Part shown: positions 1 to 64,000 of the stretch, piece by piece
Layout: every line of letters begins with the position of its first letter
Position numbering within the stretch: position 1 is the stretch's first letter
NCBI GenBank assembly: GCA_965262015.1
Contig: OZ253494.1
Location: forward strand, 1,786,720 to 1,850,719
Source of the DNA: Leptospiria bacterium
Lineage (GTDB): Bacteria; Spirochaetota; Leptospiria; Turneriellales; CBDBES01
DNA: 64,000 bases
Direction of reading: 5' to 3'
Translations under genes and position numbers: made by a program
The notes under the pieces: generated by a model
The model's database searches: none
Told to the model about the DNA's origin: nothing
Seen by the model: the letters and a program-made list of their open reading frames with translations, nothing else

Positions 1-232
1 CTAAATGACCCTGTTGTATAAATAGCTCACTGGCAAAATTGCCTACAAAAATTTCGATACGGTTATTTTTCTTGAGCCGATTGATCTCATCATAATCAAT
101 ACCTGTTTGCTCTAACGTTGATTCAACTATTGTTTTAAATAAGTCATGAATATTTTTCCCATTGTCTGAATAGGATTCGAGAAAGTCTGTCTGACTACCC
201 CCTATGATAAATACGTCCTTTGTTGTACTCAT
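1..232 (-). CDS. thiolase-fold (SCP-x / acetyl-CoA acetyltransferase-like) protein, N-terminal 77 aa only; rest of the gene runs off the left edge
   Basis: Not in the ORF track because there is no stop in the window. The reverse-strand ATG at 232-230 opens MSTTKDVFIIGGSQTDFLESYSDNGKNIHDLFKTIVESTLEQTGIDYDEINRLKKNNRIEIFVGNFASELFIQQGHL, a typical thiolase N-terminus (IxGxxQTxF ... FVGNF). Confidence 0.55.
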   Translation of the reverse strand, partial: MSTTKDVFIIGGSQTDFLESYSDNGKNIHDLFKTIVESTLEQTGIDYDEINRLKKNNRIEIFVGNFASELFIQQGHL

Positions 233-380
233 TTGAAAACCTCTCAAGTTTAAGAATATAAGGCAGTTACCATTACCACAGTAAATTATGGCACCACTCT
301 CTTATGCGTATATAATTTACAATGTTTAGCAAGTGGTCAAGTCTTTTACTTATAGTCCCAAGTAAGTATATTTGCCAAAT

Positions 381-589
381 CAAGTTCAGCTCTGAACAGT
401 TTAAGGCGTTCATAAGCCGTTTTTCTTGAAGATATTAAAAAGCGAAGAGAGTAACCAATGAAAACTCCTTTTACCATTGCCAAAAAACAGATCAAGAATG
501 GCTAACCCTGTTTACATTGTCCATAGATAATGCTGGCGGTACCAAGATTTCACAATTCTTCTGTGTTGCGTTGTGGCTGTGATAAGCCA
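381..589 (+). mobile_element. IS30-derived, internally deleted (MITE-like) element, copy 1
   Basis: The 5' part (cagtttaaggcgttcataagccg...aagagag..ATGAAAA) matches the sequence preceding the IS30-like HTH ORF at 12470-12530. The 3' part (ggctaaccctgtttacattgtccatagataatgctg) matches the IS30 3' remnant at 13085-13125. The same element recurs at 21270, 37068 and 37959. Confidence 0.4.
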
Positions 590-730
590 TTGAAAGAATA
601 CCATTTAAAATAGCAACGCCAGAAAAGGCAATAAATCCAGCTAATGCCGGAATACTAAAAGGTAACCTCACTAAGAAGTAGACCTGCAACTCCGCCCGCT
701 AAAGCAGAATAGACTTTCCAAATACATAAT
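590..730 (-). pseudogene. RND efflux transporter (CzcA/AcrB-type) C-terminal fragment, frameshifted
   Basis: Reverse-strand frames read ALAGGVAGLLL, then after a frameshift RLPFSIPALAGFIAFSGVAILNGIL. This is the conserved TM region of RND pumps (PLALIGGV..LRG.P.SISA.VGFIAL.GVAVLNG). It has no N-terminal 900+ aa and is interrupted by the IS30-derived element. Confidence 0.55.
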
Positions 731-811
731 ATTCTTCTGATAATTTGTTAGCAAAATGAATATTTAATTACTGAAAAAAAAGAACCTGAAAAGATAATAA
801 ATAAAAAACAA

Positions 812-841
812 TTGACATTTTATTCATTAAGAAGATATTCT
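812..841 (+). promoter_or_regulatory. sigma-70-like promoter of NHL paralog 1
   Basis: Perfect TTGACA at 812-817, an 18-nt spacer, then TATTCT at 836-841. The same block is conserved at 19600-19629 and 21798-21827. Confidence 0.4.
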
Positions 842-858
842 ATGCCAACGAGAACTTC

Positions 859-2418
859 ATGTCTCAATGCATCATACATTGGTGCAGTAAAGAGAGGTAC
901 CAAAATGATAAACAAGCAACAAGCAACAAGCAACAAGCAACAAGCAACAAGCAACAAGCAACAAGCAACAAGCAACAAGCAACCTATAAGTTTTCCCCTA
1001 AATTTTTAGAACGAATTGTTGATCAAGGTCAACATTCTTTCCATGTATTCAAAAGATACTTCTCGATCGGCGTATTTGCCGTATTGGTGGTAAGCACCGT
1101 CCAATGTGGTGGTGCCTCTGCCGACGCTACTACCCCTTCTGGTGGTGGTTCTGGACAGTTTGATCCTATTTGTACGAATGGTGTTGAATCAACAGAAAAG
1201 GTTTCAACCGCTAACACAGAAAAATGTGTTTCTTGCAATACTGGTTTTGAGAAAAATGGTGAACTTTGCGGAGGGTTTAATTTTATTTGTCCCAAAGGTG
1301 TGCCATTAACAGGTAAAGCTCCTGGGAAGAATATGGTAATGTGTACTTCTTGCGATAGTTATTATGCCTTAAAAAATATTGATAAAACCTGTGCCGAGGT
1401 TCAGGTTATAACGTTGGCGGGTGGTAACAAGGGGGGAGGCATGCCATGTACTCCATCTTCCTCCAGCTGTATGGATGGCATAGGTACTGCAGCACAATTT
1501 AATAATCCTGCTGGAATAGCGGTTGATAGTTCAGACAATATAATATATGTAGTAGATCGTCAGAATCATCGTATCCGAAAAATAACGCTTGCTAGTGGTA
1601 TAGGTACAGTTAGCTCATTCGCAGGTACTGGTACTTCTGGCAGTATGAATGACATGACTGGGATGCCTGGATCAGCACGATTCTGGCAGCCTGAAGGTTT
1701 AGCGGTTGATAGTTCAGGGATTGTATACGTGGCAGGTACAATCAGTAGTCTTATCCGTAAAATAACACCCCCTCCTAGTGCTACGGGCATGGGTACGGTT
1801 ACAACATTTGCAGGTGGCGGGAATCCAGCAGAATTTGTTAATCCTAATGGAGTAGCGGTTGATAGTTTAGGGATTGTATATGTGGCGGATACTGGGAACA
1901 ATCGTATCCGCAAGATAACACTTGATTATAGTGCTACGGGTATGGTTACGGTTACGGTTACAACATTTGCAGGTGGTAACAAGGGTGGAGGCATAGCATG
2001 TACTCCACCTTCCTCCAACTGTATGGATGGCATGGGTACTTCAGCACAATTTAATATTCCTGTTAGTGTAGCAGTTGATGGTTCAGGCAATGTATACGTG
2101 GCAGATCGTGGGAATCATCGTATCCGCAAAATAACGCCTGGTCGTGTGGTTACAACATTTGCAGGTGGCGGGAATCCAGCAGAATTTGATGCTCCTAATG
2201 GAGTAGCGGTTGATAGTAAAGGGTTTGTATACGTAGCAGATACGGGGAACCATCGTATCCGAAAAATAACGCCTGATGGTGTGGTTACGACATTGGCGGG
2301 TGGCAGGAATCCAGTACAATTTCACTTGCCTGAAGATGTAGCGGTTGATAAGTTAGGCAATGTATATGTGGCAGATACACAGAACGATCGTATCCGCAAG
2401 ATAGCCATACCACAATAA
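859..2418 (+). CDS. NHL-repeat six-bladed beta-propeller protein, lipoprotein-like (paralog 1); currently in frame through the heptanucleotide tract
   Basis: 519-aa ORF. The leader (NKQQATS)n-YKFSPKFLERIVDQGQHSFHVFK is followed by a hydrophobic segment ending VQC-GG. Then come Cys4 modules (DPICTNG..TEKCVSCN..GELC) and six blades of consensus GVAVDSxGNVYVADxxNHRIRKIT. C-terminus is IPQ. Confidence 0.85.
   Translation: MSQCIIHWCSKERYQNDKQATSNKQQATSNKQQATSNKQQATYKFSPKFLERIVDQGQHSFHVFKRYFSIGVFAVLVVSTVQCGGASADATTPSGGGSGQFDPICTNGVESTEKVSTANTEKCVSCNTGFEKNGELCGGFNFICPKGVPLTGKAPGKNMVMCTSCDSYYALKNIDKTCAEVQVITLAGGNKGGGMPCTPSSSSCMDGIGTAAQFNNPAGIAVDSSDNIIYVVDRQNHRIRKITLASGIGTVSSFAGTGTSGSMNDMTGMPGSARFWQPEGLAVDSSGIVYVAGTISSLIRKITPPPSATGMGTVTTFAGGGNPAEFVNPNGVAVDSLGIVYVADTGNNRIRKITLDYSATGMVTVTVTTFAGGNKGGGIACTPPSSNCMDGMGTSAQFNIPVSVAVDGSGNVYVADRGNHRIRKITPGRVVTTFAGGGNPAEFDAPNGVAVDSKGFVYVADTGNHRIRKITPDGVVTTLAGGRNPVQFHLPEDVAVDKLGNVYVADTQNDRIRKIAIPQ
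911..983 (+). repeat. heptanucleotide SSR (AACAAGC) x10 plus AAC
   Basis: Counted directly: ten perfect 7-nt units at 911-980, then AAC. Confidence 0.95.
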
Positions 2419-2441
2419 TCCTAATCTTGTATATTATTTTA

Positions 2442-2481
2442 CCCATCCCACGTTGGGGTGGGGATTTAGTTTTCTTTTTTT
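2442..2481 (+). terminator. Rho-independent terminator of NHL paralog 1
   Basis: CCCATCCCA-cgt-TGGGGTGGG forms a 9-bp stem with one G:U pair, followed by gatttagttttcttttttt. The same hairpin follows the other NHL genes. Confidence 0.7.
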
Positions 2482-2619
2482 AGCTGTTTTTTGATTATCA
2501 CCATGTTTCATATAAAATTAGTTTTTCTAATTTTATATTGCAGTTATAGACTTCTTATACGAGGCGATTAATCTCTTACCACCATTTTTTCTATGAAGTC
2601 TTGGTAAATTTGAAAGCAT

Positions 2620-2693
2620 AAGTTCCATTTTTAGACAGTTTAAGGCGTTCACAAGCCGTTTTTCTTTAAGATATTAAAAGCGAAGAGAGTAGT
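2620..2693 (+). mobile_element. IS30-derived element, 5' end only (truncated copy)
   Basis: aagttccatttttagacagtttaaggcgttcacaagccgtttttctttaagatattaaaagcgaagagag matches the 5' ends of the copies at 381 and 21270. It is cut off at the stop of the neighbouring minus-strand ORF. Confidence 0.4.
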
Positions 2694-2921
2694 TTATAGG
2701 AGCTTCATAAACCTAGATTCGTCGATGGGGTAACCTAACTCATTAGCAGTTTCAATATAAAAACGAATTACTTTTTTTATGCGTTGTCTGGCCTGTTGTT
2801 CATCTTTACCATAACAAAATATCTCTAATTCGGGACAGCTTGCCACATACTCATTTTCTTTTTTTGATATAACACTAATACTAGGTATATTTTTTACGTC
2901 TTTAATTTTACGGGCATCCAC
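2694..2921 (-). CDS. HicB-like (UPF0150) antitoxin-fold small protein, orphan
   Basis: 75 aa. The core ISVISKKENEYVASCPELEIFCYGKDEQQARQRIKKVIRFYIE fits the HicB N-terminal pattern (..Y.A.vPel.g....G.t.eeA...i.eai....e). No hicA partner is present. Confidence 0.4.
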   Translation of the reverse strand: MDARKIKDVKNIPSISVISKKENEYVASCPELEIFCYGKDEQQARQRIKKVIRFYIETANELGYPIDESRFMKLL

Positions 2922-2965
2922 ACGAAAACCATCGGATTAAATATTGATATTATAAAAACAAAAAT

Positions 2966-4207
2966 TTATATAGTATGAAAGACTTGATCTAAAATTGTAA
3001 AAGTAGCATCAATAGTAGTTTTTCTAACATTAAGTGGTGGCAGTAAGCGTACAATATTATTTCCAGCACATCCAATCACAAGACGTTTTTCTAGACAAGC
3101 CATCATTATGTCTTTAGATGAATATTCCTCTGATACTTCAATCCCCAGTAAAAATCCTAATCCACGTACATCTTTTATTTTATTGGGGTATTGTTTTTTT
3201 AGATCGTTAATTTTATTTATCATATATTTAGAAAGGGTTGTAACATGCTGAAGTATATTCATTGACTCTATTGTTCTTAACACCTCGTACCCAACAGCCA
3301 TAGCCAAATGATTACCACCAAACGTTGTACCATGCATGCCAGGCTTTAACACATTATGGTATTGTTCAGATACGATCATAGCACCAATTGGAAAACCTCC
3401 TCCTAAACCTTTGGCCAGAGTAAGCACATCGGGTACAATACCATAATGCTCGTAGGCAAAATATGCACCAGAACGTCCTATCCCAGTTTGCACTTCGTCA
3501 ATAACCATGATAGCATTATAATCTTGACATAAATGACGCACAGTTTCTACAAACTCTTTAGTTAGCTGAATAACACCTCCCTCACCTAGAATGGGCTCAA
3601 TAATAATACCTGCGACTTCATTATCCATACAGGCAACCAATGAGTCAATGTCATTAGCATGGATAAATTCTATGCCTGTAATTAAATTACCAAATCCTTT
3701 TCGTATTTTTTCCTGACCTGTCAGTGAAGCACTACCTAGGGTTCTACCATGAAAACTCTCTTGTAGAGAAATGATTTTGGGTTTATGGTTTGAAGCACCC
3801 CATGCCTTAACAAGTTTGAATCCTGCTTCATTAGCTTCTGTTCCTGTGTTACAGAAAAAAACCTTTCCCGGAAAGGAAAGTTCAACTAAAGCTCTAGCCA
3901 GTATAGACTGCCCTTGATTATAAAATAAATTAGAAGTATGCCATAACATCTCTGCTTGTCTAGTTAAAGCATACAATAGATCTGGGTTAGCATGTCCTAC
4001 CGAAGTTACTGCAATGCCTGATAAAAAATCAATGTATTGCTTTTCTTCAGTATCATATAAATATTCACCTGAACCATATTTAAAGGCTACCGGCAACCTA
4101 TCATATAAATTAAGAAGATAATTGTCATTGAGATGTTTTATTTCATCAAAATCCAGAAAGGTTGTTGGATCGTATGAGATGACTTTTGTTTTAGGAGTAT
4201 TTTTCAC
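2966..4207 (-). CDS. argD: acetylornithine aminotransferase (class III PLP aminotransferase)
   Basis: 413 aa. Motifs read: GIAVTSVGHANP, FFCNTGTEANE, DEVQTGIGRSG and LTLAKGLGGGFPIGAM (PLP-Lys region). Confidence 0.75.
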   Translation of the reverse strand: MKNTPKTKVISYDPTTFLDFDEIKHLNDNYLLNLYDRLPVAFKYGSGEYLYDTEEKQYIDFLSGIAVTSVGHANPDLLYALTRQAEMLWHTSNLFYNQGQSILARALVELSFPGKVFFCNTGTEANEAGFKLVKAWGASNHKPKIISLQESFHGRTLGSASLTGQEKIRKGFGNLITGIEFIHANDIDSLVACMDNEVAGIIIEPILGEGGVIQLTKEFVETVRHLCQDYNAIMVIDEVQTGIGRSGAYFAYEHYGIVPDVLTLAKGLGGGFPIGAMIVSEQYHNVLKPGMHGTTFGGNHLAMAVGYEVLRTIESMNILQHVTTLSKYMINKINDLKKQYPNKIKDVRGLGFLLGIEVSEEYSSKDIMMACLEKRLVIGCAGNNIVRLLPPLNVRKTTIDATFTILDQVFHTI

Positions 4208-4530
4208 AATTACAAGAGGTATAACAAATCATTTACGATGTTATGAGTTTAGTCTATATCACAATGGCCTTATCAGTTTTACTGAACATGTTTATATAGG
4301 TATGATATCTATGTGTCAATATCTTTTAATATAGAGATATAAAAAAATAATTCTACGATTTTACTTTGCTCTATTCCTCTGTCTCTTACATAGGTGAAGA
4401 GGGTAAAAATTGTATATAGCTAAAAAAAGTAACTAAATAGGTATTTTACTTGTTTTCCTGTGGGTTAAAACGAGTGTATCTTTTTGTTATTAATAGTTTT
4501 GAGGCAGAAAAGGGGGATTTTACTTAACCT

Positions 4531-5298
4531 ATGGAGATACTAGTTCTAATCAAGCAGGTGCCAGACACAGAGGCAAATATTACGATTCAGGAAAAAGATA
4601 TTAACGAAAACGGGATCAAATGGATTATAGCTCCCTATGATGAAATTGCTTTGGAAGAGGCTGTGCGTCTCAAAGAAAAACATGGAGATGTTCATATAAC
4701 GGTATTATCCGTAGGTCCAGAAAGGGTGGTTAGTAGTTTAAGGTCTGCCTATGCCATGGGAGCCGACTCTGCGGTATTAATAAAAACAGAAGAATATAAC
4801 ATGCTGGACTCAAGTGTTATTGCCGAAGCTATTTTAAAATCTATTGAAGGTAAACAGTATGATCTAATACTTGCAGGCAGACAGGCCACTGATTCGGATA
4901 ATGGCCAAGTACCTATTATTTTAGCAACATATATGGATTGTGCCATTGCAACTTTTGCTAATGCGATAGAGATCTCAGATCAAACAGCTAAAATAACTTG
5001 TGAAGTAGAGGGGGGCGAAGCCATATTTGAAGCAAATTTACCTCTAATCATGACAGCAAACGACAGACTAAACGAGCCTCGTTATCCATCTTTGAAGGGT
5101 ATTATGTCATCCAAAAAAAAGCCAATTGATACAAAAGAGTTATCTAGTCTAGGTATTTCTACTAATGCAGCCATTATAGTAAATGCTTATGTCGCTCCCC
5201 CAGATAGACCAGCAGGTAAGATTTTGGATAATGAGGATCCTGCAGGTAAGGTCAAAGATTTAGTGCATTCATTACATAATGAATTAAAAGTTATTTAA
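4531..5298 (+). CDS. etfB: electron transfer flavoprotein, beta subunit
   Basis: 255 aa. Starts MEILVLIKQVPDTE and continues ..NPYDEIALEEAVRLKE..LILAGRQATDSDNGQV. RBS aaggggga lies upstream. Confidence 0.9.
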   Translation: MEILVLIKQVPDTEANITIQEKDINENGIKWIIAPYDEIALEEAVRLKEKHGDVHITVLSVGPERVVSSLRSAYAMGADSAVLIKTEEYNMLDSSVIAEAILKSIEGKQYDLILAGRQATDSDNGQVPIILATYMDCAIATFANAIEISDQTAKITCEVEGGEAIFEANLPLIMTANDRLNEPRYPSLKGIMSSKKKPIDTKELSSLGISTNAAIIVNAYVAPPDRPAGKILDNEDPAGKVKDLVHSLHNELKVI

Positions 5299-5312
5299 GG
5301 TAGGTACAACAT

Positions 5313-6272
5313 ATGGCTAATATACTAACTATCGCTGAGGCGAAAAAAGATGGTTTAAAAAAGTGTTCATTCGAAGTGGTTTCTGTGGCAAAAATGCTTC
5401 AAACAGATAAAATTCATACAGTTTTAATTGGTGAAGAAGCCATTCTAAAAAAAGCTGATGAGTTAGGCAAATATGGTTCTGACGTTATTCATGTTTGTGA
5501 TACAAAAGAATTTTTGCCGATGACTTTTGCCAAGGCCATCGCTAAAATTATTGAAGAGAATGATATTCATATTGTTTTATTGTCTCATACTACATTGGGT
5601 AAAGAGATTGGTGCTCGTTTGAGTGCCTTACTTAAAGCAGGTATGATTTGCGAGGCCATCAAGATAGAGATGAGCTCTAATGGTAAAGTAGAATGTACTA
5701 AACCAGTCCATGCGGGCAAAGCTTATACCACCTTGAGTGTAGCAACAGATAGACAAATTATCAGTATTCGACAAAACTCCTATCCTCTCAAAGAATCTTC
5801 TGGTGATGGTAAAGTGCAAAGCTTTGACCTAGGTGAAATATCTGACAAAGTTACATTACTCTCTTTTTCTGAAAAAACAAGCGAGAGAGTCGCATTAACT
5901 GAAGCAGATATTATTGTTTCTGGTGGTCGTGGACTGAAAGAGGCAAGTAATTATAAGTTAGTTGAAGAAATAGCAGACTTATTAGGTGCGGGGACAGGTG
6001 CTACCAGAGCTATTGTCGATTCAGGATGGGTTGATCATACTTTACAAATTGGGCAGACAGGGCAGACAGTTTCACCTAATCTTTATATTGCATTAGGAAT
6101 TTCAGGTGCGATACAACATCTAGCGGGTATGGGTTCTTCTAAATATATTGTTGCTGTCAATAAAGATGCTGAAGCTCCTATTTTTAAAGTGGCTACACTA
6201 GGATTGGTTGATGATCTGTTTACCATTGTGCCACATCTTAAAACCGAGTTAGCCAAAGTAGTGGGACAGTAG
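5313..6272 (+). CDS. etfA: electron transfer flavoprotein, alpha subunit
   Basis: 319 aa. C-terminal FAD region reads VSGGRGLK...GATRAIVDSGW...QIGQTGQTVSPNLYIALGISGAIQHLAGM. Confidence 0.9.
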   Translation: MANILTIAEAKKDGLKKCSFEVVSVAKMLQTDKIHTVLIGEEAILKKADELGKYGSDVIHVCDTKEFLPMTFAKAIAKIIEENDIHIVLLSHTTLGKEIGARLSALLKAGMICEAIKIEMSSNGKVECTKPVHAGKAYTTLSVATDRQIISIRQNSYPLKESSGDGKVQSFDLGEISDKVTLLSFSEKTSERVALTEADIIVSGGRGLKEASNYKLVEEIADLLGAGTGATRAIVDSGWVDHTLQIGQTGQTVSPNLYIALGISGAIQHLAGMGSSKYIVAVNKDAEAPIFKVATLGLVDDLFTIVPHLKTELAKVVGQ

Positions 6273-6373
6273 CTCTTTATTATAAAATTGTTACAGTTTA
6301 CGTTAGTATTTGCATAAACTGTGGTAGTCGGGTGTCCTCATGATCATCCAGTAGAGCGGGAGGATATATTGTA

Positions 6374-7657
6374 GTGCAAAAACTAACCATTGGTATCTTT
6401 GGCTTTGGTACAGTTGGGCAGGCCCTGGTTGATATCATACGTAAAGAAAACTTACCCATAGAAATTGCGGGTGTTGTAGATAGAAGTCATCAGCATAAGA
6501 AAAAGCTACTTGCGGGTATACCGTCAAGCAACGACTTCAATTTTATTTTAAATAATACCGATGTCCAACTTGTTATAGAATTAATTGGTGGTGTTGATAC
6601 TGCATTATATATTGTGCGTGAAGCGTTAGATCGACGCAAGTTTGTCATTACTGCTAACAAAGCTTTGCTTGCGGAACATGGTTATTCTTTATTTACCAAG
6701 GCAAAAGAAAATAATACTGTTATTTTGTTTGAGGCAGCCATTTTAGGAGCTCTCCCTCTTGTAAAAAATCTACACAACTATTTTGCCTATGAACATATTC
6801 GTCATTTTCAAGGTATTTTTAATGGTACATGTAATTATATTTTAAGTTTGATGCGTATTAAAAAACAAACGTATGAAACAGCACTTAAAAAAGCACAAGA
6901 GTTAGGTTTTGCTGAGGCAGACTCTGCTTTAGACGTAGAGGGGAAGGATACAGCCCAGAAATTAGCCCTTACCACTAGTCTGATACAAAATCGATGGATT
7001 GAATGGTGCAATATACCTGTCATCGGCATAGAAGATATTACCCAGATTGACATAGAGTGGCTAGATGAAATGCAGTTACGTGTTCGTTTAATCGCTACTT
7101 ATTATAATCATGGTTCTCAGACAGAATTACATGTGCAACCCACTGTATTGTCTAAAGAACATAAACTATGGGATATTGAAAATGAAGACAATGCTATTTT
7201 AATAGAGGCAAAATATTCTAATTTCCATGTATTTATTGGCAAGGGTGCTGGTGCGTACCCAACTGCCTATGCTGTGATATCTGACCTACATAGCATTATG
7301 GTAAATGACTTATATTCTCAGAAGCTGGGTTATGCTAACTGGCCTTATATGAATGATATGGTTGGAAAAGAATTAGAGACACCTTTTTATGTTCGTACCA
7401 TTGTAGATAATAGTCCTGGTGTCTTGTCTCTTGTATCAGGTATTTTAGGTCAACATGGGGTATCTATTGATCTAGTTGAGCAAAAATGTATAAATGAGTC
7501 TACCAATTCTATATGTGTTTTTTTGGTAACGCATCCATGTAAATTGTCATCCATTAAAAAGGTGGTGGGTGATCTGGGTAAACTTTCTCCAGTGCAAGAC
7601 CATGTAATTTATCTATTAGTAGATAAACCATCAGAACAGAATGTTAATCTAACATAG
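6374..7657 (+). CDS. hom: homoserine dehydrogenase with C-terminal ACT-like domain
   Basis: 427 aa with a GTG start. Motifs: GIFGFGTVGQ (NAD site), ITANKALLA, GIFNGTCNYIL, and a C-terminal FYVR..DNSPGVLS regulatory domain. Confidence 0.85.
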   Translation: MQKLTIGIFGFGTVGQALVDIIRKENLPIEIAGVVDRSHQHKKKLLAGIPSSNDFNFILNNTDVQLVIELIGGVDTALYIVREALDRRKFVITANKALLAEHGYSLFTKAKENNTVILFEAAILGALPLVKNLHNYFAYEHIRHFQGIFNGTCNYILSLMRIKKQTYETALKKAQELGFAEADSALDVEGKDTAQKLALTTSLIQNRWIEWCNIPVIGIEDITQIDIEWLDEMQLRVRLIATYYNHGSQTELHVQPTVLSKEHKLWDIENEDNAILIEAKYSNFHVFIGKGAGAYPTAYAVISDLHSIMVNDLYSQKLGYANWPYMNDMVGKELETPFYVRTIVDNSPGVLSLVSGILGQHGVSIDLVEQKCINESTNSICVFLVTHPCKLSSIKKVVGDLGKLSPVQDHVIYLLVDKPSEQNVNLT

Positions 7658-7668
7658 TTGAGCTTGTT

Positions 7669-8355
7669 ATGTTGCAGAGTCGCAAAGATCTGGTTCATTT
7701 TATTTTAGTTGGTTTTTTCATTGCGAATGCCATTTTAGCAGAGCTTGTGGGTGGTAAGGTATTCGTTCTTGGTGGCTTATCATTTGGATGGATAGAATTA
7801 CCTGAGATTATACTCTCTGTGGGAGTTATCCTATGGCCTATCGTTTTCCTTACTACAGATATCCTTAATGAATATTTTGGTAAAGACGCAGTTAAGAGGC
7901 TTACATGGTTCACCGCAGGTTTAATATTGTATTGTTTTGCTATGTTATATATTATCCAGAGTGTACCTAGTTGGAAGAACTCTCCCATTTCTGCAGATGT
8001 TTTTGCTAAAGTATTTAGTCAATCCATGTGGATTATTGCTGGATCCTTAATTGCTTTTTTATTAAGTCAGCTAATTGATATAATGACATTTTTATTTTTG
8101 AAAAAAATAACACAGGGTACACACCTATGGCTGCGTGCAACAGGTAGCACAGTGGTTAGTCAATTGGTAGATACTTTTTGCGTAGGGTTTATTGGATTTG
8201 TTTTACCTGGCTCTTTGGATATTGATCAATATCTACGTGTATCTTTGGGTAATTACTTTTATAAGTTTATAATTGCTGTTTCTGTAACTCCTCTGATCTA
8301 TGTCATACATTTTATACTTGATAGATATATGTTAGACACTAAAGATTTAACGTAA
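7669..8355 (+). CDS. queuosine-precursor transporter (YhhQ/VUT family) membrane protein
   Basis: 228 aa and polytopic. The TTDILNEYFGK motif and overall layout match YhhQ/DUF165. queF lies 2 kb downstream. Confidence 0.65.
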   Translation: MLQSRKDLVHFILVGFFIANAILAELVGGKVFVLGGLSFGWIELPEIILSVGVILWPIVFLTTDILNEYFGKDAVKRLTWFTAGLILYCFAMLYIIQSVPSWKNSPISADVFAKVFSQSMWIIAGSLIAFLLSQLIDIMTFLFLKKITQGTHLWLRATGSTVVSQLVDTFCVGFIGFVLPGSLDIDQYLRVSLGNYFYKFIIAVSVTPLIYVIHFILDRYMLDTKDLT

Positions 8356-8439
8356 CTTATTTTATCATATTTGTATATATATATGGTTACAAACGAATCA
8401 GTGTCTTCTAAATTGAAGTGTCAAAACAAGCCCCAATTA

Positions 8440-8636
8440 AATGGTAAGATAGAAAGATTGCATTTAAATTTACGAAAAGAAGCAGATATGGCTTCTTAGT
8501 CAAATTTATTCACAGAGAAAATGCGAATTAAAATAGATGAATATCTCACGTGGTATAATACAAAAAGACCACATTTCTCTTTAAACTTTTGACGCCACAT
8601 GAGAAATTTTACGAATCTATGAAAGTGGTATAGGTG
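8440..8636 (+). pseudogene. DDE (rve-type) transposase C-terminal remnant
   Basis: Reads ..KIDEYLTWYNTKRPHFSLNF, then a stop/frameshift, then LTPHEKFYESMKVV*. This is the canonical YN..RPH..L...TP tail of IS3/IS481-type integrase-fold transposases. No upstream catalytic domain is present. Confidence 0.55.
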
Positions 8637-8756
8637 ATAACTGTAACATATCTCCATGGGTTCTACGCTTCATTGGAATAAAAATGTTGACAGAATCTCA
8701 TTGTTTTATTCCTTGAAGGCTATCCATATGAATATTTGGGCCCAAGGGGGGACACA

Positions 8757-10529
8757 ATGAGTAATTTCTATCACGACAACGAAGACATTCAGTTTTATAC
8801 TAAGCATTTTATAGGCTGGAACACGATTATCCCAAGGTGGGAAAAAGATTTTAGGGATGCTAAACATTATCAAACAACACAAGATGAGAAGTATCAAATG
8901 GCACCTTCTAATATTGAAGAAGCCTTAGAAATATATGAAGCTGTTTGGGAACAGGTAGGAAAATTGAGTGGTGAAGAGATTGCAGGTATAAGTCAAACAC
9001 TGGATCGTAAAGGTCTCAAGTTGCAAGAAGGTAAAGTTATATTCCCTGAAGAACTTCAACGTATTTTTGATCTGTTCTCTCAATCAGGTCTCTTTGGTGT
9101 GTGGATGGGCAGAAAATATAATGGTACCCCAATGCCCAGGATAGCCCAAGCCTTTTTTATAGAGATAATAACTCGTGCAGATGTTTCTCTGGGTATTACT
9201 TTCTCTATGACCAGCATGGGTGCTGTCCTTGAAAAATTTGCCTCTGAATCTATCAAAGAAGAATACGTGAAGAAAATGGCAGTTGGTGATATGTCTTCGG
9301 CAATGGCACTTACTGAGCCTAATTATGGTAGTGATTTATCCAACGTGCAAACTAAAGCTACCAAAGTAGAAGGGGGGGGAGAAGGTGTATTTGAGATAAC
9401 AGGTACAAAACGTTTTATTACACAGGCTTGTGGTTTACTAGACAAACCTGCTGCATTGGTTGTTTTAGCAAGGAGTGAGGGCCTTGGGAAAGGTGCAAAA
9501 GGCTTAAGTTTCTTTTTAGTTGAGTCAGGTGATGTAGAAATTGCTGGTCTAGAAAACAAAATAGGTTTGCATGCGTCTCCAACGTGTGAAGTGGTATTTG
9601 ATAAAAGCAAAGCTCTTTTAATAGGTGAAGAAGGTAAAGGTCTGGTCGAATATGCTATGGAGCTAATGAATGCTGCCCGCCTTTTTGTTACGTACCAAGC
9701 AGTTGGTATTTTAGAGGCTTCATATAGAGAAGCGAAAAAATACGCCTCAGAAAGACAACAATTTGGTAAGCCCATTCAGGATCTACCTCCCGTAGGTAGG
9801 TTGTTGCGTGAAGTAGAGGCTACCCTGCATGCTTCCAGGGCTTTAGCTATCGAATCAAGTATTCGTGTGTCTGAATATCAGGATGAGGTAGCTATTGAAG
9901 AAGAAACTGGCAAATCCATAAGAGAAATCAAACGTATGCCCAAGATTAAAAGACTAGAAAAATTAGCCCGTCTCTTTACTCCCGTGTCTAAATATTTCTG
10001 CTCAGAAGCTGCCAATAGTGGTACCTATAAAGCAGCCCAAGTTTTTGGAGGTTCTGGTTTCATAGAAGATTATAAAATCGCCCAGCTATACAGGGATGTG
10101 CGTATTACGACTATCTACGAAGGTACTTCTCAATTACAAGTGCTTGGTGCCATTGGTGGTATTGTAGAAGGTATCAAAGAAGGTGGTTTTTTATGTGAAT
10201 ATGTAAATGAAAAGATTCAAATATTAAACAATAATAAAATAAAAGCAAGATTCGCAGAACATTTGAAAGAAATCCAGGATTTAGTTGTTCTTTATAAACA
10301 GCTCAATGATAAGACAATGTATTCACAAGAGGTAGTAGATTATTTTGCTTATGTATATTTGAGTCTCTTACTTGCTATCCAAGTGGATTTTTGTATGGAT
10401 AAAAAATTATCCATTTTAGCAACAAAGCAAAGAGCATTTGATTGCTTCTATACCGAGTCTTTGGCAAATATGGAGGCTATAAAAAGTAAGATTAATAATA
10501 TTTTAACGCCTGCCTTCGCTAGCTGTTAG
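8757..10529 (+). CDS. acyl-CoA dehydrogenase, long form (591 aa)
   Basis: The ORF track starts at 8736 (TTG). The ATG at 8757 follows AAGGGGGGA and is preferred. Motifs: ALTEPNYGSDL, FITQA, QQFGKPI, IYEGTSQLQ. Confidence 0.85.
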   Translation: MSNFYHDNEDIQFYTKHFIGWNTIIPRWEKDFRDAKHYQTTQDEKYQMAPSNIEEALEIYEAVWEQVGKLSGEEIAGISQTLDRKGLKLQEGKVIFPEELQRIFDLFSQSGLFGVWMGRKYNGTPMPRIAQAFFIEIITRADVSLGITFSMTSMGAVLEKFASESIKEEYVKKMAVGDMSSAMALTEPNYGSDLSNVQTKATKVEGGGEGVFEITGTKRFITQACGLLDKPAALVVLARSEGLGKGAKGLSFFLVESGDVEIAGLENKIGLHASPTCEVVFDKSKALLIGEEGKGLVEYAMELMNAARLFVTYQAVGILEASYREAKKYASERQQFGKPIQDLPPVGRLLREVEATLHASRALAIESSIRVSEYQDEVAIEEETGKSIREIKRMPKIKRLEKLARLFTPVSKYFCSEAANSGTYKAAQVFGGSGFIEDYKIAQLYRDVRITTIYEGTSQLQVLGAIGGIVEGIKEGGFLCEYVNEKIQILNNNKIKARFAEHLKEIQDLVVLYKQLNDKTMYSQEVVDYFAYVYLSLLLAIQVDFCMDKKLSILATKQRAFDCFYTESLANMEAIKSKINNILTPAFASC

Positions 10530-10949
10530 ATGAGAGATGCGGGAGAACCTGCTCCGTCTGTTGATAGTTATGATAATAGACAGGGTGATATACCTTCTTT
10601 AAAGACTCCCGTTATTGAGACTTTTAAGAATGTTTACCCAAAGAAACGATTTACGGTTCATTTAGAAATACCTGAATTTACAGCGATGTGCCCCAAAACA
10701 GGTTTACCTGATTTTGGTATTGTATTTCTAGAATATCAGCCTTCCATATGTTGTATTGAACTCAAATCTCTAAAAAATTATTTTTTGTTCTATAGAACAG
10801 TTGGTATTTTTCACGAGAATGTGGCCAATAAAGTCTTAGATGATATTTGTCAGGCCTGCACTCCTCACTATGCCAAAATTAAAGTAGAGTACAACCTTAG
10901 AGGAGGAATTCGTACCATTGTCGTCCGTGAATATCCATCCAACATTTAA
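10530..10949 (+). CDS. queF: NADPH-dependent 7-cyano-7-deazaguanine (preQ0) reductase
   Basis: 139 aa with the type-I QueF signature EFTAMCPKTGLPDFG...IELKSLKNYF..YR...IFHE. Confidence 0.85.
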   Translation: MRDAGEPAPSVDSYDNRQGDIPSLKTPVIETFKNVYPKKRFTVHLEIPEFTAMCPKTGLPDFGIVFLEYQPSICCIELKSLKNYFLFYRTVGIFHENVANKVLDDICQACTPHYAKIKVEYNLRGGIRTIVVREYPSNI

Positions 10950-11646
10950 ATCACTAATAGTAAAAAATTATCTAATCTCAACCGCAGCTGTCCTTGTTGT
11001 GATATTCTTAATTAATGCTCTGCATGCTGTCATTGTACTATATTTTGATATTTTACCAAAAGAACCTAAATACTATACATCATACCATATGGGAATTCTT
11101 ATCCTTATGCAAGCTGTGGTGGTTATAGGTGTTCTGTTACTATGTACTAAAGTTTTTTCTCTGATTCCCTTTTCTTACAAGCCTATACCAGGTATTAAAC
11201 GTATACTTAAAATGGGGTTATTACTTATGGGGGTAAATATAGGAATAGGCTTCCTATATAATATAGTTGGAATACAGCCTGATCAATTTGAAATGCTAAA
11301 TAAAATAAATTTGCGTGAAGATTATATGATCTTTCTAATTTGTGTTGCTTGCATAGCTCCGTGGTATGAAGAATTATTTTTTAGAGGCTTTATTTTAAGT
11401 AATCTAGTCAACACAGAGGTTCCAGCTCAATATCATAAATGGTACCAAATATCAGGGGTATGCTTTTCTTCCTTACTGTTTACCCTTATGCATGTTGATA
11501 TGGATGCCAGTATAGGTATTTTTGCTATCTCTATTGTATTTAGCATAGTTACCATTCGGACACAGTCCATTACAGTATCTACAATTTTACACATCACACA
11601 AAACAGCCTGGCTAGTATAATATTCCTTTTCTACAATAAGGCATAA
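10918..11646 (+). CDS. CPBP-family (CAAX-type) intramembrane metalloprotease
   Basis: Polytopic, with PWYEELFFRGF (EExxxR motif) and a later FTLMH motif. The start is uncertain: TTG 10918 overlaps queF by 32 nt, and GTG 10927 is an alternative. Confidence 0.6.
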   Translation: MSSVNIHPTFKSLIVKNYLISTAAVLVVIFLINALHAVIVLYFDILPKEPKYYTSYHMGILILMQAVVVIGVLLLCTKVFSLIPFSYKPIPGIKRILKMGLLLMGVNIGIGFLYNIVGIQPDQFEMLNKINLREDYMIFLICVACIAPWYEELFFRGFILSNLVNTEVPAQYHKWYQISGVCFSSLLFTLMHVDMDASIGIFAISIVFSIVTIRTQSITVSTILHITQNSLASIIFLFYNKA

Positions 11647-11650
11647 TTAC

Positions 11651-12385
11651 TTATCGAGGCTTGTGTGACTTACTAACTATCATCAATATAAATCGTAGTA
11701 TACGCTTCATCCATTTAAAACCAGCAATATATTTTAAGAGAGCACCAAAAAACAGTAGTAATGTTAAAGATAGTAAAGATAATGATACTATATAATGCCT
11801 ATATAAAGCCAGAGGATACAAAATAATCACAGTATAAGAGCTATAAGTATGAGAATAGAAACGGAAAGCATAATCCGCACCTGTAAGTAAATAGTTATAT
11901 CTCGTACCTTCAAAATATTCTGCCATTGAAGGATCGTGTAGTATATCTTGGTTAAGTATCTTCAAGCTTGGATCCAAAAATAATATCCTAACACTACTAT
12001 TTAGATAAAAAAATCTTTTGATGTTACTTGTATACTGAACATAATTTTCAGCCACCTGTGGAACAGAAGAAGTCTCTTGTATAAGATATTCAATAAAACA
12101 CCATAGCTGTGTAATTTCCATTAGCCATGGTTCAAATGTTAATTGATCCATCCAATGGGGAGACAGACTAAAATAGTAGAGCATTCTGCTTGCATAGTGA
12201 AATAAACTACTGTAGCACCCTATAACATCTTCACACACTTTCACTGAAGTAATATTTTCTCTTTCAATATCCTTAACCTCTTGAGAACCTATATAAGAAG
12301 TACCGAGAAAAAAAACTAGCAGACATAATAGAAAACAATATTTAGAACGTGCCGACATAGCAAAACTTATCACAGATAAGCTCAT
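11651..12385 (-). CDS. hypothetical protein with N-terminal signal-like and C-terminal TM segments
   Basis: 244-aa ORF with no recognisable motif. Hydrophobic N-terminus is CFLLCLLVFFLG; C-terminal TM is LSLLSLTLLLFFGALL. Confidence 0.4.
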   Translation of the reverse strand: MSLSVISFAMSARSKYCFLLCLLVFFLGTSYIGSQEVKDIERENITSVKVCEDVIGCYSSLFHYASRMLYYFSLSPHWMDQLTFEPWLMEITQLWCFIEYLIQETSSVPQVAENYVQYTSNIKRFFYLNSSVRILFLDPSLKILNQDILHDPSMAEYFEGTRYNYLLTGADYAFRFYSHTYSSYTVIILYPLALYRHYIVSLSLLSLTLLLFFGALLKYIAGFKWMKRILRFILMIVSKSHKPR

Positions 12386-12454
12386 CTCATATCAAATATA
12401 ATATGTAAATATAAATATAAATTTATAGAGTACACACCCTTAGAATGGAAAGTC

Positions 12455-13130
12455 AAGTCTGGAGTTGGAAAGTTTAAGGTGTTCATAAGCCATTCTTTTT
12501 AAAAGTAAGGAGAACAGCTAATGAAAATCAAATCAATCAATGGATACATATCGAGAAATATTTATCAGAGAATATGAGTTATAGGGGGATAGCTCAAAAA
12601 ATAAATATATCAAAGTCTGCTGTCTTTTATGAGATAAAAACAAAATCAATCAATGACATACATAAGGCTAGAAATGCACAATACCTTACTGAAAAGAAAA
12701 AATATTATGCAAAGTATTATATTTAGGTCTATTCATAACATGAAAAATAGTATAAAAAAGTGTTTAGAGTATGGAGAATAGACACGATGTACATACAAAA
12801 TGGATATATTGCGGTTATAGTAGAAAGGTATCTTGAAAGATTATAGCAATGCTTATACCTAATCTAAAAGTAGAAACATTATTAGAAGCATGGGAACAGT
12901 TGTTTCCTTATGGTAGATAATATCCAGGCTATCGTCTATAGCAGAAGAACTGAAAATACAAAATTTCAAAGGAAGAGATATTCGAGCCTCCTATATGCAT
13001 GCGACCCATGTTCACCGTGGCAAAAAAATATATTTAGATCTTGTACTATGATCAATAACATGTGTAGGCTATCCTTACAAGGGAAAACTACTAACCAAGT
13101 CTATTCTGTCCAGAACTGGTAATGACTCTA
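12455..13130 (+). pseudogene. IS30-family insertion sequence remnant (most complete copy in the window), multiply frameshifted
   Basis: The 5' end plus ATG at 12521 is followed by an HTH-like stretch, QWIHIEKYLSENMSYRGIAQKINISKSAVFYEIK...ARNAQYLTEKKK (IS30 N-terminus pattern). Decayed pieces follow: IAVIVER and LYACDPCSPWQK...LQGKTTNQVYSV (IS30 YF..PY.SWQRG...PKG.DLS). Confidence 0.55.
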
Positions 13131-13304
13131 CAGAATCATGCAAACTAATTTTTATAGTAATTTAAAAGTACTTTATATGTAAAAAAACATTAGACAATTT
13201 ATCTATAATCTTATCTCTTCGGTGTAAAGAAAGAGTATAAAAATATGACAGACTTAAATCTAAATCTTTTATGACGATAAGTTTACCATAGAGAAAGTGA
13301 TTGT

Positions 13305-16300
13305 ATGATCCGTACTTTAAAACATATACTTCTTGTTTTTCTCACAATATTTTTATTTTTCCCTAGTTGTGGTAATGTAAGGGAATATATAGAGCAAGAG
13401 AGGAGACCTGAATCACCCTCCATTGGCAACCCCAATTTCCTAGAATTTGTAGAAGGATTTGAGGGAACATCCGAGTATAGACTCCTTGAGATTTCTGCTT
13501 TAGCAACTGTCACTATGGCAGGTAATGAAAGATATCTGTATGCGGGTGCCCGTAGCGACAATGCCATTCTAGTGTTTAATATTTCAGATGCACAATTAGA
13601 ACATATCCAAACCATAATGGATGTTGATAGCCCGGCTTACCATTTAGAAGAAGTTAATGAGCTAATTACCTTTCAGGTAAATGAACAACATTATGTCGCT
13701 ACTAGCTCTTTTAAAGAGAGTGGTTTTAATATTTTTAAGGTGGGTATAGACGGCAAGCTCACCATAATTGATTCCAGAGAAGATACAAGAGATATTAACC
13801 TTACATATACCTCATATCTGCATGTGGTAACTCATGGCACGGATACTTTTTTGATCGTGGGCAGTGGTGTACTAGAACATAGTGTCTTGGAAGGCAAGGG
13901 ATTAAGTATTTATAAATTCGAGAACGATGAAGTTACCTTAGAGAGTACAGTTCCCCTTAATAGCAACGAGCTGTTGCCACTTATAGCTGACATTCGTTCA
14001 ATACAAACTCCAAGTGGTCCAGTTATTTTTGTGGGTAGCATGGACAGGCAAGATAACAGCCTATTAACCTCTTACAGAATGGATAGTAGTGGTGCTGTTA
14101 CTACCATGACCCATATCAGCAGTATTCGACATGATGATGTAATATCCGAGGGGTCGGTAGAAACAGATGACTTTGGGTATGGAAGGTCCAATCGGTATGG
14201 TTTTTATGCTATAAGTGCCTTAGAGATATTTAGTGCAAATGAAAATGCTCCTGTTTTTTTGTTGGTTGCGGGTGATCGTATTGGTAGTGTAAGCTTGTTT
14301 GAGGTATCCAGGACGGACGGTAGCCTAAGACACATAGTTAGTATTTTATGGGATTTCGACAATGGTAGACAGGAGTTTGTATCTGGTATATTTAACCTAT
14401 TGCATATTTATTATGCAGATACCAGCTATCTATTGTTTCCTAACAACACATATTCTATGGGTATTTATCGTGCTTCAGCGAGTGGTTTAGACTATGTTAA
14501 CGTAATGTATGCTATGCCAGGTTTACACCTTCGTAATGTTCGAGCTATTGCTTCTGTGCATATTGATGGTAGATACTATGTTTTTACTGCTGGTTCTGAC
14601 CGTGGTATTGGTATGTTCAAGATGAATGGTGAAGATGATGGTGCGACCCTTATTCCCATCTTTGATCCTATCTGTACGAATGGAACCCCCTCAACGGTAA
14701 AGATTTCTACTGACAATACAGAAAAGTGTGTTTCTTGTGATAACTATTATGCCTTAAAACGTGATGAAAGCTGTACTCCAGTTATTGTTGAGACGTTGGC
14801 GGGTACTGGGACTGCAGGTTTTATGGATGGTGCAGGTAATGTAGCACAATTTTATGAGCCTACTGGGGTAGCGGTTGATAGTGTGGGTAATGTATATGTG
14901 GCAGTTAAAAATAGCCATCGTATCCGTAAGATAACGTCTGGTGGTGTGGTTACAACATTGGCGGGTACTGGGACTGCAGGTTTTATGGATGGTGCGGGTA
15001 ATGTAGCACAATTTAATGAGCCTAGAGGAGTAGCGGTTGATGGTTTAGGCAATATATATGTGGCGGATACTGATAACAATCGTATCCGTAAGATAACGCC
15101 TGGTGGTGTGGTTAGCACGTTTGCGGGTACTGGGACTGCAGGGAACATGGATGGTGCGGGTAATGTAGCACAATTTAATAATCCTTATGGAGTAGCGGTT
15201 GATGGTTTAGGCAATATATATGTAGCAGATACTGGTAACCACCATATCCGCAAAATAACGTCTGGTGGTGTGGTTAGCACGTTGGTGGGTACTGCTAGTC
15301 CTGCTGGAGTAGTGGTTGATGTTTCAGGCAATGTATATGTGACAGATAGTAATAACCATCGTATCCGCAAAATAACATTTGATTCTAGTGGTACGGGTAC
15401 GGTTACAACATTGGCGGGTACTGTAACTGCAGGTTTTATGGATGGTGCAGGTAATGTAGCACAATTTAATGAGCCTAGAGGAGTAGCGCTTGATAGTGTG
15501 GGTAATGTATATGTGGCAGATACGAATAACAATCGTATCCGCAAGATAACGCCTAGTGGTGTGGTTAGCACGTTAGCGGGTACTGGAACTCAAGGGGATA
15601 TGGATGGTGTGGGTAATATAGCACAATTTAATGAGCCTAGAGGAGTAGCGGTTGATAGTGTGGGTAATGTATATGTGACAGATACTGATAACCACCGTAT
15701 CCGTCGGCTAATCATAGAATCTCCTACTATTGATCCTATTTGTACGAATGGTACCCCTTCAACAGCAAAGGTTTTCTTTGCTAATACAGAAAAGTGTGTT
15801 TCTTGTGATAGTGGTTTTGATTTAAATGGCGAGATTTGCGGAGGGTTTGATCCTATCTGTACAAATGGAACCCCTTCAACGACAAAGGTTTTTACTGCTA
15901 ATACAGAAAAGTGTGCTTCTTGTAATAATGGTTTTGGTTTGGATGGTGAGCTTTGCAGAGAACAGTTTGATCCTATTTGTACGAATGGTGTTGCTTCGAT
16001 GGTAAAGCTTTTTACCGCTAATACAGGAAAGTGTGCTTCTTGTAATAATTATTACGCCTTAAAACGTGATGAGACCTGTACACCAATTATGGTTGAGACA
16101 TTGGCAGGTACTGGAACTGCAGGATTTATGGATGGTGCAGGTAATGTAGCACAATTTAATGTTCCTGTTGGAATAGCGGTTGATGGTTTAGGCAATGTAT
16201 ATGTGGGGGGGCGGGGTAACGGTCGTATCCGTAAGATAACGTCTGGTGGTGTGGTTAGCACATTTGCGGGTACTGGAACTCAGGGTTTTATGGATGGTGT

Positions 16301-18197
16301 GGCTAATGTAGCACAATTTAATATTCCTAGAGGAGTAGCGCTTGATGCTTCAGGTAATCTATATGTGGGGGATTTGAATAACAATCGTATCCGTAAGATA
16401 ACGTCTGGTGGTGTGGTTAGCACATTTGCGGGTACTGGAACTGCAGGTTTTATGGATGGTGCGGGTAATGTAGCACAATTTAATGGACCTCATGGAGTAG
16501 TGGTTGATGGATCAGAGTTTGTATATGTAGCGGATGGGGTAAACGATCGTATCCGTAAGATAACGCCTGGTGGTGTGGTTAGCACGTTGGCGGGTACTGG
16601 AACTCGGGGATTTATGGATGGTGCAGGTAATGTAGCACAATTTAATAATCCTAGAGGAGTAGCGGTTGATAGTTCAGGCAATGTATATGTGGCAGATAGG
16701 GGTAACAGTCGTATCCGTAAGATAACGCCTGGTGGTGTGGTTAGCACATTTGCGGGTACTGGAACTGCAGGTTTTATGGATGGTGCAGGTAATGTAGCAC
16801 AATTTCATTATCCTATAGGTATAGCGCTTGATAGTATAGGCAATATATATGTGGCAGATAATGGTAACAATCGTATCCGTAAGATAACGCCTGGTGGCAT
16901 GGTTAGCACATTAGCAGGCACTGGTATTAAGGCTGATGGTACTGCGGGAGGAGGTTTTATGGATGGTGCGGGTAATGTAGCACAATTTCATGCTCCTGGT
17001 GGAGTAGCGGTTGATAGTGTTGGCAATGTATACGTGGCAGATAGGTCGAATCATCGTATCCGTCGGCTAATTATAGAATCTCCTATTATTGATCCTATCT
17101 GTACGAATGGAACCCCTTCAACAGCAAAGGTTTTCTTTGCCAATACAGAGAAGTGTGTTTCTTGCAATAGCTTTTATACCTTAAAACGTGATAAAACCTG
17201 TGCACCAGTTTCTGTTAGCACGTTAGCAGGTACTGGTAGTTATGGTTTTATGGATGGTGCGGTTTATGTGGCAAAATTTAGTAGTCCTATAGGAGTAGCG
17301 GTTGATAGTTCAGGGTTTGTATACGTGGGAGATAATGACAACCATCGTATCCGGAAGATAACGTCTGGTGGTGTGGTTAGCACGTTGGCGGGTACTGGAA
17401 CTCAAGGTTTTATGGATGGTGCGGGTAATGTAGCACAATTTAATTTTCCTGCTGGAGTAGTGGTTGATGGTTCAGGCAATGTATATGTGGCGGATACTGA
17501 TAACAATCGTATCCGTAAGATAACGTCTGGTGGTGTGGTTAGCACGTTAGCAGGTACTGGAACTGCAGGGGATATGAATGGTGCAGGTACTGTAGCAGAA
17601 TTTCGTCAACCTAGAGAAGTAGCGGTTGATGGTTCAGACAATGTATATGTGACTGATGCTGGTAATCATCGTATCTGCAAGATAAGCACAAATTTTATGG
17701 GTGTGATTGTGGTTAGCACGTTAGCAGGTACTGGAATTGCAGGGTCTATGGATGGTGCGGGTAATGTAGCACAATTTAATGGACCTAGAGGAGTAGCGGT
17801 TGATGATTCAGGGTTTGTATATGTGACAGATAGTTCTAACGATCGTATCCGGAAGATAACGTCTGGTGGTATGGTTAGCATGTTGGCAGGTACTGGAACT
17901 ACAGGGTCTATGGATGGTGCGGGTAATGTAGCACAATTTAATTACCCTAATGGAGTAGCGGTTGATAATTCAGGTAATGTATATGTGGCAGATAATGGCA
18001 ACAATCGTATCCGTAAGATAACATCTACGGGTGTAGTTAGCACGTTGGCGGGTACTGGTCGTAGAGGATTTAGGAATGGTGCGGGTAATGTGGCAAAATT
18101 TGATGGACCTGTAGGAGTAGCGGTTGATAGTGATGGCAATGTATATGTGGCGGATCAGCACAACAATCGTATCCGCAAGATAACCATACCACAATAG
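13305..18197 (+). CDS. giant NHL-repeat lipoprotein: N-terminal ~450-aa unassigned domain plus three six-bladed NHL propellers separated by Cys4 modules
   Basis: 1630 aa. The signal peptide with lipobox-like LFFPSC-G has no SSR. I count 18 blades ending (N/D)xRIR(K/R). Blocks are joined by HRIRRLIIESPxIDPICTNG, which occurs twice. C-terminus is RIRKITIPQ. Confidence 0.85.
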   Translation: MIRTLKHILLVFLTIFLFFPSCGNVREYIEQERRPESPSIGNPNFLEFVEGFEGTSEYRLLEISALATVTMAGNERYLYAGARSDNAILVFNISDAQLEHIQTIMDVDSPAYHLEEVNELITFQVNEQHYVATSSFKESGFNIFKVGIDGKLTIIDSREDTRDINLTYTSYLHVVTHGTDTFLIVGSGVLEHSVLEGKGLSIYKFENDEVTLESTVPLNSNELLPLIADIRSIQTPSGPVIFVGSMDRQDNSLLTSYRMDSSGAVTTMTHISSIRHDDVISEGSVETDDFGYGRSNRYGFYAISALEIFSANENAPVFLLVAGDRIGSVSLFEVSRTDGSLRHIVSILWDFDNGRQEFVSGIFNLLHIYYADTSYLLFPNNTYSMGIYRASASGLDYVNVMYAMPGLHLRNVRAIASVHIDGRYYVFTAGSDRGIGMFKMNGEDDGATLIPIFDPICTNGTPSTVKISTDNTEKCVSCDNYYALKRDESCTPVIVETLAGTGTAGFMDGAGNVAQFYEPTGVAVDSVGNVYVAVKNSHRIRKITSGGVVTTLAGTGTAGFMDGAGNVAQFNEPRGVAVDGLGNIYVADTDNNRIRKITPGGVVSTFAGTGTAGNMDGAGNVAQFNNPYGVAVDGLGNIYVADTGNHHIRKITSGGVVSTLVGTASPAGVVVDVSGNVYVTDSNNHRIRKITFDSSGTGTVTTLAGTVTAGFMDGAGNVAQFNEPRGVALDSVGNVYVADTNNNRIRKITPSGVVSTLAGTGTQGDMDGVGNIAQFNEPRGVAVDSVGNVYVTDTDNHRIRRLIIESPTIDPICTNGTPSTAKVFFANTEKCVSCDSGFDLNGEICGGFDPICTNGTPSTTKVFTANTEKCASCNNGFGLDGELCREQFDPICTNGVASMVKLFTANTGKCASCNNYYALKRDETCTPIMVETLAGTGTAGFMDGAGNVAQFNVPVGIAVDGLGNVYVGGRGNGRIRKITSGGVVSTFAGTGTQGFMDGVANVAQFNIPRGVALDASGNLYVGDLNNNRIRKITSGGVVSTFAGTGTAGFMDGAGNVAQFNGPHGVVVDGSEFVYVADGVNDRIRKITPGGVVSTLAGTGTRGFMDGAGNVAQFNNPRGVAVDSSGNVYVADRGNSRIRKITPGGVVSTFAGTGTAGFMDGAGNVAQFHYPIGIALDSIGNIYVADNGNNRIRKITPGGMVSTLAGTGIKADGTAGGGFMDGAGNVAQFHAPGGVAVDSVGNVYVADRSNHRIRRLIIESPIIDPICTNGTPSTAKVFFANTEKCVSCNSFYTLKRDKTCAPVSVSTLAGTGSYGFMDGAVYVAKFSSPIGVAVDSSGFVYVGDNDNHRIRKITSGGVVSTLAGTGTQGFMDGAGNVAQFNFPAGVVVDGSGNVYVADTDNNRIRKITSGGVVSTLAGTGTAGDMNGAGTVAEFRQPREVAVDGSDNVYVTDAGNHRICKISTNFMGVIVVSTLAGTGIAGSMDGAGNVAQFNGPRGVAVDDSGFVYVTDSSNDRIRKITSGGMVSMLAGTGTTGSMDGAGNVAQFNYPNGVAVDNSGNVYVADNGNNRIRKITSTGVVSTLAGTGRRGFRNGAGNVAKFDGPVGVAVDSDGNVYVADQHNNRIRKITIPQ

Positions 18198-18212
18198 TCT
18201 TGTATATATTTT

Positions 18213-18250
18213 GCCCTGCCTTGCTACGGGGCAGGAGTGCTTGGTTTTCT
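18213..18250 (+). terminator. weak terminator-like hairpin after the giant NHL gene
   Basis: CCTGCC..GGCAGG forms a 6-bp stem with a 9-nt loop, followed by a T-rich run (tgcttggttttctttc). Weak. Confidence 0.3.
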
Positions 18251-18298
18251 TTCATTTATATCTATTTTTTCTCATTGATATACATATTATATAAATTT

Positions 18299-19425
18299 AG
18301 CAAGATAATTAGGGTCAGCACAGTTGATGTAAGATATACCACCCCACGACTACTGTCGCTAGGAGTGGTTGTACTTCAGCACATACATTCCTGTGGCCAA
18401 TATTATGGGCAGAAAACCTAAGGTATATATTCTTATCCTGTTAAAGCGGTCATCATCATAGCTCTAAGGGGTAGAAAGGTTCCCTGTGTAATTCATTTCA
18501 TAGCCTGGTTTTGCCAGAAAGTTTAAGTCGATTAAAGAAGCCAACCAAGATAATTAGGGTCAGCACAGTTGATGTAAGAATACCACCCCACAACTACTGT
18601 CGCTAGGGGTTGTTGTACTTCAGCACATACATTCCTGTGGCTAACATCATGGGTAGAAAACCTAAGATATATATTCTTATCCTGTTAAAGTAGTCATCAT
18701 CACAGCTCTAAGGGGTAGAAAGGTTCCCTGTGTAATTCATTTCATAGCCTGGTCTTGCCAGAAAGTTTAAGTCGATTAAAGAAGCCAACCAAGATAATTA
18801 GGGTCAGCACAGTTGATGTAAGAATACCACCCCACAACTACTGTCGCTAGGGGTTGTTGTACTTCAGCCCATACATTCCTGTGGCCAATATTATGGGCAG
18901 AAAACCTAGGATATATCTATCCTGTTAAAGCAGTCATCATCACAGCTCTAAGGCGTAGAAAGGTTCCCTGTGTAATTCATTTCATAGCCTGGTTTTGCCA
19001 GAAAGTTTAAGTCGATTAAAGAAGCCAACCAAGATAATTAGGGTCAGCACAGTTGATGTAAGATATACCACCCCACGACTACTGTCGCTAGGGGTTGTTG
19101 TACTTCAGCACATACATTCCTGTGGCCAATATTATGGGCAGAAAACCTAGGATATATCCTGTTAAAGTAGTCATCATCACAGCTCTAAGGCGTAGAGAGG
19201 TTCCCTGTGTAATTCATTTCATAGCCTGGTTTTGCCAGAAAGTTTAAGTCGATTAAAGAAGCCAACCAAGATAATTAGGGTCAGCACAGTTGATGTAAGA
19301 ATACCACCCCACAACTACTGTCGCTAGGAGTGGTTGTACTTCAGCACATACATCCCTGTGGCCAACATCATGGGTAGAAAACCTAAGGTATATATTCTTA
19401 TCCTGTTAAAGCGGTCATCATCATA
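18299..19425. repeat. tandem array (~4.6 copies, period 238-245 bp) of the 3' end of an RND pump pseudogene
   Basis: Unit starts (caagataattagggtcagcac) are at 18301, 18546, 18790, 19030 and 19268. The reverse strand of each unit reads MMMTALT..LGFLPMMLATG / AEVQQPLATVVVG / GILTSTVLTLIILVGFFNRLKLSGKTRL* across three frames. Confidence 0.85.
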
Positions 19426-19544
19426 ACCCCAATTAAGAGTAGACCTACAACTCCGTCCGCTAGAGAAAACAAAATACCTAGTAAAATTAGAATCGTTTGT
19501 AGCCAATTATAGAAAGCAGAATAGACCTTCCAAATACATAACAT
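19426..19544 (-). pseudogene. RND pump fragment joined to the last tandem unit
   Basis: The reverse strand reads MLCIWKVYSAFYNWLQTILILLGILFSLADGVVGLLLIGV, then runs directly into MMMTALTG* of the array. The ~70 codons present at the other loci are deleted here. Confidence 0.5.
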
Positions 19545-19548
19545 TTTT

Positions 19549-19563
19549 CTGACAGATTGTCAG
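19549..19563. promoter_or_regulatory. perfect palindrome CTGACA-gat-TGTCAG upstream of the NHL-2 promoter (possible operator)
   Basis: Read directly. It is identical at 21747-21761 and degenerate at locus 1 (ctgataatttgttag). Confidence 0.2.
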
Positions 19564-19599
19564 CGAAATGAGTATTTAATTACAAAAATGAAAAAACAA

Positions 19600-19629
19600 T
19601 TGACATTTTATTCATTAAGAAGATATTCT
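19600..19629 (+). promoter_or_regulatory. sigma-70-like promoter of NHL paralog 2
   Basis: TTGACA at 19600-19605 and TATTCT at 19624-19629. The block is identical to locus 1. Confidence 0.4.
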
Positions 19630-19697
19630 ATGCCAACGAGAACTTCATGTCTCAATGCACCATAATTGGTGCAGTAAAGAGAGGTACCAAAATGATA

Positions 19698-19763
19698 AAC
19701 AAGCAACAAGCAACAAGCAACAAGCAACAAGCAACAAGCAACAAGCAACAAGCAACAAGCAAC
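19698..19763 (+). repeat. heptanucleotide SSR (AACAAGC) x9 plus AAC
   Basis: Counted directly: 63 nt at 19698-19760, then AAC. Confidence 0.95.
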
Positions 19764-19863
19764 CTATAAGTTTTTTCCTAAATTTTTAGAACGAATTGTT
19801 GATCAAGGTCAACATTCTTTCCATGTATTCAAAAGATACTTCTCGATCAGCGTATTTGCCGTA

Positions 19864-21072
19864 TTGGTGGTAAGTGCCGTCCAATGTGGAGGTGCCCCCT
19901 CTGCCGACGCTACTACCCCTTCTGATGGTGGGTCTGGACAGTTTGATCCTATTTGTCCCAATGGTGTTGCCTCAACAGAAAAGGTTTCAACCGCTAACAT
20001 AGAAAAATGTGTTTCTTGTAATATTGATTTTGAGAAAAATGGTGAACTTTGCAGACCATTCAATTTTATTTGTCCCAATGGTGTTGAATCAACAGGTAAA
20101 GCTCCTGGGAAGGGTATAGAAAAATGTACTTCTTGCGATAGTTATTATGCCTTTAAAAGTGATAAAACCTGTGCCGTGGTTATGGTTAGCACGTTGGCGG
20201 GTACTGACGCTACGGGGGATTTTAATGAGCCTGGTGGAGTAGCAGTTGATGGTGATGGGGTTGTATATGTGGCAGATACATTAAATCATCGTATCCACAA
20301 GATAACACCTGATCCTATTGATCCTAATGGTACTGGTATGGTTATCACATTGGCGGGTACTGACGCTACGGGGGATTTTAATACTCCTAGAGGAGTAGCG
20401 GTTGATAGTTCAGGCAATGTATATGTGGCAGATGGTAAGAATCATCGTATCCGCAAAATAACATTTGATCCTAGTGGTACGGGTACGGTTATCACGTTGG
20501 CGGGTACTAATGCTATGGGGGATTTTAATCAGCCTGGTGGAGTAGCGGTTGATGGTTCAGGCAATGTATATGTGGCTGATATAGTTAACCATCGTATCCG
20601 CAAAATAACATTTGATCCTAGTGGTACGGGTACGGTTATCACGTTGGCGGGTACTGATGCTATGGGGGATTTTAATCAGCCTTTTGGCGTAGCGGTTGAT
20701 AGTTCAGGAAATGTATACGTGGCTGATACTAGTAACCATCGTATCCACAAAATAACGCCTCCTTCTAGTGGTATGGTTATCACATTGGCGGGTACTGACG
20801 CTATGGGGGATTTTAATACTCCTAGAGGAGTAGCGGTTGATAGTGATGGCAATGTATATGTAGCAGATACATTCAATCATCGTATCCGCAAAATAACGCC
20901 TAGTGGTGTGATTAGCATGTTGGCGGGTACTGGGGCTATAGGGGACATGAATGGTGCGGGTGGTGATGCACAATTTCACTCTCCTAATGGAGTAGCGGTT
21001 GATAGTGATGGCAATGTATATGTAGCAGATACATTAAATCATCGTATCCGCAAAATAACCATACCACAATAA
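19864..21072 (+). CDS. NHL-repeat six-bladed propeller protein (paralog 2); body ORF out of frame with its upstream ATGs (apparent phase-OFF)
   Basis: The ORF-track start (TTG 19864) lies inside the hydrophobic segment. The same frame is open back through the SSR (..QQATYKFFPKFLERIVDQGQHSFHVFKRYFSISVFAVLVV) but contains no start codon. ATG 19647 and ATG 19692 are in another frame and stop at TAA 19767-19769. Six blades; IPQ C-terminus. Confidence 0.75.
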   Translation: MVVSAVQCGGAPSADATTPSDGGSGQFDPICPNGVASTEKVSTANIEKCVSCNIDFEKNGELCRPFNFICPNGVESTGKAPGKGIEKCTSCDSYYAFKSDKTCAVVMVSTLAGTDATGDFNEPGGVAVDGDGVVYVADTLNHRIHKITPDPIDPNGTGMVITLAGTDATGDFNTPRGVAVDSSGNVYVADGKNHRIRKITFDPSGTGTVITLAGTNAMGDFNQPGGVAVDGSGNVYVADIVNHRIRKITFDPSGTGTVITLAGTDAMGDFNQPFGVAVDSSGNVYVADTSNHRIHKITPPSSGMVITLAGTDAMGDFNTPRGVAVDSDGNVYVADTFNHRIRKITPSGVISMLAGTGAIGDMNGAGGDAQFHSPNGVAVDSDGNVYVADTLNHRIRKITIPQ

Positions 21073-21095
21073 TTGTAATCTCGTATCTTATTACA

Positions 21096-21131
21096 CCCAT
21101 CCCACGTTGGGGTGGGGTATTTAGTTTTTTT
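21096..21131 (+). terminator. Rho-independent terminator of NHL paralog 2
   Basis: The CCCATCCCA-cgt-TGGGGTGGG hairpin is followed by gtatttagttttttt. Confidence 0.7.
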
Positions 21132-21269
21132 AGCTGTTTTTTGATTATCACCATGTTTCATATAAAATTAGTTTTTCTAATTTTATATTGCAGTTATAGA
21201 CTTTTTATACGAGGCAATTAATCTCTTACCACTATTTTTTCTATGAAGTCTTGGTAAATTTGAAAGCAT

Positions 21270-21543
21270 AAGTTCCATTTTTAGACAGTTTAAGGCGTTC
21301 ATAAGCCGTTTTTCTTTAAGATACTAAAAATAAAGAGAGCAAGTAATGAAAATTCCTTTTAGCATTGCCAAAAGACAGATCAAGAATGGCTAACCAAGTT
21401 TGCACTGTCCAGAGATGATGCTGACGGTACCAAGATTCCACAGCCAATCACTTAAAAATACTTGATATTTGTACTCTTTAGAGTACGTATCCACGCAATT
21501 CCTCTGTGTTGTGTTGTGGCTGTGTTAAGCCGTTTCTCACGAG
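21270..21543 (+). mobile_element. IS30-derived MITE-like element, full-length copy (~270 bp)
   Basis: It shares its 5' end with 12470-12530 and its 3' part (ggctaaccaagtttgcactgtccagagatgatgctgac..cacttaaaaatacttgatatttgt) with 13085-13175. It abuts the RND fragment. Confidence 0.45.
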
Positions 21544-21742
21544 CCAACCAAGACAATTCTATTTAAAACAGCAACACCATAAAAGACAATACATCCACCT
21601 GATGCTAGAATCCTAAAAGGGTAACCCCAATAAGAAGTAGACCTGCAACTCCGTCTGCTAGAACAAACGGAATACCTAGTAGAATTAGAATCGCTTGTAG
21701 CCAATTATAGAAAGCAGAATAGACTTTCCAAATACATAACAT
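21544..21742 (-). pseudogene. RND efflux transporter C-terminal fragment
   Basis: The reverse strand reads MLCIWKVYSAFYNWLQAILILLGIPFVLADGVAGLLLIGVTLLGF*, then decayed ..AVLNRIVLVG. It is homologous to the fragments at 590-730 and 19426-19544. Confidence 0.5.
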
Positions 21743-21746
21743 TTTT

Positions 21747-21761
21747 CTGACAGATTGTCAG
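21747..21761. promoter_or_regulatory. palindrome CTGACA-gat-TGTCAG upstream of the NHL-3 promoter
   Basis: Identical to 19549-19563. Confidence 0.2.
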
Positions 21762-21797
21762 CAAAATGAGTATTTAATTACAAAAATGAAAAAACAA

Positions 21798-21827
21798 TTG
21801 ACATTTTATTCATTAAGAAGATATTCT
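21798..21827 (+). promoter_or_regulatory. sigma-70-like promoter of NHL paralog 3
   Basis: TTGACA at 21798-21803 and TATTCT at 21822-21827. Confidence 0.4.
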
Positions 21828-21895
21828 ATGCCAACGAGAACTTCATGTCTCAATGCATCATAATTGGTGCAGTAAAGAGAGGTACCAAAATGATA

Positions 21896-22003
21896 AACAA
21901 GCAACAAGCAACAAGCAACAAGCAACAAGCAACAAGCAACAAGCAACAAGCAACAAGCAACAAGCAACAAGCAACAAGCAACAAGCAACAAGCAACAAGC
22001 AAC
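21896..22003 (+). repeat. heptanucleotide SSR (AACAAGC) x15 plus AAC
   Basis: Counted directly: 105 nt at 21896-22000, then AAC. Confidence 0.95.
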
Positions 22004-22103
22004 CTATAAGTTTTTTCCTAAATTTTTAGAACGAATTGTTGATCAAGGTCAACATTCTTTCCATGTATGCAAAAGATACCTCTCGATCAGCGTATTTGCC
22101 GTA

Positions 22104-23507
22104 TTGGTGGTAAGCGTCCAATGTGGTGGTGCCTCTGCCGACGCTACTACCCCTTCTGATGGTGGGTCTGGACAGTTTGATCCTATTTGTCCCAATGGTG
22201 TTGCCTCAACAGAAAAGGTTTCAACCGCTAACACAGAAAAATGTGTTTCTTGTAATAGTGGTTTTGGTTTAGACGGTGAGATTTGTAGAGAACAGTTTGA
22301 TCCTATTTGTCCGGATGGTGTTGCCTCAACAGAAAAGGTTTTAACCGCTAACACAGAAAAATGTGTTTCTTGTAATGGTGGTTTTGAGAAAAATGGTGAA
22401 CTTTGCAGACCATTCAATTTTATTTGTCCCAATGGTGTGCCATTAACAGGTGAAGCTCCTGGGAAGAATATGGTAATGTGTACTTCTTGCGATGACTATT
22501 ATGCCTTAAAACGTGATGAAACCTGTGCCGAGGTTCAGGTTATAACGTTGGCGGGTACTGGGGCTGTAGGGGACATGAATGGTGCGGGTGGTTCAGCAAA
22601 ATTTAATGAGCCTAGTGGTGTAGCAGTTGATAGTGATGGGGTTGTATATGTGGCAGATAGTCATAACCACCGTATCCGCAAGATAACGCCTCCTTCTAAT
22701 GGAATAGGTATGGGTACGGTTAGCACGTTGGCGGGTACTAATGCTATGGGGGATTTTAATGAGCCTAGTGGAGTAGCGGTTGATAGTGATAAAAATGTAT
22801 ACGTGGCGGATCGTCGTAACCATCGTATCCAGAAGATAACGCCTAATCGTGTGGTTACAACGTTGGCGGGTACTGGAATGAAGATAGGGGAAATGGGGGG
22901 GATGGTAAAGGGAGGAGCTTTTAGTGATGACGTTGACACTAACGGGGATAGCATGCTTGATCCTGGTTCAGCACAATTTAGTCAGCCTTATGGAGTAGCG
23001 GTTGATAGTGATAAAAATGTATATGTGGCTGATATAGCTAACCATCGTATCCGGAAGATAACATCTACGGGTGTAGTTAGCACGTTGGCGGGTACTGATG
23101 CTATGGGGGATTTTAATCAGCCTTTTGGCGTAGCGGTTGATAGTTCAGGAAATGTATACGTGGCTGATACTAGTAACGAGCGTATCCGGAAGATAAGCAA
23201 TACTATGGGTATGGGTATGGGTATGGTTAAGACCTTGGCGGGTTCTGGTCTTGCTCTTACTAGAGGAGTAGCGGTTGATGGTGATGACAATGTATATGTG
23301 GTTGATGGTGGCCATCGTATCCACAAGATAACGCCTAGTGGTGTGATTAGCACGTTGGCGGGTACTAGGGCTTCAGGGGACATGAATGGTGCGGGTGGTT
23401 CAGCACAATTTTTCTCTCCTTATGGAGTAGCGGTTGATAGTGATGGCAATGTATATGTAGCAGATACATTCAACCATCGTATCCGCAAAATAACCATACC
23501 ACAATAA
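22104..23507 (+). CDS. NHL-repeat six-bladed propeller protein (paralog 3); body ORF out of frame with its upstream ATGs (apparent phase-OFF)
   Basis: The situation matches paralog 2. ATG 21845 and ATG 21890 read through the SSR into TAA 22007-22009, while the body frame starts at ACC 22002. It has three Cys4 modules, six blades and the IPQ C-terminus. Confidence 0.75.
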   Translation: MVVSVQCGGASADATTPSDGGSGQFDPICPNGVASTEKVSTANTEKCVSCNSGFGLDGEICREQFDPICPDGVASTEKVLTANTEKCVSCNGGFEKNGELCRPFNFICPNGVPLTGEAPGKNMVMCTSCDDYYALKRDETCAEVQVITLAGTGAVGDMNGAGGSAKFNEPSGVAVDSDGVVYVADSHNHRIRKITPPSNGIGMGTVSTLAGTNAMGDFNEPSGVAVDSDKNVYVADRRNHRIQKITPNRVVTTLAGTGMKIGEMGGMVKGGAFSDDVDTNGDSMLDPGSAQFSQPYGVAVDSDKNVYVADIANHRIRKITSTGVVSTLAGTDAMGDFNQPFGVAVDSSGNVYVADTSNERIRKISNTMGMGMGMVKTLAGSGLALTRGVAVDGDDNVYVVDGGHRIHKITPSGVISTLAGTRASGDMNGAGGSAQFFSPYGVAVDSDGNVYVADTFNHRIRKITIPQ

Positions 23508-23530
23508 TTGTAATCTCGTATATTATTATA

Positions 23531-23553
23531 CCCATCCCACGTTGGGGGTGGGG
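23531..23553 (+). terminator. terminator-like hairpin after NHL paralog 3
   Basis: The same CCCATCCCA..TGGGGGTGGGG hairpin is present, but no clear T-run follows. Confidence 0.4.
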
Positions 23554-23632
23554 TTAGGATATTTGCAAATAGTTAGTTGATGGTGGTATAATTAAATCTT
23601 GAGATAACACAGGTGTTTTAGCAAGATGTTAT

Positions 23633-23722
23633 CAGCCTTATGGCGTAGCGATTGATGGTTTAGGCAATGTATATGTGGCAGATGCAGGTAACCATCGTAT
23701 CCAAAAGATAACGCCACAATAA
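23633..23722 (+). pseudogene. isolated terminal NHL blade fragment
   Basis: Reads [29 protein letters not shown]. This is the last blade plus the family C-terminus, with no start codon, leader or other blades. Confidence 0.7.
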
Positions 23723-23952
23723 TTATGATCTTATATTTTGTTTCGCTTTGCCGTGGGGTTGAGATAAAGTTGGTTTTCTTCTTCATGGTTGATATATCTC
23801 ATATGTTTTAAGTTTGGTCACATCTGCTTTAAGAAAAAAACTATGAATACTTAAATTGTCCATAACCAGAATTAACTTTCAAAGTATAAAATACGTCCTT
23901 TAAAATTTTGGCTTGACTACTCCACACATATGGCCTGCAGTGTGCGTAGATT

Positions 23953-24177
23953 ATGCCGAAGCAGTGCGTTGTTACACAAAAGAAAACTCGTAGCGGTAAT
24001 AATGTGAGTCATTCTCATGTTAAAACTAAACGAATCTTTAAGGCTAACATACATAAACAACGAGTCTATGTACCTCATTTAAAAAAGTGGGTGAAGCTTA
24101 CTATTTCAGCCCGTGGTTTAAAGATTTTGCAAAAAAAAGGTGCCGATAAGGTTCTTCCCCCTAATATCCTTGCATAG
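23953..24177 (+). CDS. rpmB: 50S ribosomal protein L28
   Basis: 74 aa. MPKQCVVTQKKTRSGNNVSHSHVKTKRIFKANI matches the L28 signature (C..tGk....GnnvSHs..kTkR.f.pN). Confidence 0.85.
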   Translation: MPKQCVVTQKKTRSGNNVSHSHVKTKRIFKANIHKQRVYVPHLKKWVKLTISARGLKILQKKGADKVLPPNILA

Positions 24178-24255
24178 CTATTTAGCTGTGTTATTTGGAT
24201 TATAATTATACCAAAAAATTGCTTTTTTTTAAGGCCAGTGATCCGTAATTAGTGA

Positions 24256-26115
24256 GTGATGCGTTTTTTATTATTACGTTATGCAAGTCTGCCAATTCTC
24301 TTGTGTTTATGTATTATCTTGTCAGCAAATTCAATTACCTTCACAGATAGGCATGAGAAAATAATGAATCTAGGTGATAAAGTAAATTCTACCTATAATG
24401 ACTACCTTCCTTACGTCTCACCTAATGAAAATTTATTATATATGACGTCTGATCGCCCTAGTTATAAAGCCAGCCTACTGCAAGCAGATACACAATATTA
24501 TCAAAGTCGCATATGGAAAATTCCAATGCTTCATAGAGAGGGAAACTTATCCTTTGGTTATCCCACTATTTTTGATAGCAAGATCAATAATAGGATATTT
24601 AATGGTCTTGTATCTGTAAGATATATTTCGGATAGTGACTACCATATTTATTTTACTTCATTGACTAACCATATCTCAGTGAATAGCAATACTGATATTT
24701 TAGTGGCTCATGTGGTAAACAGCGAAGTTGAAACAGTTAAAGTAATTCATGAAATTAGCACAGGATTTAATGAACGCATGCCCTACATCTCTTCAGATGG
24801 CACGGCATTATTTTTTTCTTCTGACCGTCCAGGCGGTTATGGAGAGGATGATATATGGGTCTCTACTTATAACTTTACCCAAAAAACCTGGAATGTTCCT
24901 GCTAATTTGGGACAAAATGTAAATACACCTAATTCAGAGATTTCGCCGTCTATCCACCATAATAATAGTTTATTTTTCTCTTCAAATAAAGAGGGTGGTA
25001 TTGGCGGGTATGATATTTATGTTACGCAAAAAAATAAGCGTATCCCAGATCTATTACATTGGGATCAAGCAAAAAATATCAGTCTACCTTATAATTCACC
25101 ATGGGATGACGAACGGCCCGTTTTTACTCATTCAACACAATATTTTTATTTTTGCTCTAATCGTGCAGGAGGTTATGGTGGTTATGATATCTATAAAGCG
25201 AAAGTGCCTTTAATCATTAAACCCCATAAAACGATTACTTTACAGGGTCGAATTTATGATCACATTTCTCAGGTTGGAATTAAAGCAAATATTCAGGTTC
25301 TTAATTATGATACAGAAATTAATATTTCTAGCATCTTACCTCTAGGGCGCTATTCTGTAAAGCTACGTAATTCAGACAAATACCAAATTATTGTTTCTGC
25401 ACTTGGTTATCAAACACAAGTATATCATCTAGATTTTCAAGATCAAGTAAGTGATATCGATATGATTGAAAAAAATTTTCTCTTAGATACCAAGAACAAT
25501 ATGAAATCTCATAAGATGATGCAAGACAAGATGTCACCCACTCATAAGATGATGCAAGACAAGATGTCACCCACTCATAAGATGATGCAAGACAAGATGT
25601 CACCCACTCATAAGATGATGCAAGATAAGATGTCACCCACTCATAAGATGATGCAAGATAAGATGTCACCCACTCATAAGATGATGCAAGATAAGATGTC
25701 ACCCACTCATAAGATGATGCAAGATAAGATGTCACCCACTCATAAGATGATGATACATGATTCCATGCATTCGGACAGTCAACCTATGGCTATTATCCTC
25801 TTTAAACGTCATATATATAATAAGCTTATCCCAAACGAAGAAGCAAAAATCCGGACTCTATTTACTAGGTGGAAACAAAATCCACAGCACTCATTCCAAT
25901 TAAGGGGACATTCTGCTCGCAAAGAAAAAAAAGATAGAAAGAAAGACCTGTCTAAGAAACGAGCTATGTATGTAAAAGAACGCTTATTATTGTATGACAT
26001 TCCTGAAGAAAGAATTCAGCTCAACTGGTATGCAGATAAGAGGCCTGCCATGGTCGAGAACACAATAAAAAAAAGTGAGCTTAATCAGCGAGTAGAGATA
26101 TTTTTACTAAAGTAA
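24256..26115 (+). CDS. OmpA-family envelope protein with TolB-like (PD40) repeats, a Met/His-rich tandem repeat and a C-terminal OmpA domain
   Basis: 619 aa with a signal peptide. Repeated Y(F)SSDRPGGYG..DIY(W) motifs indicate PD40-type blades. The C-terminus LRGHSA..LSKKRAMYVKERLL..NQRVEIFLL is an OmpA_C-like peptidoglycan-binding motif. Confidence 0.75.
   Translation: MMRFLLLRYASLPILLCLCIILSANSITFTDRHEKIMNLGDKVNSTYNDYLPYVSPNENLLYMTSDRPSYKASLLQADTQYYQSRIWKIPMLHREGNLSFGYPTIFDSKINNRIFNGLVSVRYISDSDYHIYFTSLTNHISVNSNTDILVAHVVNSEVETVKVIHEISTGFNERMPYISSDGTALFFSSDRPGGYGEDDIWVSTYNFTQKTWNVPANLGQNVNTPNSEISPSIHHNNSLFFSSNKEGGIGGYDIYVTQKNKRIPDLLHWDQAKNISLPYNSPWDDERPVFTHSTQYFYFCSNRAGGYGGYDIYKAKVPLIIKPHKTITLQGRIYDHISQVGIKANIQVLNYDTEINISSILPLGRYSVKLRNSDKYQIIVSALGYQTQVYHLDFQDQVSDIDMIEKNFLLDTKNNMKSHKMMQDKMSPTHKMMQDKMSPTHKMMQDKMSPTHKMMQDKMSPTHKMMQDKMSPTHKMMQDKMSPTHKMMQDKMSPTHKMMIHDSMHSDSQPMAIILFKRHIYNKLIPNEEAKIRTLFTRWKQNPQHSFQLRGHSARKEKKDRKKDLSKKRAMYVKERLLLYDIPEERIQLNWYADKRPAMVENTIKKSELNQRVEIFLLK
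25510..25752 (+). repeat. 33-bp tandem repeat, 7 perfect-length copies plus a partial one, encoding (HKMMQDKMSPT)n
   Basis: Counted directly. Copies 1-3 carry GAC-AAG and copies 4-7 carry GAT-AAG (a synonymous C/T difference). The partial eighth copy diverges to HKMMIHDSMHS. Confidence 0.95.
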
Positions 26116-26124
26116 TATTGTATT

Positions 26125-26682
26125 ATGAAACTATATACCATTATTTATCTGTTTTTTCTTCTGTGTTTTGCAAGTTGTATGCCAGAAAACAAGAAAAATT
26201 ATGCGGATACTTCTGTGGCAGGCAACATGAGTTTGCAACAAGCAAGTAACATGAGTTTGCAGCAAGCAAGAGAGCTAATTACCTCAAAACAAAAAAAAGT
26301 AGAGATACCCAATTATATATGGAAAAAACTTTTAACTCCACAAGAATATGATATTTTACGTAATAGTGGTACGGAATATCCATTCACGGGGTCACTTTTA
26401 AAGAATAAACGTAAAGGCATATATATTACAAAAGGTTGTCAACAACCTGTGTTTTCTTCAGAACATAAGTATGACTCTGGTACAGGATGGCCTAGCTTTT
26501 ATGATATGATAGACTCATCTAATCTTATTTTAAAAGCAGATTATTCGTTGGGTGTCAAAAGAATAGAAATATTAGGTTCCAAATGTAATGAACACCTGGG
26601 ACACCTCTTTCATGATGGGCCTCCACCCACGGGACTACGTTATTGTATTAATTCTCTTTCTTTAACATTTATGCCTCAATAG
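26125..26682 (+). CDS. msrB: peptide-methionine (R)-S-oxide reductase, exported (lipoprotein signal)
   Basis: 185 aa. Lipobox LLCFASC. MsrB core reads GTEYPFTG...GTGWPSF...HLGHLFHDGPPPTGLRYCINS. The N-terminal linker has a 24-nt tandem duplication (NMSLQQAS/NMSLQQAR) at about 26222-26270. Confidence 0.85.
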   Translation: MKLYTIIYLFFLLCFASCMPENKKNYADTSVAGNMSLQQASNMSLQQARELITSKQKKVEIPNYIWKKLLTPQEYDILRNSGTEYPFTGSLLKNKRKGIYITKGCQQPVFSSEHKYDSGTGWPSFYDMIDSSNLILKADYSLGVKRIEILGSKCNEHLGHLFHDGPPPTGLRYCINSLSLTFMPQ

Positions 26683-26684
26683 TT

Positions 26685-29351
26685 ATGAATTTTTTGCTAC
26701 ATTATCTCACCGTCCTTCTAGTTTATTTTGTGGTAGGATTTATTAGTGTTATTAATACTGTGGAGTTAGGGTGGTATCCTAAGAAAAAAATTGCTACATC
26801 CGTGGTTTTTTATGCCGTACATAACTCCCAAGAGTTATCAAGACCAGTATTATATATAGCGACAGCAAGTTTGTTAAGTCCATTTGTAAAAGGTAAACTC
26901 AACAGTTTAACTATTCGCTTACATAAATGGGAAAAATCTCAAATGCGCCAGTTTAATGTAGCACGTGTGCGTATGCCTCCATCAAATGTATTATTTCCTT
27001 TGAACTTATCTTTGGCCTATCATAAAGAGCATATTATATTGTGTTGGCAAGAAACAGATCTGGGTACAGTAGAAACCTATATTAAATATGTTGAAAGTAA
27101 AGATGGAGGAAAACATTTTTCCAAAATAAAAACTTTTCATGGGAAGAAAGGGAAAATTTATTTATTACCCGTGTTAAAAGTAGATCAAAAAGGACGTTTT
27201 AGTCTTTTTTACCAGAGAAAGTTATCTAACAACCGCTTCACCTTGGAACAAGCTGTTTATAAGAGTTCAGGCTTTAAACCTTATACCTTAATTGTAAAGG
27301 ATATTCGCTCTGCCAGTTATGGTGTCTTTTTCCCTTCCATTGTTATGCAGAATAAAACCATACGTGTTTTTTTCCAGGATAAACTTAAAAATAACCACCA
27401 AGATGATTTATTTTATGCACATTCTGATAATCGTGGATATAGTTATGATAATGCTGATAGTCTAACTAAGGACTCTCTACAAGATCTAGTTCCCAATGCC
27501 ATTATGATTAAAAATAATTATGAATGGGTATGGCAAAAGCAGGATGGTGAAAGTTCTGATATTTATTATGCCGGTGACAAAGTACTTCCTGTAAAAATAA
27601 CCTCATTAAAGAGTCCATCTTACCATCCTAGCATTAATTATACGGATTCGGTGGGTAGGGTAATTGTATGGCATGATTTTCGAGTGAACCCACCCCAAAT
27701 CTATGCTTCTTTTTTTGATAAAACTGAAATCTCACGACTGAAAAAACCTCATAATGTCAGTCAGTCTAGGTGGTTGGCAGAGGAACCTCAGTTAATCAAT
27801 TGGAATAAAAATCTCTATTTATTTTATTTAACTAAGCAGTCGCTTTACATGAGGCAGGTAGATTCTATAGCAAGTCCTATTCGGATTACATCATCTACTC
27901 ATCGTTTTTCTGTGCCTTCTAGGCGACGTACAGGATTCTTCAGATTGGCATTTGGGTTTGAGCCTTCAGGAATAGCTTCTGTGGCGTGGGCCCAAGATAA
28001 AAAACCTGATACAGTGCCTTTACTTTACAATATTCTAGGTGCAACTAATCATATTACTCTTACAAATATCACCCCAGGTAATTATTACTTGCATGTTAGA
28101 TATAAGGATAGGGCTGGCAATGAATCACCAACATCCCATTATCACTTTATTCTAGATACAACCGTCCCATCAAAGCCGATTATCCAGTCTGATACACATC
28201 TACATGCAACTGTCTCTATAGAAAAAGATGCAAAATTTAGATTTTATTCAGAAGATGACTCTGGTGTTAAATACTATTCTTATGCTTTTTCTCCCAATAG
28301 AAGTGCACCCTTATCAAAACGCACAGAAAATGGAGAATTAAAGTTCCTAGATTTAGAACCTGGGATCTATTATCTTCAAATTCATGCTACTGATTTTGCG
28401 GACAATAAATCAAAAAGAGCTGTGCATAAGGTAATTGTAGAGAGTGTTGATTATTCCTTAATAGTGGATACAAATATCGCTAATAGTCAACTTAAAGAAG
28501 ATAACTTACAGATAAATACCGTTGATACCAAAGATTATCAGGTTGATAGCATTTATTATGCCATTGGGACAGATAAAATAGATCCTTTTGAAAAAGGTAT
28601 ACAAATAGATTTCACGGAAGAGCACAATTACAAGAGTAGTAGTATTCCCCTAGATAAGTTCCGTAAAAAAAGACTATATTTGCTTTCTCTTGGCTATATT
28701 TCCAAAAAAAATAAGAAAAGTAATATAAAATATTTCCCATTTGAATATATAGGTTCGCAATGGTCACCCCGAACAGTGGCACGGCCAACAGTAGAAGAAA
28801 CATCGATAGTAGAAGAAGCACCAATAGCAGAAGAAGCACCAGCAGAGAGTGCAATAACAAACATACCGATAGAGAGAGAAGTGCAAGTTCCAACCCCACA
28901 GTATTCCCAAACATCTGTTACGATTACACCTACCATTGATGTATCTAGGATTAATGAAAAACATAGTATTTACAAGGTACAATTCTCTATACCCGCAAAT
29001 TATCGTCGTCATCTTCGAGGCTACTTTTGGCATCTAACGGATTTACCTTTAGTACCTTCTGATATTCATAAAATTAACTCAAATGGTGGGCCAGAGTACA
29101 TTTATAATCTTGAACCGGGTATTTATTATTTGTCTGTAATGCCTCTTTTAAAAAATCGCCATAGATATTTGTCTTCGTCTTATTCCTATGTTCGTTTAGT
29201 TGTTAAAAACACTTCTTTCTTCTCTAAGTTTAAATTATATTTTTTACTATCACTAATTGGTAGCTTAGTAGTATTAGCAGTTTATTATAGAAATTTAGTA
29301 TATTTCTATTTGTCTGCCTTGCGTCAAAATACATTATCTAGGAAAAGATAG
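26685..29351 (+). CDS. large hypothetical envelope protein, TM segments at both ends, three Y_Y_Y-like Ig/beta-sandwich motifs
   Basis: 888 aa with an N-terminal TM (LTVLLVYFVVGFISVI) and a C-terminal TM (LYFLLSLIGSLVVLAVYY). Repeated motifs: PGNYYLHVRYKDRAGNES, PGIYYLQIHATDFADNKS, PGIYYLSV. An acidic VEETSIVEEAPIAEEAPAES linker is present. Confidence 0.6.
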   Translation: MNFLLHYLTVLLVYFVVGFISVINTVELGWYPKKKIATSVVFYAVHNSQELSRPVLYIATASLLSPFVKGKLNSLTIRLHKWEKSQMRQFNVARVRMPPSNVLFPLNLSLAYHKEHIILCWQETDLGTVETYIKYVESKDGGKHFSKIKTFHGKKGKIYLLPVLKVDQKGRFSLFYQRKLSNNRFTLEQAVYKSSGFKPYTLIVKDIRSASYGVFFPSIVMQNKTIRVFFQDKLKNNHQDDLFYAHSDNRGYSYDNADSLTKDSLQDLVPNAIMIKNNYEWVWQKQDGESSDIYYAGDKVLPVKITSLKSPSYHPSINYTDSVGRVIVWHDFRVNPPQIYASFFDKTEISRLKKPHNVSQSRWLAEEPQLINWNKNLYLFYLTKQSLYMRQVDSIASPIRITSSTHRFSVPSRRRTGFFRLAFGFEPSGIASVAWAQDKKPDTVPLLYNILGATNHITLTNITPGNYYLHVRYKDRAGNESPTSHYHFILDTTVPSKPIIQSDTHLHATVSIEKDAKFRFYSEDDSGVKYYSYAFSPNRSAPLSKRTENGELKFLDLEPGIYYLQIHATDFADNKSKRAVHKVIVESVDYSLIVDTNIANSQLKEDNLQINTVDTKDYQVDSIYYAIGTDKIDPFEKGIQIDFTEEHNYKSSSIPLDKFRKKRLYLLSLGYISKKNKKSNIKYFPFEYIGSQWSPRTVARPTVEETSIVEEAPIAEEAPAESAITNIPIEREVQVPTPQYSQTSVTITPTIDVSRINEKHSIYKVQFSIPANYRRHLRGYFWHLTDLPLVPSDIHKINSNGGPEYIYNLEPGIYYLSVMPLLKNRHRYLSSSYSYVRLVVKNTSFFSKFKLYFLLSLIGSLVVLAVYYRNLVYFYLSALRQNTLSRKR

Positions 29352-29357
29352 TAAAGT

Positions 29358-31103
29358 ATGTCTAGTCGTAATTTTCTTTATATTGCTATTTTATGTAGTA
29401 TCTGCTTTTCTCCGTATTTGGTGTCTAAATCAAAATCTCTAAAGAATTTATGGCCTTTAGCAAATAGTCGCCTAATTCATCTAAAAGACTTTGCTTGGTA
29501 TAATAAATTTTTGACTTTGGTAGATGATACAGATATTGTCTTGGTTAGTCCGTCCACAAACCAAACAAATAATATATTCTCTTTCCCTTATGATATTGTT
29601 GCAGTTCAGGGTTTACGCCTCAATAGAGGAGTGCTTATTGCAGGTTTATCTAAGAATAGAAGGATAATTAACTTTGTAGGTTTTAGTGACAAATGGAATA
29701 TGGTGTACCAGGAGACTTTACGCTTGCCTTATGTTATCGCTTCATTTGATGCACAATTAAATAATAGAGGACGTCCTCTTATTTTGCTACACAGCTATAA
29801 CCAACAAAATCATTTAATTTCCTTATGGGATGATGGAAATTTACATGAATTATATAGATCCCATTATAATATTAAGGCTAGTATAATCGAGCAATCAACT
29901 AACTCTGTACATATTTTACACCAAAGTACAGCAGAACAGATATGGTTAATATATAAGGATGATCAATACCATGAATTTAAGCTACCTATCCAGTTAGTAC
30001 AGAACTTTTTCTTAACCGTTGACCATACCGTATTGTTATTAGGTGTCGATGCGAAGGGTACTTTATGGAGATTTTCATTGAACAACCAAAAATTATCCAG
30101 TGTGCGTGTTTATCGAGACCCCAGATTAATTTTTGTAAGTCAAATTACCTTGGTGTATCACAAAAGTAAACTCAGCCTTTTTATGGTATCCAATGATAAA
30201 GGTTATATTTGGAAAGTTGACTTCAAAAATTTTATTAAGAATCCTAGACTAAACCGTGTTAGTAAACAACGTATACTAGGTAATACTTCCCTACATCCTA
30301 TATACTTAGGAGAGAATTTAAATATATTAATAGAAACACCATTAAAACATGTTTACCTTACTTCTTGGGGTGCGGATAAGTTAGCAATTTATGATGTAAA
30401 ATGGAAAATATCAGGTGAAAAAACAGCTCAATTAACAATTTCTTGGAAAAATGCTAAAAAATCTACCAAGTTATTATATAGTTATCTAATGGATCAAAAA
30501 TCTAATTCAGAGCCTTTGGATGAATACAGCTATCTTCCAAGGAATCAGGCTATACTTTATAACCTCAAAGAGGGAAATTATATTTTACATCTTCAAGCAT
30601 ATGATAAAAAAGCGAAGATAAAATCACCTATTTATCATATACCTATTTTGTTGTTATATACTCCACCAGAACCTAAGATTAGTTTCTTAAATGAGATTTC
30701 ACCTTCTGTGTTTCATCCAGGTGCCATAAGGTTTTACATACAGGATAAATTGGATATAAACTACTATGCAGAAGTAAATAAAATACCTGTTTATACGCCA
30801 AAGAAAAAACTTCAGTTAAAATCTCGTATTGCTGATATCTATGTTGGTGAATCAGAGGACTGGTATTATTTACACATGCGTTCACAAGAACCCAATACAA
30901 AGAAGTATAGCACAGTTTTACATGTACCTTTCTCGATGCGTCCATCAGGCACATCTCTTGAGGGTGGTAATGGTTTCATTGACCATATCTATCATGAATT
31001 ACAGCTTCTATTAAAAAAGACAGATTCTGTTAATAATCAAAATTCTATTAATGAGATTAGAAAGAGACTAGATGTTTTGCAAGAGAAATTAGAAAATGAT
31101 TAA
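29358..31103 (+). CDS. hypothetical secreted protein, distant paralog-like partner of the preceding gene
   Basis: 581 aa with a signal peptide (AILCSICFSPYLVS). It carries the same motif type (EGNYILHLQAYDKKAKIKS) and has a coiled-coil-like C-terminus. It is translationally coupled to its neighbours (6-nt gap upstream, 1-nt overlap downstream). Confidence 0.55.
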   Translation: MSSRNFLYIAILCSICFSPYLVSKSKSLKNLWPLANSRLIHLKDFAWYNKFLTLVDDTDIVLVSPSTNQTNNIFSFPYDIVAVQGLRLNRGVLIAGLSKNRRIINFVGFSDKWNMVYQETLRLPYVIASFDAQLNNRGRPLILLHSYNQQNHLISLWDDGNLHELYRSHYNIKASIIEQSTNSVHILHQSTAEQIWLIYKDDQYHEFKLPIQLVQNFFLTVDHTVLLLGVDAKGTLWRFSLNNQKLSSVRVYRDPRLIFVSQITLVYHKSKLSLFMVSNDKGYIWKVDFKNFIKNPRLNRVSKQRILGNTSLHPIYLGENLNILIETPLKHVYLTSWGADKLAIYDVKWKISGEKTAQLTISWKNAKKSTKLLYSYLMDQKSNSEPLDEYSYLPRNQAILYNLKEGNYILHLQAYDKKAKIKSPIYHIPILLLYTPPEPKISFLNEISPSVFHPGAIRFYIQDKLDINYYAEVNKIPVYTPKKKLQLKSRIADIYVGESEDWYYLHMRSQEPNTKKYSTVLHVPFSMRPSGTSLEGGNGFIDHIYHELQLLLKKTDSVNNQNSINEIRKRLDVLQEKLEND

Positions 31104-31819
31104 TGTATGATATTGTACTCTGTTCTCCTTGGAACTTCATTTCCAATACACAAACCAATATCTTACATTTGCCTTTAACCAAGATAAAGTCTTATGGTTG
31201 GGGTCGTCTTAAACAAACAATTACCAAGAACTATGATATTGGAGTGTTAACTTCAAAAAGTGTGATATTTTGTACGTTTTCCCTAGATCGTCTTCCCGTT
31301 AAACGCATTATTTGTATTGGACCTAGCACAGCACGTGTATTTTACGAACACTATCCAAAATCAAATAAGGTTTATGTTCCCCCTACATATAATGCATTAG
31401 CAGTGGCAGAATGGATTATCCAGCATGTGAAAGGCAAGTCTGTCTTATGGCTAGGTGGGAGAAATGGTATAAAAACAGGAATAGAATTACTACGTGATCA
31501 GCTATATTCAGTGGATATAGTTGACACGCATCAGTCCTGCTTTCTAGATAGAAAGACAATCGAAAATAGTATTAAACACTTAGTAGAACTCACTCCTTTT
31601 ATAGAAGAAGAGAAATATTGGGTCTTGACTTCACCTTCTTCTGCGATGAGTTATATTCGTAATGGTTTGTATAGGAAACAACATCACATTGCTTGCTTAG
31701 GCAAGGAAACCCAGTCAACTTTGCTACAGAATAAGATTACTCCTTATTATGTAGCTCGTCATAGTACATTGGATCATTTATTGAGTGATATATCATGTCT
31801 GATGCTGGGTTATAAGTAA
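31103..31819 (+). CDS. uroporphyrinogen-III synthase (HemD)-like protein
   Basis: 238 aa with a two-lobed HemD-like pattern: ..VLTSKSV..(C)IGPSTARVF...GKSVLWLGGRNG...L...LYSVDIVDTHQ...WVLTSPSS...ACLGKETQSTL. Confidence 0.5.
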   Translation: MYDIVLCSPWNFISNTQTNILHLPLTKIKSYGWGRLKQTITKNYDIGVLTSKSVIFCTFSLDRLPVKRIICIGPSTARVFYEHYPKSNKVYVPPTYNALAVAEWIIQHVKGKSVLWLGGRNGIKTGIELLRDQLYSVDIVDTHQSCFLDRKTIENSIKHLVELTPFIEEEKYWVLTSPSSAMSYIRNGLYRKQHHIACLGKETQSTLLQNKITPYYVARHSTLDHLLSDISCLMLGYK

Positions 31820-31842
31820 AAAAAGGCAGTGTTTCCACTGCC
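31818..31842 (-). terminator. Rho-independent terminator of flaB (31870-32712)
   Basis: GGCAGTG-tttc-CACTGCC forms a 7-bp hairpin. On the minus strand it is followed by TTTTTTT (plus-strand A-run at 31818-31824). Confidence 0.7.
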
Positions 31843-31869
31843 TAAAGTCCATTTTACAGGGTCGTTATT

Positions 31870-32712
31870 TTATCCGATCAGTCGCAAAATCGTTTGTGAT
31901 TGATTATTTGACTTGGATAACATCGCCATACCACTCTGTAACAATATTTGTCGTGTTGTGAGGTTTACCATCTCCTCGGCCATGTCAGCATCACGAATAC
32001 GCGATTCAGATGCCTGCACGTTCTCATAGGCTGTCATTAAACCTCTAGCAACATTCTCTAAGCGATTTTGGTAAGCTCCTAAATCAGCTCTTTGCTTCAG
32101 TAGTTTTTCCAAACTACTATCTATTACTCCAATTAATTCATTTGCTCTTGTAATTGTAGAAATTGAAGCAATGGTGTTGTTGCTTTTTAAGTTGAATGCT
32201 GTTGCCGTCATTGTAGCAATATATACCCTTTCACGTTGATACATATTTGGCCCCATGTGAAACCACATCGAAGCACGTCTAGACGTTCTAGAGAAATCAC
32301 CTTGAAACAATTGGAAGCGGTTAAATTCCGCTTGGGAAGCTATTCTATCTATTTCGTCAATTAATTGAGATACTTCAATCTGCATTAATTGGCGATCTTC
32401 ACTAGTGTAGATCCCATTTGCTGCTTGGATAGACAAAACACGCATTCTCTGGAATACATTTGTCACTTGTTCAAGATAACCTTCGGCAGTTTGTACAAAA
32501 CTCATACCATCTTCAGTATTACGTTCAGCCTGCCTTAATCCTAAAATTTGTGTTTTGAGTTTTTCTGCAACTGCTAAGCCCGAGGCATCATCTCCTGCAC
32601 GGGTTATTCTCATGCCCGAAGATAACTTTCTTGTGGTACTATCTATGTCCCACTGGTTAAACTTCAAAACTCTATGAGTGTTAATTGCACTCATATTGTG
32701 ATTAATAATCAT
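31870..32712 (-). CDS. flaB: flagellar filament core protein FlaB (flagellin)
   Basis: The preferred start is [11 protein letters not shown], 8 nt after AAGGAG; the ORF-track GTG at 32721 abuts the RBS. Conserved flagellin termini: [16 protein letters not shown]...Q..GL.QA.RN..DG.S..QTAEG and ..[13 protein letters not shown]...T..QIL.QSG.AML. Confidence 0.9.
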
Positions 32713-32786
32713 CGTAGACACTCCTTGTCATTTATTTGGTCTTCTTTGATACAATTTATATCTCAGATTCCCAAGAAAATTCACGT

Positions 32787-32832
32787 GAAAAAAAGTTATA
32801 CGGGATAGTACGAACAAATATCCCGTATAACT
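32787..32832 (-). terminator. strong hairpin plus T7, terminator-like, between the two flaB genes
   Basis: The minus strand reads AGTTATACGGGATA-tttgttcgtac-TATCCCGTATAACT (perfect 14-bp stem) followed by TTTTTTT. Confidence 0.65.
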
Positions 32833-33076
32833 ACTTAGTTTGGAAGGAAGATCAATAAATTTTATTAATCCGAAATTACACTTAATCATGTGATATCTCT
32901 TGGGAATCTGAACTATGTAACATTTACATGTTCTGTATACCAAGACAAAGAATTTAGGATAGCAAGTCAGCTAACCTATCTACATTTTCAAATAGCATAG
33001 AAACATAAGCCGTTATTTTACTACGGCCTATATCCCTTTGTACTCTTACTTTCTTTCGTTATTGGTCATATCAATA

Positions 33077-33922
33077 CTATCTCAATAGTTGTAGAACTGT
33101 TTGAGATTGTGCATTGGCCTGTGCTACCATAGCTGTACCACTTTGAACAAGAATCTGATTTCTAGTGAAATCACTCATCTCTTCCGCCATATCTACGTCT
33201 CTGATACGAGATTCAGAAGCCTGAATATTCTCGTAAGCACTCATTAGCCCTTTTGAGGCGTACTCCATACGATTGTAATAGGCTCCTAAATTTGCCCTCT
33301 CTTTGTTGACAATAAAGAGAGCTTCATCCATTAAACCAATTACTTCATTAGATTTTGTTGCTGTCGACAGGCTGATATTTGTTCCATCGGCGTTTTTCAT
33401 TTTCAATGCATTCGCCGTCATAGTTTTAACATATATCCTTTCACGTTGATGTGTATTAGCTCCAATGTGTAACCACATCGAAGTGTTTCTTGAGGTTCTA
33501 GAGAAATCACCTTGAAATAATTTCAAGGTATTAAATTCTGCCACAGAAGCTATTCTATCTACTTCATCAATTAACTGTGATACCTCCACTTGTATCATCA
33601 AACGGTCTTCTTGCGTATAGATACCATTAGAACTTTGTACAGACAAAGTTCTAATCCTATGTACCATCGCAGCAGTTTGGTGCAGATAACCTTCAGCAGT
33701 TTGTATAAAACTCATCCCATCTTCTGCGTTTCTTTCCGCTTGACGTAAACCTTTGATCTGCGCACGCATCTTTTCGGATACAGCTAAGCCAGAAGCATCA
33801 TCCCCTGCCTTATTGATACGCATACCACTTGAAAGTTTTTCCATGTTATGGTTTACATCCCAGTGCTTAAACTTGAGCACACGATTAGAATTAATCGCTG
33901 CCATGTTATGGTTTATGATCAT
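33077..33922 (-). CDS. flaB: flagellar filament core protein FlaB (flagellin), second paralog
   Basis: 281 aa. Starts [18 protein letters not shown] with RBS AAGGAGGAG 7 nt upstream. Same conserved N- and C-terminal flagellin domains. Confidence 0.9.
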
Positions 33923-34147
33923 TTTCGACTCCTCCTTGAATCGCTTTTAAATCTATTTACAATACATATGCTCTGGACATCCTTATCCCACATGTCTGTA
34001 TTGCACCCAAATAAACATTCACTTGGATCATAGATTCTCTGTGTGTAATTTCGGAATTCTTATTGTTAAACTAAAAAAGGATAAGACAAATAATATTTCC
34101 TGGTGTTCTAGTTTAGTTTATTATGATATAGAGGTGCAGTTTAGATA

Positions 34148-35032
34148 ATGTTTAGTATGACAGGTTATGGTGAAAGCCATTTAACAATCAATCAAAATAA
34201 GTTTCGTGTACGTATACGTAGTTTTAACTCTAAGTTTCTAGAACCCTGCTATACATTACCAGAAGGGTTAGAAGGCTTGGTAAATATCCTAGATAAGCAT
34301 GTAAAATCTAGACTTAATCGAGGCAAGATAGAAGTTTATCTTGATGCTGACCAAAATACATTCCAGCAACCCTATTTTAACAAGAATATATTGGAGCAAT
34401 ACCAAACAGCGTTTGCACAGTTTTATAAAAAAGATAACATAAAAATACCCATGGAATTATTAGTCCAACTACCTGGTTTTATTAGTACCAAGTATCAAGG
34501 TTTACAGGATATTAGTTCTAAAATAGAATTTTATTTTTTGAGGGCTTTGCTAAAACTTATCCAAGAAAGAAGAAGAGAAGGTCGCCAGATTAAACGACTT
34601 ATTAAGATATTACTTAGAACCTTAAAGAAAACACTTTATAAAATAGTCGTTTTGCATAAAAAAGAACATAAAGAACATGTAAAAATGATTAGAGGCAAAT
34701 TTAGTCAGCTGGTTGTACGTAATCCAAACTTAGCTAGATCCATAGAAGTTAAAGACAAACTTTGGTATGCCTGTAAAGATGAGTTAATCAACACATTAGT
34801 GAATGATATTGCAGAAGAGATTGCTCGATTGGATATTCACATTAAAAATATGGAGCAGTGTATTGAAGTGGATGATATTGTAGGCAAGAAATTAGAGTTT
34901 TATTCACAAGAGCTAATACGTGAAGTAAATACTTTGACTGCTAAAACAGATAATATTATTATCAATGAATTAGGTATCGCAATGAAAGTATCTATTGAGC
35001 GCATACGGGAACAAATACGCAACATAGAATAA
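34148..35032 (+). CDS. yicC: YicC-family stress-induced protein
   Basis: 294 aa. N-terminus has MTGYG. C-terminus reads DIAEEIARLDIHIKNM...GKKLEFYSQELIREVNTLTAKT (DUF1732 signature). Confidence 0.8.
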   Translation: MFSMTGYGESHLTINQNKFRVRIRSFNSKFLEPCYTLPEGLEGLVNILDKHVKSRLNRGKIEVYLDADQNTFQQPYFNKNILEQYQTAFAQFYKKDNIKIPMELLVQLPGFISTKYQGLQDISSKIEFYFLRALLKLIQERRREGRQIKRLIKILLRTLKKTLYKIVVLHKKEHKEHVKMIRGKFSQLVVRNPNLARSIEVKDKLWYACKDELINTLVNDIAEEIARLDIHIKNMEQCIEVDDIVGKKLEFYSQELIREVNTLTAKTDNIIINELGIAMKVSIERIREQIRNIE

Positions 35033-35066
35033 AGTAAATAGGTATTATTTACTTTATGGACGTATT

Positions 35067-35909
35067 ATGTTAGATTATCGCTATAAAAATCTTTATGTTA
35101 AGTGTATTACCATCGGGGGTATAGAGACATGCTATATCCTTCCACAGTTAGGTATAGCTTTTGACGTTGGCCGTGCACCTAGATCTTTGATTAATATACC
35201 TACTATCTTTTTAACTCATGGCCATTTAGATCATGCATCAGGCTTACCTTATTATGTAGGACAGCGTGCTTTACGTAATTTATCTGTTCCAAATGTATAT
35301 TTATCCAAAAAACTTAAACCTTATTTAGAAAGTATTTTACAACTATGGGGTAAGGTCGAAGACTTCCAAAGCCCCTGTAATTTTCATGCTGTTGATCCCC
35401 AACAAGATATTTGGATTGGTGATCGTACCTATGTGAGGGTTCTGGATTCATTTCATAGAGTCCCCAGTCATGGTTATGTTATTTTTGAGCGTACGATCAA
35501 GCTTAAAAAAAAGTATGTGGGCTTGTCATCAGCAGAAATTGTACAACTTAAGAAACAGGGCAAGTTAATTGTAGAAGAAGTAGATATACCTATATTCGCT
35601 TTTTCTGGTGATACAACCATCGAATTTGTTTTACATAATCCCGTTGTATTAGAGGCTAAGGTACTCTTTATGGAGTCAACCTATCTAGATAAAAAGCGTC
35701 CAGTAGAAAGGGCTCGTAAATGGGGCCATACTCATCTAGACGAAATTATCATGAACCAGGATAAATTTAAAAATGAGAAATTAGTTCTAGTACATTTATC
35801 ACAAATTTATTCTAGAGAATCTGTGGCGGCTGTACTAAAGCAATCAGATATTCATCTTAGAGGTAGGCTTGATATTATTTATCGTTCTGGTATCTACTCT
35901 TACGTGTAA
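35067..35909 (+). CDS. MBL-fold metallo-hydrolase (RNase Z-like)
   Basis: 280 aa with LTHGHLDHASGLPYY (HxHxDH motif) and a downstream histidine (WGHTH). Confidence 0.6.
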   Translation: MLDYRYKNLYVKCITIGGIETCYILPQLGIAFDVGRAPRSLINIPTIFLTHGHLDHASGLPYYVGQRALRNLSVPNVYLSKKLKPYLESILQLWGKVEDFQSPCNFHAVDPQQDIWIGDRTYVRVLDSFHRVPSHGYVIFERTIKLKKKYVGLSSAEIVQLKKQGKLIVEEVDIPIFAFSGDTTIEFVLHNPVVLEAKVLFMESTYLDKKRPVERARKWGHTHLDEIIMNQDKFKNEKLVLVHLSQIYSRESVAAVLKQSDIHLRGRLDIIYRSGIYSYV

Positions 35910-35924
35910 TATTGGTGCCTGTCT

Positions 35925-36830
35925 ATGCGAGAAAAACTCCAGGGATATTACCTTGCTAGCTTTGGTAGCGTATCCGCCAGTATCTTTTTTATTGCCGTTA
36001 AGGGCAGTCATCATGGACAGCAGTTTTCTGTTGGTTTCTTGTGGTTAATCTATGGATTCGCCTGCTTGATTAGTATGTTATTATTTACACGACCCAAAGA
36101 ATTTTTGGTGACGTGTAATTGGCCTACCATAGTGTTTGGTGTTGCATTTGGCCTATTTTCTATCATGGGTAACTATGCTATTGGGCGAGCACTAGAGTTT
36201 TCTAGCCCAAGTGTCACCGTAATTATATTGCGGGTACAGGTTCTTTTTGTTATATTAATGGGTATTATCTTCTTGGGTGAAAAGTTACGGAAAGAATTAT
36301 GGTTTGGCTGTGCAGTTAGTTGCTTAGGGTTTTTATTATTACGTTGGAATTCATTAAACGATGGCTTGCATTATAAAACAATCTTATGGAGTTTATTTGC
36401 AGCGGGAAATTTTGCCATTGCAAATGTTGCGATAAAAAAATGGATTCTTCTTTTAAATTTGCCTGTTATTAATTTTTTACGATTGTTGGTAGGGGCACTT
36501 ATACTTCCCTTTTTCATTAACGGCTCGATTAATCATTTTATATACCAAGTAGTGGATATGCGTATGGTACTATTGGCCTTTACAGCAGCTTTATGTGGAC
36601 CTAATCTATCTCGATTATCTCAGATGTATGCAATGCAAAAACTCCCCGTATCTCATACTATCCTTTTTACAATGTTAACCCCTATGGTAACAATGTATCT
36701 AGCTTGGTTATTATGGGATACATTACCTTCATATATGATGTTAGCAGGTAGTTCTCTCATCCTAGGTGGGGTGATGCTGTCTACATTAGATATAGGGGCT
36801 TTATATAGGAGAATAAGAAACATCCCGTAG
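35925..36830 (+). CDS. EamA/DMT-family transporter
   Basis: 301 aa with about 10 predicted TM segments in two similar halves. The 3' end overlaps the tRNA-Glu on the opposite strand by about 10 nt. Confidence 0.55.
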   Translation: MREKLQGYYLASFGSVSASIFFIAVKGSHHGQQFSVGFLWLIYGFACLISMLLFTRPKEFLVTCNWPTIVFGVAFGLFSIMGNYAIGRALEFSSPSVTVIILRVQVLFVILMGIIFLGEKLRKELWFGCAVSCLGFLLLRWNSLNDGLHYKTILWSLFAAGNFAIANVAIKKWILLLNLPVINFLRLLVGALILPFFINGSINHFIYQVVDMRMVLLAFTAALCGPNLSRLSQMYAMQKLPVSHTILFTMLTPMVTMYLAWLLWDTLPSYMMLAGSSLILGGVMLSTLDIGALYRRIRNIP

Positions 36831-36892
36831 GGGAGTCGAACCCCTGTTGCAGGAATGAAAATCCTGAGTCCTGACCACTAGACGAACGGGAC
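36821..36892 (-). tRNA. tRNA-Glu (anticodon TTC)
   Basis: Reverse complement: GTCCCGT-TC-GTCT..AGGAC-T-CAGGA-TTTTCAT-TCCTG-..AGGGG-TTCGACT-CCCCT-ACGGGAT-G. The cloverleaf was checked by hand. No encoded CCA. Confidence 0.85.
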
Positions 36893-36897
36893 AAATA

Positions 36898-36970
36898 TAA
36901 GGTGTCCGGGATTCGAACCCGGGGCCCACTGCTTAAAAGGCAGTTGCTCTACCAACTGAGCTAACACCTC
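36898..36970 (-). tRNA. tRNA-Lys (anticodon TTT)
   Basis: Reverse complement: GAGGTGT-TA-GCTC-AGTTGGTA-GAGC-A-ACTGC-CTTTTAA-GCAGT-..CCGGG-TTCGAAT-CCCGG-ACACCTT-A. Confidence 0.85.
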
Positions 36971-37067
36971 AGGTAATAAATTACATAGCACGGTTTGTTT
37001 CAAACTTGTCTATGTCAACCCATTGTTTAATTCTAGAATAAGTAAATTTGGAATAGAGAGTTAGTAC

Positions 37068-37219
37068 TGATTCTGGACAGTGTAAACAGGGCTAGCCATT
37101 TTGATCTGTCTTTTTCACTATGGTAAAAAAGAATTTTCATGGGTTGCTCTCTTTATTTTTAGTATTTTAAGAAAACGGCTTATGAATACCTTAAACTATC
37201 CAAAAATGGAACCTACGCT
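37068..37219 (-). mobile_element. IS30-derived MITE-like element, truncated copy flanking the short NHL gene
   Basis: ctgattctggacagtgtaaacagggctagccattttgatctgtc...aaacggcttatgaataccttaaactatcc is the reverse complement of the element at 21270-21543, covering the 5' end through the mid part. Confidence 0.4.
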
Positions 37220-37317
37220 TTCAAATTTTCTAAGACTTTATAGAAACAGTCTATAACTGCAATATAAAATTAGAGAAACTAATTTTATATGAAACATGGT
37301 GATAATTAAAAAACAGC

Positions 37318-37356
37318 TAAAAAAAACTAAATACCCACCCCATACGTGGGATGGGT
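37318..37356 (-). terminator. Rho-independent terminator of the short NHL gene
   Basis: The minus strand reads CCCATCCCA-cgta-TGGGGTGGG followed by tatttagttttttt. This is the same hairpin as at the other NHL loci. Confidence 0.65.
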
Positions 37357-37378
37357 ATAATAAGATACAAGATTACAA

Positions 37379-37906
37379 TTATCGTGGTATAATTATTTTA
37401 CGGATACGATTGTTGTCCGCATCCGCCACATATACATTGTCATTACTATCAACTGCTACTCCTGTAGGATTTTTAAATTGTGCATCTATACTGGTGCCAT
37501 CTTTGCAGGACTCTCCGCCTGTTGCGGGGGTAGTAGTGCCACATTCAGTAGCAGTATTCCCCCCAGCGTTACCACCTGCGAACGTTATAACCTTAACCAC
37601 GGCACAGGTTTCATCACTTTTTTTTAAGACATAATCGCTATGGCAAGAAACACATTTTTCTTTATTCGTAGAAGCTTTTTCTGTTGAGGAAATACCATTG
37701 TTACAGGTATACTGGGGACTGTTGGGGGGGGGGCTTACAGCAGTAGGGGTTCCATCTCTACATTGAATGCTCACCATTAACATAGCAAAGACACTGATCA
37801 ATAAATGTCCTTTGAATACATGGAAAGAATATTGGCATTGGTCAGCGATCTGTTCTAAAAAGGTTGTAATGTATTTATAGATTTGTTGGTTATATGTCAT
37901 TTCCAA
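37379..37906 (-). CDS. short NHL-family protein: leader, one Cys4 module and a single terminal NHL blade
   Basis: 175 aa. MEMTYNQQIYKYITTFLEQIADQCQYSFHVFKGHLLISVFAMLMVSIQC is homologous to the leader of the SSR paralogs but has no heptamer tract. One blade is present (GVAVDSNDNVYVADADNNRIRKIIIPR*). Confidence 0.7.
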   Translation of the reverse strand: MEMTYNQQIYKYITTFLEQIADQCQYSFHVFKGHLLISVFAMLMVSIQCRDGTPTAVSPPPNSPQYTCNNGISSTEKASTNKEKCVSCHSDYVLKKSDETCAVVKVITFAGGNAGGNTATECGTTTPATGGESCKDGTSIDAQFKNPTGVAVDSNDNVYVADADNNRIRKIIIPR

Positions 37907-37958
37907 TGTCTCCTAATGTTTGATTTGTTTAAATCGAATGTTTTACCTCCTCTTAGTT

Positions 37959-38238
37959 CGTGAGAAACGGTTTATCACAGCCACGACGCAACACAGAGGA
38001 ATTGTGTGGATATACACTCTAAAGAGTACAAATGTTAAGTATTTTTGAATGATAAATTGTGAAATCTTGGTGCCGTCAGCATTATCTATGGACAGCGTAA
38101 ACAGGGTTAGCCATTCTTAATCTGTCTTTTGCACCATGGTAAAAAGGAATTTTCATGGGTTGCTCTCTTTATTCTTAGTATTTTCAAGAAAAACGGCTTA
38201 TGAATATCTTAAACTATCCATAGCTGAACTTGACTTGA
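37959..38238 (-). mobile_element. IS30-derived MITE-like element, full-length copy
   Basis: cgtgagaaacggtttatcacagcc...ggacagcgtaaacagggttagccattcttaatctg...aaaacggcttatgaatatcttaaactatcc is the reverse complement of the 21270-21543 element. It has the same orientation as the copy at 37068. Confidence 0.45.
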
Positions 38239-38309
38239 CAAATATACTTATGGAGTACATAAATTAAGTGTTTACAAAGCATGTTTTAGTCAATACTATG
38301 GGGTGTGTA

Positions 38310-38381
38310 CGGGATGTGGCGCAGTGGTAGCGCACCTGTTTTGGGAACAGGGGGTCGCTGGTTCAAATCCAGTCATCCCGA
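38310..38381 (+). tRNA. tRNA-Pro (anticodon TGG)
   Basis: CGGGATG-TG-GCGC-AGTGGTA-GCGC-A-CCTGT-TTTGGGA-ACAGG-..GCTGG-TTCAAAT-CCAGT-CATCCCG-A. Confidence 0.85.
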
Positions 38382-38386
38382 AGTTT

Positions 38387-38460
38387 GCGCCAGTAGCTCA
38401 GTTGGATAGAGCAACGGCCTTCTAAGCCGTGGGCCAGGGGTTCGAATCCTCTCTGGCGTA
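38387..38460 (+). tRNA. tRNA-Arg (anticodon TCT)
   Basis: GCGCCAG-TA-GCTC-AGTTGGATA-GAGC-A-ACGGC-CTTCTAA-GCCGT-..AGGGG-TTCGAAT-CCTCT-CTGGCGT-A. Confidence 0.85.
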
Positions 38461-38484
38461 CTTGTCTTGTAGAGGGGTCTTATA

Positions 38485-39531
38485 ATGGAATATCGTAAGT
38501 TAGGCAATACAGATGTTAGCGTTAGTGCGATTTGTCTAGGTACAATGACGTGGGGTGAACAAAATACAGAGGACGAAGCACATGAACAGCTTGATTATGC
38601 GAAAAGTAGGGATATCAACTTTATTGATACTGCTGAATTATATCCTGTCCCCATCAAAGCAGACACATATACTCTAACAGAACAATATATAGGCAATTGG
38701 TTTCATAAAAATAAACAACGAGATAAATATATTTTAGCCACTAAAATAGCTGGCAAATCAGATGGCCTCTCGTGGATAAGGAATGGTCGCAATTGTTTTG
38801 ATAAAAAAAATATTACAGAAGCACTTGAAGGTAGCCTCCGTCGATTAAAAACTGATTATATCGATTTATACCAACTACATTGGCCAGATCGTAAAACTAA
38901 TTATTTTGGGACTCTTGGATATAAGCAGGCGAAACAAGATGATTTTATCTCTATCGAAGAATCCTTATCTGTTCTCAATCAACTTGTCCAGGATGGTAAA
39001 ATACGTTATATTGGTGTGTCTAATGAAACACCTTGGGGAGTAATGAAATTTTTAAAAATAGCAGAGAAGCAAGGTATGGCAAAAATAGTTTCCATTCAAA
39101 ATCCCTATAATTTATTGAATCGTACTTATGAAGTTGGATTGGCAGAAATTTCCCATCGTGAAAACATTGGTTTGCTTGCCTACTCTCCACTAGCATTTGG
39201 TCTCTTAACTGGTAAATATACTTTAGATACACAACCTTCGGCAAGGGATCGGCTTGTTAAGTATGAAGCCTACTTTAGTCGATATCGTAATGATTTGGCA
39301 GTACAGGCTACTAAAAGATACGTAGCAATAGCAAAAGAGCATAACATTTCTTTAACCCAGATGTCTCTTGCCTTTGTTACTAACAAACCTTTCGTAGCTA
39401 GTAATATTATTGGTGCTACTAGGATGGAACAACTAAAAGAAAATATAGATAGTGCAGAAATTATTTTATCTGGAGAGATCCTTAAAAAAATTGAAGCTGT
39501 CCACCTAATGAATCCAAATCCTACTCCTTAA
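38485..39531 (+). CDS. NADP(H)-dependent aldo-keto reductase (Tas/YajO-like)
   Basis: 348 aa. Motifs: LGTMTWG, INFIDTAELY, YIDLYQLHWPD, IRYIGVSNE, AYSPLAFGLLTGKY. Confidence 0.8.
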   Translation: MEYRKLGNTDVSVSAICLGTMTWGEQNTEDEAHEQLDYAKSRDINFIDTAELYPVPIKADTYTLTEQYIGNWFHKNKQRDKYILATKIAGKSDGLSWIRNGRNCFDKKNITEALEGSLRRLKTDYIDLYQLHWPDRKTNYFGTLGYKQAKQDDFISIEESLSVLNQLVQDGKIRYIGVSNETPWGVMKFLKIAEKQGMAKIVSIQNPYNLLNRTYEVGLAEISHRENIGLLAYSPLAFGLLTGKYTLDTQPSARDRLVKYEAYFSRYRNDLAVQATKRYVAIAKEHNISLTQMSLAFVTNKPFVASNIIGATRMEQLKENIDSAEIILSGEILKKIEAVHLMNPNPTP

Positions 39532-39551
39532 CCCGAGTAGTAAAACTTCTT

Positions 39552-40931
39552 ATGCTTCATAAATCTTTCACCAAAAATTTATTAGCTAAACTATATTTTT
39601 CTCCTGATAGTAAAATAAAATTGGGATGGGATATACTAGTTATAATAACTGCTATATTTACCTCGATAGACATTACCCGACGTATTGCCTTAGATTATTC
39701 GTTAAATAGTCTCTTTATTCTATTCGATTTAGTAGTGACAATAATTTTCACCTTAGATATAATCTTCAATTTTTTCACACCAATCAAAGTAAATAGACAA
39801 TATATTTCCTCCCCTAAAAAACTTGCTAATGCTTATCTTAGAGGTACCTTTTTACTAGATCTTTTAGCGGCTTTACCTATGGATATGATATTATCTCAAT
39901 TATGGGGCCAACAAGATATGTCTGTCATGTATTTTTCATTTTTTCGTTATTTACGTTTTTTACGTTTGATTAAAATATTTCGATTAGTTCGACTAAGCTA
40001 CCTAATGAAAAAATGGGATTACATGCATGTTCTCAATCCTTCAACTATTAGACTAACTTTCTTTATATTCTGGTTAGCTATTCTTTCACATTGGATTGCC
40101 TGTGGATGGTTAATTATTTATCATGAGGGTGTACAATATGATCGCTTAGCTCATTATCTTCGTGCTTTATATTGGACAATTACAACACTGACTACGGTAG
40201 GCTATGGGGATATTGTACCCAAAACTAATTTGCAACTATCATACACTATGATTACTATGTTGTTAGGAGTGGGTGTTTATGGTTATGTGATTGGTAATAT
40301 GGCAACCTTGGTCGCCAATTTAGATTTGGGTAAAGCCAAGTACATGAAAAAAATGGAAACCTTAAATACTTTTTTTCAGGCTAGGCATATACCACATACA
40401 TTAAGAAAAAAAATAACAGATTATTATACCTATCTATGGGAAAGTGAGTTGGGTGACGATCATGAGGCCATTCTAACTGAATTACCACAATCCCTCAAAG
40501 TAGCATTATCTGTTTATCTTAACCAAAATATTATACAAAAAGTGCCTTTGTTTCATGGGGCTACACCAAACCTCATCAAAGAGGTTGCCCTAGAATTAAA
40601 AAGTTTTTTTTATGCACCTGGTGACATCGTTACCCAAAAAGGTGATATCGGAGATGCTATGTTTTTACTCAGCAAGGGTGTGGTGGAATTATTAGAAGAC
40701 GAAAACACAGTATTTAGCGAATTACAGGCAGGAAGTTTTTTTGGTGAAATGTCTCTTGTGTTGAGCCGTCCTAGAATGTTTACTATTCGGGCAAAAGACT
40801 ATTGTGATATTTATGTACTCAACCGAGAAGCTTTTGATAAAGTCTCTTTAAATCATCCATCATTTAAAAAACAAGTTAATCAAGTGGTTAATGCAAGACT
40901 GGAAAAGAACTTAAACAAAGAGAAAAAGTAA
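39552..40931 (+). CDS. cyclic-nucleotide-gated K+ channel (6TM voltage-sensor-like, pore and C-terminal cNMP-binding domain)
   Basis: 459 aa. S4-like segment FRYLRFLRLIKIFRLVRL, selectivity filter TTLTTVGYGD, and CNBD motif FFGEMSL...RMFTIRA. Confidence 0.85.
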   Translation: MLHKSFTKNLLAKLYFSPDSKIKLGWDILVIITAIFTSIDITRRIALDYSLNSLFILFDLVVTIIFTLDIIFNFFTPIKVNRQYISSPKKLANAYLRGTFLLDLLAALPMDMILSQLWGQQDMSVMYFSFFRYLRFLRLIKIFRLVRLSYLMKKWDYMHVLNPSTIRLTFFIFWLAILSHWIACGWLIIYHEGVQYDRLAHYLRALYWTITTLTTVGYGDIVPKTNLQLSYTMITMLLGVGVYGYVIGNMATLVANLDLGKAKYMKKMETLNTFFQARHIPHTLRKKITDYYTYLWESELGDDHEAILTELPQSLKVALSVYLNQNIIQKVPLFHGATPNLIKEVALELKSFFYAPGDIVTQKGDIGDAMFLLSKGVVELLEDENTVFSELQAGSFFGEMSLVLSRPRMFTIRAKDYCDIYVLNREAFDKVSLNHPSFKKQVNQVVNARLEKNLNKEKK

Positions 40932-40951
40932 TTTAGATAAAACTAGTTATA

Positions 40952-41692
40952 TTAGAATTCATTTGAATATTGCAATGTTAATATTCTTTCTATAGGTTCC
41001 TTATGAGCAAACATTAAACTAAATTGAAGAACAAGATTATCAATAAAGTTTAGTTGTACACCTACATTAAACAATGCTTGGTTAATACGATTCCTGGTAA
41101 GATATAATCGACTTATTTCAACAATAGGTACAATATAACCAATAGGTATATCTATACTAAGAAATAAAGCAGTATCCTCAGGTTTTACATGTGGCTGTAT
41201 AGGCATTTTTACTCCAAAGTGTATATGTTGGGTACCCTCAAGAATAAAAAGAGGTTTTGTAAATGATATGTAGGTTCCATAAATAATTTTATTAAGTGGA
41301 TTAGCACTATTTGTTCTACCCTCATTACCAGTGTAAAAGGAGTCATATCCAAATGCTATAAGTATAGGAAACTTTTCCCAACCATCAGTGATTTTAAATT
41401 TAGCGACTACACCAGGAATATTCACTGCGATACGTCCAATTCCTACTAAACTTTGTATGTCGAATGACACACCAAGATAAATGTTATCATGAACTCCTAG
41501 AATAGCTTTTGTATGTAAGCTACCCTGTGTATAAAGTGTAGTAGCTATATAATAACTTCTAGATGATAAGGTTGTTGCATTAACGCTGTCTACTCCATAT
41601 AAAATAGGAACGATTGCATCTATTTTTGGCATGTATGCAGAATATATAATTAGTAACAAAACAATACGTATAATTAATTTATAAAAAGACAT
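40952..41692 (-). CDS. hypothetical outer-membrane beta-barrel-like protein
   Basis: 246 aa with a signal peptide, an alternating amphipathic pattern and a C-terminal aromatic residue (..LQYSNEF). No family was recognised. Confidence 0.4.
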   Translation of the reverse strand: MSFYKLIIRIVLLLIIYSAYMPKIDAIVPILYGVDSVNATTLSSRSYYIATTLYTQGSLHTKAILGVHDNIYLGVSFDIQSLVGIGRIAVNIPGVVAKFKITDGWEKFPILIAFGYDSFYTGNEGRTNSANPLNKIIYGTYISFTKPLFILEGTQHIHFGVKMPIQPHVKPEDTALFLSIDIPIGYIVPIVEISRLYLTRNRINQALFNVGVQLNFIDNLVLQFSLMFAHKEPIERILTLQYSNEF

Positions 41693-41775
41693 TTATAGAA
41701 CGGTTTCGGACAAAATTATAATTTCTAAAGCTGTTTAATTGTATCTTACGTTTTAGAATAATTTTTTATGCAAAT

Positions 41776-42849
41776 TTATTCTGTTTTTGATATATTAATG
41801 AAAATACCAAATAGCCCTAGATAGGTAATTAAAGAAGTGCCACCATAACTCACTAATGGCAAATTAATCCCTGTGGTAGGCAGTAACCCCATGTTAACAG
41901 CAATGTGTATATTGGCTTGCAGGAAAAAAAGCAATATTATACCTGCACCAAGTAGTTGGCCAAATAAATCTGTTTTTTTGTGAATAAGTACAAAACCAAG
42001 GATACTAATGCCTGTATACAATAATAATATCATTACAATACCAACAAATCCTAGGTTTTCTGCAACAATAGCTAGTATAAAATCTGTATGACGTGCCTGA
42101 AATGTATGTCGTACTGCACCCTCTCCTATTCCCTTACCCCATATTCCCCCTGCAATGAAGGCCTTGAAAGAAGCAACTAATTGGTAACCTTCTTCAAATC
42201 GGTATCTCCATGGATCTAAAAAAGCAAGTAATCTTTTAAATCGCCAAGGTACTTTAATAACAGCATAATATAGTATGGGTAATAAATTAATAGATAATAA
42301 CAATAATATAAAAAATGGAAATTCAGTTAAAAAAAGTAAAAATACTAAGCTAATTAATAAATGAAAGGCTGTGCCAAAATCAGGTTCTAAACTAATAAGA
42401 AGAGTGGGTATCGCAATGATAAATAAGCTTATGATAGACTTAACATACACATTTAACTGTGTAGTAGTAGTATATATTCGGCAGATTAGAAGTATTACAG
42501 CAAATTTACTTATATCAGATGGTTGAAAAGAGAAGCCTGCGACTTCTATCCATCGTCTTGCTCCTCCAGCAGATTTGCCAATGAATGGCACAAATACAAG
42601 AGCTAGGGACAATAGAGAAGCTAAATATATAGGCCACGCTAGACGATGCCATATTTTATAAGGTATTTGGGTGGCTATAATACAGATAATAAGCCCCAAA
42701 AACATGATAATAGTTTGTTTGCGAATATAATGATAAGGGTCACCGTATTGCTGTCTAGCCATAAAGAAAGACGAAGAAAAAAGTAAGATGAGACCAAGTA
42801 ATGTAAGAAAAATAATACAACTAAATAAAAAAAGAGTTTTAGATTTCAT
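41776..42849 (-). CDS. SEDS-family peptidoglycan glycosyltransferase (FtsW/RodA/SpoVE)
   Basis: 357 aa and polytopic. Motifs: QPSDISKF, EPDFGTA, HTDFILA, LPLVSYGGTSL. There is a 4-nt overlap with prfA. Confidence 0.8.
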   Translation of the reverse strand: MKSKTLFLFSCIIFLTLLGLILLFSSSFFMARQQYGDPYHYIRKQTIIMFLGLIICIIATQIPYKIWHRLAWPIYLASLLSLALVFVPFIGKSAGGARRWIEVAGFSFQPSDISKFAVILLICRIYTTTTQLNVYVKSIISLFIIAIPTLLISLEPDFGTAFHLLISLVFLLFLTEFPFFILLLLSINLLPILYYAVIKVPWRFKRLLAFLDPWRYRFEEGYQLVASFKAFIAGGIWGKGIGEGAVRHTFQARHTDFILAIVAENLGFVGIVMILLLYTGISILGFVLIHKKTDLFGQLLGAGIILLFFLQANIHIAVNMGLLPTTGINLPLVSYGGTSLITYLGLFGIFINISKTE

Positions 42850-43928
42850 GCTTCCATGTCAGCTAATAAAAGTTCTTGTTCATACTCTAGCAACCTGTCT
42901 ATGATATCTTGTAGTTCACCCTCTAAAATACGTTCTAAATTATGAGAAGTATATTTAATGCGATGATCAGTGACTCTACTTTGAGGAAAGTTATAAGTTC
43001 TTACTTTCTCTGAGCGATCACCTGAACCCACTTGGCTCTTTTTCATCTGGGATTGTTTTTCATGTTGTTCAGCCATTTCGGATGCCTTAATGCGTGCCCG
43101 CAAAATAGACATTGCCTTCGCTTTGTTTTTATGTTGTGATTTCTCGTCCTGGCAAGTAACAATAATATTCGTGGGTAAATGTGTGATCCTAATTGCAGAA
43201 TCCGTGGTGTTCACACTCTGACCACCCGGCCCCGAAGAACGGAACACATCAATTTTAAGATCTTTATTTTGTATATTAAGCTCTTCTTCTTGTACTTCTG
43301 GAATTATGGCAATCGTACATGCCGATGTATGTATCCTACCACTTGATTCCGTTGCAGGTACTCTCTGGACTCGATGTGTTCCTGCTTCGAGGTGTAATGT
43401 TGAATAAGCCTTTTTATGCTTAACAAAAATAATTGCCTCTTTCACTCCATCTAAACCAGTGATTTGTATAGAAGTAATTTCAAAAGGCATAGATTCGAGA
43501 TCTAAAAATTTTGTATACATTTTCAGAAGGTCTTTTGCAAACAAAGCGGACTCATCCCCACCTGTACCCAATCGAATTTCTAAATAAATATTTTTTCCTG
43601 TATTTTCATCTTTGGGCAATATCTCAATTAAGATATTTTTCTTCAAATTGATAATATTTTGTTGTAATTCATTTGCTTCCTCATTTAAAAGTTCTGTAAG
43701 ATCAGCTTCATTTTCACATTTAAGTTGTTCTTGTATTTCTTTAAGATGAATGACACTATCTTTATAGTTTTGTATCTTGTCGTATACTGGTGATAGAACA
43801 CTTCTCTCTTTTCCTAATTTACTGAGAGCTTGGGGATTTTGTGTAATCGATTCGTTTGATAGTTCTTTTTCAATAGAACGGTATCTTTCTAATACCATTT
43901 CCATTTTAATCTCAAAAAAATTGCTCAT
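42846..43928 (-). CDS. prfA: peptide chain release factor 1
   Basis: Motifs: GGQSVNTTDSA (GGQ) and the RF1-type tripeptide in RVPATESSGRIHTS. The start is set at MSNFFEIK (43928) because the longer ORF-track start (43964) would overlap the tRNA-Arg. Confidence 0.9.
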   Translation of the reverse strand: MSNFFEIKMEMVLERYRSIEKELSNESITQNPQALSKLGKERSVLSPVYDKIQNYKDSVIHLKEIQEQLKCENEADLTELLNEEANELQQNIINLKKNILIEILPKDENTGKNIYLEIRLGTGGDESALFAKDLLKMYTKFLDLESMPFEITSIQITGLDGVKEAIIFVKHKKAYSTLHLEAGTHRVQRVPATESSGRIHTSACTIAIIPEVQEEELNIQNKDLKIDVFRSSGPGGQSVNTTDSAIRITHLPTNIIVTCQDEKSQHKNKAKAMSILRARIKASEMAEQHEKQSQMKKSQVGSGDRSEKVRTYNFPQSRVTDHRIKYTSHNLERILEGELQDIIDRLLEYEQELLLADMEA

Positions 43929-43933
43929 TATTT

Positions 43934-44006
43934 TACTCCCACCAGGATTCGAACCTGGGCACATGCCTTAGGAGGGCACTGCTCTATCCATCTGAGCTAT
44001 GGGAGC
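43934..44006 (-). tRNA. tRNA-Arg (anticodon CCT)
   Basis: Reverse complement: GCTCCCA-TA-GCTC-AGATGGATA-GAGC-A-GTGCC-CTCCTAA-GGCAT-..CCAGG-TTCGAAT-CCTGG-TGGGAGT-A. Confidence 0.85.
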
Positions 44007-44527
44007 TCCTGATGCAATTCTTTATACAACATACTAGGCTGTATTTCTTTATTATCCTGGTATTTATCACTTACATAGTTTGTATGTGTGCCTTCAAGTG
44101 TATGGTAGAATATTTGGCAAATTTGTATACCCGCATAAATTCGTATAGGGTGTACTGCCATGATTTCTAGTGTCCAGTAACCTCTAAAACCAACGTCACC
44201 AAATCCTGCTGTGATATGTATAAAAAGTCCAAGCCTGCCAATACTACTCCTGCCTTCTAACATTGGCACTAAGTTATATGTTTCTGTATATTCTATCGTT
44301 CTACCCAGGTATAATTTATTTTTTTCTAGCAATAGCCCTTTTTCTGGTATGTTAATAGTGGTACATGAGTTATTATGTTTCATATCTAACTCCTGATCGT
44401 TATATACCAGTAGCTCACAATGTAAACTTAGGTTATAGGAGTTTACATTGAGATGTTTCCTATTAAAAGGCTGAATTATAATATCTTGATTTATTCTTTT
44501 CTGTATTTCTTGCCCCGAAATAATCAT
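43997..44527 (-). CDS. dcd: dCTP deaminase
   Basis: 176 aa. MIISGQEIQKRI..., ...EGRSSIGRLGL.. and ..GYWTLEI.. match the dCTP deaminase/dUTPase fold family. The last about 10 nt overlap the tRNA-Arg 5' end. Confidence 0.7.
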   Translation of the reverse strand: MIISGQEIQKRINQDIIIQPFNRKHLNVNSYNLSLHCELLVYNDQELDMKHNNSCTTINIPEKGLLLEKNKLYLGRTIEYTETYNLVPMLEGRSSIGRLGLFIHITAGFGDVGFRGYWTLEIMAVHPIRIYAGIQICQIFYHTLEGTHTNYVSDKYQDNKEIQPSMLYKELHQELP

Positions 44528-44602
44528 AACAGATGAGTTTTTTAGAAATTTTGATTGTCAACCACATAAAAAAAAATGATACTCATATTGTAATCTTGAC
44601 TA

Positions 44603-44944
44603 GGGGACGCATTGGTTTCGACTAAGATAGTTTAGAACTATGAAAAGCATGCAAAGAGCCATCTTTTAAAAATGGCAACTTAAAATAAATGACAATAGTC
44701 AAGAATTTGCTTTAGCTGCTTAGTGCAGTTAGCGCCGTTTTATCTGTTCGCTTCTAGGTAGGTAAAATGGCTCACATTATAGAAGCTAGGTTTTGTGTGG
44801 CAAAGGCATAAAATCGAAACTATTTTGCTTAGGGTAATGTTGCACTGTCTATGAGACACATTATCTGAAACTTAATCATAGACTAAGCATGTAGAAAGCT
44901 TATTTTGATATTTTAGGACGCGGGTTCAAATCCCGCCGTCTCCA
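44603..44944 (+). ncRNA. ssrA: tmRNA (ssrA)
   Basis: 5' end GGGGACGCATTGGTTTCGAC and 3' tRNA-like end GGACGCGGGTTCAAATCCCGCCGTCTCCA. The internal tag ORF AAT GAC AAT AGT CAA GAA TTT GCT TTA GCT GCT TAG gives tag (A)NDNSQEFALAA. Confidence 0.9.
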
Positions 44945-46025
44945 TGTTTATTTCTTCATCTTGTTGTATTGTACTTATTTGGGTACTTTGTAGTCCAGAC
45001 AGTTGTCCACAGGCAGCATTAATGTCATTACCTCGATTTTTACGTATTGTGGTAAAGATATTATGTTCTATTAAATGGTTAGCAAATTTTGTTATAGTAT
45101 CCAATGAGCTTGTTTCATAAATACTTTTTTGAATTGTATTAAATGGGATGAGGTTGACCTTGGCAGGTTTACGGGATAAAATATGCACTAATTCTTTGGC
45201 ATTCTCTATAGAATCATTAATACCTTTTAGCATTACGTATTCAAAAGTAATACTACGTTTTTTCCAGTTAGACGCATAATCCCAGCATGCTGTCAAAAGA
45301 GTTTCAATGGGATAGCGTTGATTAATCGGTACTAACGTGTTTCGTAATGTATTATTTGGAGCATGTAACGAAATAGCTAGATTAACATCTAATCGTTTAA
45401 GTTTCTGAATTTGAGGTACAATTCCTGACGTACTAACCGTAATTTTTTTTCTTGATAGGTCATATAAGCGGTCATCTAAAAGCATTTCTATTGTAGAAAG
45501 AACGTTATCTAGATTGGCCATGGGCTCTCCCATACCCATAAAAACAATATTTGAAATGGGTTGCAGTTTTTTTGTTAGTACCATTTTTTTTGCATGCCAT
45601 ACCTGTCCAATAATCTCAGAAATAGTTAAATTACGTGTAAAACCTTGTTGTCCAGTGGCACAAAATGGACATTTAAATACGCAACCCACTTGTGAAGAGA
45701 TACAGAGAGTAGCTCGTTTTGTTTCGGGTATATATACTGTTTCAATCAAGTTTTGGTCATCTAACTTAAATAATAACTTATGTGTTTGATCATGAGATAT
45801 GGCTGTATAATTCAGAGGAGGGAAGGCAATGATATTATTCATGTCTAGTTTTTGACGTAAATTCTTTGAAAGATTATGCATATCTTCAAACCGAGTTACT
45901 TGAAAACCATGTATCCATTGCAATATTTGTTCAGCTCGCCATTCAGGTTCTTTCATACTAGATAAAAGTTCACGTAAATCATATTTACTATATGTGGATA
46001 GATTGGCACGCTTCATTATAGTCAT
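44913..46025 (-). CDS. rlmN: 23S rRNA/tRNA (adenine-C2)-methyltransferase RlmN (radical SAM)
   Basis: 370 aa. Motifs: CISSQVGCVFKCPFCATG (CxxxCxxC), NIVFMGMGEP, and C-terminal ..INAACGQL. The last about 10 codons read antisense through the tmRNA 3' end. Confidence 0.85.
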   Translation of the reverse strand: MTIMKRANLSTYSKYDLRELLSSMKEPEWRAEQILQWIHGFQVTRFEDMHNLSKNLRQKLDMNNIIAFPPLNYTAISHDQTHKLLFKLDDQNLIETVYIPETKRATLCISSQVGCVFKCPFCATGQQGFTRNLTISEIIGQVWHAKKMVLTKKLQPISNIVFMGMGEPMANLDNVLSTIEMLLDDRLYDLSRKKITVSTSGIVPQIQKLKRLDVNLAISLHAPNNTLRNTLVPINQRYPIETLLTACWDYASNWKKRSITFEYVMLKGINDSIENAKELVHILSRKPAKVNLIPFNTIQKSIYETSSLDTITKFANHLIEHNIFTTIRKNRGNDINAACGQLSGLQSTQISTIQQDEEINMETAGFEPAS

Positions 46026-46203
46026 TCCTACACAATAATATTATCAAATGTTAAATTGGTCCACGCATTTATGCAACGTTTTATCTTGGATAAATGATAT
46101 TACGAATATTTTTAGTTGAGATACATCATAATAATATATATGTTAACTGCAATGCAAAATCAAAGATGCTGAAGCATTTAAATTGACCCACATACTTAGG
46201 GGC

Positions 46204-47103
46204 CTACTCTACTAGAGTATAAATTGATTTAGGTATCCATTCTTTATTAATGATTGATAATTTATCCCAGTCATATGTATAATTTTCATCCCATATCCAA
46301 GAACCTAGTACGTTGACAATAGGCTTATCTGTGTTTAACAATCGTATGAATCCATCTTTGATATCATTTAGCTCTGTCCCTCTAAAAGGTATATCAAATT
46401 TATTCTTGTATTCTTTTTCTTCATGCTGGTAGTCGACTTGAGAGAAAAAGTCTTTGAAATTTTTATGGGGAACTTCCTCCATGCAATCTTTATACCACTT
46501 ATTTAGCTCAGGAAATTTACCGCTCTTCATATTTCTTTGCACTAAAACTCTAATACCACGAGATGAAAAACTCTCAAAAAAACCCAACCGAAGGATTCTA
46601 AATTTATCGTGATGTTTTATTGCTATTTCTTCCATCAGAGATTTTGCGTATAGCATTGCACCATATGACATTAGCAGTGGTTTTATCCACACAAATCCGG
46701 ATATCCCCACAGCTAAAGCTGGCTTTAGTTGCTTTGTTAATGACAATAAAGGATAAACTGAATAGCGAATACTTGTTTCAACCTCTTCCTTCGTCGCATA
46801 AGGGCAGGGAAACCCAGTGGGCCCCATAGCGAATGTATACACCATACAATCAATAGGCCTTCCTTGGATTTGTTTTATTATTTTATCTTGATATTCATCA
46901 TTGGTATAGTCTATCCCAGTGATTGTTTCATGTACATGTTCAATGTTCTCATTCCTAGAAGTGGTTCCAATGATTTTGTACTCTTCACCTCGAGAATTGC
47001 AATCATGCTTTATTCCGTCCGTAATAAACCTTCCAACATTACTGGAAGCTCCAAGTATAAGAAATGTTTTCATACAGTTACACGGGTAAGATATATGGAC
47101 CAT
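46204..47103 (-). CDS. hypothetical Rossmann-like (SDR/enoyl-reductase-like) protein
   Basis: The only hint is KTFLILGASSNVGR (glycine-rich dinucleotide-binding-like) and a loose resemblance to enoyl reductases. The start is uncertain (47103 or 47073). Confidence 0.35.
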   Translation of the reverse strand: MVHISYPCNCMKTFLILGASSNVGRFITDGIKHDCNSRGEEYKIIGTTSRNENIEHVHETITGIDYTNDEYQDKIIKQIQGRPIDCMVYTFAMGPTGFPCPYATKEEVETSIRYSVYPLLSLTKQLKPALAVGISGFVWIKPLLMSYGAMLYAKSLMEEIAIKHHDKFRILRLGFFESFSSRGIRVLVQRNMKSGKFPELNKWYKDCMEEVPHKNFKDFFSQVDYQHEEKEYKNKFDIPFRGTELNDIKDGFIRLLNTDKPIVNVLGSWIWDENYTYDWDKLSIINKEWIPKSIYTLVE

Positions 47104-47129
47104 ATGGAAAGAAAAAAACAGTTGTTTCT

Positions 47130-47200
47130 TGGAAAGTCAGCGCCAGTTCTGGACAGAACAGACTTGGTTTGTAATCATGACCTACAAATGTCGTATGGAA
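47130..47200 (-). mobile_element. IS30 3'-end remnant
   Basis: The reverse complement ..catttgtaggtcatgattacaaaccaagtctgttctgtccagaactgg matches 13060-13112. Confidence 0.45.
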
Positions 47201-47223
47201 ATTATTTTAGCCTACAAACAGTA

Positions 47224-48312
47224 TTATTTTTTTGGAGCTTTCAACCAATTGATTATAAGAGGGAATATGTCTTTGTGTGCGTTCTGAGCATACATAAAAT
47301 CCGTATGACCATAATCATGCAACATACCATTTGCTTTACTTAAAATAAACAATGTTTTATCTTTGCTACCAAGATTGTCATATATATATCTCATAACTTC
47401 GGGAGATGCTAGAATATCCTTCTTAGGGGCTATTAACAAAGACGGGACACGAATTTTATGTAGAGATTCTCTATAATTGATCGAACGATCTACACTATAA
47501 ATATCAGGGCCATGATCTCTCAGTGCATGCATAAATTGGTACCACATAGTCTTAGGGTCATTGCTTAAGGCTTTGGTTAAAGACTTAAGCTTATCTGGTG
47601 CTAAGAGGCTCATTTGACCAGGCAGACACAGAGTCTTATCAATCATATGTAGCACTGTCTTAATAGAGATAGGTAGATAATCTAAAATGGCAGCCATTTT
47701 TCCAAGATTATATAGGGGCAAATACGAAAACCCTACACCAAAAACAAGAGGGCCAAGTCTACTAGCCAAGAGATATATTTCATACGATAGGATGGCGAAT
47801 ATCACCGGTCCAGCAAGAGAAATAAATTTTGCTATTCTCTTCTCTTCATAATGTCCTAATCTAGCTAATCCTATAAAGCCACCCATACTGTGACCAATAT
47901 AAATAACTTTTTTCTTTCCAGTTTGCTCAAGTACATGAGTAATAGCCGTATCTACATCATATTTTATTAAAGGGTCCATAGAGTGACTGTCTTTTTCATG
48001 CCATCCTATTCCCTTTGGTATTTTTACTCCTTGTCTACCCCTGAAATTTATAAGCCATACATCATATCCTGATTGGTTTAGTAGAGATGGTAAACTATTA
48101 TCACCTTTTATAGTATATAGACCTGTATTCGTTCCAATAGCATGGGTTAAAATAACAGGATCTTTTGTTTTATCTAGTTGATCAGGTGCCAAGTGCTGCA
48201 CACCTATAAACCACTTATCTGTGGTTTCTACACTATACGCTTTTTCGTTACTGTGTACATTTATCTGAAATATCAGATAAAAACATAGTATAAGCATAGA
48301 AGGATTATGCAC
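47224..48312 (-). CDS. secreted alpha/beta-hydrolase (lipase/esterase-like)
   Basis: 362 aa with a signal peptide, the nucleophile elbow GHSMGG and a C-terminal HxDF-type segment (YGHTDF). Confidence 0.65.
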   Translation of the reverse strand: MHNPSMLILCFYLIFQINVHSNEKAYSVETTDKWFIGVQHLAPDQLDKTKDPVILTHAIGTNTGLYTIKGDNSLPSLLNQSGYDVWLINFRGRQGVKIPKGIGWHEKDSHSMDPLIKYDVDTAITHVLEQTGKKKVIYIGHSMGGFIGLARLGHYEEKRIAKFISLAGPVIFAILSYEIYLLASRLGPLVFGVGFSYLPLYNLGKMAAILDYLPISIKTVLHMIDKTLCLPGQMSLLAPDKLKSLTKALSNDPKTMWYQFMHALRDHGPDIYSVDRSINYRESLHKIRVPSLLIAPKKDILASPEVMRYIYDNLGSKDKTLFILSKANGMLHDYGHTDFMYAQNAHKDIFPLIINWLKAPKK

Positions 48313-48369
48313 TATAATAGTCGTCTTTTACACTCCATACACTTGCCGTGTAGATAAAATTTATAGTAA

Positions 48370-49971
48370 TCATAATAAATTTTCTAAAAACTCCGTTGTT
48401 TCTCGTGTATAGCTACTTATATTTTTCATTTTAAGAAAACTATGAGTAATTATATTGGTGTTTTTTTCATCAATAAAAACCAAATCTTTGATAAAGCTAA
48501 GGTATTTACCAACTAAGTAGTGGGTTAGTAAAACAAAGTCACGTTTCTTATGTGCGGATGTGTATTGGTCTGTGTTTGTTTTAGAATCTAAATAAGATTT
48601 ATATAAGGTGACATATAAACAAACTGCATACGAAAATGATAATATGGTTGATGGATGACGCCTAATTTGTTTTGCGTTTACACATGCTGATCGCACCAGT
48701 CTGCCGACACTTTGTAAAATACTTAGTTCTGTTGCTAATCCTGTATCATAATCAGGATTAAAGTTAAAATCTTGTTCTTGGTTTGTTGGGAGAAATGTGA
48801 TATGTTTACATAGATACTCATAATTGCGTATACTAGAACCAATAATTAAGTGCATGATTTCACTTGTGCCACCACCAATTGAACCTAAACGAGAGTCTCT
48901 GTAGATGCGTTCCACATCATATTCTTTCATATAACCCCATCCACCTAATATTTGTATAGCTTCTCTACAACAGTCTTCACCCATATCTGTAGTGACCAAT
49001 TTAGTTATGGATGCCATGAGAACTGTATCCTGTTTACGGTCTATCAATTCTGCACAAAACTGTACTAAGCGCCTTCCATTTTGCAAAGCTAACCATATTT
49101 TAACTATTTTAGATTGTATGGCAAAATAATTTATAATAGGTTGGCCAAACTGATTCCTTTGTTTAGCATAATTTAAAGACTTGTCTAACAAAAAACTATT
49201 AAAACCGTTATTCATAGCACTCAAAGTGCTTCTTTCCCATTCTAAAGTTTTATGAATTACCCTAGAAAATCCATAATGTAGTTCTCCCAGTAAATTCTCT
49301 TTGGGTACTTTTATATTATCAAAAATCAGTTCAGATGTTTTTGAGGTATTCATCCCCATTTTCTCCAGAGGTTTTCCTGAAGAAAACCCATCTAATTTTG
49401 TTTCTAATATGAATGTAGAAATACCAAAAGGATTTCTGCTGTTAATACCTTGTGTCCTAGCCGTTACAATAACTAGATCAGCGATGGGTCCGTTTGTAAT
49501 AAACATTTTGGATCCATTTAAAATGTAATGATCTCCATCTAATTTTGCGGTAGTCAACATACTGGCTGCGTCTGAGCCAGATGAAGCTTCTGTTAAACCA
49601 AAGGAAGTTATATATTCTCCAGAAGCAATTTTAGGAAGATACTTTTTTTTTTGTTCTTCGGTTCCAAAAATAATAATGGGCAGTGTTCCAATGGTCATGG
49701 TGGCACCTATCGAAAGAGTTAGACCACCATCACCTCCTCCATAGCAAAATGCTTCAGCGGCTTGCACCAATTGTAAACAACTTCCACCTTGTCCTCCATA
49801 TTCTTGAGGAATCAATATACCTTGCAAGCCAATTTTACTGGTCTTGTGCCATATTTCTTTATCCCATCGTTGATTCTTATCTCTTTCTTGTACTGATGGG
49901 TATACATTTTGCATAGCAAATGTCTTTACTGTGTCATATAATTCAATATCTCTTACATAATGGGTATTCAT
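48370..49971 (-). CDS. acyl-CoA dehydrogenase with ~150-aa C-terminal extension (paralog A)
   Basis: 533 aa. Motifs: GLTEASSGSDAAS, MFITNG, QFGQPI, GGWGYMKEYDVERIYRD. It is a paralog of 55475-57079. Confidence 0.85.
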   Translation of the reverse strand: MNTHYVRDIELYDTVKTFAMQNVYPSVQERDKNQRWDKEIWHKTSKIGLQGILIPQEYGGQGGSCLQLVQAAEAFCYGGGDGGLTLSIGATMTIGTLPIIIFGTEEQKKKYLPKIASGEYITSFGLTEASSGSDAASMLTTAKLDGDHYILNGSKMFITNGPIADLVIVTARTQGINSRNPFGISTFILETKLDGFSSGKPLEKMGMNTSKTSELIFDNIKVPKENLLGELHYGFSRVIHKTLEWERSTLSAMNNGFNSFLLDKSLNYAKQRNQFGQPIINYFAIQSKIVKIWLALQNGRRLVQFCAELIDRKQDTVLMASITKLVTTDMGEDCCREAIQILGGWGYMKEYDVERIYRDSRLGSIGGGTSEIMHLIIGSSIRNYEYLCKHITFLPTNQEQDFNFNPDYDTGLATELSILQSVGRLVRSACVNAKQIRRHPSTILSFSYAVCLYVTLYKSYLDSKTNTDQYTSAHKKRDFVLLTHYLVGKYLSFIKDLVFIDEKNTNIITHSFLKMKNISSYTRETTEFLENLL

Positions 49972-50227
49972 TTTATCCTGTAAACTTTAGTAGGCAACCC
50001 ATTCCCAGTTATAAACCTCATTTTACCTCAGAGAAGAGAGCCTATATACCAATGTGAAAGCAATACTTACACACCCTTAGATCTCCATATTAATTATGGT
50101 ATATAATGGGAAGATCAATTATAAAAGATTACCTATATTTTTATTGACTTATTATGGCCTTTTATTCTTTATGTCGCATGTGCACCAGTATTAGATTATG
50201 TCTTAGCTTTAGTGTTGCGGTGCTTTA

Positions 50228-50674
50228 GTGCAGAAAGTTACTCATTTCCATGGTTCTTTTCTACTAGAGTATAAGAGGTCTCCCGGTAAAATAGTAGGGC
50301 GATTTCTGTCTACATTAAGAGATGAAGCTAGGATATTGGCTATTCGCTGTGCTGAGTGTAATAATGGCTTTTTGCCTCCACAGGCCTTTTGTCCAGATTG
50401 CAGGGCAAAAATGCAGACTTTCTTTGCTGTTCCTGAAACAGGTCAGGTTGCGTATTTAACAAAGGTGTGTAAGCCTGTACCATTCTTCGACTGTCCTGTA
50501 CCTTATTATTATATCGGTATCCAATTTGCAGGTGTTAATACTGTTTTCTGGCATAGGTCATTTGATGATAAGCTAGAAATTGGTGACACCATAAAAGCAG
50601 TCTTTAAGGATGAAAGTGAAAGAGTAGGATCTATTTTAGATATTGATCATTTTACCGCAGTGAAATTGATATGA
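50228..50674 (+). CDS. DUF35-family Zn-ribbon/OB-fold protein (acyl-CoA-associated)
   Basis: 148 aa with a GTG start. A four-Cys ribbon (CAECNNGFLPPQAFCPDC) is followed by an OB-fold-like region. There is a 4-nt overlap with the next gene. Confidence 0.7.
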   Translation: MQKVTHFHGSFLLEYKRSPGKIVGRFLSTLRDEARILAIRCAECNNGFLPPQAFCPDCRAKMQTFFAVPETGQVAYLTKVCKPVPFFDCPVPYYYIGIQFAGVNTVFWHRSFDDKLEIGDTIKAVFKDESERVGSILDIDHFTAVKLI

Positions 50675-52674
50675 GTTTTCAAAGTTTACCTGATTTCATT
50701 CACGCTACTACTCAAGATAGAGATGAAGCTACATACCTAATATTTAAAGACAGTAGCTATTCTTACAGGCAAATGGAAAACTTTTATTTGAAAAAGGCAA
50801 GTTTTCTACGAGACAAAACCTCTTTCAAAGAGCAAGATAAGGTCGGTATTTTTTTACCAAATAGTGTCGAGTTTGTGATCGCATTTTTTGGTGTCATGTA
50901 TGCACGAGGCACTTCAGTTACTTTTAATATCATGTTAAAGACAGACGAAATACTGTACCAAATCGATCATTCAGAGATCTCTGTACTTGTCACGAGTGCA
51001 TCTTTATTTAAGATTATAAAACCAGTAATAGACCAGTTGGACAATTTGAAAGAAATTATCTTTATTGATGATCACACAGAAACAGAACAAGATAAAAAAC
51101 ATCTAGATTTTTGGAAAGGTATAAATGATGCACAACCAATAGAAGATTATAGTATCGTACAACCGTCTGATGTTGCTGGGATTTTATATACAAGTGGTAC
51201 AACTGGGAAGCCTAAAGGGTGTATGCTATCTCATAGCAATTATTTAGCTAATATAGAATCTATAAGAAAGAGTATTCAACTGGAAAAAGACGATGTAAAT
51301 TGTTGTATCATGCCTCTTTTTCACGTAAATGGCCAGTTAGCCTCGTTACTCGCCACTATATTGTTTGGTTCTGCATTGGTATTGGAGGAATATTTCAAAC
51401 CTAGAACATTTATTGATACTCTAATTAAGTATAAGTGTAGGATGTTTAGTGCTGTCCCCGCTGTCTATAGCTACCTCAATAATATGGCAGAATATAAGGA
51501 TGGTGTAGACCTGTCATTTTTGAAGGTGTGTTTGTGTGGAGCTGCCCCTATGAAGGTTAAGATATTTAATACATTTGAAAAAAAGTTTCAAGCAAAAATT
51601 CTTGAAGGGTATGGTTTGTCTGAGGGAACATGTGCAACCGTTCTGAACCCCGTAGATGGTGTACGTAAGATTGGTTCTATTGGTAAGGTAATGCCTGACC
51701 AAGAGGTAATCATTATAGATTCTCAGGGTAAAGCTATGAAGCAGGGTCAAATAGGTGAAATTTCTATTCGTTCTGCCAGTGTTATGCTGGGTTATCTAAA
51801 AAATAAAAAAGCAACAGATGAAGTAATTGTAGATGGATGGTTGCGTACTGGTGATCTAGGTTATCAGGATGAAGATGGTTATTTTTATATTACTGGTAGA
51901 AGTAAAGAAATGATCATTCGTGGTGGTGAAAATATATATCCCAAAGAGTTAGAAGAAGTTTTAATTACATACGATGGTATGATTGAATGTGCTGTATTTG
52001 GAGTTCCCGACCAGAAGTATGGAGAAAAAGTAATTGCTGCGGTACAGCTATTAGATGGTACCCCAGAAAATCCAAGGGCTATTAATAAGTTTTTACGGGG
52101 TAAGCTTGCTAGCTATAAACAACCTGACCAAATTTTATTTGTCAGTGATTTCCCAAAAACAAGCACAGGGAAAATCCAAAAATTTCAATTACAACAAGAT
52201 TTTTTTGGAAATAAGAACCTTGTTAAAGTGCTTGAAGAAAAAATTGATATTCCTTTCAGATGGGCTTATGGAACGGCTATGTCCCGTTTTTTTACAAACA
52301 TCAAAGAGAAAGGAGCATTTATTGGCTCTGTATGCCCTTCATGTAAAGAGATTTTTGCTTTCCCCAAGTCTTATTGCGGTGCCTGTTTTACAGATTGTGA
52401 TGAATGGGTTGATCTGGGTGGACCATGTACAGTCAAGACATTCACCACCATACATGTCAAGTTTGGCGGACAACCTAAGGAGCCTCCTTATACAACAGCT
52501 TGGATACATGCTGAAGGAGTGCATATGTTTTTCTTGCACATTCTAGAGGTAGATGATGAGAAAGAGATTGTAAAGAACGCCGAGGTAGAACCTGTACTAA
52601 AACCTATAGAAGAGAGAGTGGGATCTGTTTATGACATCAAGCATTTTGTTCTAAAAAAGAGGGGTAATCAATGA
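50671..52674 (+). CDS. acyl-CoA synthetase (AMP-forming) fused to a C-terminal DUF35 Zn-ribbon/OB domain
   Basis: 667 aa. Adenylation motifs YTSGTTGKPKG, GYGLSEG, TGDLGYQDEDGYFYITGRSKE and KTSTGKIQK are followed by ..GSVCPSCKEIFAFPKSYCGAC.. plus an OB-like tail. Confidence 0.8.
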   Translation: MSFQSLPDFIHATTQDRDEATYLIFKDSSYSYRQMENFYLKKASFLRDKTSFKEQDKVGIFLPNSVEFVIAFFGVMYARGTSVTFNIMLKTDEILYQIDHSEISVLVTSASLFKIIKPVIDQLDNLKEIIFIDDHTETEQDKKHLDFWKGINDAQPIEDYSIVQPSDVAGILYTSGTTGKPKGCMLSHSNYLANIESIRKSIQLEKDDVNCCIMPLFHVNGQLASLLATILFGSALVLEEYFKPRTFIDTLIKYKCRMFSAVPAVYSYLNNMAEYKDGVDLSFLKVCLCGAAPMKVKIFNTFEKKFQAKILEGYGLSEGTCATVLNPVDGVRKIGSIGKVMPDQEVIIIDSQGKAMKQGQIGEISIRSASVMLGYLKNKKATDEVIVDGWLRTGDLGYQDEDGYFYITGRSKEMIIRGGENIYPKELEEVLITYDGMIECAVFGVPDQKYGEKVIAAVQLLDGTPENPRAINKFLRGKLASYKQPDQILFVSDFPKTSTGKIQKFQLQQDFFGNKNLVKVLEEKIDIPFRWAYGTAMSRFFTNIKEKGAFIGSVCPSCKEIFAFPKSYCGACFTDCDEWVDLGGPCTVKTFTTIHVKFGGQPKEPPYTTAWIHAEGVHMFFLHILEVDDEKEIVKNAEVEPVLKPIEERVGSVYDIKHFVLKKRGNQ

Positions 52675-53822
52675 AAACCTGTATTATATCATGTGCCGAA
52701 TCTAAATTTGTAGAGAGAGAAGATGAGTATAGTCTAGATGAATTAGTGTATTCAACAACGAAATCTGTTCTTAGCAATGCAGGCATGGGCCATGAGCAAA
52801 TAGATTGTGTTATACATGCTGGCGACGATGTGTTAGATGGAATTAATATTAATCATGTCTATCAAGTAGAGGCGGCAGGGTCTCTTCTCAAAGAAGAAAG
52901 TAAAATAGAAGCTGATGGTGCATACGCTTTGTTCTATGCAATAGCTAGATTATTATCTGGTGGATTTTCTACAGCTTTGGTTATTGGTTATTCAAAAGCC
53001 AGCGAATCTTCCTTATCCTTTGTAGATGGATACAAACCTTATTCTAGTCCTGAAGTATCAGGTAGTTGGTATTATCATACACAATTAGAACCTTTTTATT
53101 TGAGACCTCTAAAGTATGATGTTGTTTCTTATCATGCTTTGCAGTATTCTTCTTTTTTGCACAAGAGCAAGTTGACGGAAGAAGATGTCGCTATTTGTAC
53201 CCAAAAAAATAAAATGAATGGTCTAAAAAATACAAATGCTCCATTCGCTTCTGATATGTCTGTAAATGATATTTTAAGTTCAGATTATGTTTCTTCTCCT
53301 ATTCGAATAAATGAATTACCCCCGCAAACAGATGGTGTTACGGCCTTAATCGTTTCTACAGAACAATGGATGAAGGAAAACAAGAAAGAAGGTGTTTATA
53401 TTACTGGTTTTGGTATGTCTGCCGACTCATACTATCCTGGTTACAGGGATCTATCAGAGTGCCAAAGTGCAAATATCGCCATGGCTAAGGCTAAGAAAAT
53501 GTCTAATGTGGATAACGTTGAGTCTGCTGAACTTTATAGTCTTTTCTCTTATCAGGAGCTTATGCTCTACAAAGAATTATTTGGTTGGGGTTATGAAGAG
53601 ATCAAAGAAAAAGTCAAAGGAAATTATACAGGATATAACTCAAGCTTACCAGTAAATCGTTCAGGTGGTGTTATTTGTGCCCATCCTATTCTGGCGTCGG
53701 GTCTTTCTAGGATTATGCATTCAGTTAATCAGATAAAAACAGGAAAGTGTCAAAACTCACTGTCACATTCCCAATCTGGATTAGGAATGCAGAATAATAT
53801 AGTTTATATTTTAGAGGCTTGA
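52671..53822 (+). CDS. thiolase-fold protein, apparently lacking the nucleophilic Cys (subunit 1)
   Basis: 383 aa. The thiolase-like N- and C-domains retain (N)RSGGVICAHPILASG. At the C(A/G)SG-x13-SG position the sequence reads IEADGAYALFYAIARLLSGG. Confidence 0.65.
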   Translation: MKTCIISCAESKFVEREDEYSLDELVYSTTKSVLSNAGMGHEQIDCVIHAGDDVLDGININHVYQVEAAGSLLKEESKIEADGAYALFYAIARLLSGGFSTALVIGYSKASESSLSFVDGYKPYSSPEVSGSWYYHTQLEPFYLRPLKYDVVSYHALQYSSFLHKSKLTEEDVAICTQKNKMNGLKNTNAPFASDMSVNDILSSDYVSSPIRINELPPQTDGVTALIVSTEQWMKENKKEGVYITGFGMSADSYYPGYRDLSECQSANIAMAKAKKMSNVDNVESAELYSLFSYQELMLYKELFGWGYEEIKEKVKGNYTGYNSSLPVNRSGGVICAHPILASGLSRIMHSVNQIKTGKCQNSLSHSQSGLGMQNNIVYILEA

Positions 53823-54997
53823 GAATGAATAAAGCAGCAATCATCGGTACCGGTCAGACAAAGACAAAATTAAAGCGCAAGGATGTTATTTTGCCAGAAC
53901 TTATGCGTGAATCCATAGATGTAGCTTTAAGAGATGCAGATATGGAAATCCAAGAAGTAGATGCTATTTTAGTAGGTAATTCTCCTGATATGCTTGATGG
54001 AATTAATCATCCTGAACACTGGTGTACTGATATGATAGGCGGGAAAAACTTACCTGTTATACGAGTTCATACGGGTGGTACAGTAGGTGCTTCAGTTGGT
54101 ATCATGGGTCATTATACAGTAGCCTCTGGTATTTTTGATACAGTTATTGTTGTCTCAGGCAATAAACTATCAGAAACCCCTGTTCAAAGGGGGCTTACTT
54201 ATGTCTATCACCCTACTTGGGGAAGAGACTATGCCGCTGGAGCCATTTCTATTGTTGCTGGGCAAGCTAGACTTTATATGGATAGATATCCTCACATCAC
54301 AGAAAGAGTACTAGCGGAAGTAGGTGTCTTGGCTAGAAAAAACGCCCTAAATAATCCATATGCAACTTTAAAGTTACCCACAGTGAATGTAGAGATGTTA
54401 CTTAACATGGCTTATTTATCTACTCCATTAAGGTTGCTTGATTCTTGTCCAATATCAGATGGGGCTTGTGCCATGGTTATCGAGAATGGTCATAAGGCCA
54501 AAAAAAGGTCAGTTCCTAAAAGTTGGATACAAGCTGTTTCAACGATAGCTGACGGTAGCAATTATCCACAAAGAGATTGGATTAAGCCTCTCGCTTTAGA
54601 AAAGGCAGCGAGTACCGTATACAAGAAAGTTGGTATTACAAATCCCATAGAACAGCTAGACGTGGTCGAATTGTATGATGCTTTTACCGTGCAAGTCTTA
54701 CTTTGGACAGAAGGAATGGGTATTGCTGAATATGGGCAAGCTTATAAATACATAGAAGATGGGACTTTCTCTCTTAAGGGTAAATGTCCTATAAATCCAT
54801 CGGGCGGTGTACTCTCTAGTAATTCAATAGGTGCCTCTGCTATGGTAAGGCAGGTCGAGATTGCTCTGCAAATCACTAGAAAAGCTGGAGATAGGCAGGT
54901 AGAAAAAGCTGACGTTGGTTTAGCTCATGGTTGGGGGGGAGCTATCCAATTCCATGTTAATATGATACAAAGTAAGCATGAGGATTTAGTTTTATAG
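53819..54997 (+). CDS. SCP-x/Ltp-type thiolase-fold protein, apparently lacking nucleophilic Cys and catalytic His (subunit 2)
   Basis: 392 aa. Starts AAIIGTGQTK. It has VHTGGTVGASVGIMGHYTVASG in place of the Cys motif, and INPSGGVLSSNSIGASA in place of GHP.GA.G. Confidence 0.65.
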   Translation: MRMNKAAIIGTGQTKTKLKRKDVILPELMRESIDVALRDADMEIQEVDAILVGNSPDMLDGINHPEHWCTDMIGGKNLPVIRVHTGGTVGASVGIMGHYTVASGIFDTVIVVSGNKLSETPVQRGLTYVYHPTWGRDYAAGAISIVAGQARLYMDRYPHITERVLAEVGVLARKNALNNPYATLKLPTVNVEMLLNMAYLSTPLRLLDSCPISDGACAMVIENGHKAKKRSVPKSWIQAVSTIADGSNYPQRDWIKPLALEKAASTVYKKVGITNPIEQLDVVELYDAFTVQVLLWTEGMGIAEYGQAYKYIEDGTFSLKGKCPINPSGGVLSSNSIGASAMVRQVEIALQITRKAGDRQVEKADVGLAHGWGGAIQFHVNMIQSKHEDLVL

Positions 54998-55000
54998 ATA

Positions 55001-55471
55001 ATGAGTGAACTTTTAGACAGAAGTGTTTTTTTTGAAGATTTCAAGGAAGGTATGAAAATAAAGACACATGGTAGAACTTTACTCCAGTCGGATATCATGA
55101 GTTTTGCGGGTCTCACTGGGGATTTTAATCCAATACATGTAAATAGCGAATACGCTAAAGATACAGTATTTGGTCGAAATATAGCCCATGGAATGCTTAC
55201 ATTCTCTGTGGCTACTGGTTTGTCTATACTCACAGGATTTATGGATAGAAGCATTATAGCCTTTGACAGCGTAGAGAATTGGAAGTTTAAAAGGCCAGTA
55301 TTCCCTGGTGATACTGTGCATGTTGTAATAATATGCCAGAAAAAAGAAAAATATAATTTTCGAGGGAATGTGACGGGAGGCTTGGTCAAGTGTCATGCTG
55401 ATGTGATCAACCAAAAGAATAAGATATGTCAATCAGGTATCTTATGTTTCTTTGTACAAAATCGTAGCTAA
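55001..55471 (+). CDS. MaoC-like (R)-specific enoyl-CoA hydratase (hot-dog fold)
   Basis: 156 aa. Reads FAGLTGDFNPIHVNSEYAKDTVFGRNIAHGML (hydratase 2 motif). Confidence 0.8.
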   Translation: MSELLDRSVFFEDFKEGMKIKTHGRTLLQSDIMSFAGLTGDFNPIHVNSEYAKDTVFGRNIAHGMLTFSVATGLSILTGFMDRSIIAFDSVENWKFKRPVFPGDTVHVVIICQKKEKYNFRGNVTGGLVKCHADVINQKNKICQSGILCFFVQNRS

Positions 55472-55474
55472 AAT

Positions 55475-57079
55475 ATGTATTATATACCTAAAGATTCTGT
55501 CGAAGTTTTTCAATCGTTCAAGAAATTTGCACGGGATAAGATATTACCATCAGTACAAGAAAGAGATAAAACAGAGTACTGGGATAAGACAATATGGGAA
55601 GGTCTTTCAGAAATTGGTGCTTTGGGTGCTTTAATACCAGAAGAATATGGGGGGCAGGGTGCTACTTGTTTACAAGCAGTGTTAATGACGGAAGCACTTG
55701 CTGTAGGTAGTGCAGATGGAGGGCTTATTCTAGCTACCAACGTCCAGATGGTCATTGGGACAGTTCCCATCATTATCTTTGGAACCGAAGAACAAAAGAA
55801 AAAATATCTTCCTAAAATTGCCTCTGGAAAATATATAACCTCCTTTGGTTTAACAGAAGCTTCATCTGGCTCTGACGCAGCCAGTATGTTGACTACTGCA
55901 AAATTAGATGGAGATCATTATATTTTAAATGGATCCAAAATGTTTATTACAAACGGGCCTATTGCTGATCTAGTTATTGTAACGGCTAGGACAGATAAGA
56001 AGCAAAGTAGAAGTGCATTTGGTATTTCTACTTTCATACTGGAAACAAAATTAGAGGGGTTTTCTTCAGGAAAACCTTTGGAAAAAATGGGGATGAATAG
56101 CTCAAAAACATCTGAACTGATTTTTGATAATATGAAAGTACCCAAAGAGAATTTACTAGGGGAACTACATTATGGATTTTCTAGGGTAATTCATACAAAT
56201 TTAGAATGGGAGAGGGTGATTTTAATGGCCAATGGACTTGGCTCTACAACATATGTATTAGAAACATGCTTTAGGTATAGTCTAGAAAGAAAACAGTTTG
56301 GGCAATCTATTATTAATTTTTATGCTATATATAGTAAACTGGTTATGTTATGGTGTATGAGCACAGCAGCTCGCCGGTATTTATATGCAGTGGCTATTTT
56401 AAAAGATAAAGGTCATAAGATTCTATTTCAAGCTTCCATAGCCAAGCTTTTTATTACAGACTATGGTGAGGGGTGCTTCAGAGATGGTATACAAATATTA
56501 GGTGGATGGGGTTATATGAAAGAGTATGACGTGGAACGTATTTACAGAGATGCACGCTTGGGTACTATTGGTGGTGGTACAAATACAGTCATGCAAATGA
56601 TTATTGCATCAAGTATACGTAATTATGGTAGTTTTTGTGCGGGTCTAGAACTATTTGAAGAAAGTAAAAACGAGTGTTTGATGAAAGAGAAGTACCCCAC
56701 TAGTATATCAAGAGAATTAGAAGCTTTATTATGCTTAAGATCTCTAGTCGAATCTGCTTATAAGCAGATAAAAACCATAAGGAAAAGTCAAGAAACTATG
56801 ATAAGCTTTTCTAATGTAATATGTATGTATTCTATTTTACAACATTCCTATTGGGATTGTGCTGTGGACACAGAGAATTATACATCTGCTCATAAAAAAC
56901 GAGATTTCTTTTTACTTTTGAACTATATGATCAATCAAAATCTTCATTCTATACAAAGCCTATCTTTTGTGGATGAAAAAAATGCAAGTGATTTACTAGA
57001 TAACATGCTCAAAATGAAGAATATCGATGAGAACATGAAAACAACAATGGATTTTTTAAGAAATCAATATTTTGTATAG
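55475..57079 (+). CDS. acyl-CoA dehydrogenase with ~150-aa C-terminal extension (paralog B)
   Basis: 534 aa with the same motifs as 48370-49971. A central tract of about 440 nt is nearly identical to paralog A. Confidence 0.85.
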   Translation: MYYIPKDSVEVFQSFKKFARDKILPSVQERDKTEYWDKTIWEGLSEIGALGALIPEEYGGQGATCLQAVLMTEALAVGSADGGLILATNVQMVIGTVPIIIFGTEEQKKKYLPKIASGKYITSFGLTEASSGSDAASMLTTAKLDGDHYILNGSKMFITNGPIADLVIVTARTDKKQSRSAFGISTFILETKLEGFSSGKPLEKMGMNSSKTSELIFDNMKVPKENLLGELHYGFSRVIHTNLEWERVILMANGLGSTTYVLETCFRYSLERKQFGQSIINFYAIYSKLVMLWCMSTAARRYLYAVAILKDKGHKILFQASIAKLFITDYGEGCFRDGIQILGGWGYMKEYDVERIYRDARLGTIGGGTNTVMQMIIASSIRNYGSFCAGLELFEESKNECLMKEKYPTSISRELEALLCLRSLVESAYKQIKTIRKSQETMISFSNVICMYSILQHSYWDCAVDTENYTSAHKKRDFFLLLNYMINQNLHSIQSLSFVDEKNASDLLDNMLKMKNIDENMKTTMDFLRNQYFV

Positions 57080-57247
57080 CTATCCTTTTTAGTAATAAAT
57101 GTGGTAGTAGTAAGGTACACAGAAAAAAAATTGAAAATCATTTAGCTGTATTTTTTGTGAGAATATAAGCTAAGGGGTAGCTTGAGAATGTTGTCAAACA
57201 ACTAGAAAAATATTTTGACAGAAAAATAGATTATTACACCTTAAAAC

Positions 57248-57360
57248 AAAGAAATATATTTAGATCTTGTACTATAATCAATAGGATGTACGACCTTATC
57301 GCTATAAGGGAAAACTGTTAACTAAGTCTATTCTATCCATACATAGTGCTGACTCTCCAC
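57248..57360 (+). mobile_element. IS30 3'-end remnant
   Basis: aaatatatttagatcttgtactataatcaataggatgta..aagggaaaactgttaactaagtctattctatcc matches 13024-13105. Confidence 0.5.
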
Positions 57361-57442
57361 TTTACTTTACATTTAATATGTAAAATTATATTGACTTAGT
57401 AGGTATGTCAACACCAACAGTTTCTCAGAGAGGATATAAAAT

Positions 57443-58639
57443 ATGGATTATGCACAATATGTACAAAATGCTATGCCAGGTGTGGCTGTAAATGATGACT
57501 TAGTGCAAATTGTAGAGGTGGTAGATAAAATTGGTAAGGAACAAATTGTTCCTGTTCGGGCTGAACTAGATGAAAAAGAGGAATTTCCTTATAAAATATT
57601 AGAAAAACTTAAGAAAGCTGGTGTCTATCAAGTACTTTATAGCGACAAGTTTGGTGGTCTAAACTTGGGCGGGTTAGGGCTTTGTTTGATTATAGAGACA
57701 GTTAGTAAATATTGCCTAGGAGTTTGTACATCTTTTGGTGGAAATAAATTATGTTCGTTACCAATAGAAGTAGGTGGGACAAAGGAACAGCATCGAAAAT
57801 ATGTTGATCCTCTTGCCTGTGGTGAAATATTAGGTGCCGTAGCTTTGAGTGAGCCACATGCGGGCTCTGATGTACCCAGTATGTCTACGAGTGCAGTAAA
57901 AAAGGGTAGTGCATATATTTTAAATGGCACAAAACAGTGGATTACCAATGCAGGTGTTGCTGATCTATACGTTATTTTTGCTATGACAGATAAATCCAAG
58001 GGTGCCAGGGGTATGTCCGCTTTTATTGTTGAGAAAGATACACCTGGTTTGAGTTTTGGTAAAAAAGAAAATAAACTGGGTATACGCTGTTCACATACAC
58101 GTCAGGTTATTCTAGATAATTGCGAAATTCCTGAGGATAATTTAATTGGTTTGGTACCGGGGAGGGGGTTTATTCATGCCGTGAATACACTAACTACTTC
58201 TAGACCATTAGTAGCAACAATGGCCGTTGGTGTGTCACAAGGTGCTTATCATGAGGCTCTTAAGTATACTTATCAGAGAGAACAGTTTAATACTAAAATT
58301 ATTAATTTTCAGGCAGTTGGTCATATGCTAGCAGATATGGGAACGAGGATAGATGCGTCACGCCTATTAAGTTATCGTGCAAGTATTTATGTGACAGAAA
58401 AGAATCCTGAGGCCTCTAAGTACGCCTCGATGGCAAAGTATTATGCTGCTGAGACAGCTGTATCAGTGGTTAATGATTCTCTGCAATTACATGGTGGCTA
58501 TGGATATACCAAAGATTATCCCATAGAGAAAATGTATCGAGATGCTAAGATACTTACTATTTATGAAGGTACTTCTCAAATACAAAAAAATGAAATTGCT
58601 GCCTATGCTGTAAAGCATGCAAATAAACTTAGTCAATAG
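57443..58639 (+). CDS. acyl-CoA dehydrogenase, short/medium-chain type
   Basis: 398 aa. Motifs: ALSEPHAGSDV, QWITNAG, REQFNTKI, IYEGTSQIQ. Confidence 0.85.
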   Translation: MDYAQYVQNAMPGVAVNDDLVQIVEVVDKIGKEQIVPVRAELDEKEEFPYKILEKLKKAGVYQVLYSDKFGGLNLGGLGLCLIIETVSKYCLGVCTSFGGNKLCSLPIEVGGTKEQHRKYVDPLACGEILGAVALSEPHAGSDVPSMSTSAVKKGSAYILNGTKQWITNAGVADLYVIFAMTDKSKGARGMSAFIVEKDTPGLSFGKKENKLGIRCSHTRQVILDNCEIPEDNLIGLVPGRGFIHAVNTLTTSRPLVATMAVGVSQGAYHEALKYTYQREQFNTKIINFQAVGHMLADMGTRIDASRLLSYRASIYVTEKNPEASKYASMAKYYAAETAVSVVNDSLQLHGGYGYTKDYPIEKMYRDAKILTIYEGTSQIQKNEIAAYAVKHANKLSQ

Positions 58640-58677
58640 TAATCATCTATAGATTAGGTTTTGTGTAGTTTCCCCTT

Positions 58678-60750
58678 TTGATAGTTTGCTTATTTTTTGA
58701 TTTACCTTTTGTAAAGCCAGTACTTTTTCAGGTACCAGATAAATTAAAGCCTAAAATAATTCTTCATGGTCGTGTAGTAGCAAATGTTCAAGGTGCATCT
58801 CACACTAGCTTTGTATATGATATATTATTAGCTGGAGATCCTAAATACCCAACCACTTTGAGCCGTATAGAAGCTATCCACCATATAGTGGATAAAGAAG
58901 CCATTCTAAACAAGGAACAACTTGCCATTGCTGTATTTCTTGCAGACTATTATATATGTACACTAGGAGAGGCCATCTTTCGTATTTTACCTGCAGGTAA
59001 AAATATGCCATCTAGTAATGTATTAGTTAAACAAAATATACCTATTAAGGCTAGTGTACAATCTCTATTAGAGCAACAAAAACAAGTATTATCTGATATA
59101 TCAACTAATATGAGCAAGCGTAAAAAGAATGCACCCTATATTCATCTCATTTTTGGTATTACAGGTTCAGGGAAAACACGCCTCTATTTAGAATTAATTA
59201 ATCAAAAATTATGTAATCAAGAAGGTGTAATTCTAATGCTACCTGAGATCGCTTTGTCATACCAATTTTTGGATATCTTATCCCCCTATTATGGTGATCA
59301 AATGGTATTATTGCACTCAAATTTAACAGTTACTGAGAGACTAACAGCTTATATGAAGTTAAAAAAAGGTGAAGTATTTTTAGCAGTGGGCACTCGTTCT
59401 ACTATTTTTGCCCCTATTTGTAATTTATCTCTTGTTATTATAGACGAGGAGCATGATCAGTCTTATAAAGAAAGTCAAAAGCCTTATTATCATACTAAAA
59501 CAATCGCATGGTTTCGTTTAAATGCAATTTCAAAAGAAACTGGAATTGATACAATGCTTATTCTAGGTTCAGCAACCCCATCATTGGAAAGTTATTATCT
59601 AGCGAAGCAGTCTGTTATTGGTCTATCATATTTACGTAAAAGAGCTACCCAACAGCCTTTGCCTCATATACATACCATTTCACATAATGTTTTTCATAGT
59701 AGTGCATCTATTTTTTCACTATTTCTCATTAAGAAAATAGAACATCACTTGCAAGCCAATAAACAAATTATCTTGCTTCTAAATCGTAGAGGTTATAGCC
59801 ATTTTGTTTTTTGTAAGACTTGTAAAAGTAGTATCTCTTGTTCTCGATGTTCTATCACAATGACATATCATCAAAGTAAGAGTGGTAAGGGTGGGGCCAA
59901 AAGTTTTTTACAATGTCATCTCTGTGGTTTACAGAAAAACTATGTTACTACATGTGCTAGTTGCCGTTCTCCTCTGACGTTGATGGGGAAGGGTATCCAG
60001 AAAGTTGAAGATGCACTAGATTTTCACTTTCCTGAGATACCTTATGCTAGAATTGATCAAAATACTGCCAGAACAAAAAACTATGTTCCAGAAATTTTAG
60101 AGGCATTTCGTAACAAAGAAATTCGTATTTTAATTGGTACACAAATGCTCGCAAAAGGCTTTGATCTGCCTGGTGTCACGTTAGTAGGTATTGTCAATGC
60201 AGATATCGGTCTAAACCTACCTGATTTTCGATGTATGGAACGTATTGCACAATTACTCACCCAAACAGCGGGTAGAGCAGGCAGGCACGAAGCAGGGGAA
60301 GTCGTTATGCAGACTATGCAGTCAGATAACCCAGCAATCCAATTATCAACAAATTACCAATATGAAGAGTTTATGCAATATGAGTTAAAAATTAGAAAAC
60401 TAATGTTTTATCCTCCGTATTGTAAAATGATTCGCATTCTTATTAGTTCCCAAAAAGAATCTACGTTATTAGAAATGTATTCTAAACTTAATCATTTATT
60501 ACATCATGAAGTATTTCATGGAGGCTTATTTAGTAATCATACTGCTATCTATCCCCATGAGATTTTAGGTCCCGTAGAGGCACCCATCTACAAAATTAAA
60601 AATATGTATAGATATCATGTTTTATTTAAAGATCTAGATCACAAAAAACTTCGTTTATTTGCTAAAGAGGTGGCAGCATTTTTGGATAAGCTAAAACATA
60701 AACATGATTTTTTATATTCTATTGATGTAGACCCTGTAGATCTTTTATAA
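58678..60750 (+). CDS. priA: primosomal protein N' (replication restart helicase PriA)
   Basis: 690 aa with a TTG start. Walker A is GITGSGKT and the DEAH-type box is IIDEEHD. The Cys-rich Zn region reads CKTCKSSISCSRCS...CHLCG...CASC. Motif VI-like segment is QTAGRAGR. Confidence 0.9.
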   Translation: MIVCLFFDLPFVKPVLFQVPDKLKPKIILHGRVVANVQGASHTSFVYDILLAGDPKYPTTLSRIEAIHHIVDKEAILNKEQLAIAVFLADYYICTLGEAIFRILPAGKNMPSSNVLVKQNIPIKASVQSLLEQQKQVLSDISTNMSKRKKNAPYIHLIFGITGSGKTRLYLELINQKLCNQEGVILMLPEIALSYQFLDILSPYYGDQMVLLHSNLTVTERLTAYMKLKKGEVFLAVGTRSTIFAPICNLSLVIIDEEHDQSYKESQKPYYHTKTIAWFRLNAISKETGIDTMLILGSATPSLESYYLAKQSVIGLSYLRKRATQQPLPHIHTISHNVFHSSASIFSLFLIKKIEHHLQANKQIILLLNRRGYSHFVFCKTCKSSISCSRCSITMTYHQSKSGKGGAKSFLQCHLCGLQKNYVTTCASCRSPLTLMGKGIQKVEDALDFHFPEIPYARIDQNTARTKNYVPEILEAFRNKEIRILIGTQMLAKGFDLPGVTLVGIVNADIGLNLPDFRCMERIAQLLTQTAGRAGRHEAGEVVMQTMQSDNPAIQLSTNYQYEEFMQYELKIRKLMFYPPYCKMIRILISSQKESTLLEMYSKLNHLLHHEVFHGGLFSNHTAIYPHEILGPVEAPIYKIKNMYRYHVLFKDLDHKKLRLFAKEVAAFLDKLKHKHDFLYSIDVDPVDLL

Positions 60751-60999
60751 GTTAATTTTTCTTTGAAGAGTATTCTGTTTTATTTCTATAATAGTTTTTT
60801 CAGGTTTGAATGTATACAAGGTTCCTTGTGCTAAAAGACTTATAAGAAATAAATAGAAAAACAGCAGTATGTCATCTAAAGCAGTGTGTAATACAAGTAG
60901 TAAAGGTAATGTTCTAAGGTAAACAACACTCCATTCGTACATAAAATAGAAACTACTATAATAAGCAAAAAAAATCAGGAAAAAAATACAGACAGTCAA
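60745..60999 (-). CDS. hypothetical small membrane protein
   Basis: 84-aa ORF with two hydrophobic segments. No other support. Confidence 0.3.
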   Translation of the reverse strand: MTVCIFFLIFFAYYSSFYFMYEWSVVYLRTLPLLLVLHTALDDILLFFYLFLISLLAQGTLYTFKPEKTIIEIKQNTLQRKINL

Positions 61000-61050
61000 A
61001 CAGTAAATAATTGCTTGCCTATGTTGGTTATTTATTCTGAATAAAATAGC

Positions 61051-62373
61051 TTACCTAATCTTTAACTGTATTTTTGATGGTATTTGGGATAATTTTTCAT
61101 AACCACGCACATAAAGTAAGTCGCCTTTATGGTGTTGACACTCTTCTGAAGTGGACATATGATATTTAACATAATTTTCACTAACTAATTTAATTCTATT
61201 TTTGTCTACTGATTCTATAATAGCTCTGAATACTAAAGAAGTAGTGTTTTTTTGGTAAGTCTTTTGCATTAAAGTACGTAATAATTGTAATTTTGCTACC
61301 CTCTCTTTAATTATTTTACGAGAGATGCGATATATATTTGGATACTTATCATTATCTATTTTGGCAAGAACTGAAGTATGCTTTCTTTCCGAATAGGGAA
61401 AAATGTGTATGTTAGCAAAAGATAGCTCCTTGCACATATCAAAAGTTTCTTGAAAATATTCATTGGATTCGCCAGGAAATCCAAGGATAATATCTGTTCC
61501 TATATGTATAGTGGGCACTAACTTACGTACTTGGGTAATATTCTTAATAAATTGCTGGGGCGTATAGCCACGATTCATCCATTTCAATATCATTTTTGAT
61601 CCACTTTGCAGTGGTACATGTAAAAATTTTGCCATTTTTTCATGCATTAAAATTTGGGCTAGCTCTAAATTTACATCACCTGGTTCAATAGAACTAATCC
61701 TAATATAAAAATCACCTGGTATTTTTAAAAGTGCTTTTAATAATTCATAAAAGGATATGCCTTCATATTTGTAACAACCAATATTGACCCCCGTCAATAC
61801 TAGTTCGTGAAAGCCTATATTAACTAAATGGTGAGCTTCCTGTAAAATATCATTAATGTCCCGGGACATTTGTTTGCCTCGTGCCTGGGGTATCTTACAA
61901 TAACTGCATTTTTTATTGCATCCATCTTGTATTTTAATATAAGCACGAGCTCGATCTGTTTTTTGGTGATAAGTATATCGAAATTGTGTCTGTGATAATT
62001 GATGGAATTGATGTTGATATTCTGGATTAATCAGTTTCGGTATACTAGATTTTGTAACGTTAGGGATGATGGCGTATACACCTGGTAGAGCTTGAATTTC
62101 TTCTGGATCTGTACTAGCATAGCATCCTGTAACAATAATTTTTGTCATAGGATTAGAACGATGTACTTTACGAATTGCCTGCCTTGTTTTTTGGTCTGCT
62201 CGATTGGTAACTGTACAGGTATTCATAATAATATAATCAGCTTCTTTAGCATCTGAAACAATATTAATATTATCATGCATCATGGCTGATTCCATTGCAG
62301 TGGATTCATATTGATTTAGTCTACAACCAAAATGTATAAAATATACATTGACTTTATTTTCAGTTTGCATCAA
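61051..62373 (-). CDS. mtaB: tRNA methylthiotransferase, MtaB-like (radical SAM, MiaB family)
   Basis: 440 aa. N-terminal UPF0004 cysteines occur in FGCRLNQYES...NTCTVT...TGC. The radical SAM motif is CNKKCSYCKIP. A C-terminal TRAM-like region is present. Confidence 0.7.
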   Translation of the reverse strand: MMQTENKVNVYFIHFGCRLNQYESTAMESAMMHDNINIVSDAKEADYIIMNTCTVTNRADQKTRQAIRKVHRSNPMTKIIVTGCYASTDPEEIQALPGVYAIIPNVTKSSIPKLINPEYQHQFHQLSQTQFRYTYHQKTDRARAYIKIQDGCNKKCSYCKIPQARGKQMSRDINDILQEAHHLVNIGFHELVLTGVNIGCYKYEGISFYELLKALLKIPGDFYIRISSIEPGDVNLELAQILMHEKMAKFLHVPLQSGSKMILKWMNRGYTPQQFIKNITQVRKLVPTIHIGTDIILGFPGESNEYFQETFDMCKELSFANIHIFPYSERKHTSVLAKIDNDKYPNIYRISRKIIKERVAKLQLLRTLMQKTYQKNTTSLVFRAIIESVDKNRIKLVSENYVKYHMSTSEECQHHKGDLLYVRGYEKLSQIPSKIQLKIR

Positions 62374-63187
62374 GTTTCCTCAGATTCTCTTCAACTGTGT
62401 TGTATAAGGCATGTGATTGATCTGCCATACTTTCTATAGCTGTTCGATAATGTGTATGTGCCTGTTCAAGGAGATGTTTCTTTTCTATCAGATTATTAGT
62501 TAATTGGGCTTGGCAATGATGAGTATAACCTAACATATTAGATATATATGGTGTTTTTTGTATGGCCGAAGCCCATTCCAGCGAAATAGTAGCTTTGTTA
62601 TATTGTTTTTGTGATAGATAAACACGTGCTTCTATTACAAGTGCTTCTAATTTAGCTAATCTGTTAACTACCTTGCTTGTCTTTACAAATTGTATATGTC
62701 GTAAAGCCTCAGAATACTTCGCTTCATGTAGATATGCCCGGGCTATAATATTCAATAATTTTAGTTTATGCTTGTCTTGCGTAAGGTTTTTATATCCCTC
62801 TCGTGCAACTTGAATGGCTTGTGCGTATTGTTTGTCATGTAAATACAATAAACTTAATTCAATGTATATAGAAGGATGATTAGGTTCAGATAGCGAAAAA
62901 CTTTTGAAGTGAGAAATAGCAGATTTATAATTTTTCAGATGCCAGTAATTATGTGCTGCTATGTATCGTAGATTGGAGTTTTGCAGATCAGAAATAATCA
63001 CATGGCGAATATGATCTAGGGATTCTTCATAATTCTTTTGGTTGTAAGTTTGCACCGCTTTTTTAGTATATTCTGCAATGTATTCTGGTGAAGCATCTTC
63101 CTTTTCTACAACAGGTAAAATCGCTTGGACAGTTAGAAAAAACATGATACAGAGATTATGGGAAAGACAAGTAGACACATCCTTCAT
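62360..63187 (-). CDS. TPR-repeat protein
   Basis: 275 aa with a signal-like N-terminus and several 34-aa A/Y-rich helical repeats (..YEESL..NYKSAISHF..YAQAIQVA..YSEALRHI..). It overlaps mtaB by 14 nt. Confidence 0.6.
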   Translation of the reverse strand: MKDVSTCLSHNLCIMFFLTVQAILPVVEKEDASPEYIAEYTKKAVQTYNQKNYEESLDHIRHVIISDLQNSNLRYIAAHNYWHLKNYKSAISHFKSFSLSEPNHPSIYIELSLLYLHDKQYAQAIQVAREGYKNLTQDKHKLKLLNIIARAYLHEAKYSEALRHIQFVKTSKVVNRLAKLEALVIEARVYLSQKQYNKATISLEWASAIQKTPYISNMLGYTHHCQAQLTNNLIEKKHLLEQAHTHYRTAIESMADQSHALYNTVEENLRKLDAN

Positions 63188-63295
63188 ATAGAAGCTAATT
63201 TATCTACGTCAAGTTTTTTTCAATCCATTTTAATTAAATACAAAATGAGTTGACAACAATAGAACAAGGACTAGCCTGATAGGCGGTATATAGTC

Positions 63296-64000
63296 ATGAG
63301 TTTATTTGCTGGATATGATGATCGTGAGGAGACAGAGGTTTGGAAAGAGTATAAACTTACCAAGTCTCTCGCTATTAGAGAGTACTTTGTTGGCAAATAC
63401 GCTGCTCTAGTGAAGTATGTTGCAGGCAAGATATCCATTGGTATGCCCCAAAATGTAGAATTTAATGATCTGGTAAGTTATGGTACATTTGGTTTACTGG
63501 ATGCGATTGAGAAATATGATCCCACCAAAGAAGTTAAATTTAAGACATATGCTATGACTAGGATACGTGGTTCTATATTTGATGAGCTACGAAAAATGGA
63601 TTGGGTCCCTCGTACTGTACGCAGTAAAGCTAAAGATATTGAGCGTATTGTCATTGAGCTAGAGAATAGAATGGGACGTACAGCTGAAGATCATGAAGTA
63701 GCACAAGAGCTGGATATGAGTTTAGCTGATTTTCATACACTTGTGAATCAGGCATCTGTCACCAGTCTAATATCTTTAAACGATGTATGGCATAGAAATA
63801 GTGATTCAGAGGAATTTTCTTTTATTGATGCAATTGAATCACCTGTTAATATGAATCCAGATGTTCTGGTCGAACGAGAAGAAGTTAAGAATGTTATTAT
63901 TGAGGCAATCAAGAAGTTGCCAGACAAAGAAAAAAAAGTGATTGTTCTATACTATTATGAAGATCTAACTCTCAAAGAAATAGGTGAAATTCTTGAGGTG
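63296..64000 (+). CDS. fliA: flagellar sigma factor FliA/WhiG (sigma-28), C-terminus beyond the right edge
   Basis: Not in the ORF track because there is no stop in the window. ATG 63296 opens [20 protein letters not shown]...[19 protein letters not shown]...[25 protein letters not shown]...[25 protein letters not shown] (regions 2, 3 and start of 4). Confidence 0.85.

Follow-up and report, generated by a model that had tools for sequence, protein, structure and literature searches.

Three paralogous genes encoding NHL-repeat proteins in the 64-kb stretch of DNA analyzed here (the window) carry, close to their 5' ends, a tandem array of the heptanucleotide AACAAGC, which is likely to drive, through slippage, a translational phase-variation switch, or contingency locus. 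Each gene would be monocistronic and would consist of a promoter-like block, a 5' region with ATG codons that lack a Shine-Dalgarno (SD) sequence, a strong SD sequence with its own ATG, two codons, and the (AACAAGC)n tract, followed by a conserved leader of 24 aa, a hydrophobic signal segment with a terminal Cys, and then Cys-rich modules and an NHL beta-propeller. Slipped-strand mispairing would add or remove repeat units, and each 7-nt step would move the start into another frame, since 7 is not a multiple of 3; the ribosome would nevertheless read through the tract in every phase, since the heptamer has no stop codon in any frame.

Under the proposed mechanism, the unit number n determines which of three states a gene is in. 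For n = 2 mod 3 (2, 5, 8, 11, 14, 17 units) the SD-led ATG would be in frame and the gene fully ON, yielding M-I-(NKQQATS)n/3 fused to the leader, with the repeat peptide predicted to be removed along with the signal peptide. For n = 1 mod 3 only an SD-less upstream ATG (859, 19655, and 21853 at loci 1, 2, and 3, respectively) would be in frame, so that weak expression is possible, and for n = 0 mod 3 no start would be in frame and the gene would be OFF. At present, locus 1 (10 units) would be in the second-frame state and loci 2 (9 units) and 3 (15 units) in the null state, each of them one unit away from full expression. As their tract lengths differ, the paralogs may switch independently, which would produce varying combinations of putative surface lipoproteins across the population, possibly with adaptive value.

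Structure and variation of the heptanucleotide tracts

The tract of locus 1 was identified by Tandem Repeats Finder at positions 911-983 (period 7, 10.4 copies, 100% matches, score 146). A regular-expression search gave exactly ten perfect AACAAGC units at 911-980, in agreement with the count in the initial annotation; the whole candidate hypermutable element on the forward strand is thus (AACAAGC)10 plus a partial AAC (911..983). At the matching position, locus 2 has nine perfect units (19698-19760) and locus 3 has 15 (21896-22000). No other simple repeats with a unit of 2-9 nt and at least four copies are present in the window. All three tracts are perfect, confined to one gene family, and equivalently positioned in the paralogs (three in 64 kb), their unit is not a multiple of three (10, 9, and 15 x 7 nt), and a chance origin of three tracts of the same heptamer at these loci is excluded. 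The heptamer is free of stops in every frame of both strands. Any frame of the tract is translated into a cyclic permutation of NKQQATS, so the (NKQQATS)n reading proposed initially holds for all three frames. An antisense ORF at 820..978 was rejected, as it stays open only through the repeat, which lacks stops on either strand.

Tract length evolves faster than the surrounding sequence at loci 1-3: among the paralogs, the comparison to which this observation applies, n is 10, 9, and 15 while the flanks are about 95-99% identical. Identity between the loci is 95-98% over the 100 nt that follow the tracts. Upstream, loci 2 and 3 share 99% identity over 100 nt, and locus 1 differs by a 1-nt indel and by one T/C change shared with locus 3. 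Related proteins imply further unit numbers, approximately 7-8 for P0259 and 10 for the database paralog P0258; we infer that the relatives P0255-P0260 belong to the same genome as the window. As a point against the switch, a second strain was not found: each of the ten window proteins checked forms a singleton at 90% identity.

Assembly is difficult across repeats of 63-105 bp that occur in three nearly identical paralogs, and the unit counts or the extra C found at position 877 of locus 1 might be assembly or sequencing errors. We regard such an artefact as extremely improbable: the tract recurs at three loci and is reflected in the independent database proteins P0252, P0258, and P0259, the extra C lies outside any homopolymer and its frame recurs in the divergent relative P0256, and the housekeeping ORFs in the window are intact.

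Candidate promoter and translation starts

A candidate sigma-70-like promoter is located at 812..841 on the forward strand, where TTGACA is followed by GATATT after a 16-nt spacer or by TATTCT after an 18-nt spacer; the block is identical at locus 2 (from 19600) and locus 3 (from 21798). The candidate with TTGACA at 812 matches the consensus at 10 of 12 positions and is the best one within 600-2700, in line with the promoter-like block described initially. As a class, promoter-like matches are not enriched in the locus 1 region (9 versus 7.0 +/- 2.4 in shuffled sequences). An intrinsic-terminator-like hairpin is found 3' of the gene at 2442..2462 on the same strand.

The ATG codons at 859 and 905 reported for locus 1 are both present, and the second is preceded by the SD sequence AAGAGAGGT (890..898), 6 nt upstream; two further ATGs, at 842 and 867, had not been listed. 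The ATG at 842..844 overlaps the -10 hexamer, shares the frame of ATG 905 in locus 1, and probably lies upstream of the transcription start. The ATG at 859..861 has no SD sequence, shares the frame of the gene body at ten units (n = 1 mod 3), and opens a 519-aa ORF (859..2418), which is the product in the public annotation (P0252). The ATG at 905..907 matches the body frame only for n = 2 mod 3; with ten units, translation from it gives a 34-aa peptide ending at TAG 1007..1009, and the same stop closes the frame of ATG 842 (ORF 812..1009). The frame relations of ATGs 859 and 905 at ten units are thus those given in the initial annotation. Also as described there, the body frame of locus 1 contains no ATG, GTG, or TTG between the tract and the signal segment; after ATG 859 its only starts are TTG 1084 and GTG 1087, inside the hydrophobic segment.

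Loci 2 (19600..21072) and 3 (21798..23507), both on the forward strand, have the same organization, with ATGs at 19647, 19655, and 19692 and at 21845, 21853, and 21890, respectively, and with bodies intact to 21072 and 23507. In both, n = 0 mod 3 and every available start is out of frame, a point missed by the initial annotation. An SD-less second-frame ATG that reads MHHNWCSKERYQND..., likewise overlooked at first, is present here too (19655 and 21853) and would be in frame at n = 1 mod 3. At all three loci, exactly two of the frames therefore have a start, those for n = 2 and n = 1 mod 3, and none serves n = 0. The public annotation of locus 3 (P0253) takes GTG 22107 as the start, which places it inside the signal peptide. 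The 1-nt difference between cataCattgg at locus 1, with its extra C at 877, and cataattgg at loci 2 and 3 is real, but it does not confer on locus 1 the unique property that had been ascribed to it, since a corresponding second-frame ATG exists at loci 2 and 3. The tract-less relative P0256 reads ...NVSYIGVVKRGTKM, the same frame as the reading from ATG 842 of locus 1, and this comparison suggests that the version with C is probably ancestral.

Probable native start of the NHL-repeat gene family

Judged by homology, ATG 905 and not ATG 859 is most likely the native start of the family; we favor it because tract-less relatives start there and because it is the only one with a strong SD sequence. 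The predicted energy of the duplex with the anti-SD sequence is -9.2 kcal/mol at ATG 905, close to the 1st percentile (-9.5) obtained for 1000 20-mers drawn at random from the window, compared with -3.0 kcal/mol at ATG 859 and a background mean of -2.3. The tract-less paralog P0121 (173 aa; 37379..37900, reverse strand), in which AGGAGA precedes the ATG by 8 nt, must be initiated at the homologous codon because a stop lies 5 codons upstream. Its translation, MTYNQQIYKYITTFLEQIADQCQYSFHVFK..., contains the homologous leader, as first noted. A product from ATG 905 at n = 2 would begin with MINKQQATYKFSPKF..., collinear with MTYNQQIYKYITTF... of P0121. Met is found at the aligned position in the tract-less relatives (MLNKQI, MLKQTT, MLNKQK, and MTYKQK), which begin M-[ILT]-x-[NK]-Q there, and the tract-bearing relative P0259 starts at the equivalent of ATG 905, in frame (MLNKQQATSNKQQATSNKQQFYRSFPKFL). 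A run of ten C residues occurs in the coding strand of P0121 at 37724-37733. Since ATG 905 would be ON only at n = 2 mod 3, all three window loci would be OFF from the SD-led start. The importance that the initial annotation implied for ATG 859 is supported neither by homology nor by the SD signal.

If ATG 859 were the operative start, locus 1 would be fully ON with ten units, a 1-nt insertion having re-phased it relative to loci 2 and 3. The ORF 859..2418 is indeed open and is used by the public annotation, upstream second-frame ATGs of the licA type can function, and P0258 begins exactly at the analogous second-frame ATG. Nevertheless, we find this reading unlikely. ATG 859 has no SD sequence, with a duplex energy close to background, it would be just about 10-13 nt away from where the -10 hexamer places the transcription start, and the tract-less homologs have no counterpart start; moreover, an open 17-codon run in the matching frame is expected by chance with a probability of about 1/10 (rough estimate). 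The interval between 859 and 905 also resembles an untranslated hairpin. It contains a 7-bp inverted repeat, TGCATCA-N5-TGGTGCA (868..886, forward strand), located between the upstream ATG and the SD sequence, with fold z-scores of -1.6 to -3.1. The interlocus differences here are the extra C of locus 1 at 877, which falls into the predicted loop, and a T to C change of locus 2, which turns a U.G pair into C-G; these two changes argue weakly for a real hairpin.

The tract is best read as coding, because an SD-led ATG lies 6 nt upstream of it, no start precedes the signal segment, and the leader has a coding substitution pattern. The translated leader YKFSPKFLERIVDQGQHSFHVFKR (985..1056) is conserved in paralogs with and without the tract. 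Its differences from the paralog are distributed over the codon positions as 10/7/18, seven changes are synonymous, and the other frames carry stops. The tract thus lies between the initiation codon and the ORF body, and in simulation the gene is ON at n = 2 mod 3, or at n = 1 mod 3 via the second-frame ATG. Both the coding nature of the tract and the frameshift caused by each unit change, as proposed initially, are in accordance with these data.

The same evidence bears on a possible action of the tract at the transcript level, either as in hmw1A/hmw2A or as a 5'-untranslated element, with translation from a downstream non-canonical start and expression tuned gradually by tract length. A predicted pairing of GAGAACUU (850-857) with AAGUUUUC (988-995) brackets the tract (fold z = -2.2), and heptamer repeats of Haemophilus do work in promoters. 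Yet the SD-led ATG is directly 5' of the tract, the absence of ATG, GTG, and TTG up to the signal segment and the coding pattern of the leader hold here as well, the tract-less paralog starts at the homologous ATG, and the region matches no Rfam family, so that we consider transcript-level action very improbable. A downstream non-canonical start and a role of the tract as a promoter spacer were both considered and rejected.

Encoded proteins and integrity of the gene bodies

Downstream of the leader, the sole hydrophobic segment of the locus 1 protein, YFSIGVFAVLVVSTVQC (1057..1107), ends in a conserved Cys and is the only stretch with mean hydropathy above 1.8. It is predicted to be the h-region of a signal peptide with a spirochaete-style, lipobox-like x-Q-C end, and the endings FQC, LQC, and IQC recur in relatives; the residue before Cys is Gln, which the canonical PROSITE lipobox disallows at this position. 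Such a signal peptide would have an n-region of unusual length, about 50-60 residues. The predicted mature protein (1108..2418) consists of two Cys-rich modules of about 39 aa and an NHL beta-propeller (PF01436 NHL, E = 3.6e-49, five stretches), and the only Pfam families found are NHL and propeller families. The NHL-repeat gene products are putative lipoproteins that may be processed as such and exposed on the surface.

The bodies of the three genes, 435-500 codons long, contain neither stops nor frameshifts despite 150-229 nucleotide differences between pairs. The genes are thus otherwise intact, and the frameshift is confined to the tract. With dS of 0.15-0.30, the probability that no stop would arise in the bodies under random substitution is about 5e-4 to 1.5e-2 (analytic estimate). 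The dN/dS values among the bodies are high (0.72-0.96) and fit diversifying and relaxed selection alike, so they do not discriminate between the two. Together with the long n-region, the Gln before Cys, and the neighboring pseudogene debris, they count against the switch.

These features could also be read as decay of duplicated genes in a shrinking genome, with the heptamer as an inactivating mutational hot spot and neither reversible nor adaptive switching. At none of the three loci is the preferred, SD-led start in frame, as would be the case in decaying genes, the dN/dS values are compatible with relaxed selection, fragments of pseudogenes (RND-pump fragments) and tandem debris (244-bp repeats) adjoin the loci, and the genome is small (1.92 Mb). 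On the other hand, the stop-free bodies are improbable under random substitution, the tracts are perfectly pure, although dead repeats gather interruptions, every locus is exactly one unit from the ON state, and an in-frame relative, P0259, exists. Moreover, having about two-thirds of the copies OFF is usual for such switches, as in neuO, which is OFF in 65.6% of genomes (PMC13001214). In our estimation decay is quite improbable, and the translational switch remains the preferred reading: the architecture of nearly identical flanks, differing unit numbers, and intact bodies is that of the slipped-strand switch suggested in the initial annotation, and it would operate by slippage in vivo.

Wider occurrence of the AACAAGC repeat

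Scanning genome contigs for three consecutive AACAAGC units revealed at least 118 loci, none of them homologous to the genes described here among the matches listed. In unrelated genomes the same heptamer occurs just after an ATG, in front of genes typical of the contingency class. Such (AACAAGC)n tracts directly follow the ATG of a Dam-like methyltransferase in Leuconostoc koreense (36 units), of lipoproteins in Spirochaetaceae, Bacteroidales, and Chitinophagales genomes, of a prepilin in Melainabacteria, and of a glycosyltransferase in Fretibacterium. Two metagenome scans for patterns of an ATG plus the tract gave nothing homologous and at most chance matches of 2-3 units, and a literature search for the heptamer string returned only primer matches.

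Tentatively, we can extend the interpretation in two respects: a family of NHL lipoproteins, perhaps five to seven with the tract and more without it, might be under one three-state heptamer switch (strong ON, weak ON, and null), and (AACAAGC)n might be a convergently favored 5'-coding switch repeat across many phyla. A possible reason for such convergence is that neither strand of the heptamer contains a stop and that the polar peptide it encodes is innocuous. That AACAAGC recurs in 5'-coding positions of unrelated phyla points to a general rule on which sequences can serve as coding switches.

If this extended interpretation is true, a deep-branching, spirochaete-like lineage with a reduced genome would possess graded and combinatorial surface variation; to our knowledge, no such switch system is known in a lineage of this kind. 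For its release factor 1 (RF1), the best named relatives come from Spirochaetia and Leptospirales metagenome-assembled genomes and share 55-57% identity. The family would clearly exemplify translational phase variation of lipoprotein genes by simple repeats in a spirochaete-like lineage, and would show that an organism with a small genome depends on random variation of its surface, a hint of a host-associated or predator-exposed lifestyle. If the tracts do switch, a textbook bacterial bet-hedging device would operate in an unstudied spirochaete-like bacterium. Automated annotation mis-calls these genes, placing the start of locus 3 inside the signal peptide and that of locus 1 at a doubtful upstream ATG, and such mis-called starts make the family invisible as a switch system.

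Comparison with known phase-variable systems

The closest analog is neuO, the O-acetyltransferase gene of the CUS-3 prophage in E. coli K1, whose 5' coding region contains a heptanucleotide repeat, with 3-53 repeats among genomes and mixed lengths (93% / 2% / 5%) within single colonies (PMC13001214). As with neuO (AAGACTC)n, the NHL-repeat genes have a 5'-coding 7-nt unit, a predicted full-length product in one of three length classes with a period of three, and a polar heptad peptide readable in all frames (PMC13001214). The systems are not homologous: the Pfam families here are NHL and propeller only, and the unit is AACAAGC, not AAGACTC. neuO is a single gene for an unrelated protein, whereas here a family of NHL genes is involved. 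In NeuO the repeat peptide is retained by the enzyme, whose activity it influences; the repeat peptide of the NHL-repeat genes precedes the signal peptide and would be cleaved off. In addition, neuO is prophage-borne, in contrast to the NHL-repeat genes, which bear no sign of phage carriage, and is ON at n = 0 mod 3, compared with n = 2 mod 3 as predicted for the genes of the window.

The opa genes of Neisseria, a family of about 11, have the repeat in the sequence coding for the leader peptide, and each gene has its own tract length, which results in combinatorial expression (PMC3745409). The likeness to opa (CTCTT)n is in the position of the repeat in the leader-coding sequence of a multi-copy family of surface proteins, putative ones in the present case; at the three loci described here, the tract is likewise 5' of the h-region and the Cys and differs in n, consistent with independent switching. 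However, the opa repeat is a pentamer that itself encodes the hydrophobic core, whereas the heptamer encodes a polar N-terminal extension in front of the core, and Opa is a beta-barrel, not an NHL putative lipoprotein. Neither the CTCTT pentamer nor an Opa beta-barrel is found in the present genes.

The arrangement of starts resembles that of licA in the lic1 locus of Haemophilus influenzae, in which three initiation codons are spread over two of the three frames (PMC2212159). As in licA (CAAT)n, starts 5' of the tract are open to it in two of three frames at loci 1-3, so that two length classes would be translatable and one would not, and all loci here have the same layout. In licA the unit is a tetramer, the product is a cytoplasmic choline kinase, and use of the second frame was demonstrated; here such use is a prediction.

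The 7-bp repeats of hmw1A and hmw2A, cited in the initial annotation as a precedent, have the same unit length and control a surface adhesin, but they sit within promoters, some 100 bp ahead of the genes, where they modulate expression (PMC2651432). They are promoter elements and not frame switches; the tract described here is 3' of an SD sequence and ATG and collinear with the coding N-terminus of tract-less homologs, and neuO is the better precedent. Among spirochaetes, the comparisons found in the literature are the promoter poly-G tracts of Treponema pallidum (tprE/G/J, tprL, and TP0126), which make genes for putative outer-surface proteins phase-variable through changes in repeat length and are heterogeneous in length within isolates (PMC7864442). 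These are homopolymers acting on transcription, and their nearer analog in the window is the coding poly-C(10) of P0121.

Heptamer tracts and gene architecture

The paralogous NHL-repeat genes L1 (859-2418), L2 (body ending at 21072) and L3 (body ending at 23507), which encode putative lipoproteins, carry AACAAGC tracts just after their starts. As the initial annotation proposed, L1 has ten perfect units at 911-980 and then a partial AAC (Tandem Repeats Finder: period 7, 10.4 copies, 100% matches, score 146); L2 has nine perfect units (19698-19760) and L3 fifteen (21896-22000), both on the + strand. Across the 64 kb, no other simple repeat reaches 4 copies of a 2-9 nt unit. The AACAAGC repeat has no stop in any of six frames, and the tract encodes NKQQATS in all three, also as proposed.

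Downstream of the tract the three proteins share a conserved leader (YKF.PKFLERIVDQGQHSFHV.KRY) and then their sole hydrophobic segment, which ends in V-Q-C. At least one Cys-rich module (FDPICxNG...C.SC, ~39 aa) follows, and matches to Pfam PF01436 (E = 3.6e-49 to 8.3e-57) identify five or six NHL repeats after it. L1 is preceded by a promoter-like site (TTGACA at 812; -10 hexamer GATATT or TATTCT) and followed by a terminator-like hairpin. The heptamer-less family members in the window are a 1630-aa protein with an ordinary lipoprotein signal (MIRTLKHILLVFLTIFLFFPSC) and a 173-aa protein (P0121; 37379-37900, - strand). In the public annotation, L1 starts at ATG 859 (859-2418, 519 aa, P0252) and L3 at GTG 22107, within the signal peptide (22107-23507, 466 aa, P0253); none of the L2 protein variants looked up was present in the protein collection.

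The Cys-rich module, [FY]DPICxNG..ST.K..T.NTEKC.SC...[FY]...GE.C, is found at 1153-1290, from 14661, at 15846-16049 and at 22170-22438. It has no match in Pfam, immediately follows the lipoprotein signal peptide of numerous distant proteins in a 1.84-billion-protein library, and may represent an undescribed domain family.

Choice of the start codon

The initial annotation stressed ATG 859 as the operative start of L1. Its positions for ATGs 859 and 905 and for AAGAGAGGT (890-898) are correct: at ten units ATG 859 opens a 519-aa ORF (859..2418), the frame of ATG 905 is closed by TAG 1007-1009, and the body frame contains no ATG, GTG or TTG between the tract and the hydrophobic segment. However, both the Shine-Dalgarno (SD) signal and the homologs favour ATG 905. 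The GAGGT within AAGAGAGGT lies 6 nt upstream of ATG 905, and its anti-SD duplex (-9.2 kcal/mol) is near the 1st percentile (-9.5) of random window 20-mers, whereas ATG 859 yields -3.0 kcal/mol against a background mean of -2.3. In the tract-less 173-aa paralog, a stop lies five codons before the ATG, which has an AGGAGA of its own, and the protein therefore must start with MTYNQQIYKY...; in the DNA alignment this ATG lands at the position of the tract. When L1 was cut in silico to two units, ATG 905 gave MINKQQATYKFSPKF..., residue-for-residue collinear with the paralog up to the Cys. The leader differs from that of the paralog at 10/7/18 sites by codon position, mainly the third, with seven synonymous codon changes, and its other two frames contain stops.

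Relatives with the same leader emerged when 1.84 billion representative proteins were searched exhaustively with a profile. Methionine occupies the position aligned with ATG 905 in the tract-less proteins P0256 (...KRGTK-MLNKQI), P0255 (MK-MLKQTT), P0268 (...GVE-MLNKQK) and P0267 (MTYKQK), and P0259 starts exactly at the equivalent of ATG 905 with the repeat in frame (MLNKQQATSNKQQATSNKQQFYRSFPKFL). Since the SD signal, the paralog, the coding pattern of the leader and the library relatives agree, the tract is best read as coding sequence, as first suggested, and ATG 905 is likely the native start of L1.

Predicted phase rule and present states

We simulated each locus with 6-17 units from every upstream start and obtained an identical pattern at L1, L2 and L3. 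When the unit number n equals 2 mod 3, the SD-led ATG (905, 19692 and 21890, respectively) is in frame and the gene would be ON; ATG 842 in L1 and ATGs 19647 in L2 and 21845 in L3 share this frame. With n = 1 mod 3, one upstream ATG lacking an SD is in frame, namely ATG 859 in L1 (MSQCIIHWCSKERYQND...) and ATGs 19655 and 21853 in L2 and L3 (MHHNWCSKERYQND...), a state that is possibly weakly ON. With n = 0 mod 3 no start is in frame and the gene would be OFF. At present L1 (n = 10) is in the second-frame state, ATG 905 yielding a 34-aa peptide, and L2 (n = 9) and L3 (n = 15) are null; every locus is one unit away from full ON (L1 +1, L2 -1, L3 -1).

The single-nucleotide difference to which the initial annotation ascribed the ATG 859 reading, an extra C at 877 in L1 relative to L2 and L3, is real but changes only which upstream ATG supplies the second frame; it confers no special property on L1, as L2 and L3 have an equivalent second-frame ATG. 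The relative P0258, with a 10-unit tract, begins exactly at the MHHNWCSKERYQND start. The extra-C version is probably ancestral, because the ...NVSYIGVVKRGTKM of tract-less P0256 shares the frame of the ATG 842 reading of L1.

A 7-bp inverted repeat, TGCATCA-N5-TGGTGCA, lies between ATG 859 and the SD of L1 (868-886), with equivalents TGCA(T/C)CA-N4/5-TGGTGCA in L2 (19656-19673, perfect) and L3 (21854-21871). A hairpin fold is predicted at all three loci (z-scores -1.6 to -3.1), with an outer stem pairing AUGUCUC of ATG 859 with GAGAGGU of the SD. The repeat could form an RNA hairpin masking the SD or be bound by a dimeric regulator as its operator. In this interval the loci differ at only two points: the extra C, which lies in the loop, and a U>C change turning U.G into C-G. 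This weakly hints at an untranslated structured leader rather than coding sequence.

Switching versus gene decay

That all three loci are off the SD-led frame might suggest decay, but is unremarkable, since random phases give (2/3)^3 = 0.3; 65.6% of sequenced genomes are OFF for neuO (PMC13001214). The gene bodies differ between pairs at 150-229 aligned nucleotide positions (dS 0.15-0.30), and no stop or frameshift is found in their 435-500 codons, the sole lesion of each gene being at the repeat. As ~3% of random substitutions create a stop, the probability of stop-free bodies by chance is ~5e-4 to 1.5e-2 per pair. Gene conversion among the paralogs could also help to keep the frames open, and dN/dS (0.72-0.96) is uninformative, being compatible with diversifying or relaxed selection.

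Between loci, identity is 95-98% over the 100 nt that follow the tracts; over the 100 nt that precede them, L2 and L3 are 99% identical, and L1 differs by the 1-nt indel and one T/C change that it shares with L3. On sequence grounds, uninterrupted tracts of differing n within near-identical flanks indicate ongoing slippage. Every available in silico test supports the class of mechanism proposed initially, a putative translational phase switch, although its start codon and its cited precedent need correcting.

The same heptamer in other genomes

A scan of genome contigs detected (AACAAGC)n with n of at least 3 in at least 118 species-representative genomes, and for at least 18 of the listed tracts an ATG is no more than 45 nt upstream and a long ORF follows. 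Tracts highlighted a few codons after an ATG in unrelated bacteria (loci L046, L086, L091, L022, L081, L089, L073 and L030) include 36 in-frame units before a Dam-like methyltransferase gene in Leuconostoc koreense (CP042404), and others precede genes for lipoproteins in a Spirochaetaceae rumen MAG and in Bacteroidales and Chitinophagales MAGs, a prepilin in a Melainabacteria MAG and a family-2 glycosyltransferase in a Fretibacterium MAG. All of these are classic contingency-gene classes.

Source genome, wider family and other features of the window

The source genome is a single contig of 1,922,353 bp. Each of ten window proteins looked up is a singleton at 90% identity, and the best named relatives of its release factor 1 (RF1) are from Spirochaetia and Leptospirales metagenome-assembled genomes (55-57% identity). 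A weak OmpL47-type domain is present in a protein neighbouring the NHL genes. Because the collection holds no close relative genome, and P0001, P0121 and P0122 share a contig, the source genome most likely also encodes the library relatives P0255-P0260, P0267 and P0268, as additional paralogs. Loci with a tract would then number perhaps five to seven and be in different phases, with P0259 ON, L1 and P0258 in the second frame, and L2 and L3 null; P0260 and P0122 would probably be OFF, since they begin inside the signal segment, as L3 does.

The only G/C homopolymer of at least 9 nt in the 64 kb is at 37724-37733, G10 on the + strand and poly-C(10) on the coding strand of the tract-less paralog, in its coding region just after the conserved Cys (..SIQCRDGTPTAVSPPPNS..). 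Altering it by one base would frameshift the gene, so this tract may be a second type of repeat switch in the NHL family; the related P0267 (61 aa) terminates right after its ..SSPPPQ stretch.

A 244-bp tandem repeat (18301-19423, 4.6 copies, 93% matches) lies upstream of L2, and a conserved block of ~250 bp precedes every NHL locus (440-760, 19400-19560, 21080-21760 and 37906-38310). Translated on the opposite strand, both give stop-riddled fragments from the C-terminal membrane part of an RND (AcrB/CzcA-like) pump (EVQQPLATVVVGW.., LPFSIPALAGFIAFSGVAILNG..), and duplication of the NHL cassettes seems to have included this pseudogene debris.

A 33-bp tandem repeat (25508-25752, 7.4 copies, 99% matches) lies within a PD40 and OmpA-family ORF (24256..26115); its period is a multiple of 3 and thus gives an in-frame 11-residue coding repeat, whose length could change while the gene stays on. 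The window also contains a tmRNA gene (tag peptide DNSQEFALAA) and five tRNA genes (44603-44947, 36820-36971, 38310-38461 and 43934-44006); because the longest RF1 ORF overlaps tRNA-Arg(cct) at its 5' end, RF1 probably starts at a later Met.

Comparison with known systems

The Haemophilus hmw1A/hmw2A heptamers, initially cited as precedent, act differently, being promoter elements ~100 bp upstream of the genes (PMC2651432). Spirochaete phase variation in the retrieved literature involves promoter poly-G tracts in Treponema pallidum (PMC7864442). The NHL loci resemble Haemophilus licA in having start codons in two of three frames (in licA, alpha/beta and gamma; PMC2212159), and Neisseria opa in that the repeat is placed in the signal-peptide region of a multi-copy gene family, here of putative surface proteins; opa has CTCTT repeats in the leader-peptide coding sequence at ~11 loci and switches at ~1e-3 per generation (PMC3745409). 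Both unit length and position are the same as in neuO of E. coli K1, where (AAGACTC)n in the 5' coding region is ON in one length class, varies from 3 to 53 repeats among genomes, and in single colonies is n in 93%, n-1 in 2% and n+1 in 5% (PMC13001214). Unlike in NeuO, the repeat peptide here precedes the signal segment and would be lost when the protein is processed; tract length should therefore influence the ON/OFF state alone. The putative NHL heptamer switch would be a further example of an already known type of mechanism.

Follow-up and report, generated by a model that had tools for sequence, protein, structure and literature searches.

Small paralogs of a family of propeller proteins from a small-genome spirochaete begin with a conserved leader of about 25 residues. 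The evidence tilts toward this leader extending a cleaved lipoprotein signal peptide at its N terminus and housing a repeat switch. As judged from the 64,000-nucleotide stretch of DNA analysed here (the window) and its genome, the signal peptide of a small paralog would comprise an N-terminal extension of 19–53 residues. In it lie the start codon, the (AACAAGC)n tract, translated as (KQQATSN)n, and the conserved FPKFLERIVDQGQHSFHVFK segment. One or two normal basic residues, a hydrophobic core of 15–17 residues, and the lipobox Cys would follow. We infer that the extension is cut off in its entirety by signal peptidase II, in which case the repeat peptide of variable length would be absent from the mature protein, and a change in repeat number would only turn the reading frame on or off. 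The FPKFLERIVDQGQHSFHVFK segment most likely keeps the n-region working beside a polar tract of changing length, and its DNA has stops in both wrong frames immediately behind the tract. In the mature protein, a flexible tether would lead to a rod built from one, two, or three Cys4 modules, each of disulfide-bonded beta-hairpins, and then to a six-bladed NHL propeller as the likely ligand-binding head. The family members are probably exported, lipid-anchored proteins. Leader and modules are real, but they are variations on known themes.

Domain organization of the family

An earlier note on this DNA described an architecture of four features shared by all members and placed the family at 13305–23722. 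The architecture is real, but "all members" was too strong: a giant paralog and a short paralog deviate from it. Of the five paralogs in the window, B, C, and the giant lie inside that interval and A and the short one outside. The small paralogs A (859–2418), B (19692–21072), and C (21890–23507) share one order, consisting of an ATG, the (AACAAGC)n tract, the 25-residue leader, an uncharged segment of 15–17 residues, a Cys, a Gly/Ser/Thr tether (GGASADATTPSGGGSGQ), two or three Cys4 modules, one six-bladed NHL propeller, and IPQ. In paralog A (859–2418, forward strand), the tract spans 911–983, the leader 985–1059, and the lipobox Cys 1105–1107. Its two Cys4 modules (1159–1395) are followed by a six-bladed propeller that ends in IAIPQ. 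In paralog B, also on the forward strand, the 25 codons of the leader (YKFFPKFLERIVDQGQHSFHVFKRY) occupy 19765–19839, the core and lipobox (FSISVFAVLVVSAVQ-C, with Cys41 at 19885–19887) occupy 19840–19887, and a tether rich in Gly, Ser, Thr, and Pro (GGAPSADATTPSDGGSGQ) occupies 19888–19941. The modules at 19942–20178 are of an internal type (ending CVSCNIDFEKNGELC) and a propeller-proximal type (ending CTSCDSYYAFKSDKTC), and the six-bladed propeller at 20179–21072 ends in RIRKIT-IPQ followed by the stop codon. A terminator scan placed a terminator-like hairpin at 21096–21116. Paralog C (forward strand), counted from its first ATG, spans 21845–23507. It has an (AACAAGC)15.4 tract at 21896–22003, the leader at 22005–22079, the core and lipobox Cys at 22080–22124, the tether at 22125–22175, three Cys4 modules at 22176–22535, and a six-bladed propeller at 22545–23504 that ends in ITIPQ.

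The short paralog is a 173-residue protein on the reverse strand (37379–37900) that lacks the repeat tract and has AGGAG 9 nt before its ATG at 37900. Its N terminus, MTYNQQI, runs into the leader (37879–37805), the core, and IQC, with Cys47 at 37762–37760; after Cys47 come a tether rich in Pro, a single Cys4 module, and a single NHL blade that ends in IIIPR. The giant (13305–18197, forward strand) is 1630 residues long by open reading frame and translation. As previously described, it has a lipoprotein signal and no leader: its N terminus reads MIRTLKHILLVFLTIFLFFPSC followed by GN, a plain lipoprotein-type signal with Cys22 at 13368–13370 and, in PSC, Ser at −1. An extra domain of about 430 residues (residues 23–450) lies between the lipobox and the first module and passes the Pfam Lactonase cut-off (25.4 bits; cut-off 21.7). 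Module 1 (14658–14780) is followed by a six-bladed NHL propeller (14793–15713), modules 2–4 (15729–16085) by a second propeller (16098–17072), and the fifth module (17091–17207) by a third (17220–18185), all on the forward strand, and the C-terminal ITIPQ is encoded at 18180–18194. The Gly/Ser/Thr-rich linker attributed to all members is present in A, B, and C, but it is missing from the giant and is Pro-rich in the short paralog. An orphan fragment of a last NHL blade at 23603–23722 (forward strand), which ends in QKITPQ and has neither start codon nor signal, is a probable pseudogene remnant.

Non-coding 3′ flanks are common to A, B, and the short paralog. An Rfam search of both strands of 12400–24300 gave no match at E up to 0.1. 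Beyond the window, all leader-bearing relatives are paralogs on one 1,922,353-bp contig, and the leader was found only in this 1.92-Mb genome. Leader and module patterns gave no match among GTDB species representatives, and neither did two scans of JGI metagenomes that used peptide patterns and a degenerate DNA pattern for DQ-Q-SFHV-K. A word-indexed protein search with the N-terminal 147 residues of A and the module profile, limited by its index, returned none, and an exhaustive profile search found relatives. Look-ups of the exact products of C and the short paralog returned no record. The family is expanded and private to its lineage, an uncultured small-genome member of Leptospirales. Literature searches on NHL lipoproteins in Leptospira found no paper.

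Start codons, repeat tract, and leader

The 5′ control region of paralog B (19600–19694, forward strand) contains a promoter-like TTGACA-N16/18-TATTCT at 19600–19629, which is a consensus match only, the number of matches found being equal to the shuffle expectation. Three start codons, ATG1 (19647), ATG2 (19655), and ATG3 (19692), are present, and a Shine-Dalgarno-like AAAGAGAGG is located at 19676–19684. The layout is the same on the forward strand in paralog C (21845, 21853, Shine-Dalgarno-like 21874–21882, 21890) and in paralog A (859, 867, Shine-Dalgarno-like 889–897, 905). Between start codon and leader lies the (AACAAGC)n tract, which in B spans 19698–19763 (forward strand) and in frame encodes (KQQATSN)n. 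Tandem repeat finder gave 9.4 copies in B, 10.4 in A, and 15.4 in C, each with 100% matches. The tract has the marks of a contingency locus, namely a perfect 7-nt tandem repeat whose unit is not a multiple of three and which sits inside the 5′ coding region. As assembled, none of the three upstream ATGs is in frame with the leader in B or C; in A, a 1-nt insertion puts the leader in frame with ATG 859 alone, leaving ATG 905, the one that follows the Shine-Dalgarno-like sequence, out of frame. Gain or loss of one repeat unit restores a frame in A, B, and C, and since the start codons stand in two frames, two of the three phases are open. The differences in tract length between paralogs, all from one assembly, are at most suggestive of a repeat length that varies within the population. 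In both wrong frames a stop follows the tract closely, within 2 and 9 codons, as cTATAAg and tttTTAGaa in the leader DNA of paralog B. These stops arise from the Y-K and F-L-E codons in an AT-rich genome, and selection for stops is not required.

Simple-sequence contingency genes include Neisseria opa, with CTCTT repeats, and Haemophilus lic1, with CAAT repeats and two start codons. The present tract is like them in having a unit that is not a multiple of three, in its position just after the start codon, in a copy number that varies from paralog to paralog, and in its two-frame starts. It is also like the contingency genes that carry their repeat in the signal peptide, in that the repeat-encoded peptide belongs to a portion of the protein that is probably removed. 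Unlike opa and lic1, the locus has a heptanucleotide unit and a Leptospirales spirochaete as its host, it is known here from one assembly, and the tract sits in an N-terminal extension before a conserved leader rather than inside the hydrophobic core. Literature searches on heptanucleotide repeats in signal peptides found no paper.

The leader is present, as the earlier note reported, in A (YKFSPKFLERIVDQGQHSFHVFKRY), B, C, and the short paralog (YKYITTFLEQIADQCQYSFHVFKGH); the C leader equals YKFFPKFLERIVDQGQHSFHVFKRY except for HVCK. The proposal that it is translated also held. The body frame contains no ATG, GTG, or TTG between the repeat tract and the hydrophobic core, so a protein with a signal peptide can arise only if the leader is translated. 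Initiation at an internal site past the tract was rejected because an in-frame start codon is absent, and the leader as 5′ untranslated sequence was rejected because the repeat-free paralogs run from the start codon into the leader. In the short paralog and in the genome paralogs P0003, P0004, and P0113, which have no tract, M-x-N-(K)-Q leads directly into the leader; in P0018 and P0023 the tract is read through in frame.

The conserved leader pattern is seen in an alignment of nine paralogs. Comparison of the leaders of the short paralog and B gave a dN of 0.19, a dS of 1.4 to saturated, and a dN/dS of about 0.14 from 25–40 codons. Synonymous sites in the short paralog leader are near saturation, yet 60% of the residues are kept. 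In the diverged paralogs the leader thus looks constrained as protein, at a dN/dS of about 0.14 over 25 codons. P0003, P0004, and P0023 keep the residue pattern while the adjoining tether varies freely. Both results speak against the view that the leader has no function of its own and is a tolerated spacer in a cleaved signal peptide. On that view its conserved look would come from a copied 5′ cassette (promoter, tract, leader, tether, and first module) spread by duplication and gene conversion. Copying did occur. Among A, B, and C the leader dS is 0–0.08, with 92–98% identity over 200 nt of non-coding DNA upstream, versus a propeller dS of 0.25–0.52. The identity of these three leaders therefore reflects recent copying, not selection, and is uninformative. 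The shared non-coding 3′ flanks and the lack of leader matches in the GTDB representatives and JGI scans also favor a spacer. So does P0113, in which 11 leader-core residues (ERIVDQGQHSF) are missing; this core is not essential if P0113 works at all. Weighing the diverged leaders against these points, we regard a functionless spacer as unlikely.

A constrained extension, for which the earlier note suggested a possible sorting or regulatory role, could also be a dedicated targeting or pacing signal, similar to the ESPR of autotransporters or the YSIRK motif. It might then direct a particular route, delay translocation of the large, beta-rich cargo, or decide between a surface and a periplasmic location. 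ESPR (PF13018) is an extension on the signal peptides of autotransporters and two-partner secretion proteins, and the leader shares the layout of these long signals, a conserved extension of about 25 residues before a normal n-h-c signal peptide (PMC2805444). The leader is amphipathic and basic, and the helical hydrophobic moment of FPKFLERIVDQ is 0.80. An AlphaFold2 model of B had pLDDT below 50 for residues 1–122 and is uninformative on the leader. Within the family the leader is confined to the single-propeller and short paralogs and is absent from the giant. Against a targeting role, neither ESPR nor YSIRK was matched in Pfam at E up to 1, and the ESPR profile gave no match in the five window proteins at the same limit. 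The same domains follow plain signals in the giant, P0001, P0014, and P0058, which shows that the cargo needs no leader, and P0113 does without the leader core. Unlike the ESPR proteins, the cargo here is a putative lipoprotein and not a type V secretion substrate, and a repeat tract lies within the extension. A dedicated role in targeting or pacing appears quite unlikely for the leader.

Hydrophobic core, lipobox, and probable export

The uncharged stretch is 15–17 residues long and ends in Cys in every leader-bearing paralog, and the plain signal of the giant has one of 15 residues. The Cys directly follows the core in nine of nine paralogs. The hydrophobic segment had been described as ending in Cys-Gly; the terminal Cys holds throughout, but the short paralog has Cys-Arg. 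The n-region has a net charge of 0 in the short paralog and between +2 and +8 in the other paralogs. A basic n-region before an uncharged core of about 7–22 residues is the lipoprotein pattern, and cores of 15–17 residues agree with it. The classical lipobox has Ala, Gly, or Ser at −1, a position that Gln takes in most paralogs. A, B, and C (VQC) and the short paralog (IQC) depart from it, and P0004 (MVSISC, with Ser in the homologous column) and the giant (PSC) conform to it. The earlier note considered lipidation uncertain because Gln at −1 is non-canonical. VQC is indeed off the lipobox, but the problem is a lesser one, given Ser in P0004 and xQC in five unrelated, module-bearing lipoproteins, where it follows short plain signals (P0016, P0026, P0029, P0102, and P0127).

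Leptospira LipL and Borrelia Osp proteins are spirochaetal lipoproteins with flexible N-terminal tethers. The present proteins resemble spirochaetal lipoproteins in their hydrophobic core, loose lipobox, Cys, and low-complexity Gly/Ser/Thr/Pro tether (PMC2063517). Leptospiral lipoproteins often have Ser, Asn, Gly, or Ala at −1 (PMC2063517), and Gln lies outside the residues reported as common there. Unlike LipL and Osp proteins, the family has Gln at −1 and an extension of 19–53 residues before the signal. NCBIfam models of leptospiral propeller lipoproteins (the LipL53 and LIC_12708 families) scored far below their cut-offs.

The mature Cys count is even in A, B, C, and the short paralog, with four per module and paired Cys in some blades. 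The giant has 21 Cys after the lipobox Cys, and the one outside the modules is extra and unpaired. Cys residues that are paired in number argue against a cytoplasmic location, and a disulfide-rich cargo would argue for Sec export. A Tat signal, which would show S/T-R-R-x-F-L-K immediately ahead of the core, was rejected since there is no Arg-Arg pair and KFLE/KFLK lies 17 residues before the core.

An uncleaved signal-anchor, raised in the earlier note, would place the leader in the cytoplasm, as a small domain of a type II membrane protein. The NHL sensor of PknD, the closest natural solved bacterial propeller, is membrane-held by a transmembrane helix. That precedent, the non-classical Gln at −1, and a long basic N-terminal region whose net charge of +3 to +8 fits the positive-inside rule are outweighed by an uncharged stretch of just 15–17 residues that is short for a membrane anchor, includes polar Ser and Gln, and equals the cleavable signal of the giant, by the Cys at the segment end in all nine paralogs, by the orthodox VSISC lipobox of P0004, and by xQC behind short plain signals in unrelated proteins, which together make an anchor very improbable.

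Cys4 modules, NHL propeller, and biological meaning

The four-Cys modules are real. Thirteen were found (five in the giant, two in A, two in B, three in C, and one in the short paralog) with the spacing C-x16/17-C-x2-C-x10-12-C, and tandem repeat finder detected them as repeats with a 117–120-nt period. Their novelty was claimed previously. It stands insofar as the module gave no match above threshold in Pfam, NCBIfam, or the PDB, but the module is widespread and DUF4215 is a consistent sub-threshold relative. An exhaustive profile search found the module in at least 254 protein cluster representatives, and most of the carriers resemble lipoproteins. DUF4215 (PF13948), a Cys-rich repeat of no known function, matched 23 of 35 three-module segments at E up to 1 (best E 1e-6). 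On window sequences it scored 17.8–23.9 bits (23.9 in a giant segment), below the gathering threshold of 27. The match is register-shifted, running from the CxxC of one module into the next. AlphaFold2 predicted the module with a mean pLDDT of 94 as two beta-hairpins. Like EGF-like, TNF-receptor, and furin-like repeats, the unit of about 39 residues has two beta-hairpins and four Cys and forms a tandem rod. Unlike them, it has a different Cys spacing and no significant sequence or structure match. Foldseek with the module model found nothing significant (best E 0.19, TM no higher than 0.33), and eukaryotic small disulfide-rich repeat proteins made up most of its weak matches. The predicted fold is confident, and it weakly resembles an EGF/TNFR/furin-like fold.

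The NHL propeller is ordinary. Six-bladed propellers had been assigned to all members; the giant has three and A, B, and C one each, but the short paralog has a single blade and not the closed six-bladed fold. Pfam NHL (cut-off 20 bits) matched the giant with E 4e-141 over 18 stretches, A, B, and C with E 1e-49 to 1e-57 over five or six stretches (B, 1.5e-56 over six), and the short paralog with E 6e-9 over one. The B propeller was modeled at pLDDT of about 75–95, and Foldseek aligned the model to Pizza6 and PknD with target-normalised TM of 0.85–0.90 and E of 1e-25 to 1e-21. The PknD-derived Pizza6 designs gave E 1e-25 and 39–40% identity to the B propeller; the six NHL blades of the extracellular domain of Mycobacterium tuberculosis PknD (PDB 1RWI) gave E of about 1e-21 and 34% identity. 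More than 7000 NHL homologues (PF01436) at 45–57% identity occur across bacteria. The difference from known NHL propellers is that a lipoprotein-type signal precedes them, along with a tether and Cys4 modules, and none of the nearest NHL homologues inspected had the modules, the leader, or the IPQ end. Propellers of A, B, and C have dS of 0.25–0.52 and dN/dS of 0.7–0.84, as expected for a putative exposed binding head.

The IPQ tail proved not to be invariant. It ends A, B, C, and the giant, but the short paralog has IPR, the 23603–23722 fragment TPQ, and genome paralogs ITITQ, ITIPK, and IRIETE. IPQ as a sorting signal was dropped because of this variation. The tail comes immediately behind the final strand of blade 6, and its conservation is due in part to a shared 3′ cassette.

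There is a slim prospect that the family represents a new kind of extended lipoprotein signal. This would be a lineage-specific targeting or pacing counterpart of ESPR and YSIRK, coupled to a heptanucleotide switch whose peptide is discarded, and Cys4 would be an undescribed stalk domain, widely used by uncultured spirochaete-like bacteria, that holds binding heads off the membrane. On the favored reading of the leader as a signal peptide extension, a repeat placed in the cleaved part would switch the frame within the coding region and leave the mature protein unchanged. The Cys4 unit, whose fold is confidently predicted, which has neither a solved nor a curated relative, and which recurs in at least 254 cluster representatives, merits a family model. 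To our knowledge, repeat-driven phase variation is little documented in Leptospirales. If the proposed switch is true, a small-genome relative of Leptospira would spend a notable share of its coding capacity on switchable surface propellers, the pattern expected of an organism that needs to vary what its host sees.

Domain organization of the NHL family

The DNA carrying the family has a G+C content of about 35% and holds two spirochaete-type flagellin genes. One flagellin is 79% identical to its top match, a gene of the 1.19-Mb Leptospiria bacterium genome OZ241995.1, and its next matches are from uncultured Leptospirales, which places the source in this order as an uncultured member. Interval 13305-23722 contains the 1630-residue giant (13305-18197), the small paralogs B (19692-21072) and C (21890-23507), and an orphan last-blade fragment (23603-23722). 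Paralog A (859-2418) and the 173-residue short paralog (37900-37379, minus strand) lie outside it. An earlier note assigned four features to all members, a description that is largely right but over-generalized, and its interpretation of the family is partly supported. Of the five proteins with a hydrophobic segment, only the short paralog ends it in Cys-Arg; the other four have Cys-Gly. The linker after this Cys, the tether, is Gly/Ser/Thr-rich as described only in A, B, and C (GGA(P)SADATTPS(G/D)GGSGQ); in the short paralog it is Pro-rich, and the giant has no tether and carries ~430 extra residues. This N-terminal domain (residues 23-450; 13371-14654) passes the Pfam cut-off for Lactonase, a seven-bladed propeller, on one short stretch. 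A near-identical copy heads P0001, a second giant in the same genome. Six NHL blades were found in each of A, B, and C and three sets of six in the giant, whereas the short paralog has a single blade and departs from the six-bladed plan. Two intact proteins have one blade and one Cys4 module, the short paralog (37379-37900, minus strand) and P0090 of the same genome. A lone blade is unable to close a propeller, and these members may reflect oligomer assembly or decay.

Several neighboring features were recorded. The short paralog is bracketed by two pairs of tRNA genes (Glu and Lys; Pro and Arg), at 36820-36971 and 38310-38461, and a tmRNA gene (tag DNSQEFALAA) lies further along at 44603-44944. 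Gene 24256-26115 encodes a signal peptide and a C-terminal part that looks OmpA-type by eye; it contains a 33-bp in-frame repeat (25508-25752; 7.4 copies, 99% matches) encoding (MSPTHKMMQDK)n.

Four-Cys modules occur, as the note claimed, in all members other than the orphan fragment, with 13 copies distributed as five in the giant, two each in A and B, three in C, and one in the short paralog. Their spacing is C-x16/17-C-x2-C-x10-12-C; the internal subtype ends in G(F)..(N/D)GE(L/I)C and the propeller-proximal subtype in (Y/F)Y.(L/F)K.D(E/K).C. The note's term "novel" is too strong for the module: no Pfam or NCBIfam model reached threshold on window proteins, single modules, or distant carriers, but it is widespread. 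An exhaustive profile search using the 13 modules as query recovered 254 cluster representatives at E ≤1e-3, of which 97 reached E ≤1e-10. DUF4215 gave a steady sub-threshold match to 23 of 35 three-module segments (best E 1e-6), with 23.9 bits on the giant's segment, where the cut-off is 27; its register is shifted, the alignment starting at the module's CxxC. A profile search of PDB sequences with the module returned noise only. AlphaFold2 modeled the giant's three-module segment as short β-hairpins per unit (mean pLDDT 94). Foldseek comparison of this model with the PDB gave nothing significant (best E 0.19, TM ≤0.33), and the weak matches fell mostly among small disulfide-rich repeats of the EGF-like, TNF-receptor, furin-like, and related types. 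In distant carriers, the heads joined to the tandem modules are diverse, with aBig_2, fibronectin type III, GLUG, and RCC1 domains recognized by Pfam in some of them, and the module thus acts much as a generic stalk or spacer would. In the module-bearing relative P0119, modules occur together with repeats whose sequence looks NHL-like by eye. These data identify the Cys4 module as an uncurated, though not unique, widespread Cys-rich repeat.

The propeller is ordinary. Its homologues number more than 7000 proteins at E ≤1e-10 with 45-57% identity, and the ~78% coverage corresponds to the propeller only. Foldseek matched it to Pizza6 designs (E 1e-25) and to the PknD extracellular domain and TRIM-type NHL domains (E ~1e-21). 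In the AlphaFold2 model, RIRKIT is the last strand and IPQ is a three-residue overhang; blade 6 is probably completed by the strand V.VSTLAG just after the last module. The tail was described as an invariant IPQ. The usual ending is ITIPQ or IAIPQ, but the short paralog ends in IIIPR, the fragment ends in ITPQ, and several paralogs vary. The stop codon and ~130 nt of 3′ DNA, including a terminator-like hairpin, are common to A, B, and the short paralog; structure and this shared 3′ cassette account for the near-constant tail. Propeller dN/dS among A, B, and C is 0.7-0.84, and that of the last module is ~1 or above over few sites. The propeller values are consistent with an exposed, fast-changing head. 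An additional pair of Cys residues sits in a loop inserted into some first or fourth blades (GGMPCTPSSSSCMDG, GGIACTPPSSNCMDG, ATECGTTTPATGGESCKDG). This loop is located in A at 1440-1480 and 1990-2030 and in the short paralog at 37541-37503 (minus strand), and is also found in P0004, P0007, and P0113.

The repeat tract and its reading frames

A perfect (AACAAGC)n tract lies between the start codons and the leader in A, B, and C, with 10.4, 9.4, and 15.4 copies, respectively. Each gene has three ATGs upstream of the tract, and only ATG3 has a good Shine-Dalgarno-like sequence (AAAGAGAGG, 7 nt ahead). The starts of B and C use two frames, one for ATG1 and ATG3 and another for ATG2, and the body sits in the third, so both genes are off as assembled. 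Removing one unit opens the ATG3 frame, and adding one opens that of ATG2. Paralog A has a 1-nt insertion that places ATG1 (859) in frame with the body, and ATG3 (905) is still out of frame. Both wrong frames terminate after the tract, at 2 and 9 codons (L* and PISFFLNF*). Between tract and hydrophobic core, the body frame lacks any ATG, GTG, or TTG; therefore, a signal-peptide-bearing product requires translation through tract and leader. The short paralog has no tract, and its MTYNQQI-YKY, with AGGAG 9 nt ahead of the ATG, runs directly into the leader. The (KQQATSN)n peptide of A (859-983) weakly matches (E 0.029) the NCBIfam model 'KRQAASG repeat spurious translation', and such genes may thus be discarded or truncated by annotation pipelines.

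The closest module relatives are all on one contig of 1,922,353 bp, the same one that carries the short paralog, and are therefore same-genome paralogs. The tract is in frame from ATG2 in P0018 (547 residues) and from ATG3 in P0023 (484 residues). P0003 (980 residues), P0004 (610 residues), and P0113 (530 residues) have the leader and no tract, and P0014 and P0058 have plain FSC lipoboxes. The leader was not found outside the source genome in a word-indexed protein search, GTDB species representatives, or JGI metagenomes.

The leader and the putative lipoprotein signal

The reported leader of about 25 residues is present in A, B, C, and the short paralog (YK(F/Y)..(K/T)FLE(R/Q)I(V/A)DQ(G/C)Q(H/Y)SFHV(F/C)K), and the giant indeed lacks it and has a plain signal, MIRTLKHILLVFLTIFLFFPSC. 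Leader dS among A, B, and C is 0-0.08 and the non-coding DNA upstream is 92-98% identical over 200 nt, compared to a propeller dS of 0.25-0.52, so the 5′ cassette was recently copied or homogenized. Cassette dS as a whole is ≤0.15, much below that of the propellers, suggesting that either gene conversion at the 5′ end or mosaic recombination has occurred. The A/B/C comparison is thus uninformative on leader constraint. The diverged paralogs are informative: comparing the leader of the short paralog with that of B gives dN 0.19 and dS from 1.4 to saturated (dN/dS ~0.14), and FPKFL(E/K)..V.(D/G)Q.Q is retained in P0003, P0004, and P0023 with a variable tether, suggesting constraint at the protein level. 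A neutral spacer kept alike by gene conversion would suit the copied cassettes of A, B, and C, and is unlikely in view of these diverged leaders. As a helix, FPKFLERIVDQ is strongly amphipathic (moment 0.80), and AlphaFold2 draws leader helices at low confidence only. The leader might instead be dedicated to targeting or pacing, as a counterpart of the autotransporter extended signal peptide region (PMC2805444), but P0113 lacks 11 leader-core residues, so that part can be lost, and we find this explanation doubtful.

The uncharged core spans 15-17 residues in the leader-bearing paralogs versus 15 in the giant, with an invariant Cys at its end. The −1 residue is Gln, the next homologue of Asn, but Ser occupies the homologous position in P0004 (MVSISC). 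The 150 best module-bearing proteins were surveyed crudely, and a lipoprotein-like N terminus was counted in 86, with −1 residues that included Gly (32), Ala (18), Ser (11), and Gln (11). Among the Gln cases, five are unrelated proteins whose signals are short and plain, such as MKQKCKQRSRGIAWGVFFVLALFIFQ followed by CGGG. Ser, Asn, Gly, and Ala are the commonest −1 residues of leptospiral lipoproteins (PMC2063517). Cysteines after the lipobox form even sets in A, B, C, and the short paralog, with one extra in the giant (residue 1458), as would fit an oxidizing compartment. The best reading is a putative cleaved, extended lipoprotein signal; an uncleaved anchor is unlikely beside the terminal Cys and the Gln signals of unrelated carriers.

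Other elements lie around the 5′ cassettes. Immediately ahead of their promoter-like site, B and C each have a small divergent ORF (MLCIWKVYSAFYNWLQ.ILILLGI; 19398-19544 and 21605-21742, minus strand), which is truncated upstream of A (partial copy near 680-740); it is conserved within the duplicated cassette. A conserved non-coding element of ~200 nt is found far upstream of A (500-590), C (21350-21560), and the short paralog (38230-37950, minus strand). The short paralog lacks ~330 nt between this element and its start codon, a stretch that holds the small ORF, promoter-like site, and repeat tract. Between the giant and B, 18301-19423 consists of 4.6 copies of a 244-bp unit (93% matches) with no Rfam match. 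Its minus strand has only short, interrupted hydrophobic ORFs, and it may be a decayed, internally duplicated membrane-protein gene.

Proposed working of the small paralogs

The family is a variation on known kinds, in which NHL lipoproteins are combined with a simple-sequence switch in the signal-coding region and with an extended signal peptide. We propose that the small paralogs are switchable genes whose products would be lipid-anchored NHL propellers carried on a tether and a Cys4-module rod. The N-terminal extension of the signal peptide would house the repeat switch and is probably cut off, so that gain or loss of repeats would shift the frame alone and leave the mature protein unchanged. 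The conserved leader most likely maintains a working amphipathic, basic n-region beside a polar tract of varying length, and its coding DNA also closes both wrong frames.

Follow-up and report, generated by a model that had tools for sequence, protein, structure and literature searches.

A heptanucleotide repeat holds an NHL-propeller gene of a spirochaete-like bacterium out of frame: probable translational phase variation caught in the OFF state

Introduction

Among described systems, the one closest in logic to the locus reported here is the opa family of Neisseria, in which each genome carries several diverse paralogous loci, as is the case here (PMC13183285). Each opa locus has a non-triplet repeat in the 5' part of the coding region, within or adjacent to the signal sequence, and the copy number of this repeat sets the reading frame; the gene ends are conserved while the middle is variable (PMC13183285). 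The locus described below shares these features, but its unit is the heptamer AACAAGC rather than CTCTT, and its tract is placed in an N-terminal extension ahead of the hydrophobic core rather than within that core. The protein is an NHL beta-propeller with a cysteine after the signal peptide, whereas Opa is an eight-stranded beta-barrel, and the host belongs to a spirochaete-like lineage, with no sequence homology between the two systems. Membership in the Opa family was rejected on the NHL propeller body and the AACAAGC unit, which leaves opa as an analogue in mechanism only.

Closest in repeat type is neuO, the O-acetyltransferase gene of prophage CUS-3 in Escherichia coli K1, whose 5' coding region contains heptanucleotide repeats of the sequence 5'-AAGACTC-3' (PMC13001214). 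As at our locus, the full-length neuO protein is read in one of three length classes, and the repeats are translated as heptad peptides (PMC13001214). Repeat number covers a wide range among genomes, and 93% of cells had 21 repeats, with 20 or 22 in the remainder (PMC13001214). In contrast to the family of predicted exported proteins considered here, neuO, with its AAGACTC unit, is present once and encodes a cytoplasmic enzyme. Its ON class also differs, with n divisible by 3, whereas here it is n = 2 mod 3 when read from the ATG that follows a Shine-Dalgarno-like sequence (SD-ATG).

In Haemophilus influenzae, loci of the lic1/lic2A type have start codons in two frames 5' of the repeat, giving strong, weak and off states. 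Our locus has a similar arrangement, with an ATG at 19692 that has a Shine-Dalgarno (SD) sequence, a predicted start at ATG 19655 that has none, and a closed third frame; the lic genes, however, carry tetranucleotide repeats and encode enzymes of LPS biosynthesis. The tpr homopolymers of Treponema pallidum sit upstream of genes and act on transcription. Here, in contrast, the repeat is a heptamer within the coding sequence, and it is the reading frame that it affects. The tpr poly-G tracts offer an example from spirochaetes of putative surface protein genes controlled by repeat length (PMC7864442). With respect to fold, the propeller resembles the sensor domain of Mycobacterium tuberculosis PknD (Foldseek TM 0.85-0.88 to 1rwi/1rwl, 34-35% identity), although the PknD propeller is attached to a kinase and is not subject to phase variation.

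Here we describe three tract-bearing loci (1, 2 and 3) in a stretch of 64,000 nucleotides, referred to as the window, and focus on locus 2, which contains NHL gene 2. This locus is a homologue of none of opa, neuO and lic1; the mechanism that it would use is a known one, and none new is revealed. In the portions of the literature that our search returned, nothing was specific to this heptamer or to phase variation of NHL proteins, and the matches on slipped-strand mispairing in Leptospira were general reviews.

The repeat tract and the frame rule at locus 2

Locus 2 contains a perfect tract of nine AACAAGC units (Table 1). TRF reported 9.4 copies with 100% matches for this tract, and 100% matches likewise for the tracts of loci 1 and 3. 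A three-unit AACAAGC probe had 28 matches in the window and 0 in 100 shuffles (chance expectation 0). The heptamer contains no stop in any of six frames, and 3/3 forward frames of the nine-unit tract are stop-free, encoding permutations of NKQQATS.

A preliminary description of this DNA, made from the letters and their open reading frames, had placed ATG 19647 and ATG 19692 in one frame that passes through the 63-nt tract and closes with AAC CTA TAA at 19761-19769, and had found the NHL body open in the +1 frame from ACC 19762. These coordinates were confirmed. The two ATGs are 45 nt apart; their frame is translated as MSQCTIIGAVKRGTKMINKQQATS... across the tract and reads MSQCTIIGAVKRGTK-MINKQQATS... 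from one start to the other and beyond. The body frame extends over 436 codons to TAA 21070-21072 with 0 internal stops, while over this stretch the two alternative frames have 24 and 61 stops. It was equally correct that this frame is closed by a TAA directly before the tract, and that its earliest ATG, GTG or TTG is TTG 19864, within the hydrophobic segment. The inventory of ATGs was right for 19647 and 19692 but had overlooked a third-frame ATG at 19655.

Locus 2 was rebuilt in silico with 5 to 16 units. At n = 2 mod 3 (8, 11 and 14 units), the body is fused to SD-ATG 19692 in products of 457, 464 and 471 aa, in agreement with the unit numbers predicted earlier by arithmetic. At n = 1 mod 3 (7, 10 and 13 units), the body is instead fused to ATG 19655, with products of 467, 474 and 481 aa. 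At n = 0 mod 3 (6, 9, 12 and 15 units), no ATG gives a long ORF. From the SD-ATG, eight units thus give a product of 457 aa, nine units one of 25 aa and ten units one of 34 aa; at nine units both ATG-bearing frames meet stops 7-27 nt past the tract.

Because ATG 19655 occupies the third frame, nine units is the sole phase that is off from every ATG, and one unit gained or lost therefore opens an ORF. The earlier claim that loss of a single unit would switch the gene on holds for the eight-unit allele read from the SD-ATG, but it was incomplete, since a one-unit gain also opens an ORF, from ATG 19655. Locus 2 has the repeat anatomy of translational phase variation: a non-triplet unit, located between start and body, that permits a full-length product at some unit numbers only.

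Start codon and expression signals

ATG 19692 is the probable start of NHL gene 2, as judged from the SD-like sequence before it and from alignment: the aligned Met is present, either as the first residue or further in, in all tract-less sister copies and in P0252, a tract-bearing copy that is in frame. ATG 19655 would be a weak start at best because it lacks a ribosome-binding site. The preliminary description had listed an intact promoter, ribosome-binding site, leader, six-blade body and terminator. A counterpart of each is present, the promoter and terminator as promoter-like and terminator-like elements, and the promoter-like element is identical in all three tract-bearing loci of the window, but the promoter match does not rise above chance, as a scan over the region found 6 such elements against 6.8 expected.

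The region immediately 3' of the tract gives independent information on where translation begins. Between locus 2 and the tract-less paralog 4, the leader and signal peptide have a dN of 0.21 and a dS of 1.8 (saturated), and dN/dS is 0.12. On this ratio, the leader between the tract and the hydrophobic core is protein-coding and under purifying selection. Since the leader is conserved as protein, translation must begin upstream of the tract. This runs counter to independent initiation downstream of the tract, which the preliminary description had itself named as a finding that would speak against its reading.

Table 1. Positions of the features discussed at locus 2, its sister loci and paralog 4 (window coordinates)
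Feature	Position	Strand	Remarks
Promoter-like TTGACA (19600-19605), 16 or 18 nt spacer, GATATT or TATTCT	19600-19629	+	putative function
Upstream ATG	19647-19649	+	no Shine-Dalgarno sequence; runs into TAA 19767-19769
ATG in third frame	19655-19657	+	no Shine-Dalgarno sequence; crosses tract (MHHNWCSKERYQNDKQATS...)
Shine-Dalgarno-like AAGAGAGG	19677-19684	+	7 nt 5' of ATG 19692; identical in loci 1 and 3
ATG, probable start codon of NHL gene 2	19692-19694	+	Shine-Dalgarno-like sequence present; aligned Met in sister copies
TAA in body frame directly before tract	19696-19698	+	66 nt from 19762, same frame
Perfect tract (AACAAGC)x9, locus 2	19698-19760	+	proposed slippage switch; 6 nt past ATG 19692
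TAA closing frame of ATG 19692 and ATG 19647	19767-19769	+	7 nt past tract; OFF product 25 aa from ATG 19692
TAG closing frame of ATG 19655	19787-19789	+	reached at 9 units
Leader (TYKFFPKFLERIVDQGQHSFHVFKRYF), hydrophobic signal segment (SISVFAVLVVSAV), Q-C	19762-19887	+	Cys codon 19885-19887, then GG
Linker and two Cys-rich ~40-aa modules (FDPICPNG...EKCxSC...C)	19888-20178	+	
NHL beta-propeller body and stop (TAA 21070-21072)	20179-21072	+	six blades
Terminator-like hairpin (21096-21116) and T-rich tail	21096-21125	+	also kept after other NHL genes
Locus 1 tract	911-980	+	10 units; body 982-2418, out of frame with SD-ATG 905
Locus 3 tract	21896-22000	+	15 units, same closed phase as locus 2; body 22002-23507
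Tract-less paralog 4 (MTYNQQIYKYITTFLEQIADQCQYSFHVFK...)	37379-37900	-	leader translated from Met at SD-ATG position

The encoded protein

The body of NHL gene 2 matched the Pfam NHL family (PF01436) with 6 repeats (E = 1.5e-56). In the AF2 (AlphaFold) model, residues 140-436 have a pLDDT above 90 and form a six-bladed propeller, and a Foldseek search with the model returned Pizza6 designs and the PknD sensor domain at TM 0.87-0.93, with 0.9 for Pizza6 and 0.87 for the PknD structure 1rwi. The body is predicted on this basis to be a closed six-bladed NHL propeller. No Pfam family matched across the N-terminal 136 residues, which comprise the leader, the signal peptide and the Cys-rich modules.

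The hydrophobic segment is followed by Q-C-G-G. We compared this site with the lipobox [LVI][ASTVI][GAS]C, or a looser spirochaetal form of it, with an invariant Cys. The Cys is invariant in nine paralogs, with Gly-rich linkers next to it, and one paralog has ISC. The invariant Cys and the Gly-rich linker suggest that the product is a lipoprotein, an assignment that stays provisional because Gln at -1 is not canonical.

Sister loci in the window

Loci 1, 2 and 3 are nearly identical around the tract. From the -35 hexamer to ATGATA they match at 97-98 of 99 positions, and over the 140 columns 3' of the tract they differ by 3-6 mismatches, with post-tract indels in multiples of three; the unit numbers are nevertheless 10, 9 and 15. 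Unit number thus varies among paralogous loci of one genome, including the copies P0249 and P0252 outside this trio. In none of the three window loci does the body share a frame with the SD-ATG. At locus 1 (10 units), which is also off by the SD-ATG rule, a 519-aa ORF begins at ATG 859, without a ribosome-binding site, and is the one given in the public annotation (P0121). ATG 859 is in frame with the body at 10 units because of a 1-nt insertion near 876, 5' of the SD; as a result of this extra base, P0121 is annotated from an ATG that lacks a ribosome-binding site while SD-ATG 905 is out of frame. For locus 3, the public gene call (P0111) begins at GTG 22107 within the signal peptide ('MVSVQCGG...').

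The bodies of the three loci are intact. They have in common the leader, the signal peptide, the Cys-rich modules and a C-terminal ...NHRIRKI(T/A)IPQ, and they diverge in the propeller. Differences between the copies all keep the frame, and internal stops occur in 0 copies. Among tract-bearing bodies dN/dS is 0.7-0.9, a figure that is inflated by misalignment of repeats and that could reflect either diversifying selection or relaxed constraint. At their 3' side, the small NHL genes keep a hairpin and ~200 nt at ~79-80% identity (2419-2650, 21073-21300 and, on the minus strand, 37189-37378). Since the 5' and 3' flanks of family members are conserved and the middle is variable, this layout could support recombination between copies.

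Paralog 4 represents the tract-less form, its start reading ATG-TYNQQI-YKYITTFLEQIADQCQYSFHVFKGHLLISVFAMLMVSIQC. The ORF, which is open, contains a run of ten C (37724-37733, minus strand, coding SPPP) just past its signal peptide. Elsewhere in the genome, the 61-aa sister copy P0287 terminates directly after 'SSPPPQ'. The poly-C run in this leader subfamily suggests a second, homopolymer-based phase switch, to judge by the sequences of these two copies.

The family elsewhere in the genome

To find relatives of the N-terminal region, its first 140 residues were used as query in an exhaustive HMMER search of 1.84 billion representatives. Every strong match that was checked came from the 1,922,353-bp contig that holds the window. 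A word-index protein search returned mostly generic NHL proteins when the whole protein was used and one sister copy when the N-terminal module was used. The family has at least 13 members, and at least five loci carry an AACAAGC tract.

Two tract-bearing copies outside the window are annotated through their tracts. P0252 (MLNKQQATSNKQQATSNKQQFYRSFPKFL...) is in frame from the SD-ATG. In P0249 (MHHNWCSKERYQNDKQATS...ATYKSFPKFL), with a tract of 10 units, reading starts at the upstream ATG, and the annotation begins at the equivalent of ATG 19655 (MHHNWCSKERYQND...). The five known tract-bearing copies therefore comprise one strongly ON, two on from the upstream ATG, and two OFF. Two further members, P0251 and P0126, have annotated starts within the signal peptide, like locus 3, as would be expected of OFF copies. 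These truncated calls, from GTG or TTG codons in the signal peptide, would arise because the tract is in an OFF phase. All five of the tract-less copies P0247, P0248, P0281, P0267 and P0287 have a Met at the SD-ATG position, and an alignment of paralogs shows the tract inserted between MLN and KQ.

NHL propellers take up an unusually large share of the coding capacity of this 1.92-Mb genome. Upstream of locus 2, the interval 13305-18197 encodes a 1630-aa lipoprotein-type protein (signal ...FLFFPSCGN) with 15 NHL repeats and the same Cys-rich modules, and a paralog of it, P0250 (1328 aa), lies elsewhere in the genome.

A probable switch and its alternatives

We consider it likely that locus 2 undergoes translational phase variation by slipped-strand mispairing and was caught in the OFF state. 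NHL gene 2 would belong to a multi-copy family whose propeller products are exported and probably lipid-anchored, and in which a hypermutable heptanucleotide repeat decides whether each copy is translated. Initiation would take place at ATG 19692 via its SD sequence, and the ribosome would then pass through (AACAAGC)n, read as NKQQATS permutations, before reaching the conserved leader, the signal peptide and the propeller. Mispairing at replication would add or drop one unit, reversibly and at some rate, and each such event would rotate the frame because 7 is not a multiple of 3. The full protein would be made from the SD-ATG at n = 2 mod 3; at n = 1 mod 3 only ATG 19655, with no SD, would be in frame, giving weak expression at best; and at n = 0 mod 3, including the present nine units, the gene would be off. 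If the loci switch independently, the population would be mixed for the propeller variants presumably displayed at the surface, with whatever benefit such a mixture brings.

The preliminary description had favoured a reversible OFF switch over decay, and this is the best-supported reading: the only lesion lies in a perfect non-triplet repeat, and the gene is otherwise intact. It is backed further by the differing unit numbers of the sister loci, by the in-frame state of P0252 and by the constraint on the leader. That the SD-ATG frame is missed at 3/3 window loci agrees with random switching, but with loss of use too. We regard it as unlikely that locus 2 is a dead or dying copy, in which nine units would be a fixed frameshift in a recently inactivated, redundant paralog and the tract would be accidental. 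Such a history would agree with loci 2 and 3 being fully OFF and locus 1 being off with respect to its SD-ATG, with the large and redundant family (at least 13 members) and with a body dN/dS of 0.7-0.9. However, the phase of the tract is the sole lesion: the 436-codon body has acquired no second one, whereas its alternative frames are full of stops (24 and 61), and the promoter-like site, SD, leader and terminator are conserved. Locus 2 was for these reasons not classed as a pseudogene. The tracts are moreover perfect, although interruptions would be expected had slippage and selection ceased, and the five tract-bearing copies are spread over all three phases, as for independent switching.

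An explanation of a different kind is that the unit count in the assembly is a consensus only, taken from a mixed population or altered by collapse or expansion during assembly or polishing. Phase-variable tracts are indeed heterogeneous in real samples, as documented for neuO (PMC13001214), and the record is one 1.92-Mb contig for which the sequencing technology is not stated. We nonetheless think it quite improbable that this accounts for the nine units, as a 63-nt tract is below almost any read length, whole-unit errors are atypical of sequencing, and three tracts of three exact lengths sit between unique flanks in a clean assembly; a mixed sample would in any case be compatible with the switch rather than opposed to it. 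It is highly improbable that the gene is expressed at nine units with no change in the DNA, either by a +1 frameshift at CUA-UAA (19764-19769) or by non-canonical initiation downstream. Moving by +1 at CUA UAA would bring the ribosome exactly into the body frame (UAU AAG), a formal resemblance to prfB. The prfB type, however, has a slippery CUU-U at a poor-context in-frame stop with an SD-like stimulator 3 nt upstream, whereas the site here, AAC CUA UAA G, is not the CUU-UGA motif, offers no codon for re-pairing (a P-site tRNA-Leu is unable to re-pair on UAU) and has no SD-like element in the ...AGCAAC directly upstream. A frameshift at locus 2 would also leave the sister loci, in other phases, unexplained. 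Downstream initiation finds some support in the pipelines, which call sister genes from GTG or TTG within the signal peptide. At locus 2, though, TTG 19864 or GTG 19867 would lose the leader and half of the hydrophobic core and so yield a non-exported propeller, and the leader is under purifying selection.

If slipped-strand switching operates at these loci, a large family of surface proteins built on NHL propellers would be subject to variation in a spirochaete-like bacterium that is uncultured or poorly known and has a reduced genome. This would extend the slippage logic of Neisseria, Haemophilus and E. coli K1 to a lineage with no described case; the mechanism is a textbook one, but such switching would be new both to the lineage and to the protein family, which is large. 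Repeat length at the NHL loci would then serve as a marker of population heterogeneity in samples. Annotation is affected as well, with pipelines mis-calling these genes as truncated ORFs from within the signal peptide or from fortuitous upstream ATGs.

We also put forward, tentatively and as something possible rather than probable, that a small-genome, deep-branching spirochaete near Leptospirales runs an Opa-like combinatorial display of NHL propellers. At least five tract loci would each have a strong (SD-ATG), a weak (upstream ATG) and an off level; a second leader subfamily appears to be switched by poly-C within the coding region; and the conserved 5' and 3' flanks could permit cassette exchange. 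Such a display would be the first repeat-driven surface-variation system described for the lineage, and would point to a host- or phage-exposed lifestyle.

The organism and other features of the window

The window has a G+C content of 36%, and at 90% identity every window or family protein tested was a singleton. For RF1, no other sequence exceeds 61% identity; the closest relative with a name is a 'Leptospirales bacterium' MAG, at 54%. We tentatively place the host as a deep-branching spirochaete near Leptospirales. Two flagellins of 281-283 aa are encoded at 31870-33922, and in their short length they resemble spirochaetal core flagellins.

Metagenome scans with the start codon plus tract, and with the leader DNA, gave no match. 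A scan of genome contigs with a generic pattern, a four-unit AACAAGC tract, located tracts of at least four units at no fewer than 117 loci in unrelated genomes, including Treponema, Brachyspira, Chryseobacterium and Bacteroidales; among the loci listed (L001-L117), none was related to the window. An open frame of at least 150 codons follows the tract in the sense direction at 19 of 69 testable loci among the matches listed, and in the antisense direction at 9 of 69. One locus, in a Spirochaetaceae MAG (L055, 2345-2395), has an ATG close to the tract on one side and a lipoprotein signal peptide on the other.

The interval from the giant NHL gene to the locus 2 promoter-like site is occupied by a tandem array of about five ~240-nt units that are 93% alike (18286-19432). 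This array contains no ORF of 80 aa or more and has no copy elsewhere in the window, and an Rfam search of the array and the leader region gave no match. A divergent promoter-like site is located at 19533-19506 on the minus strand, with nothing conserved downstream. Beyond locus 3, the ORF at 24256-26115 encodes a PorE-like outer-membrane protein with PD40 and OmpA domains; it contains a 33-nt in-frame repeat (25508-25752; 7.4 copies, 99% identical) that could form a length-variable surface segment.
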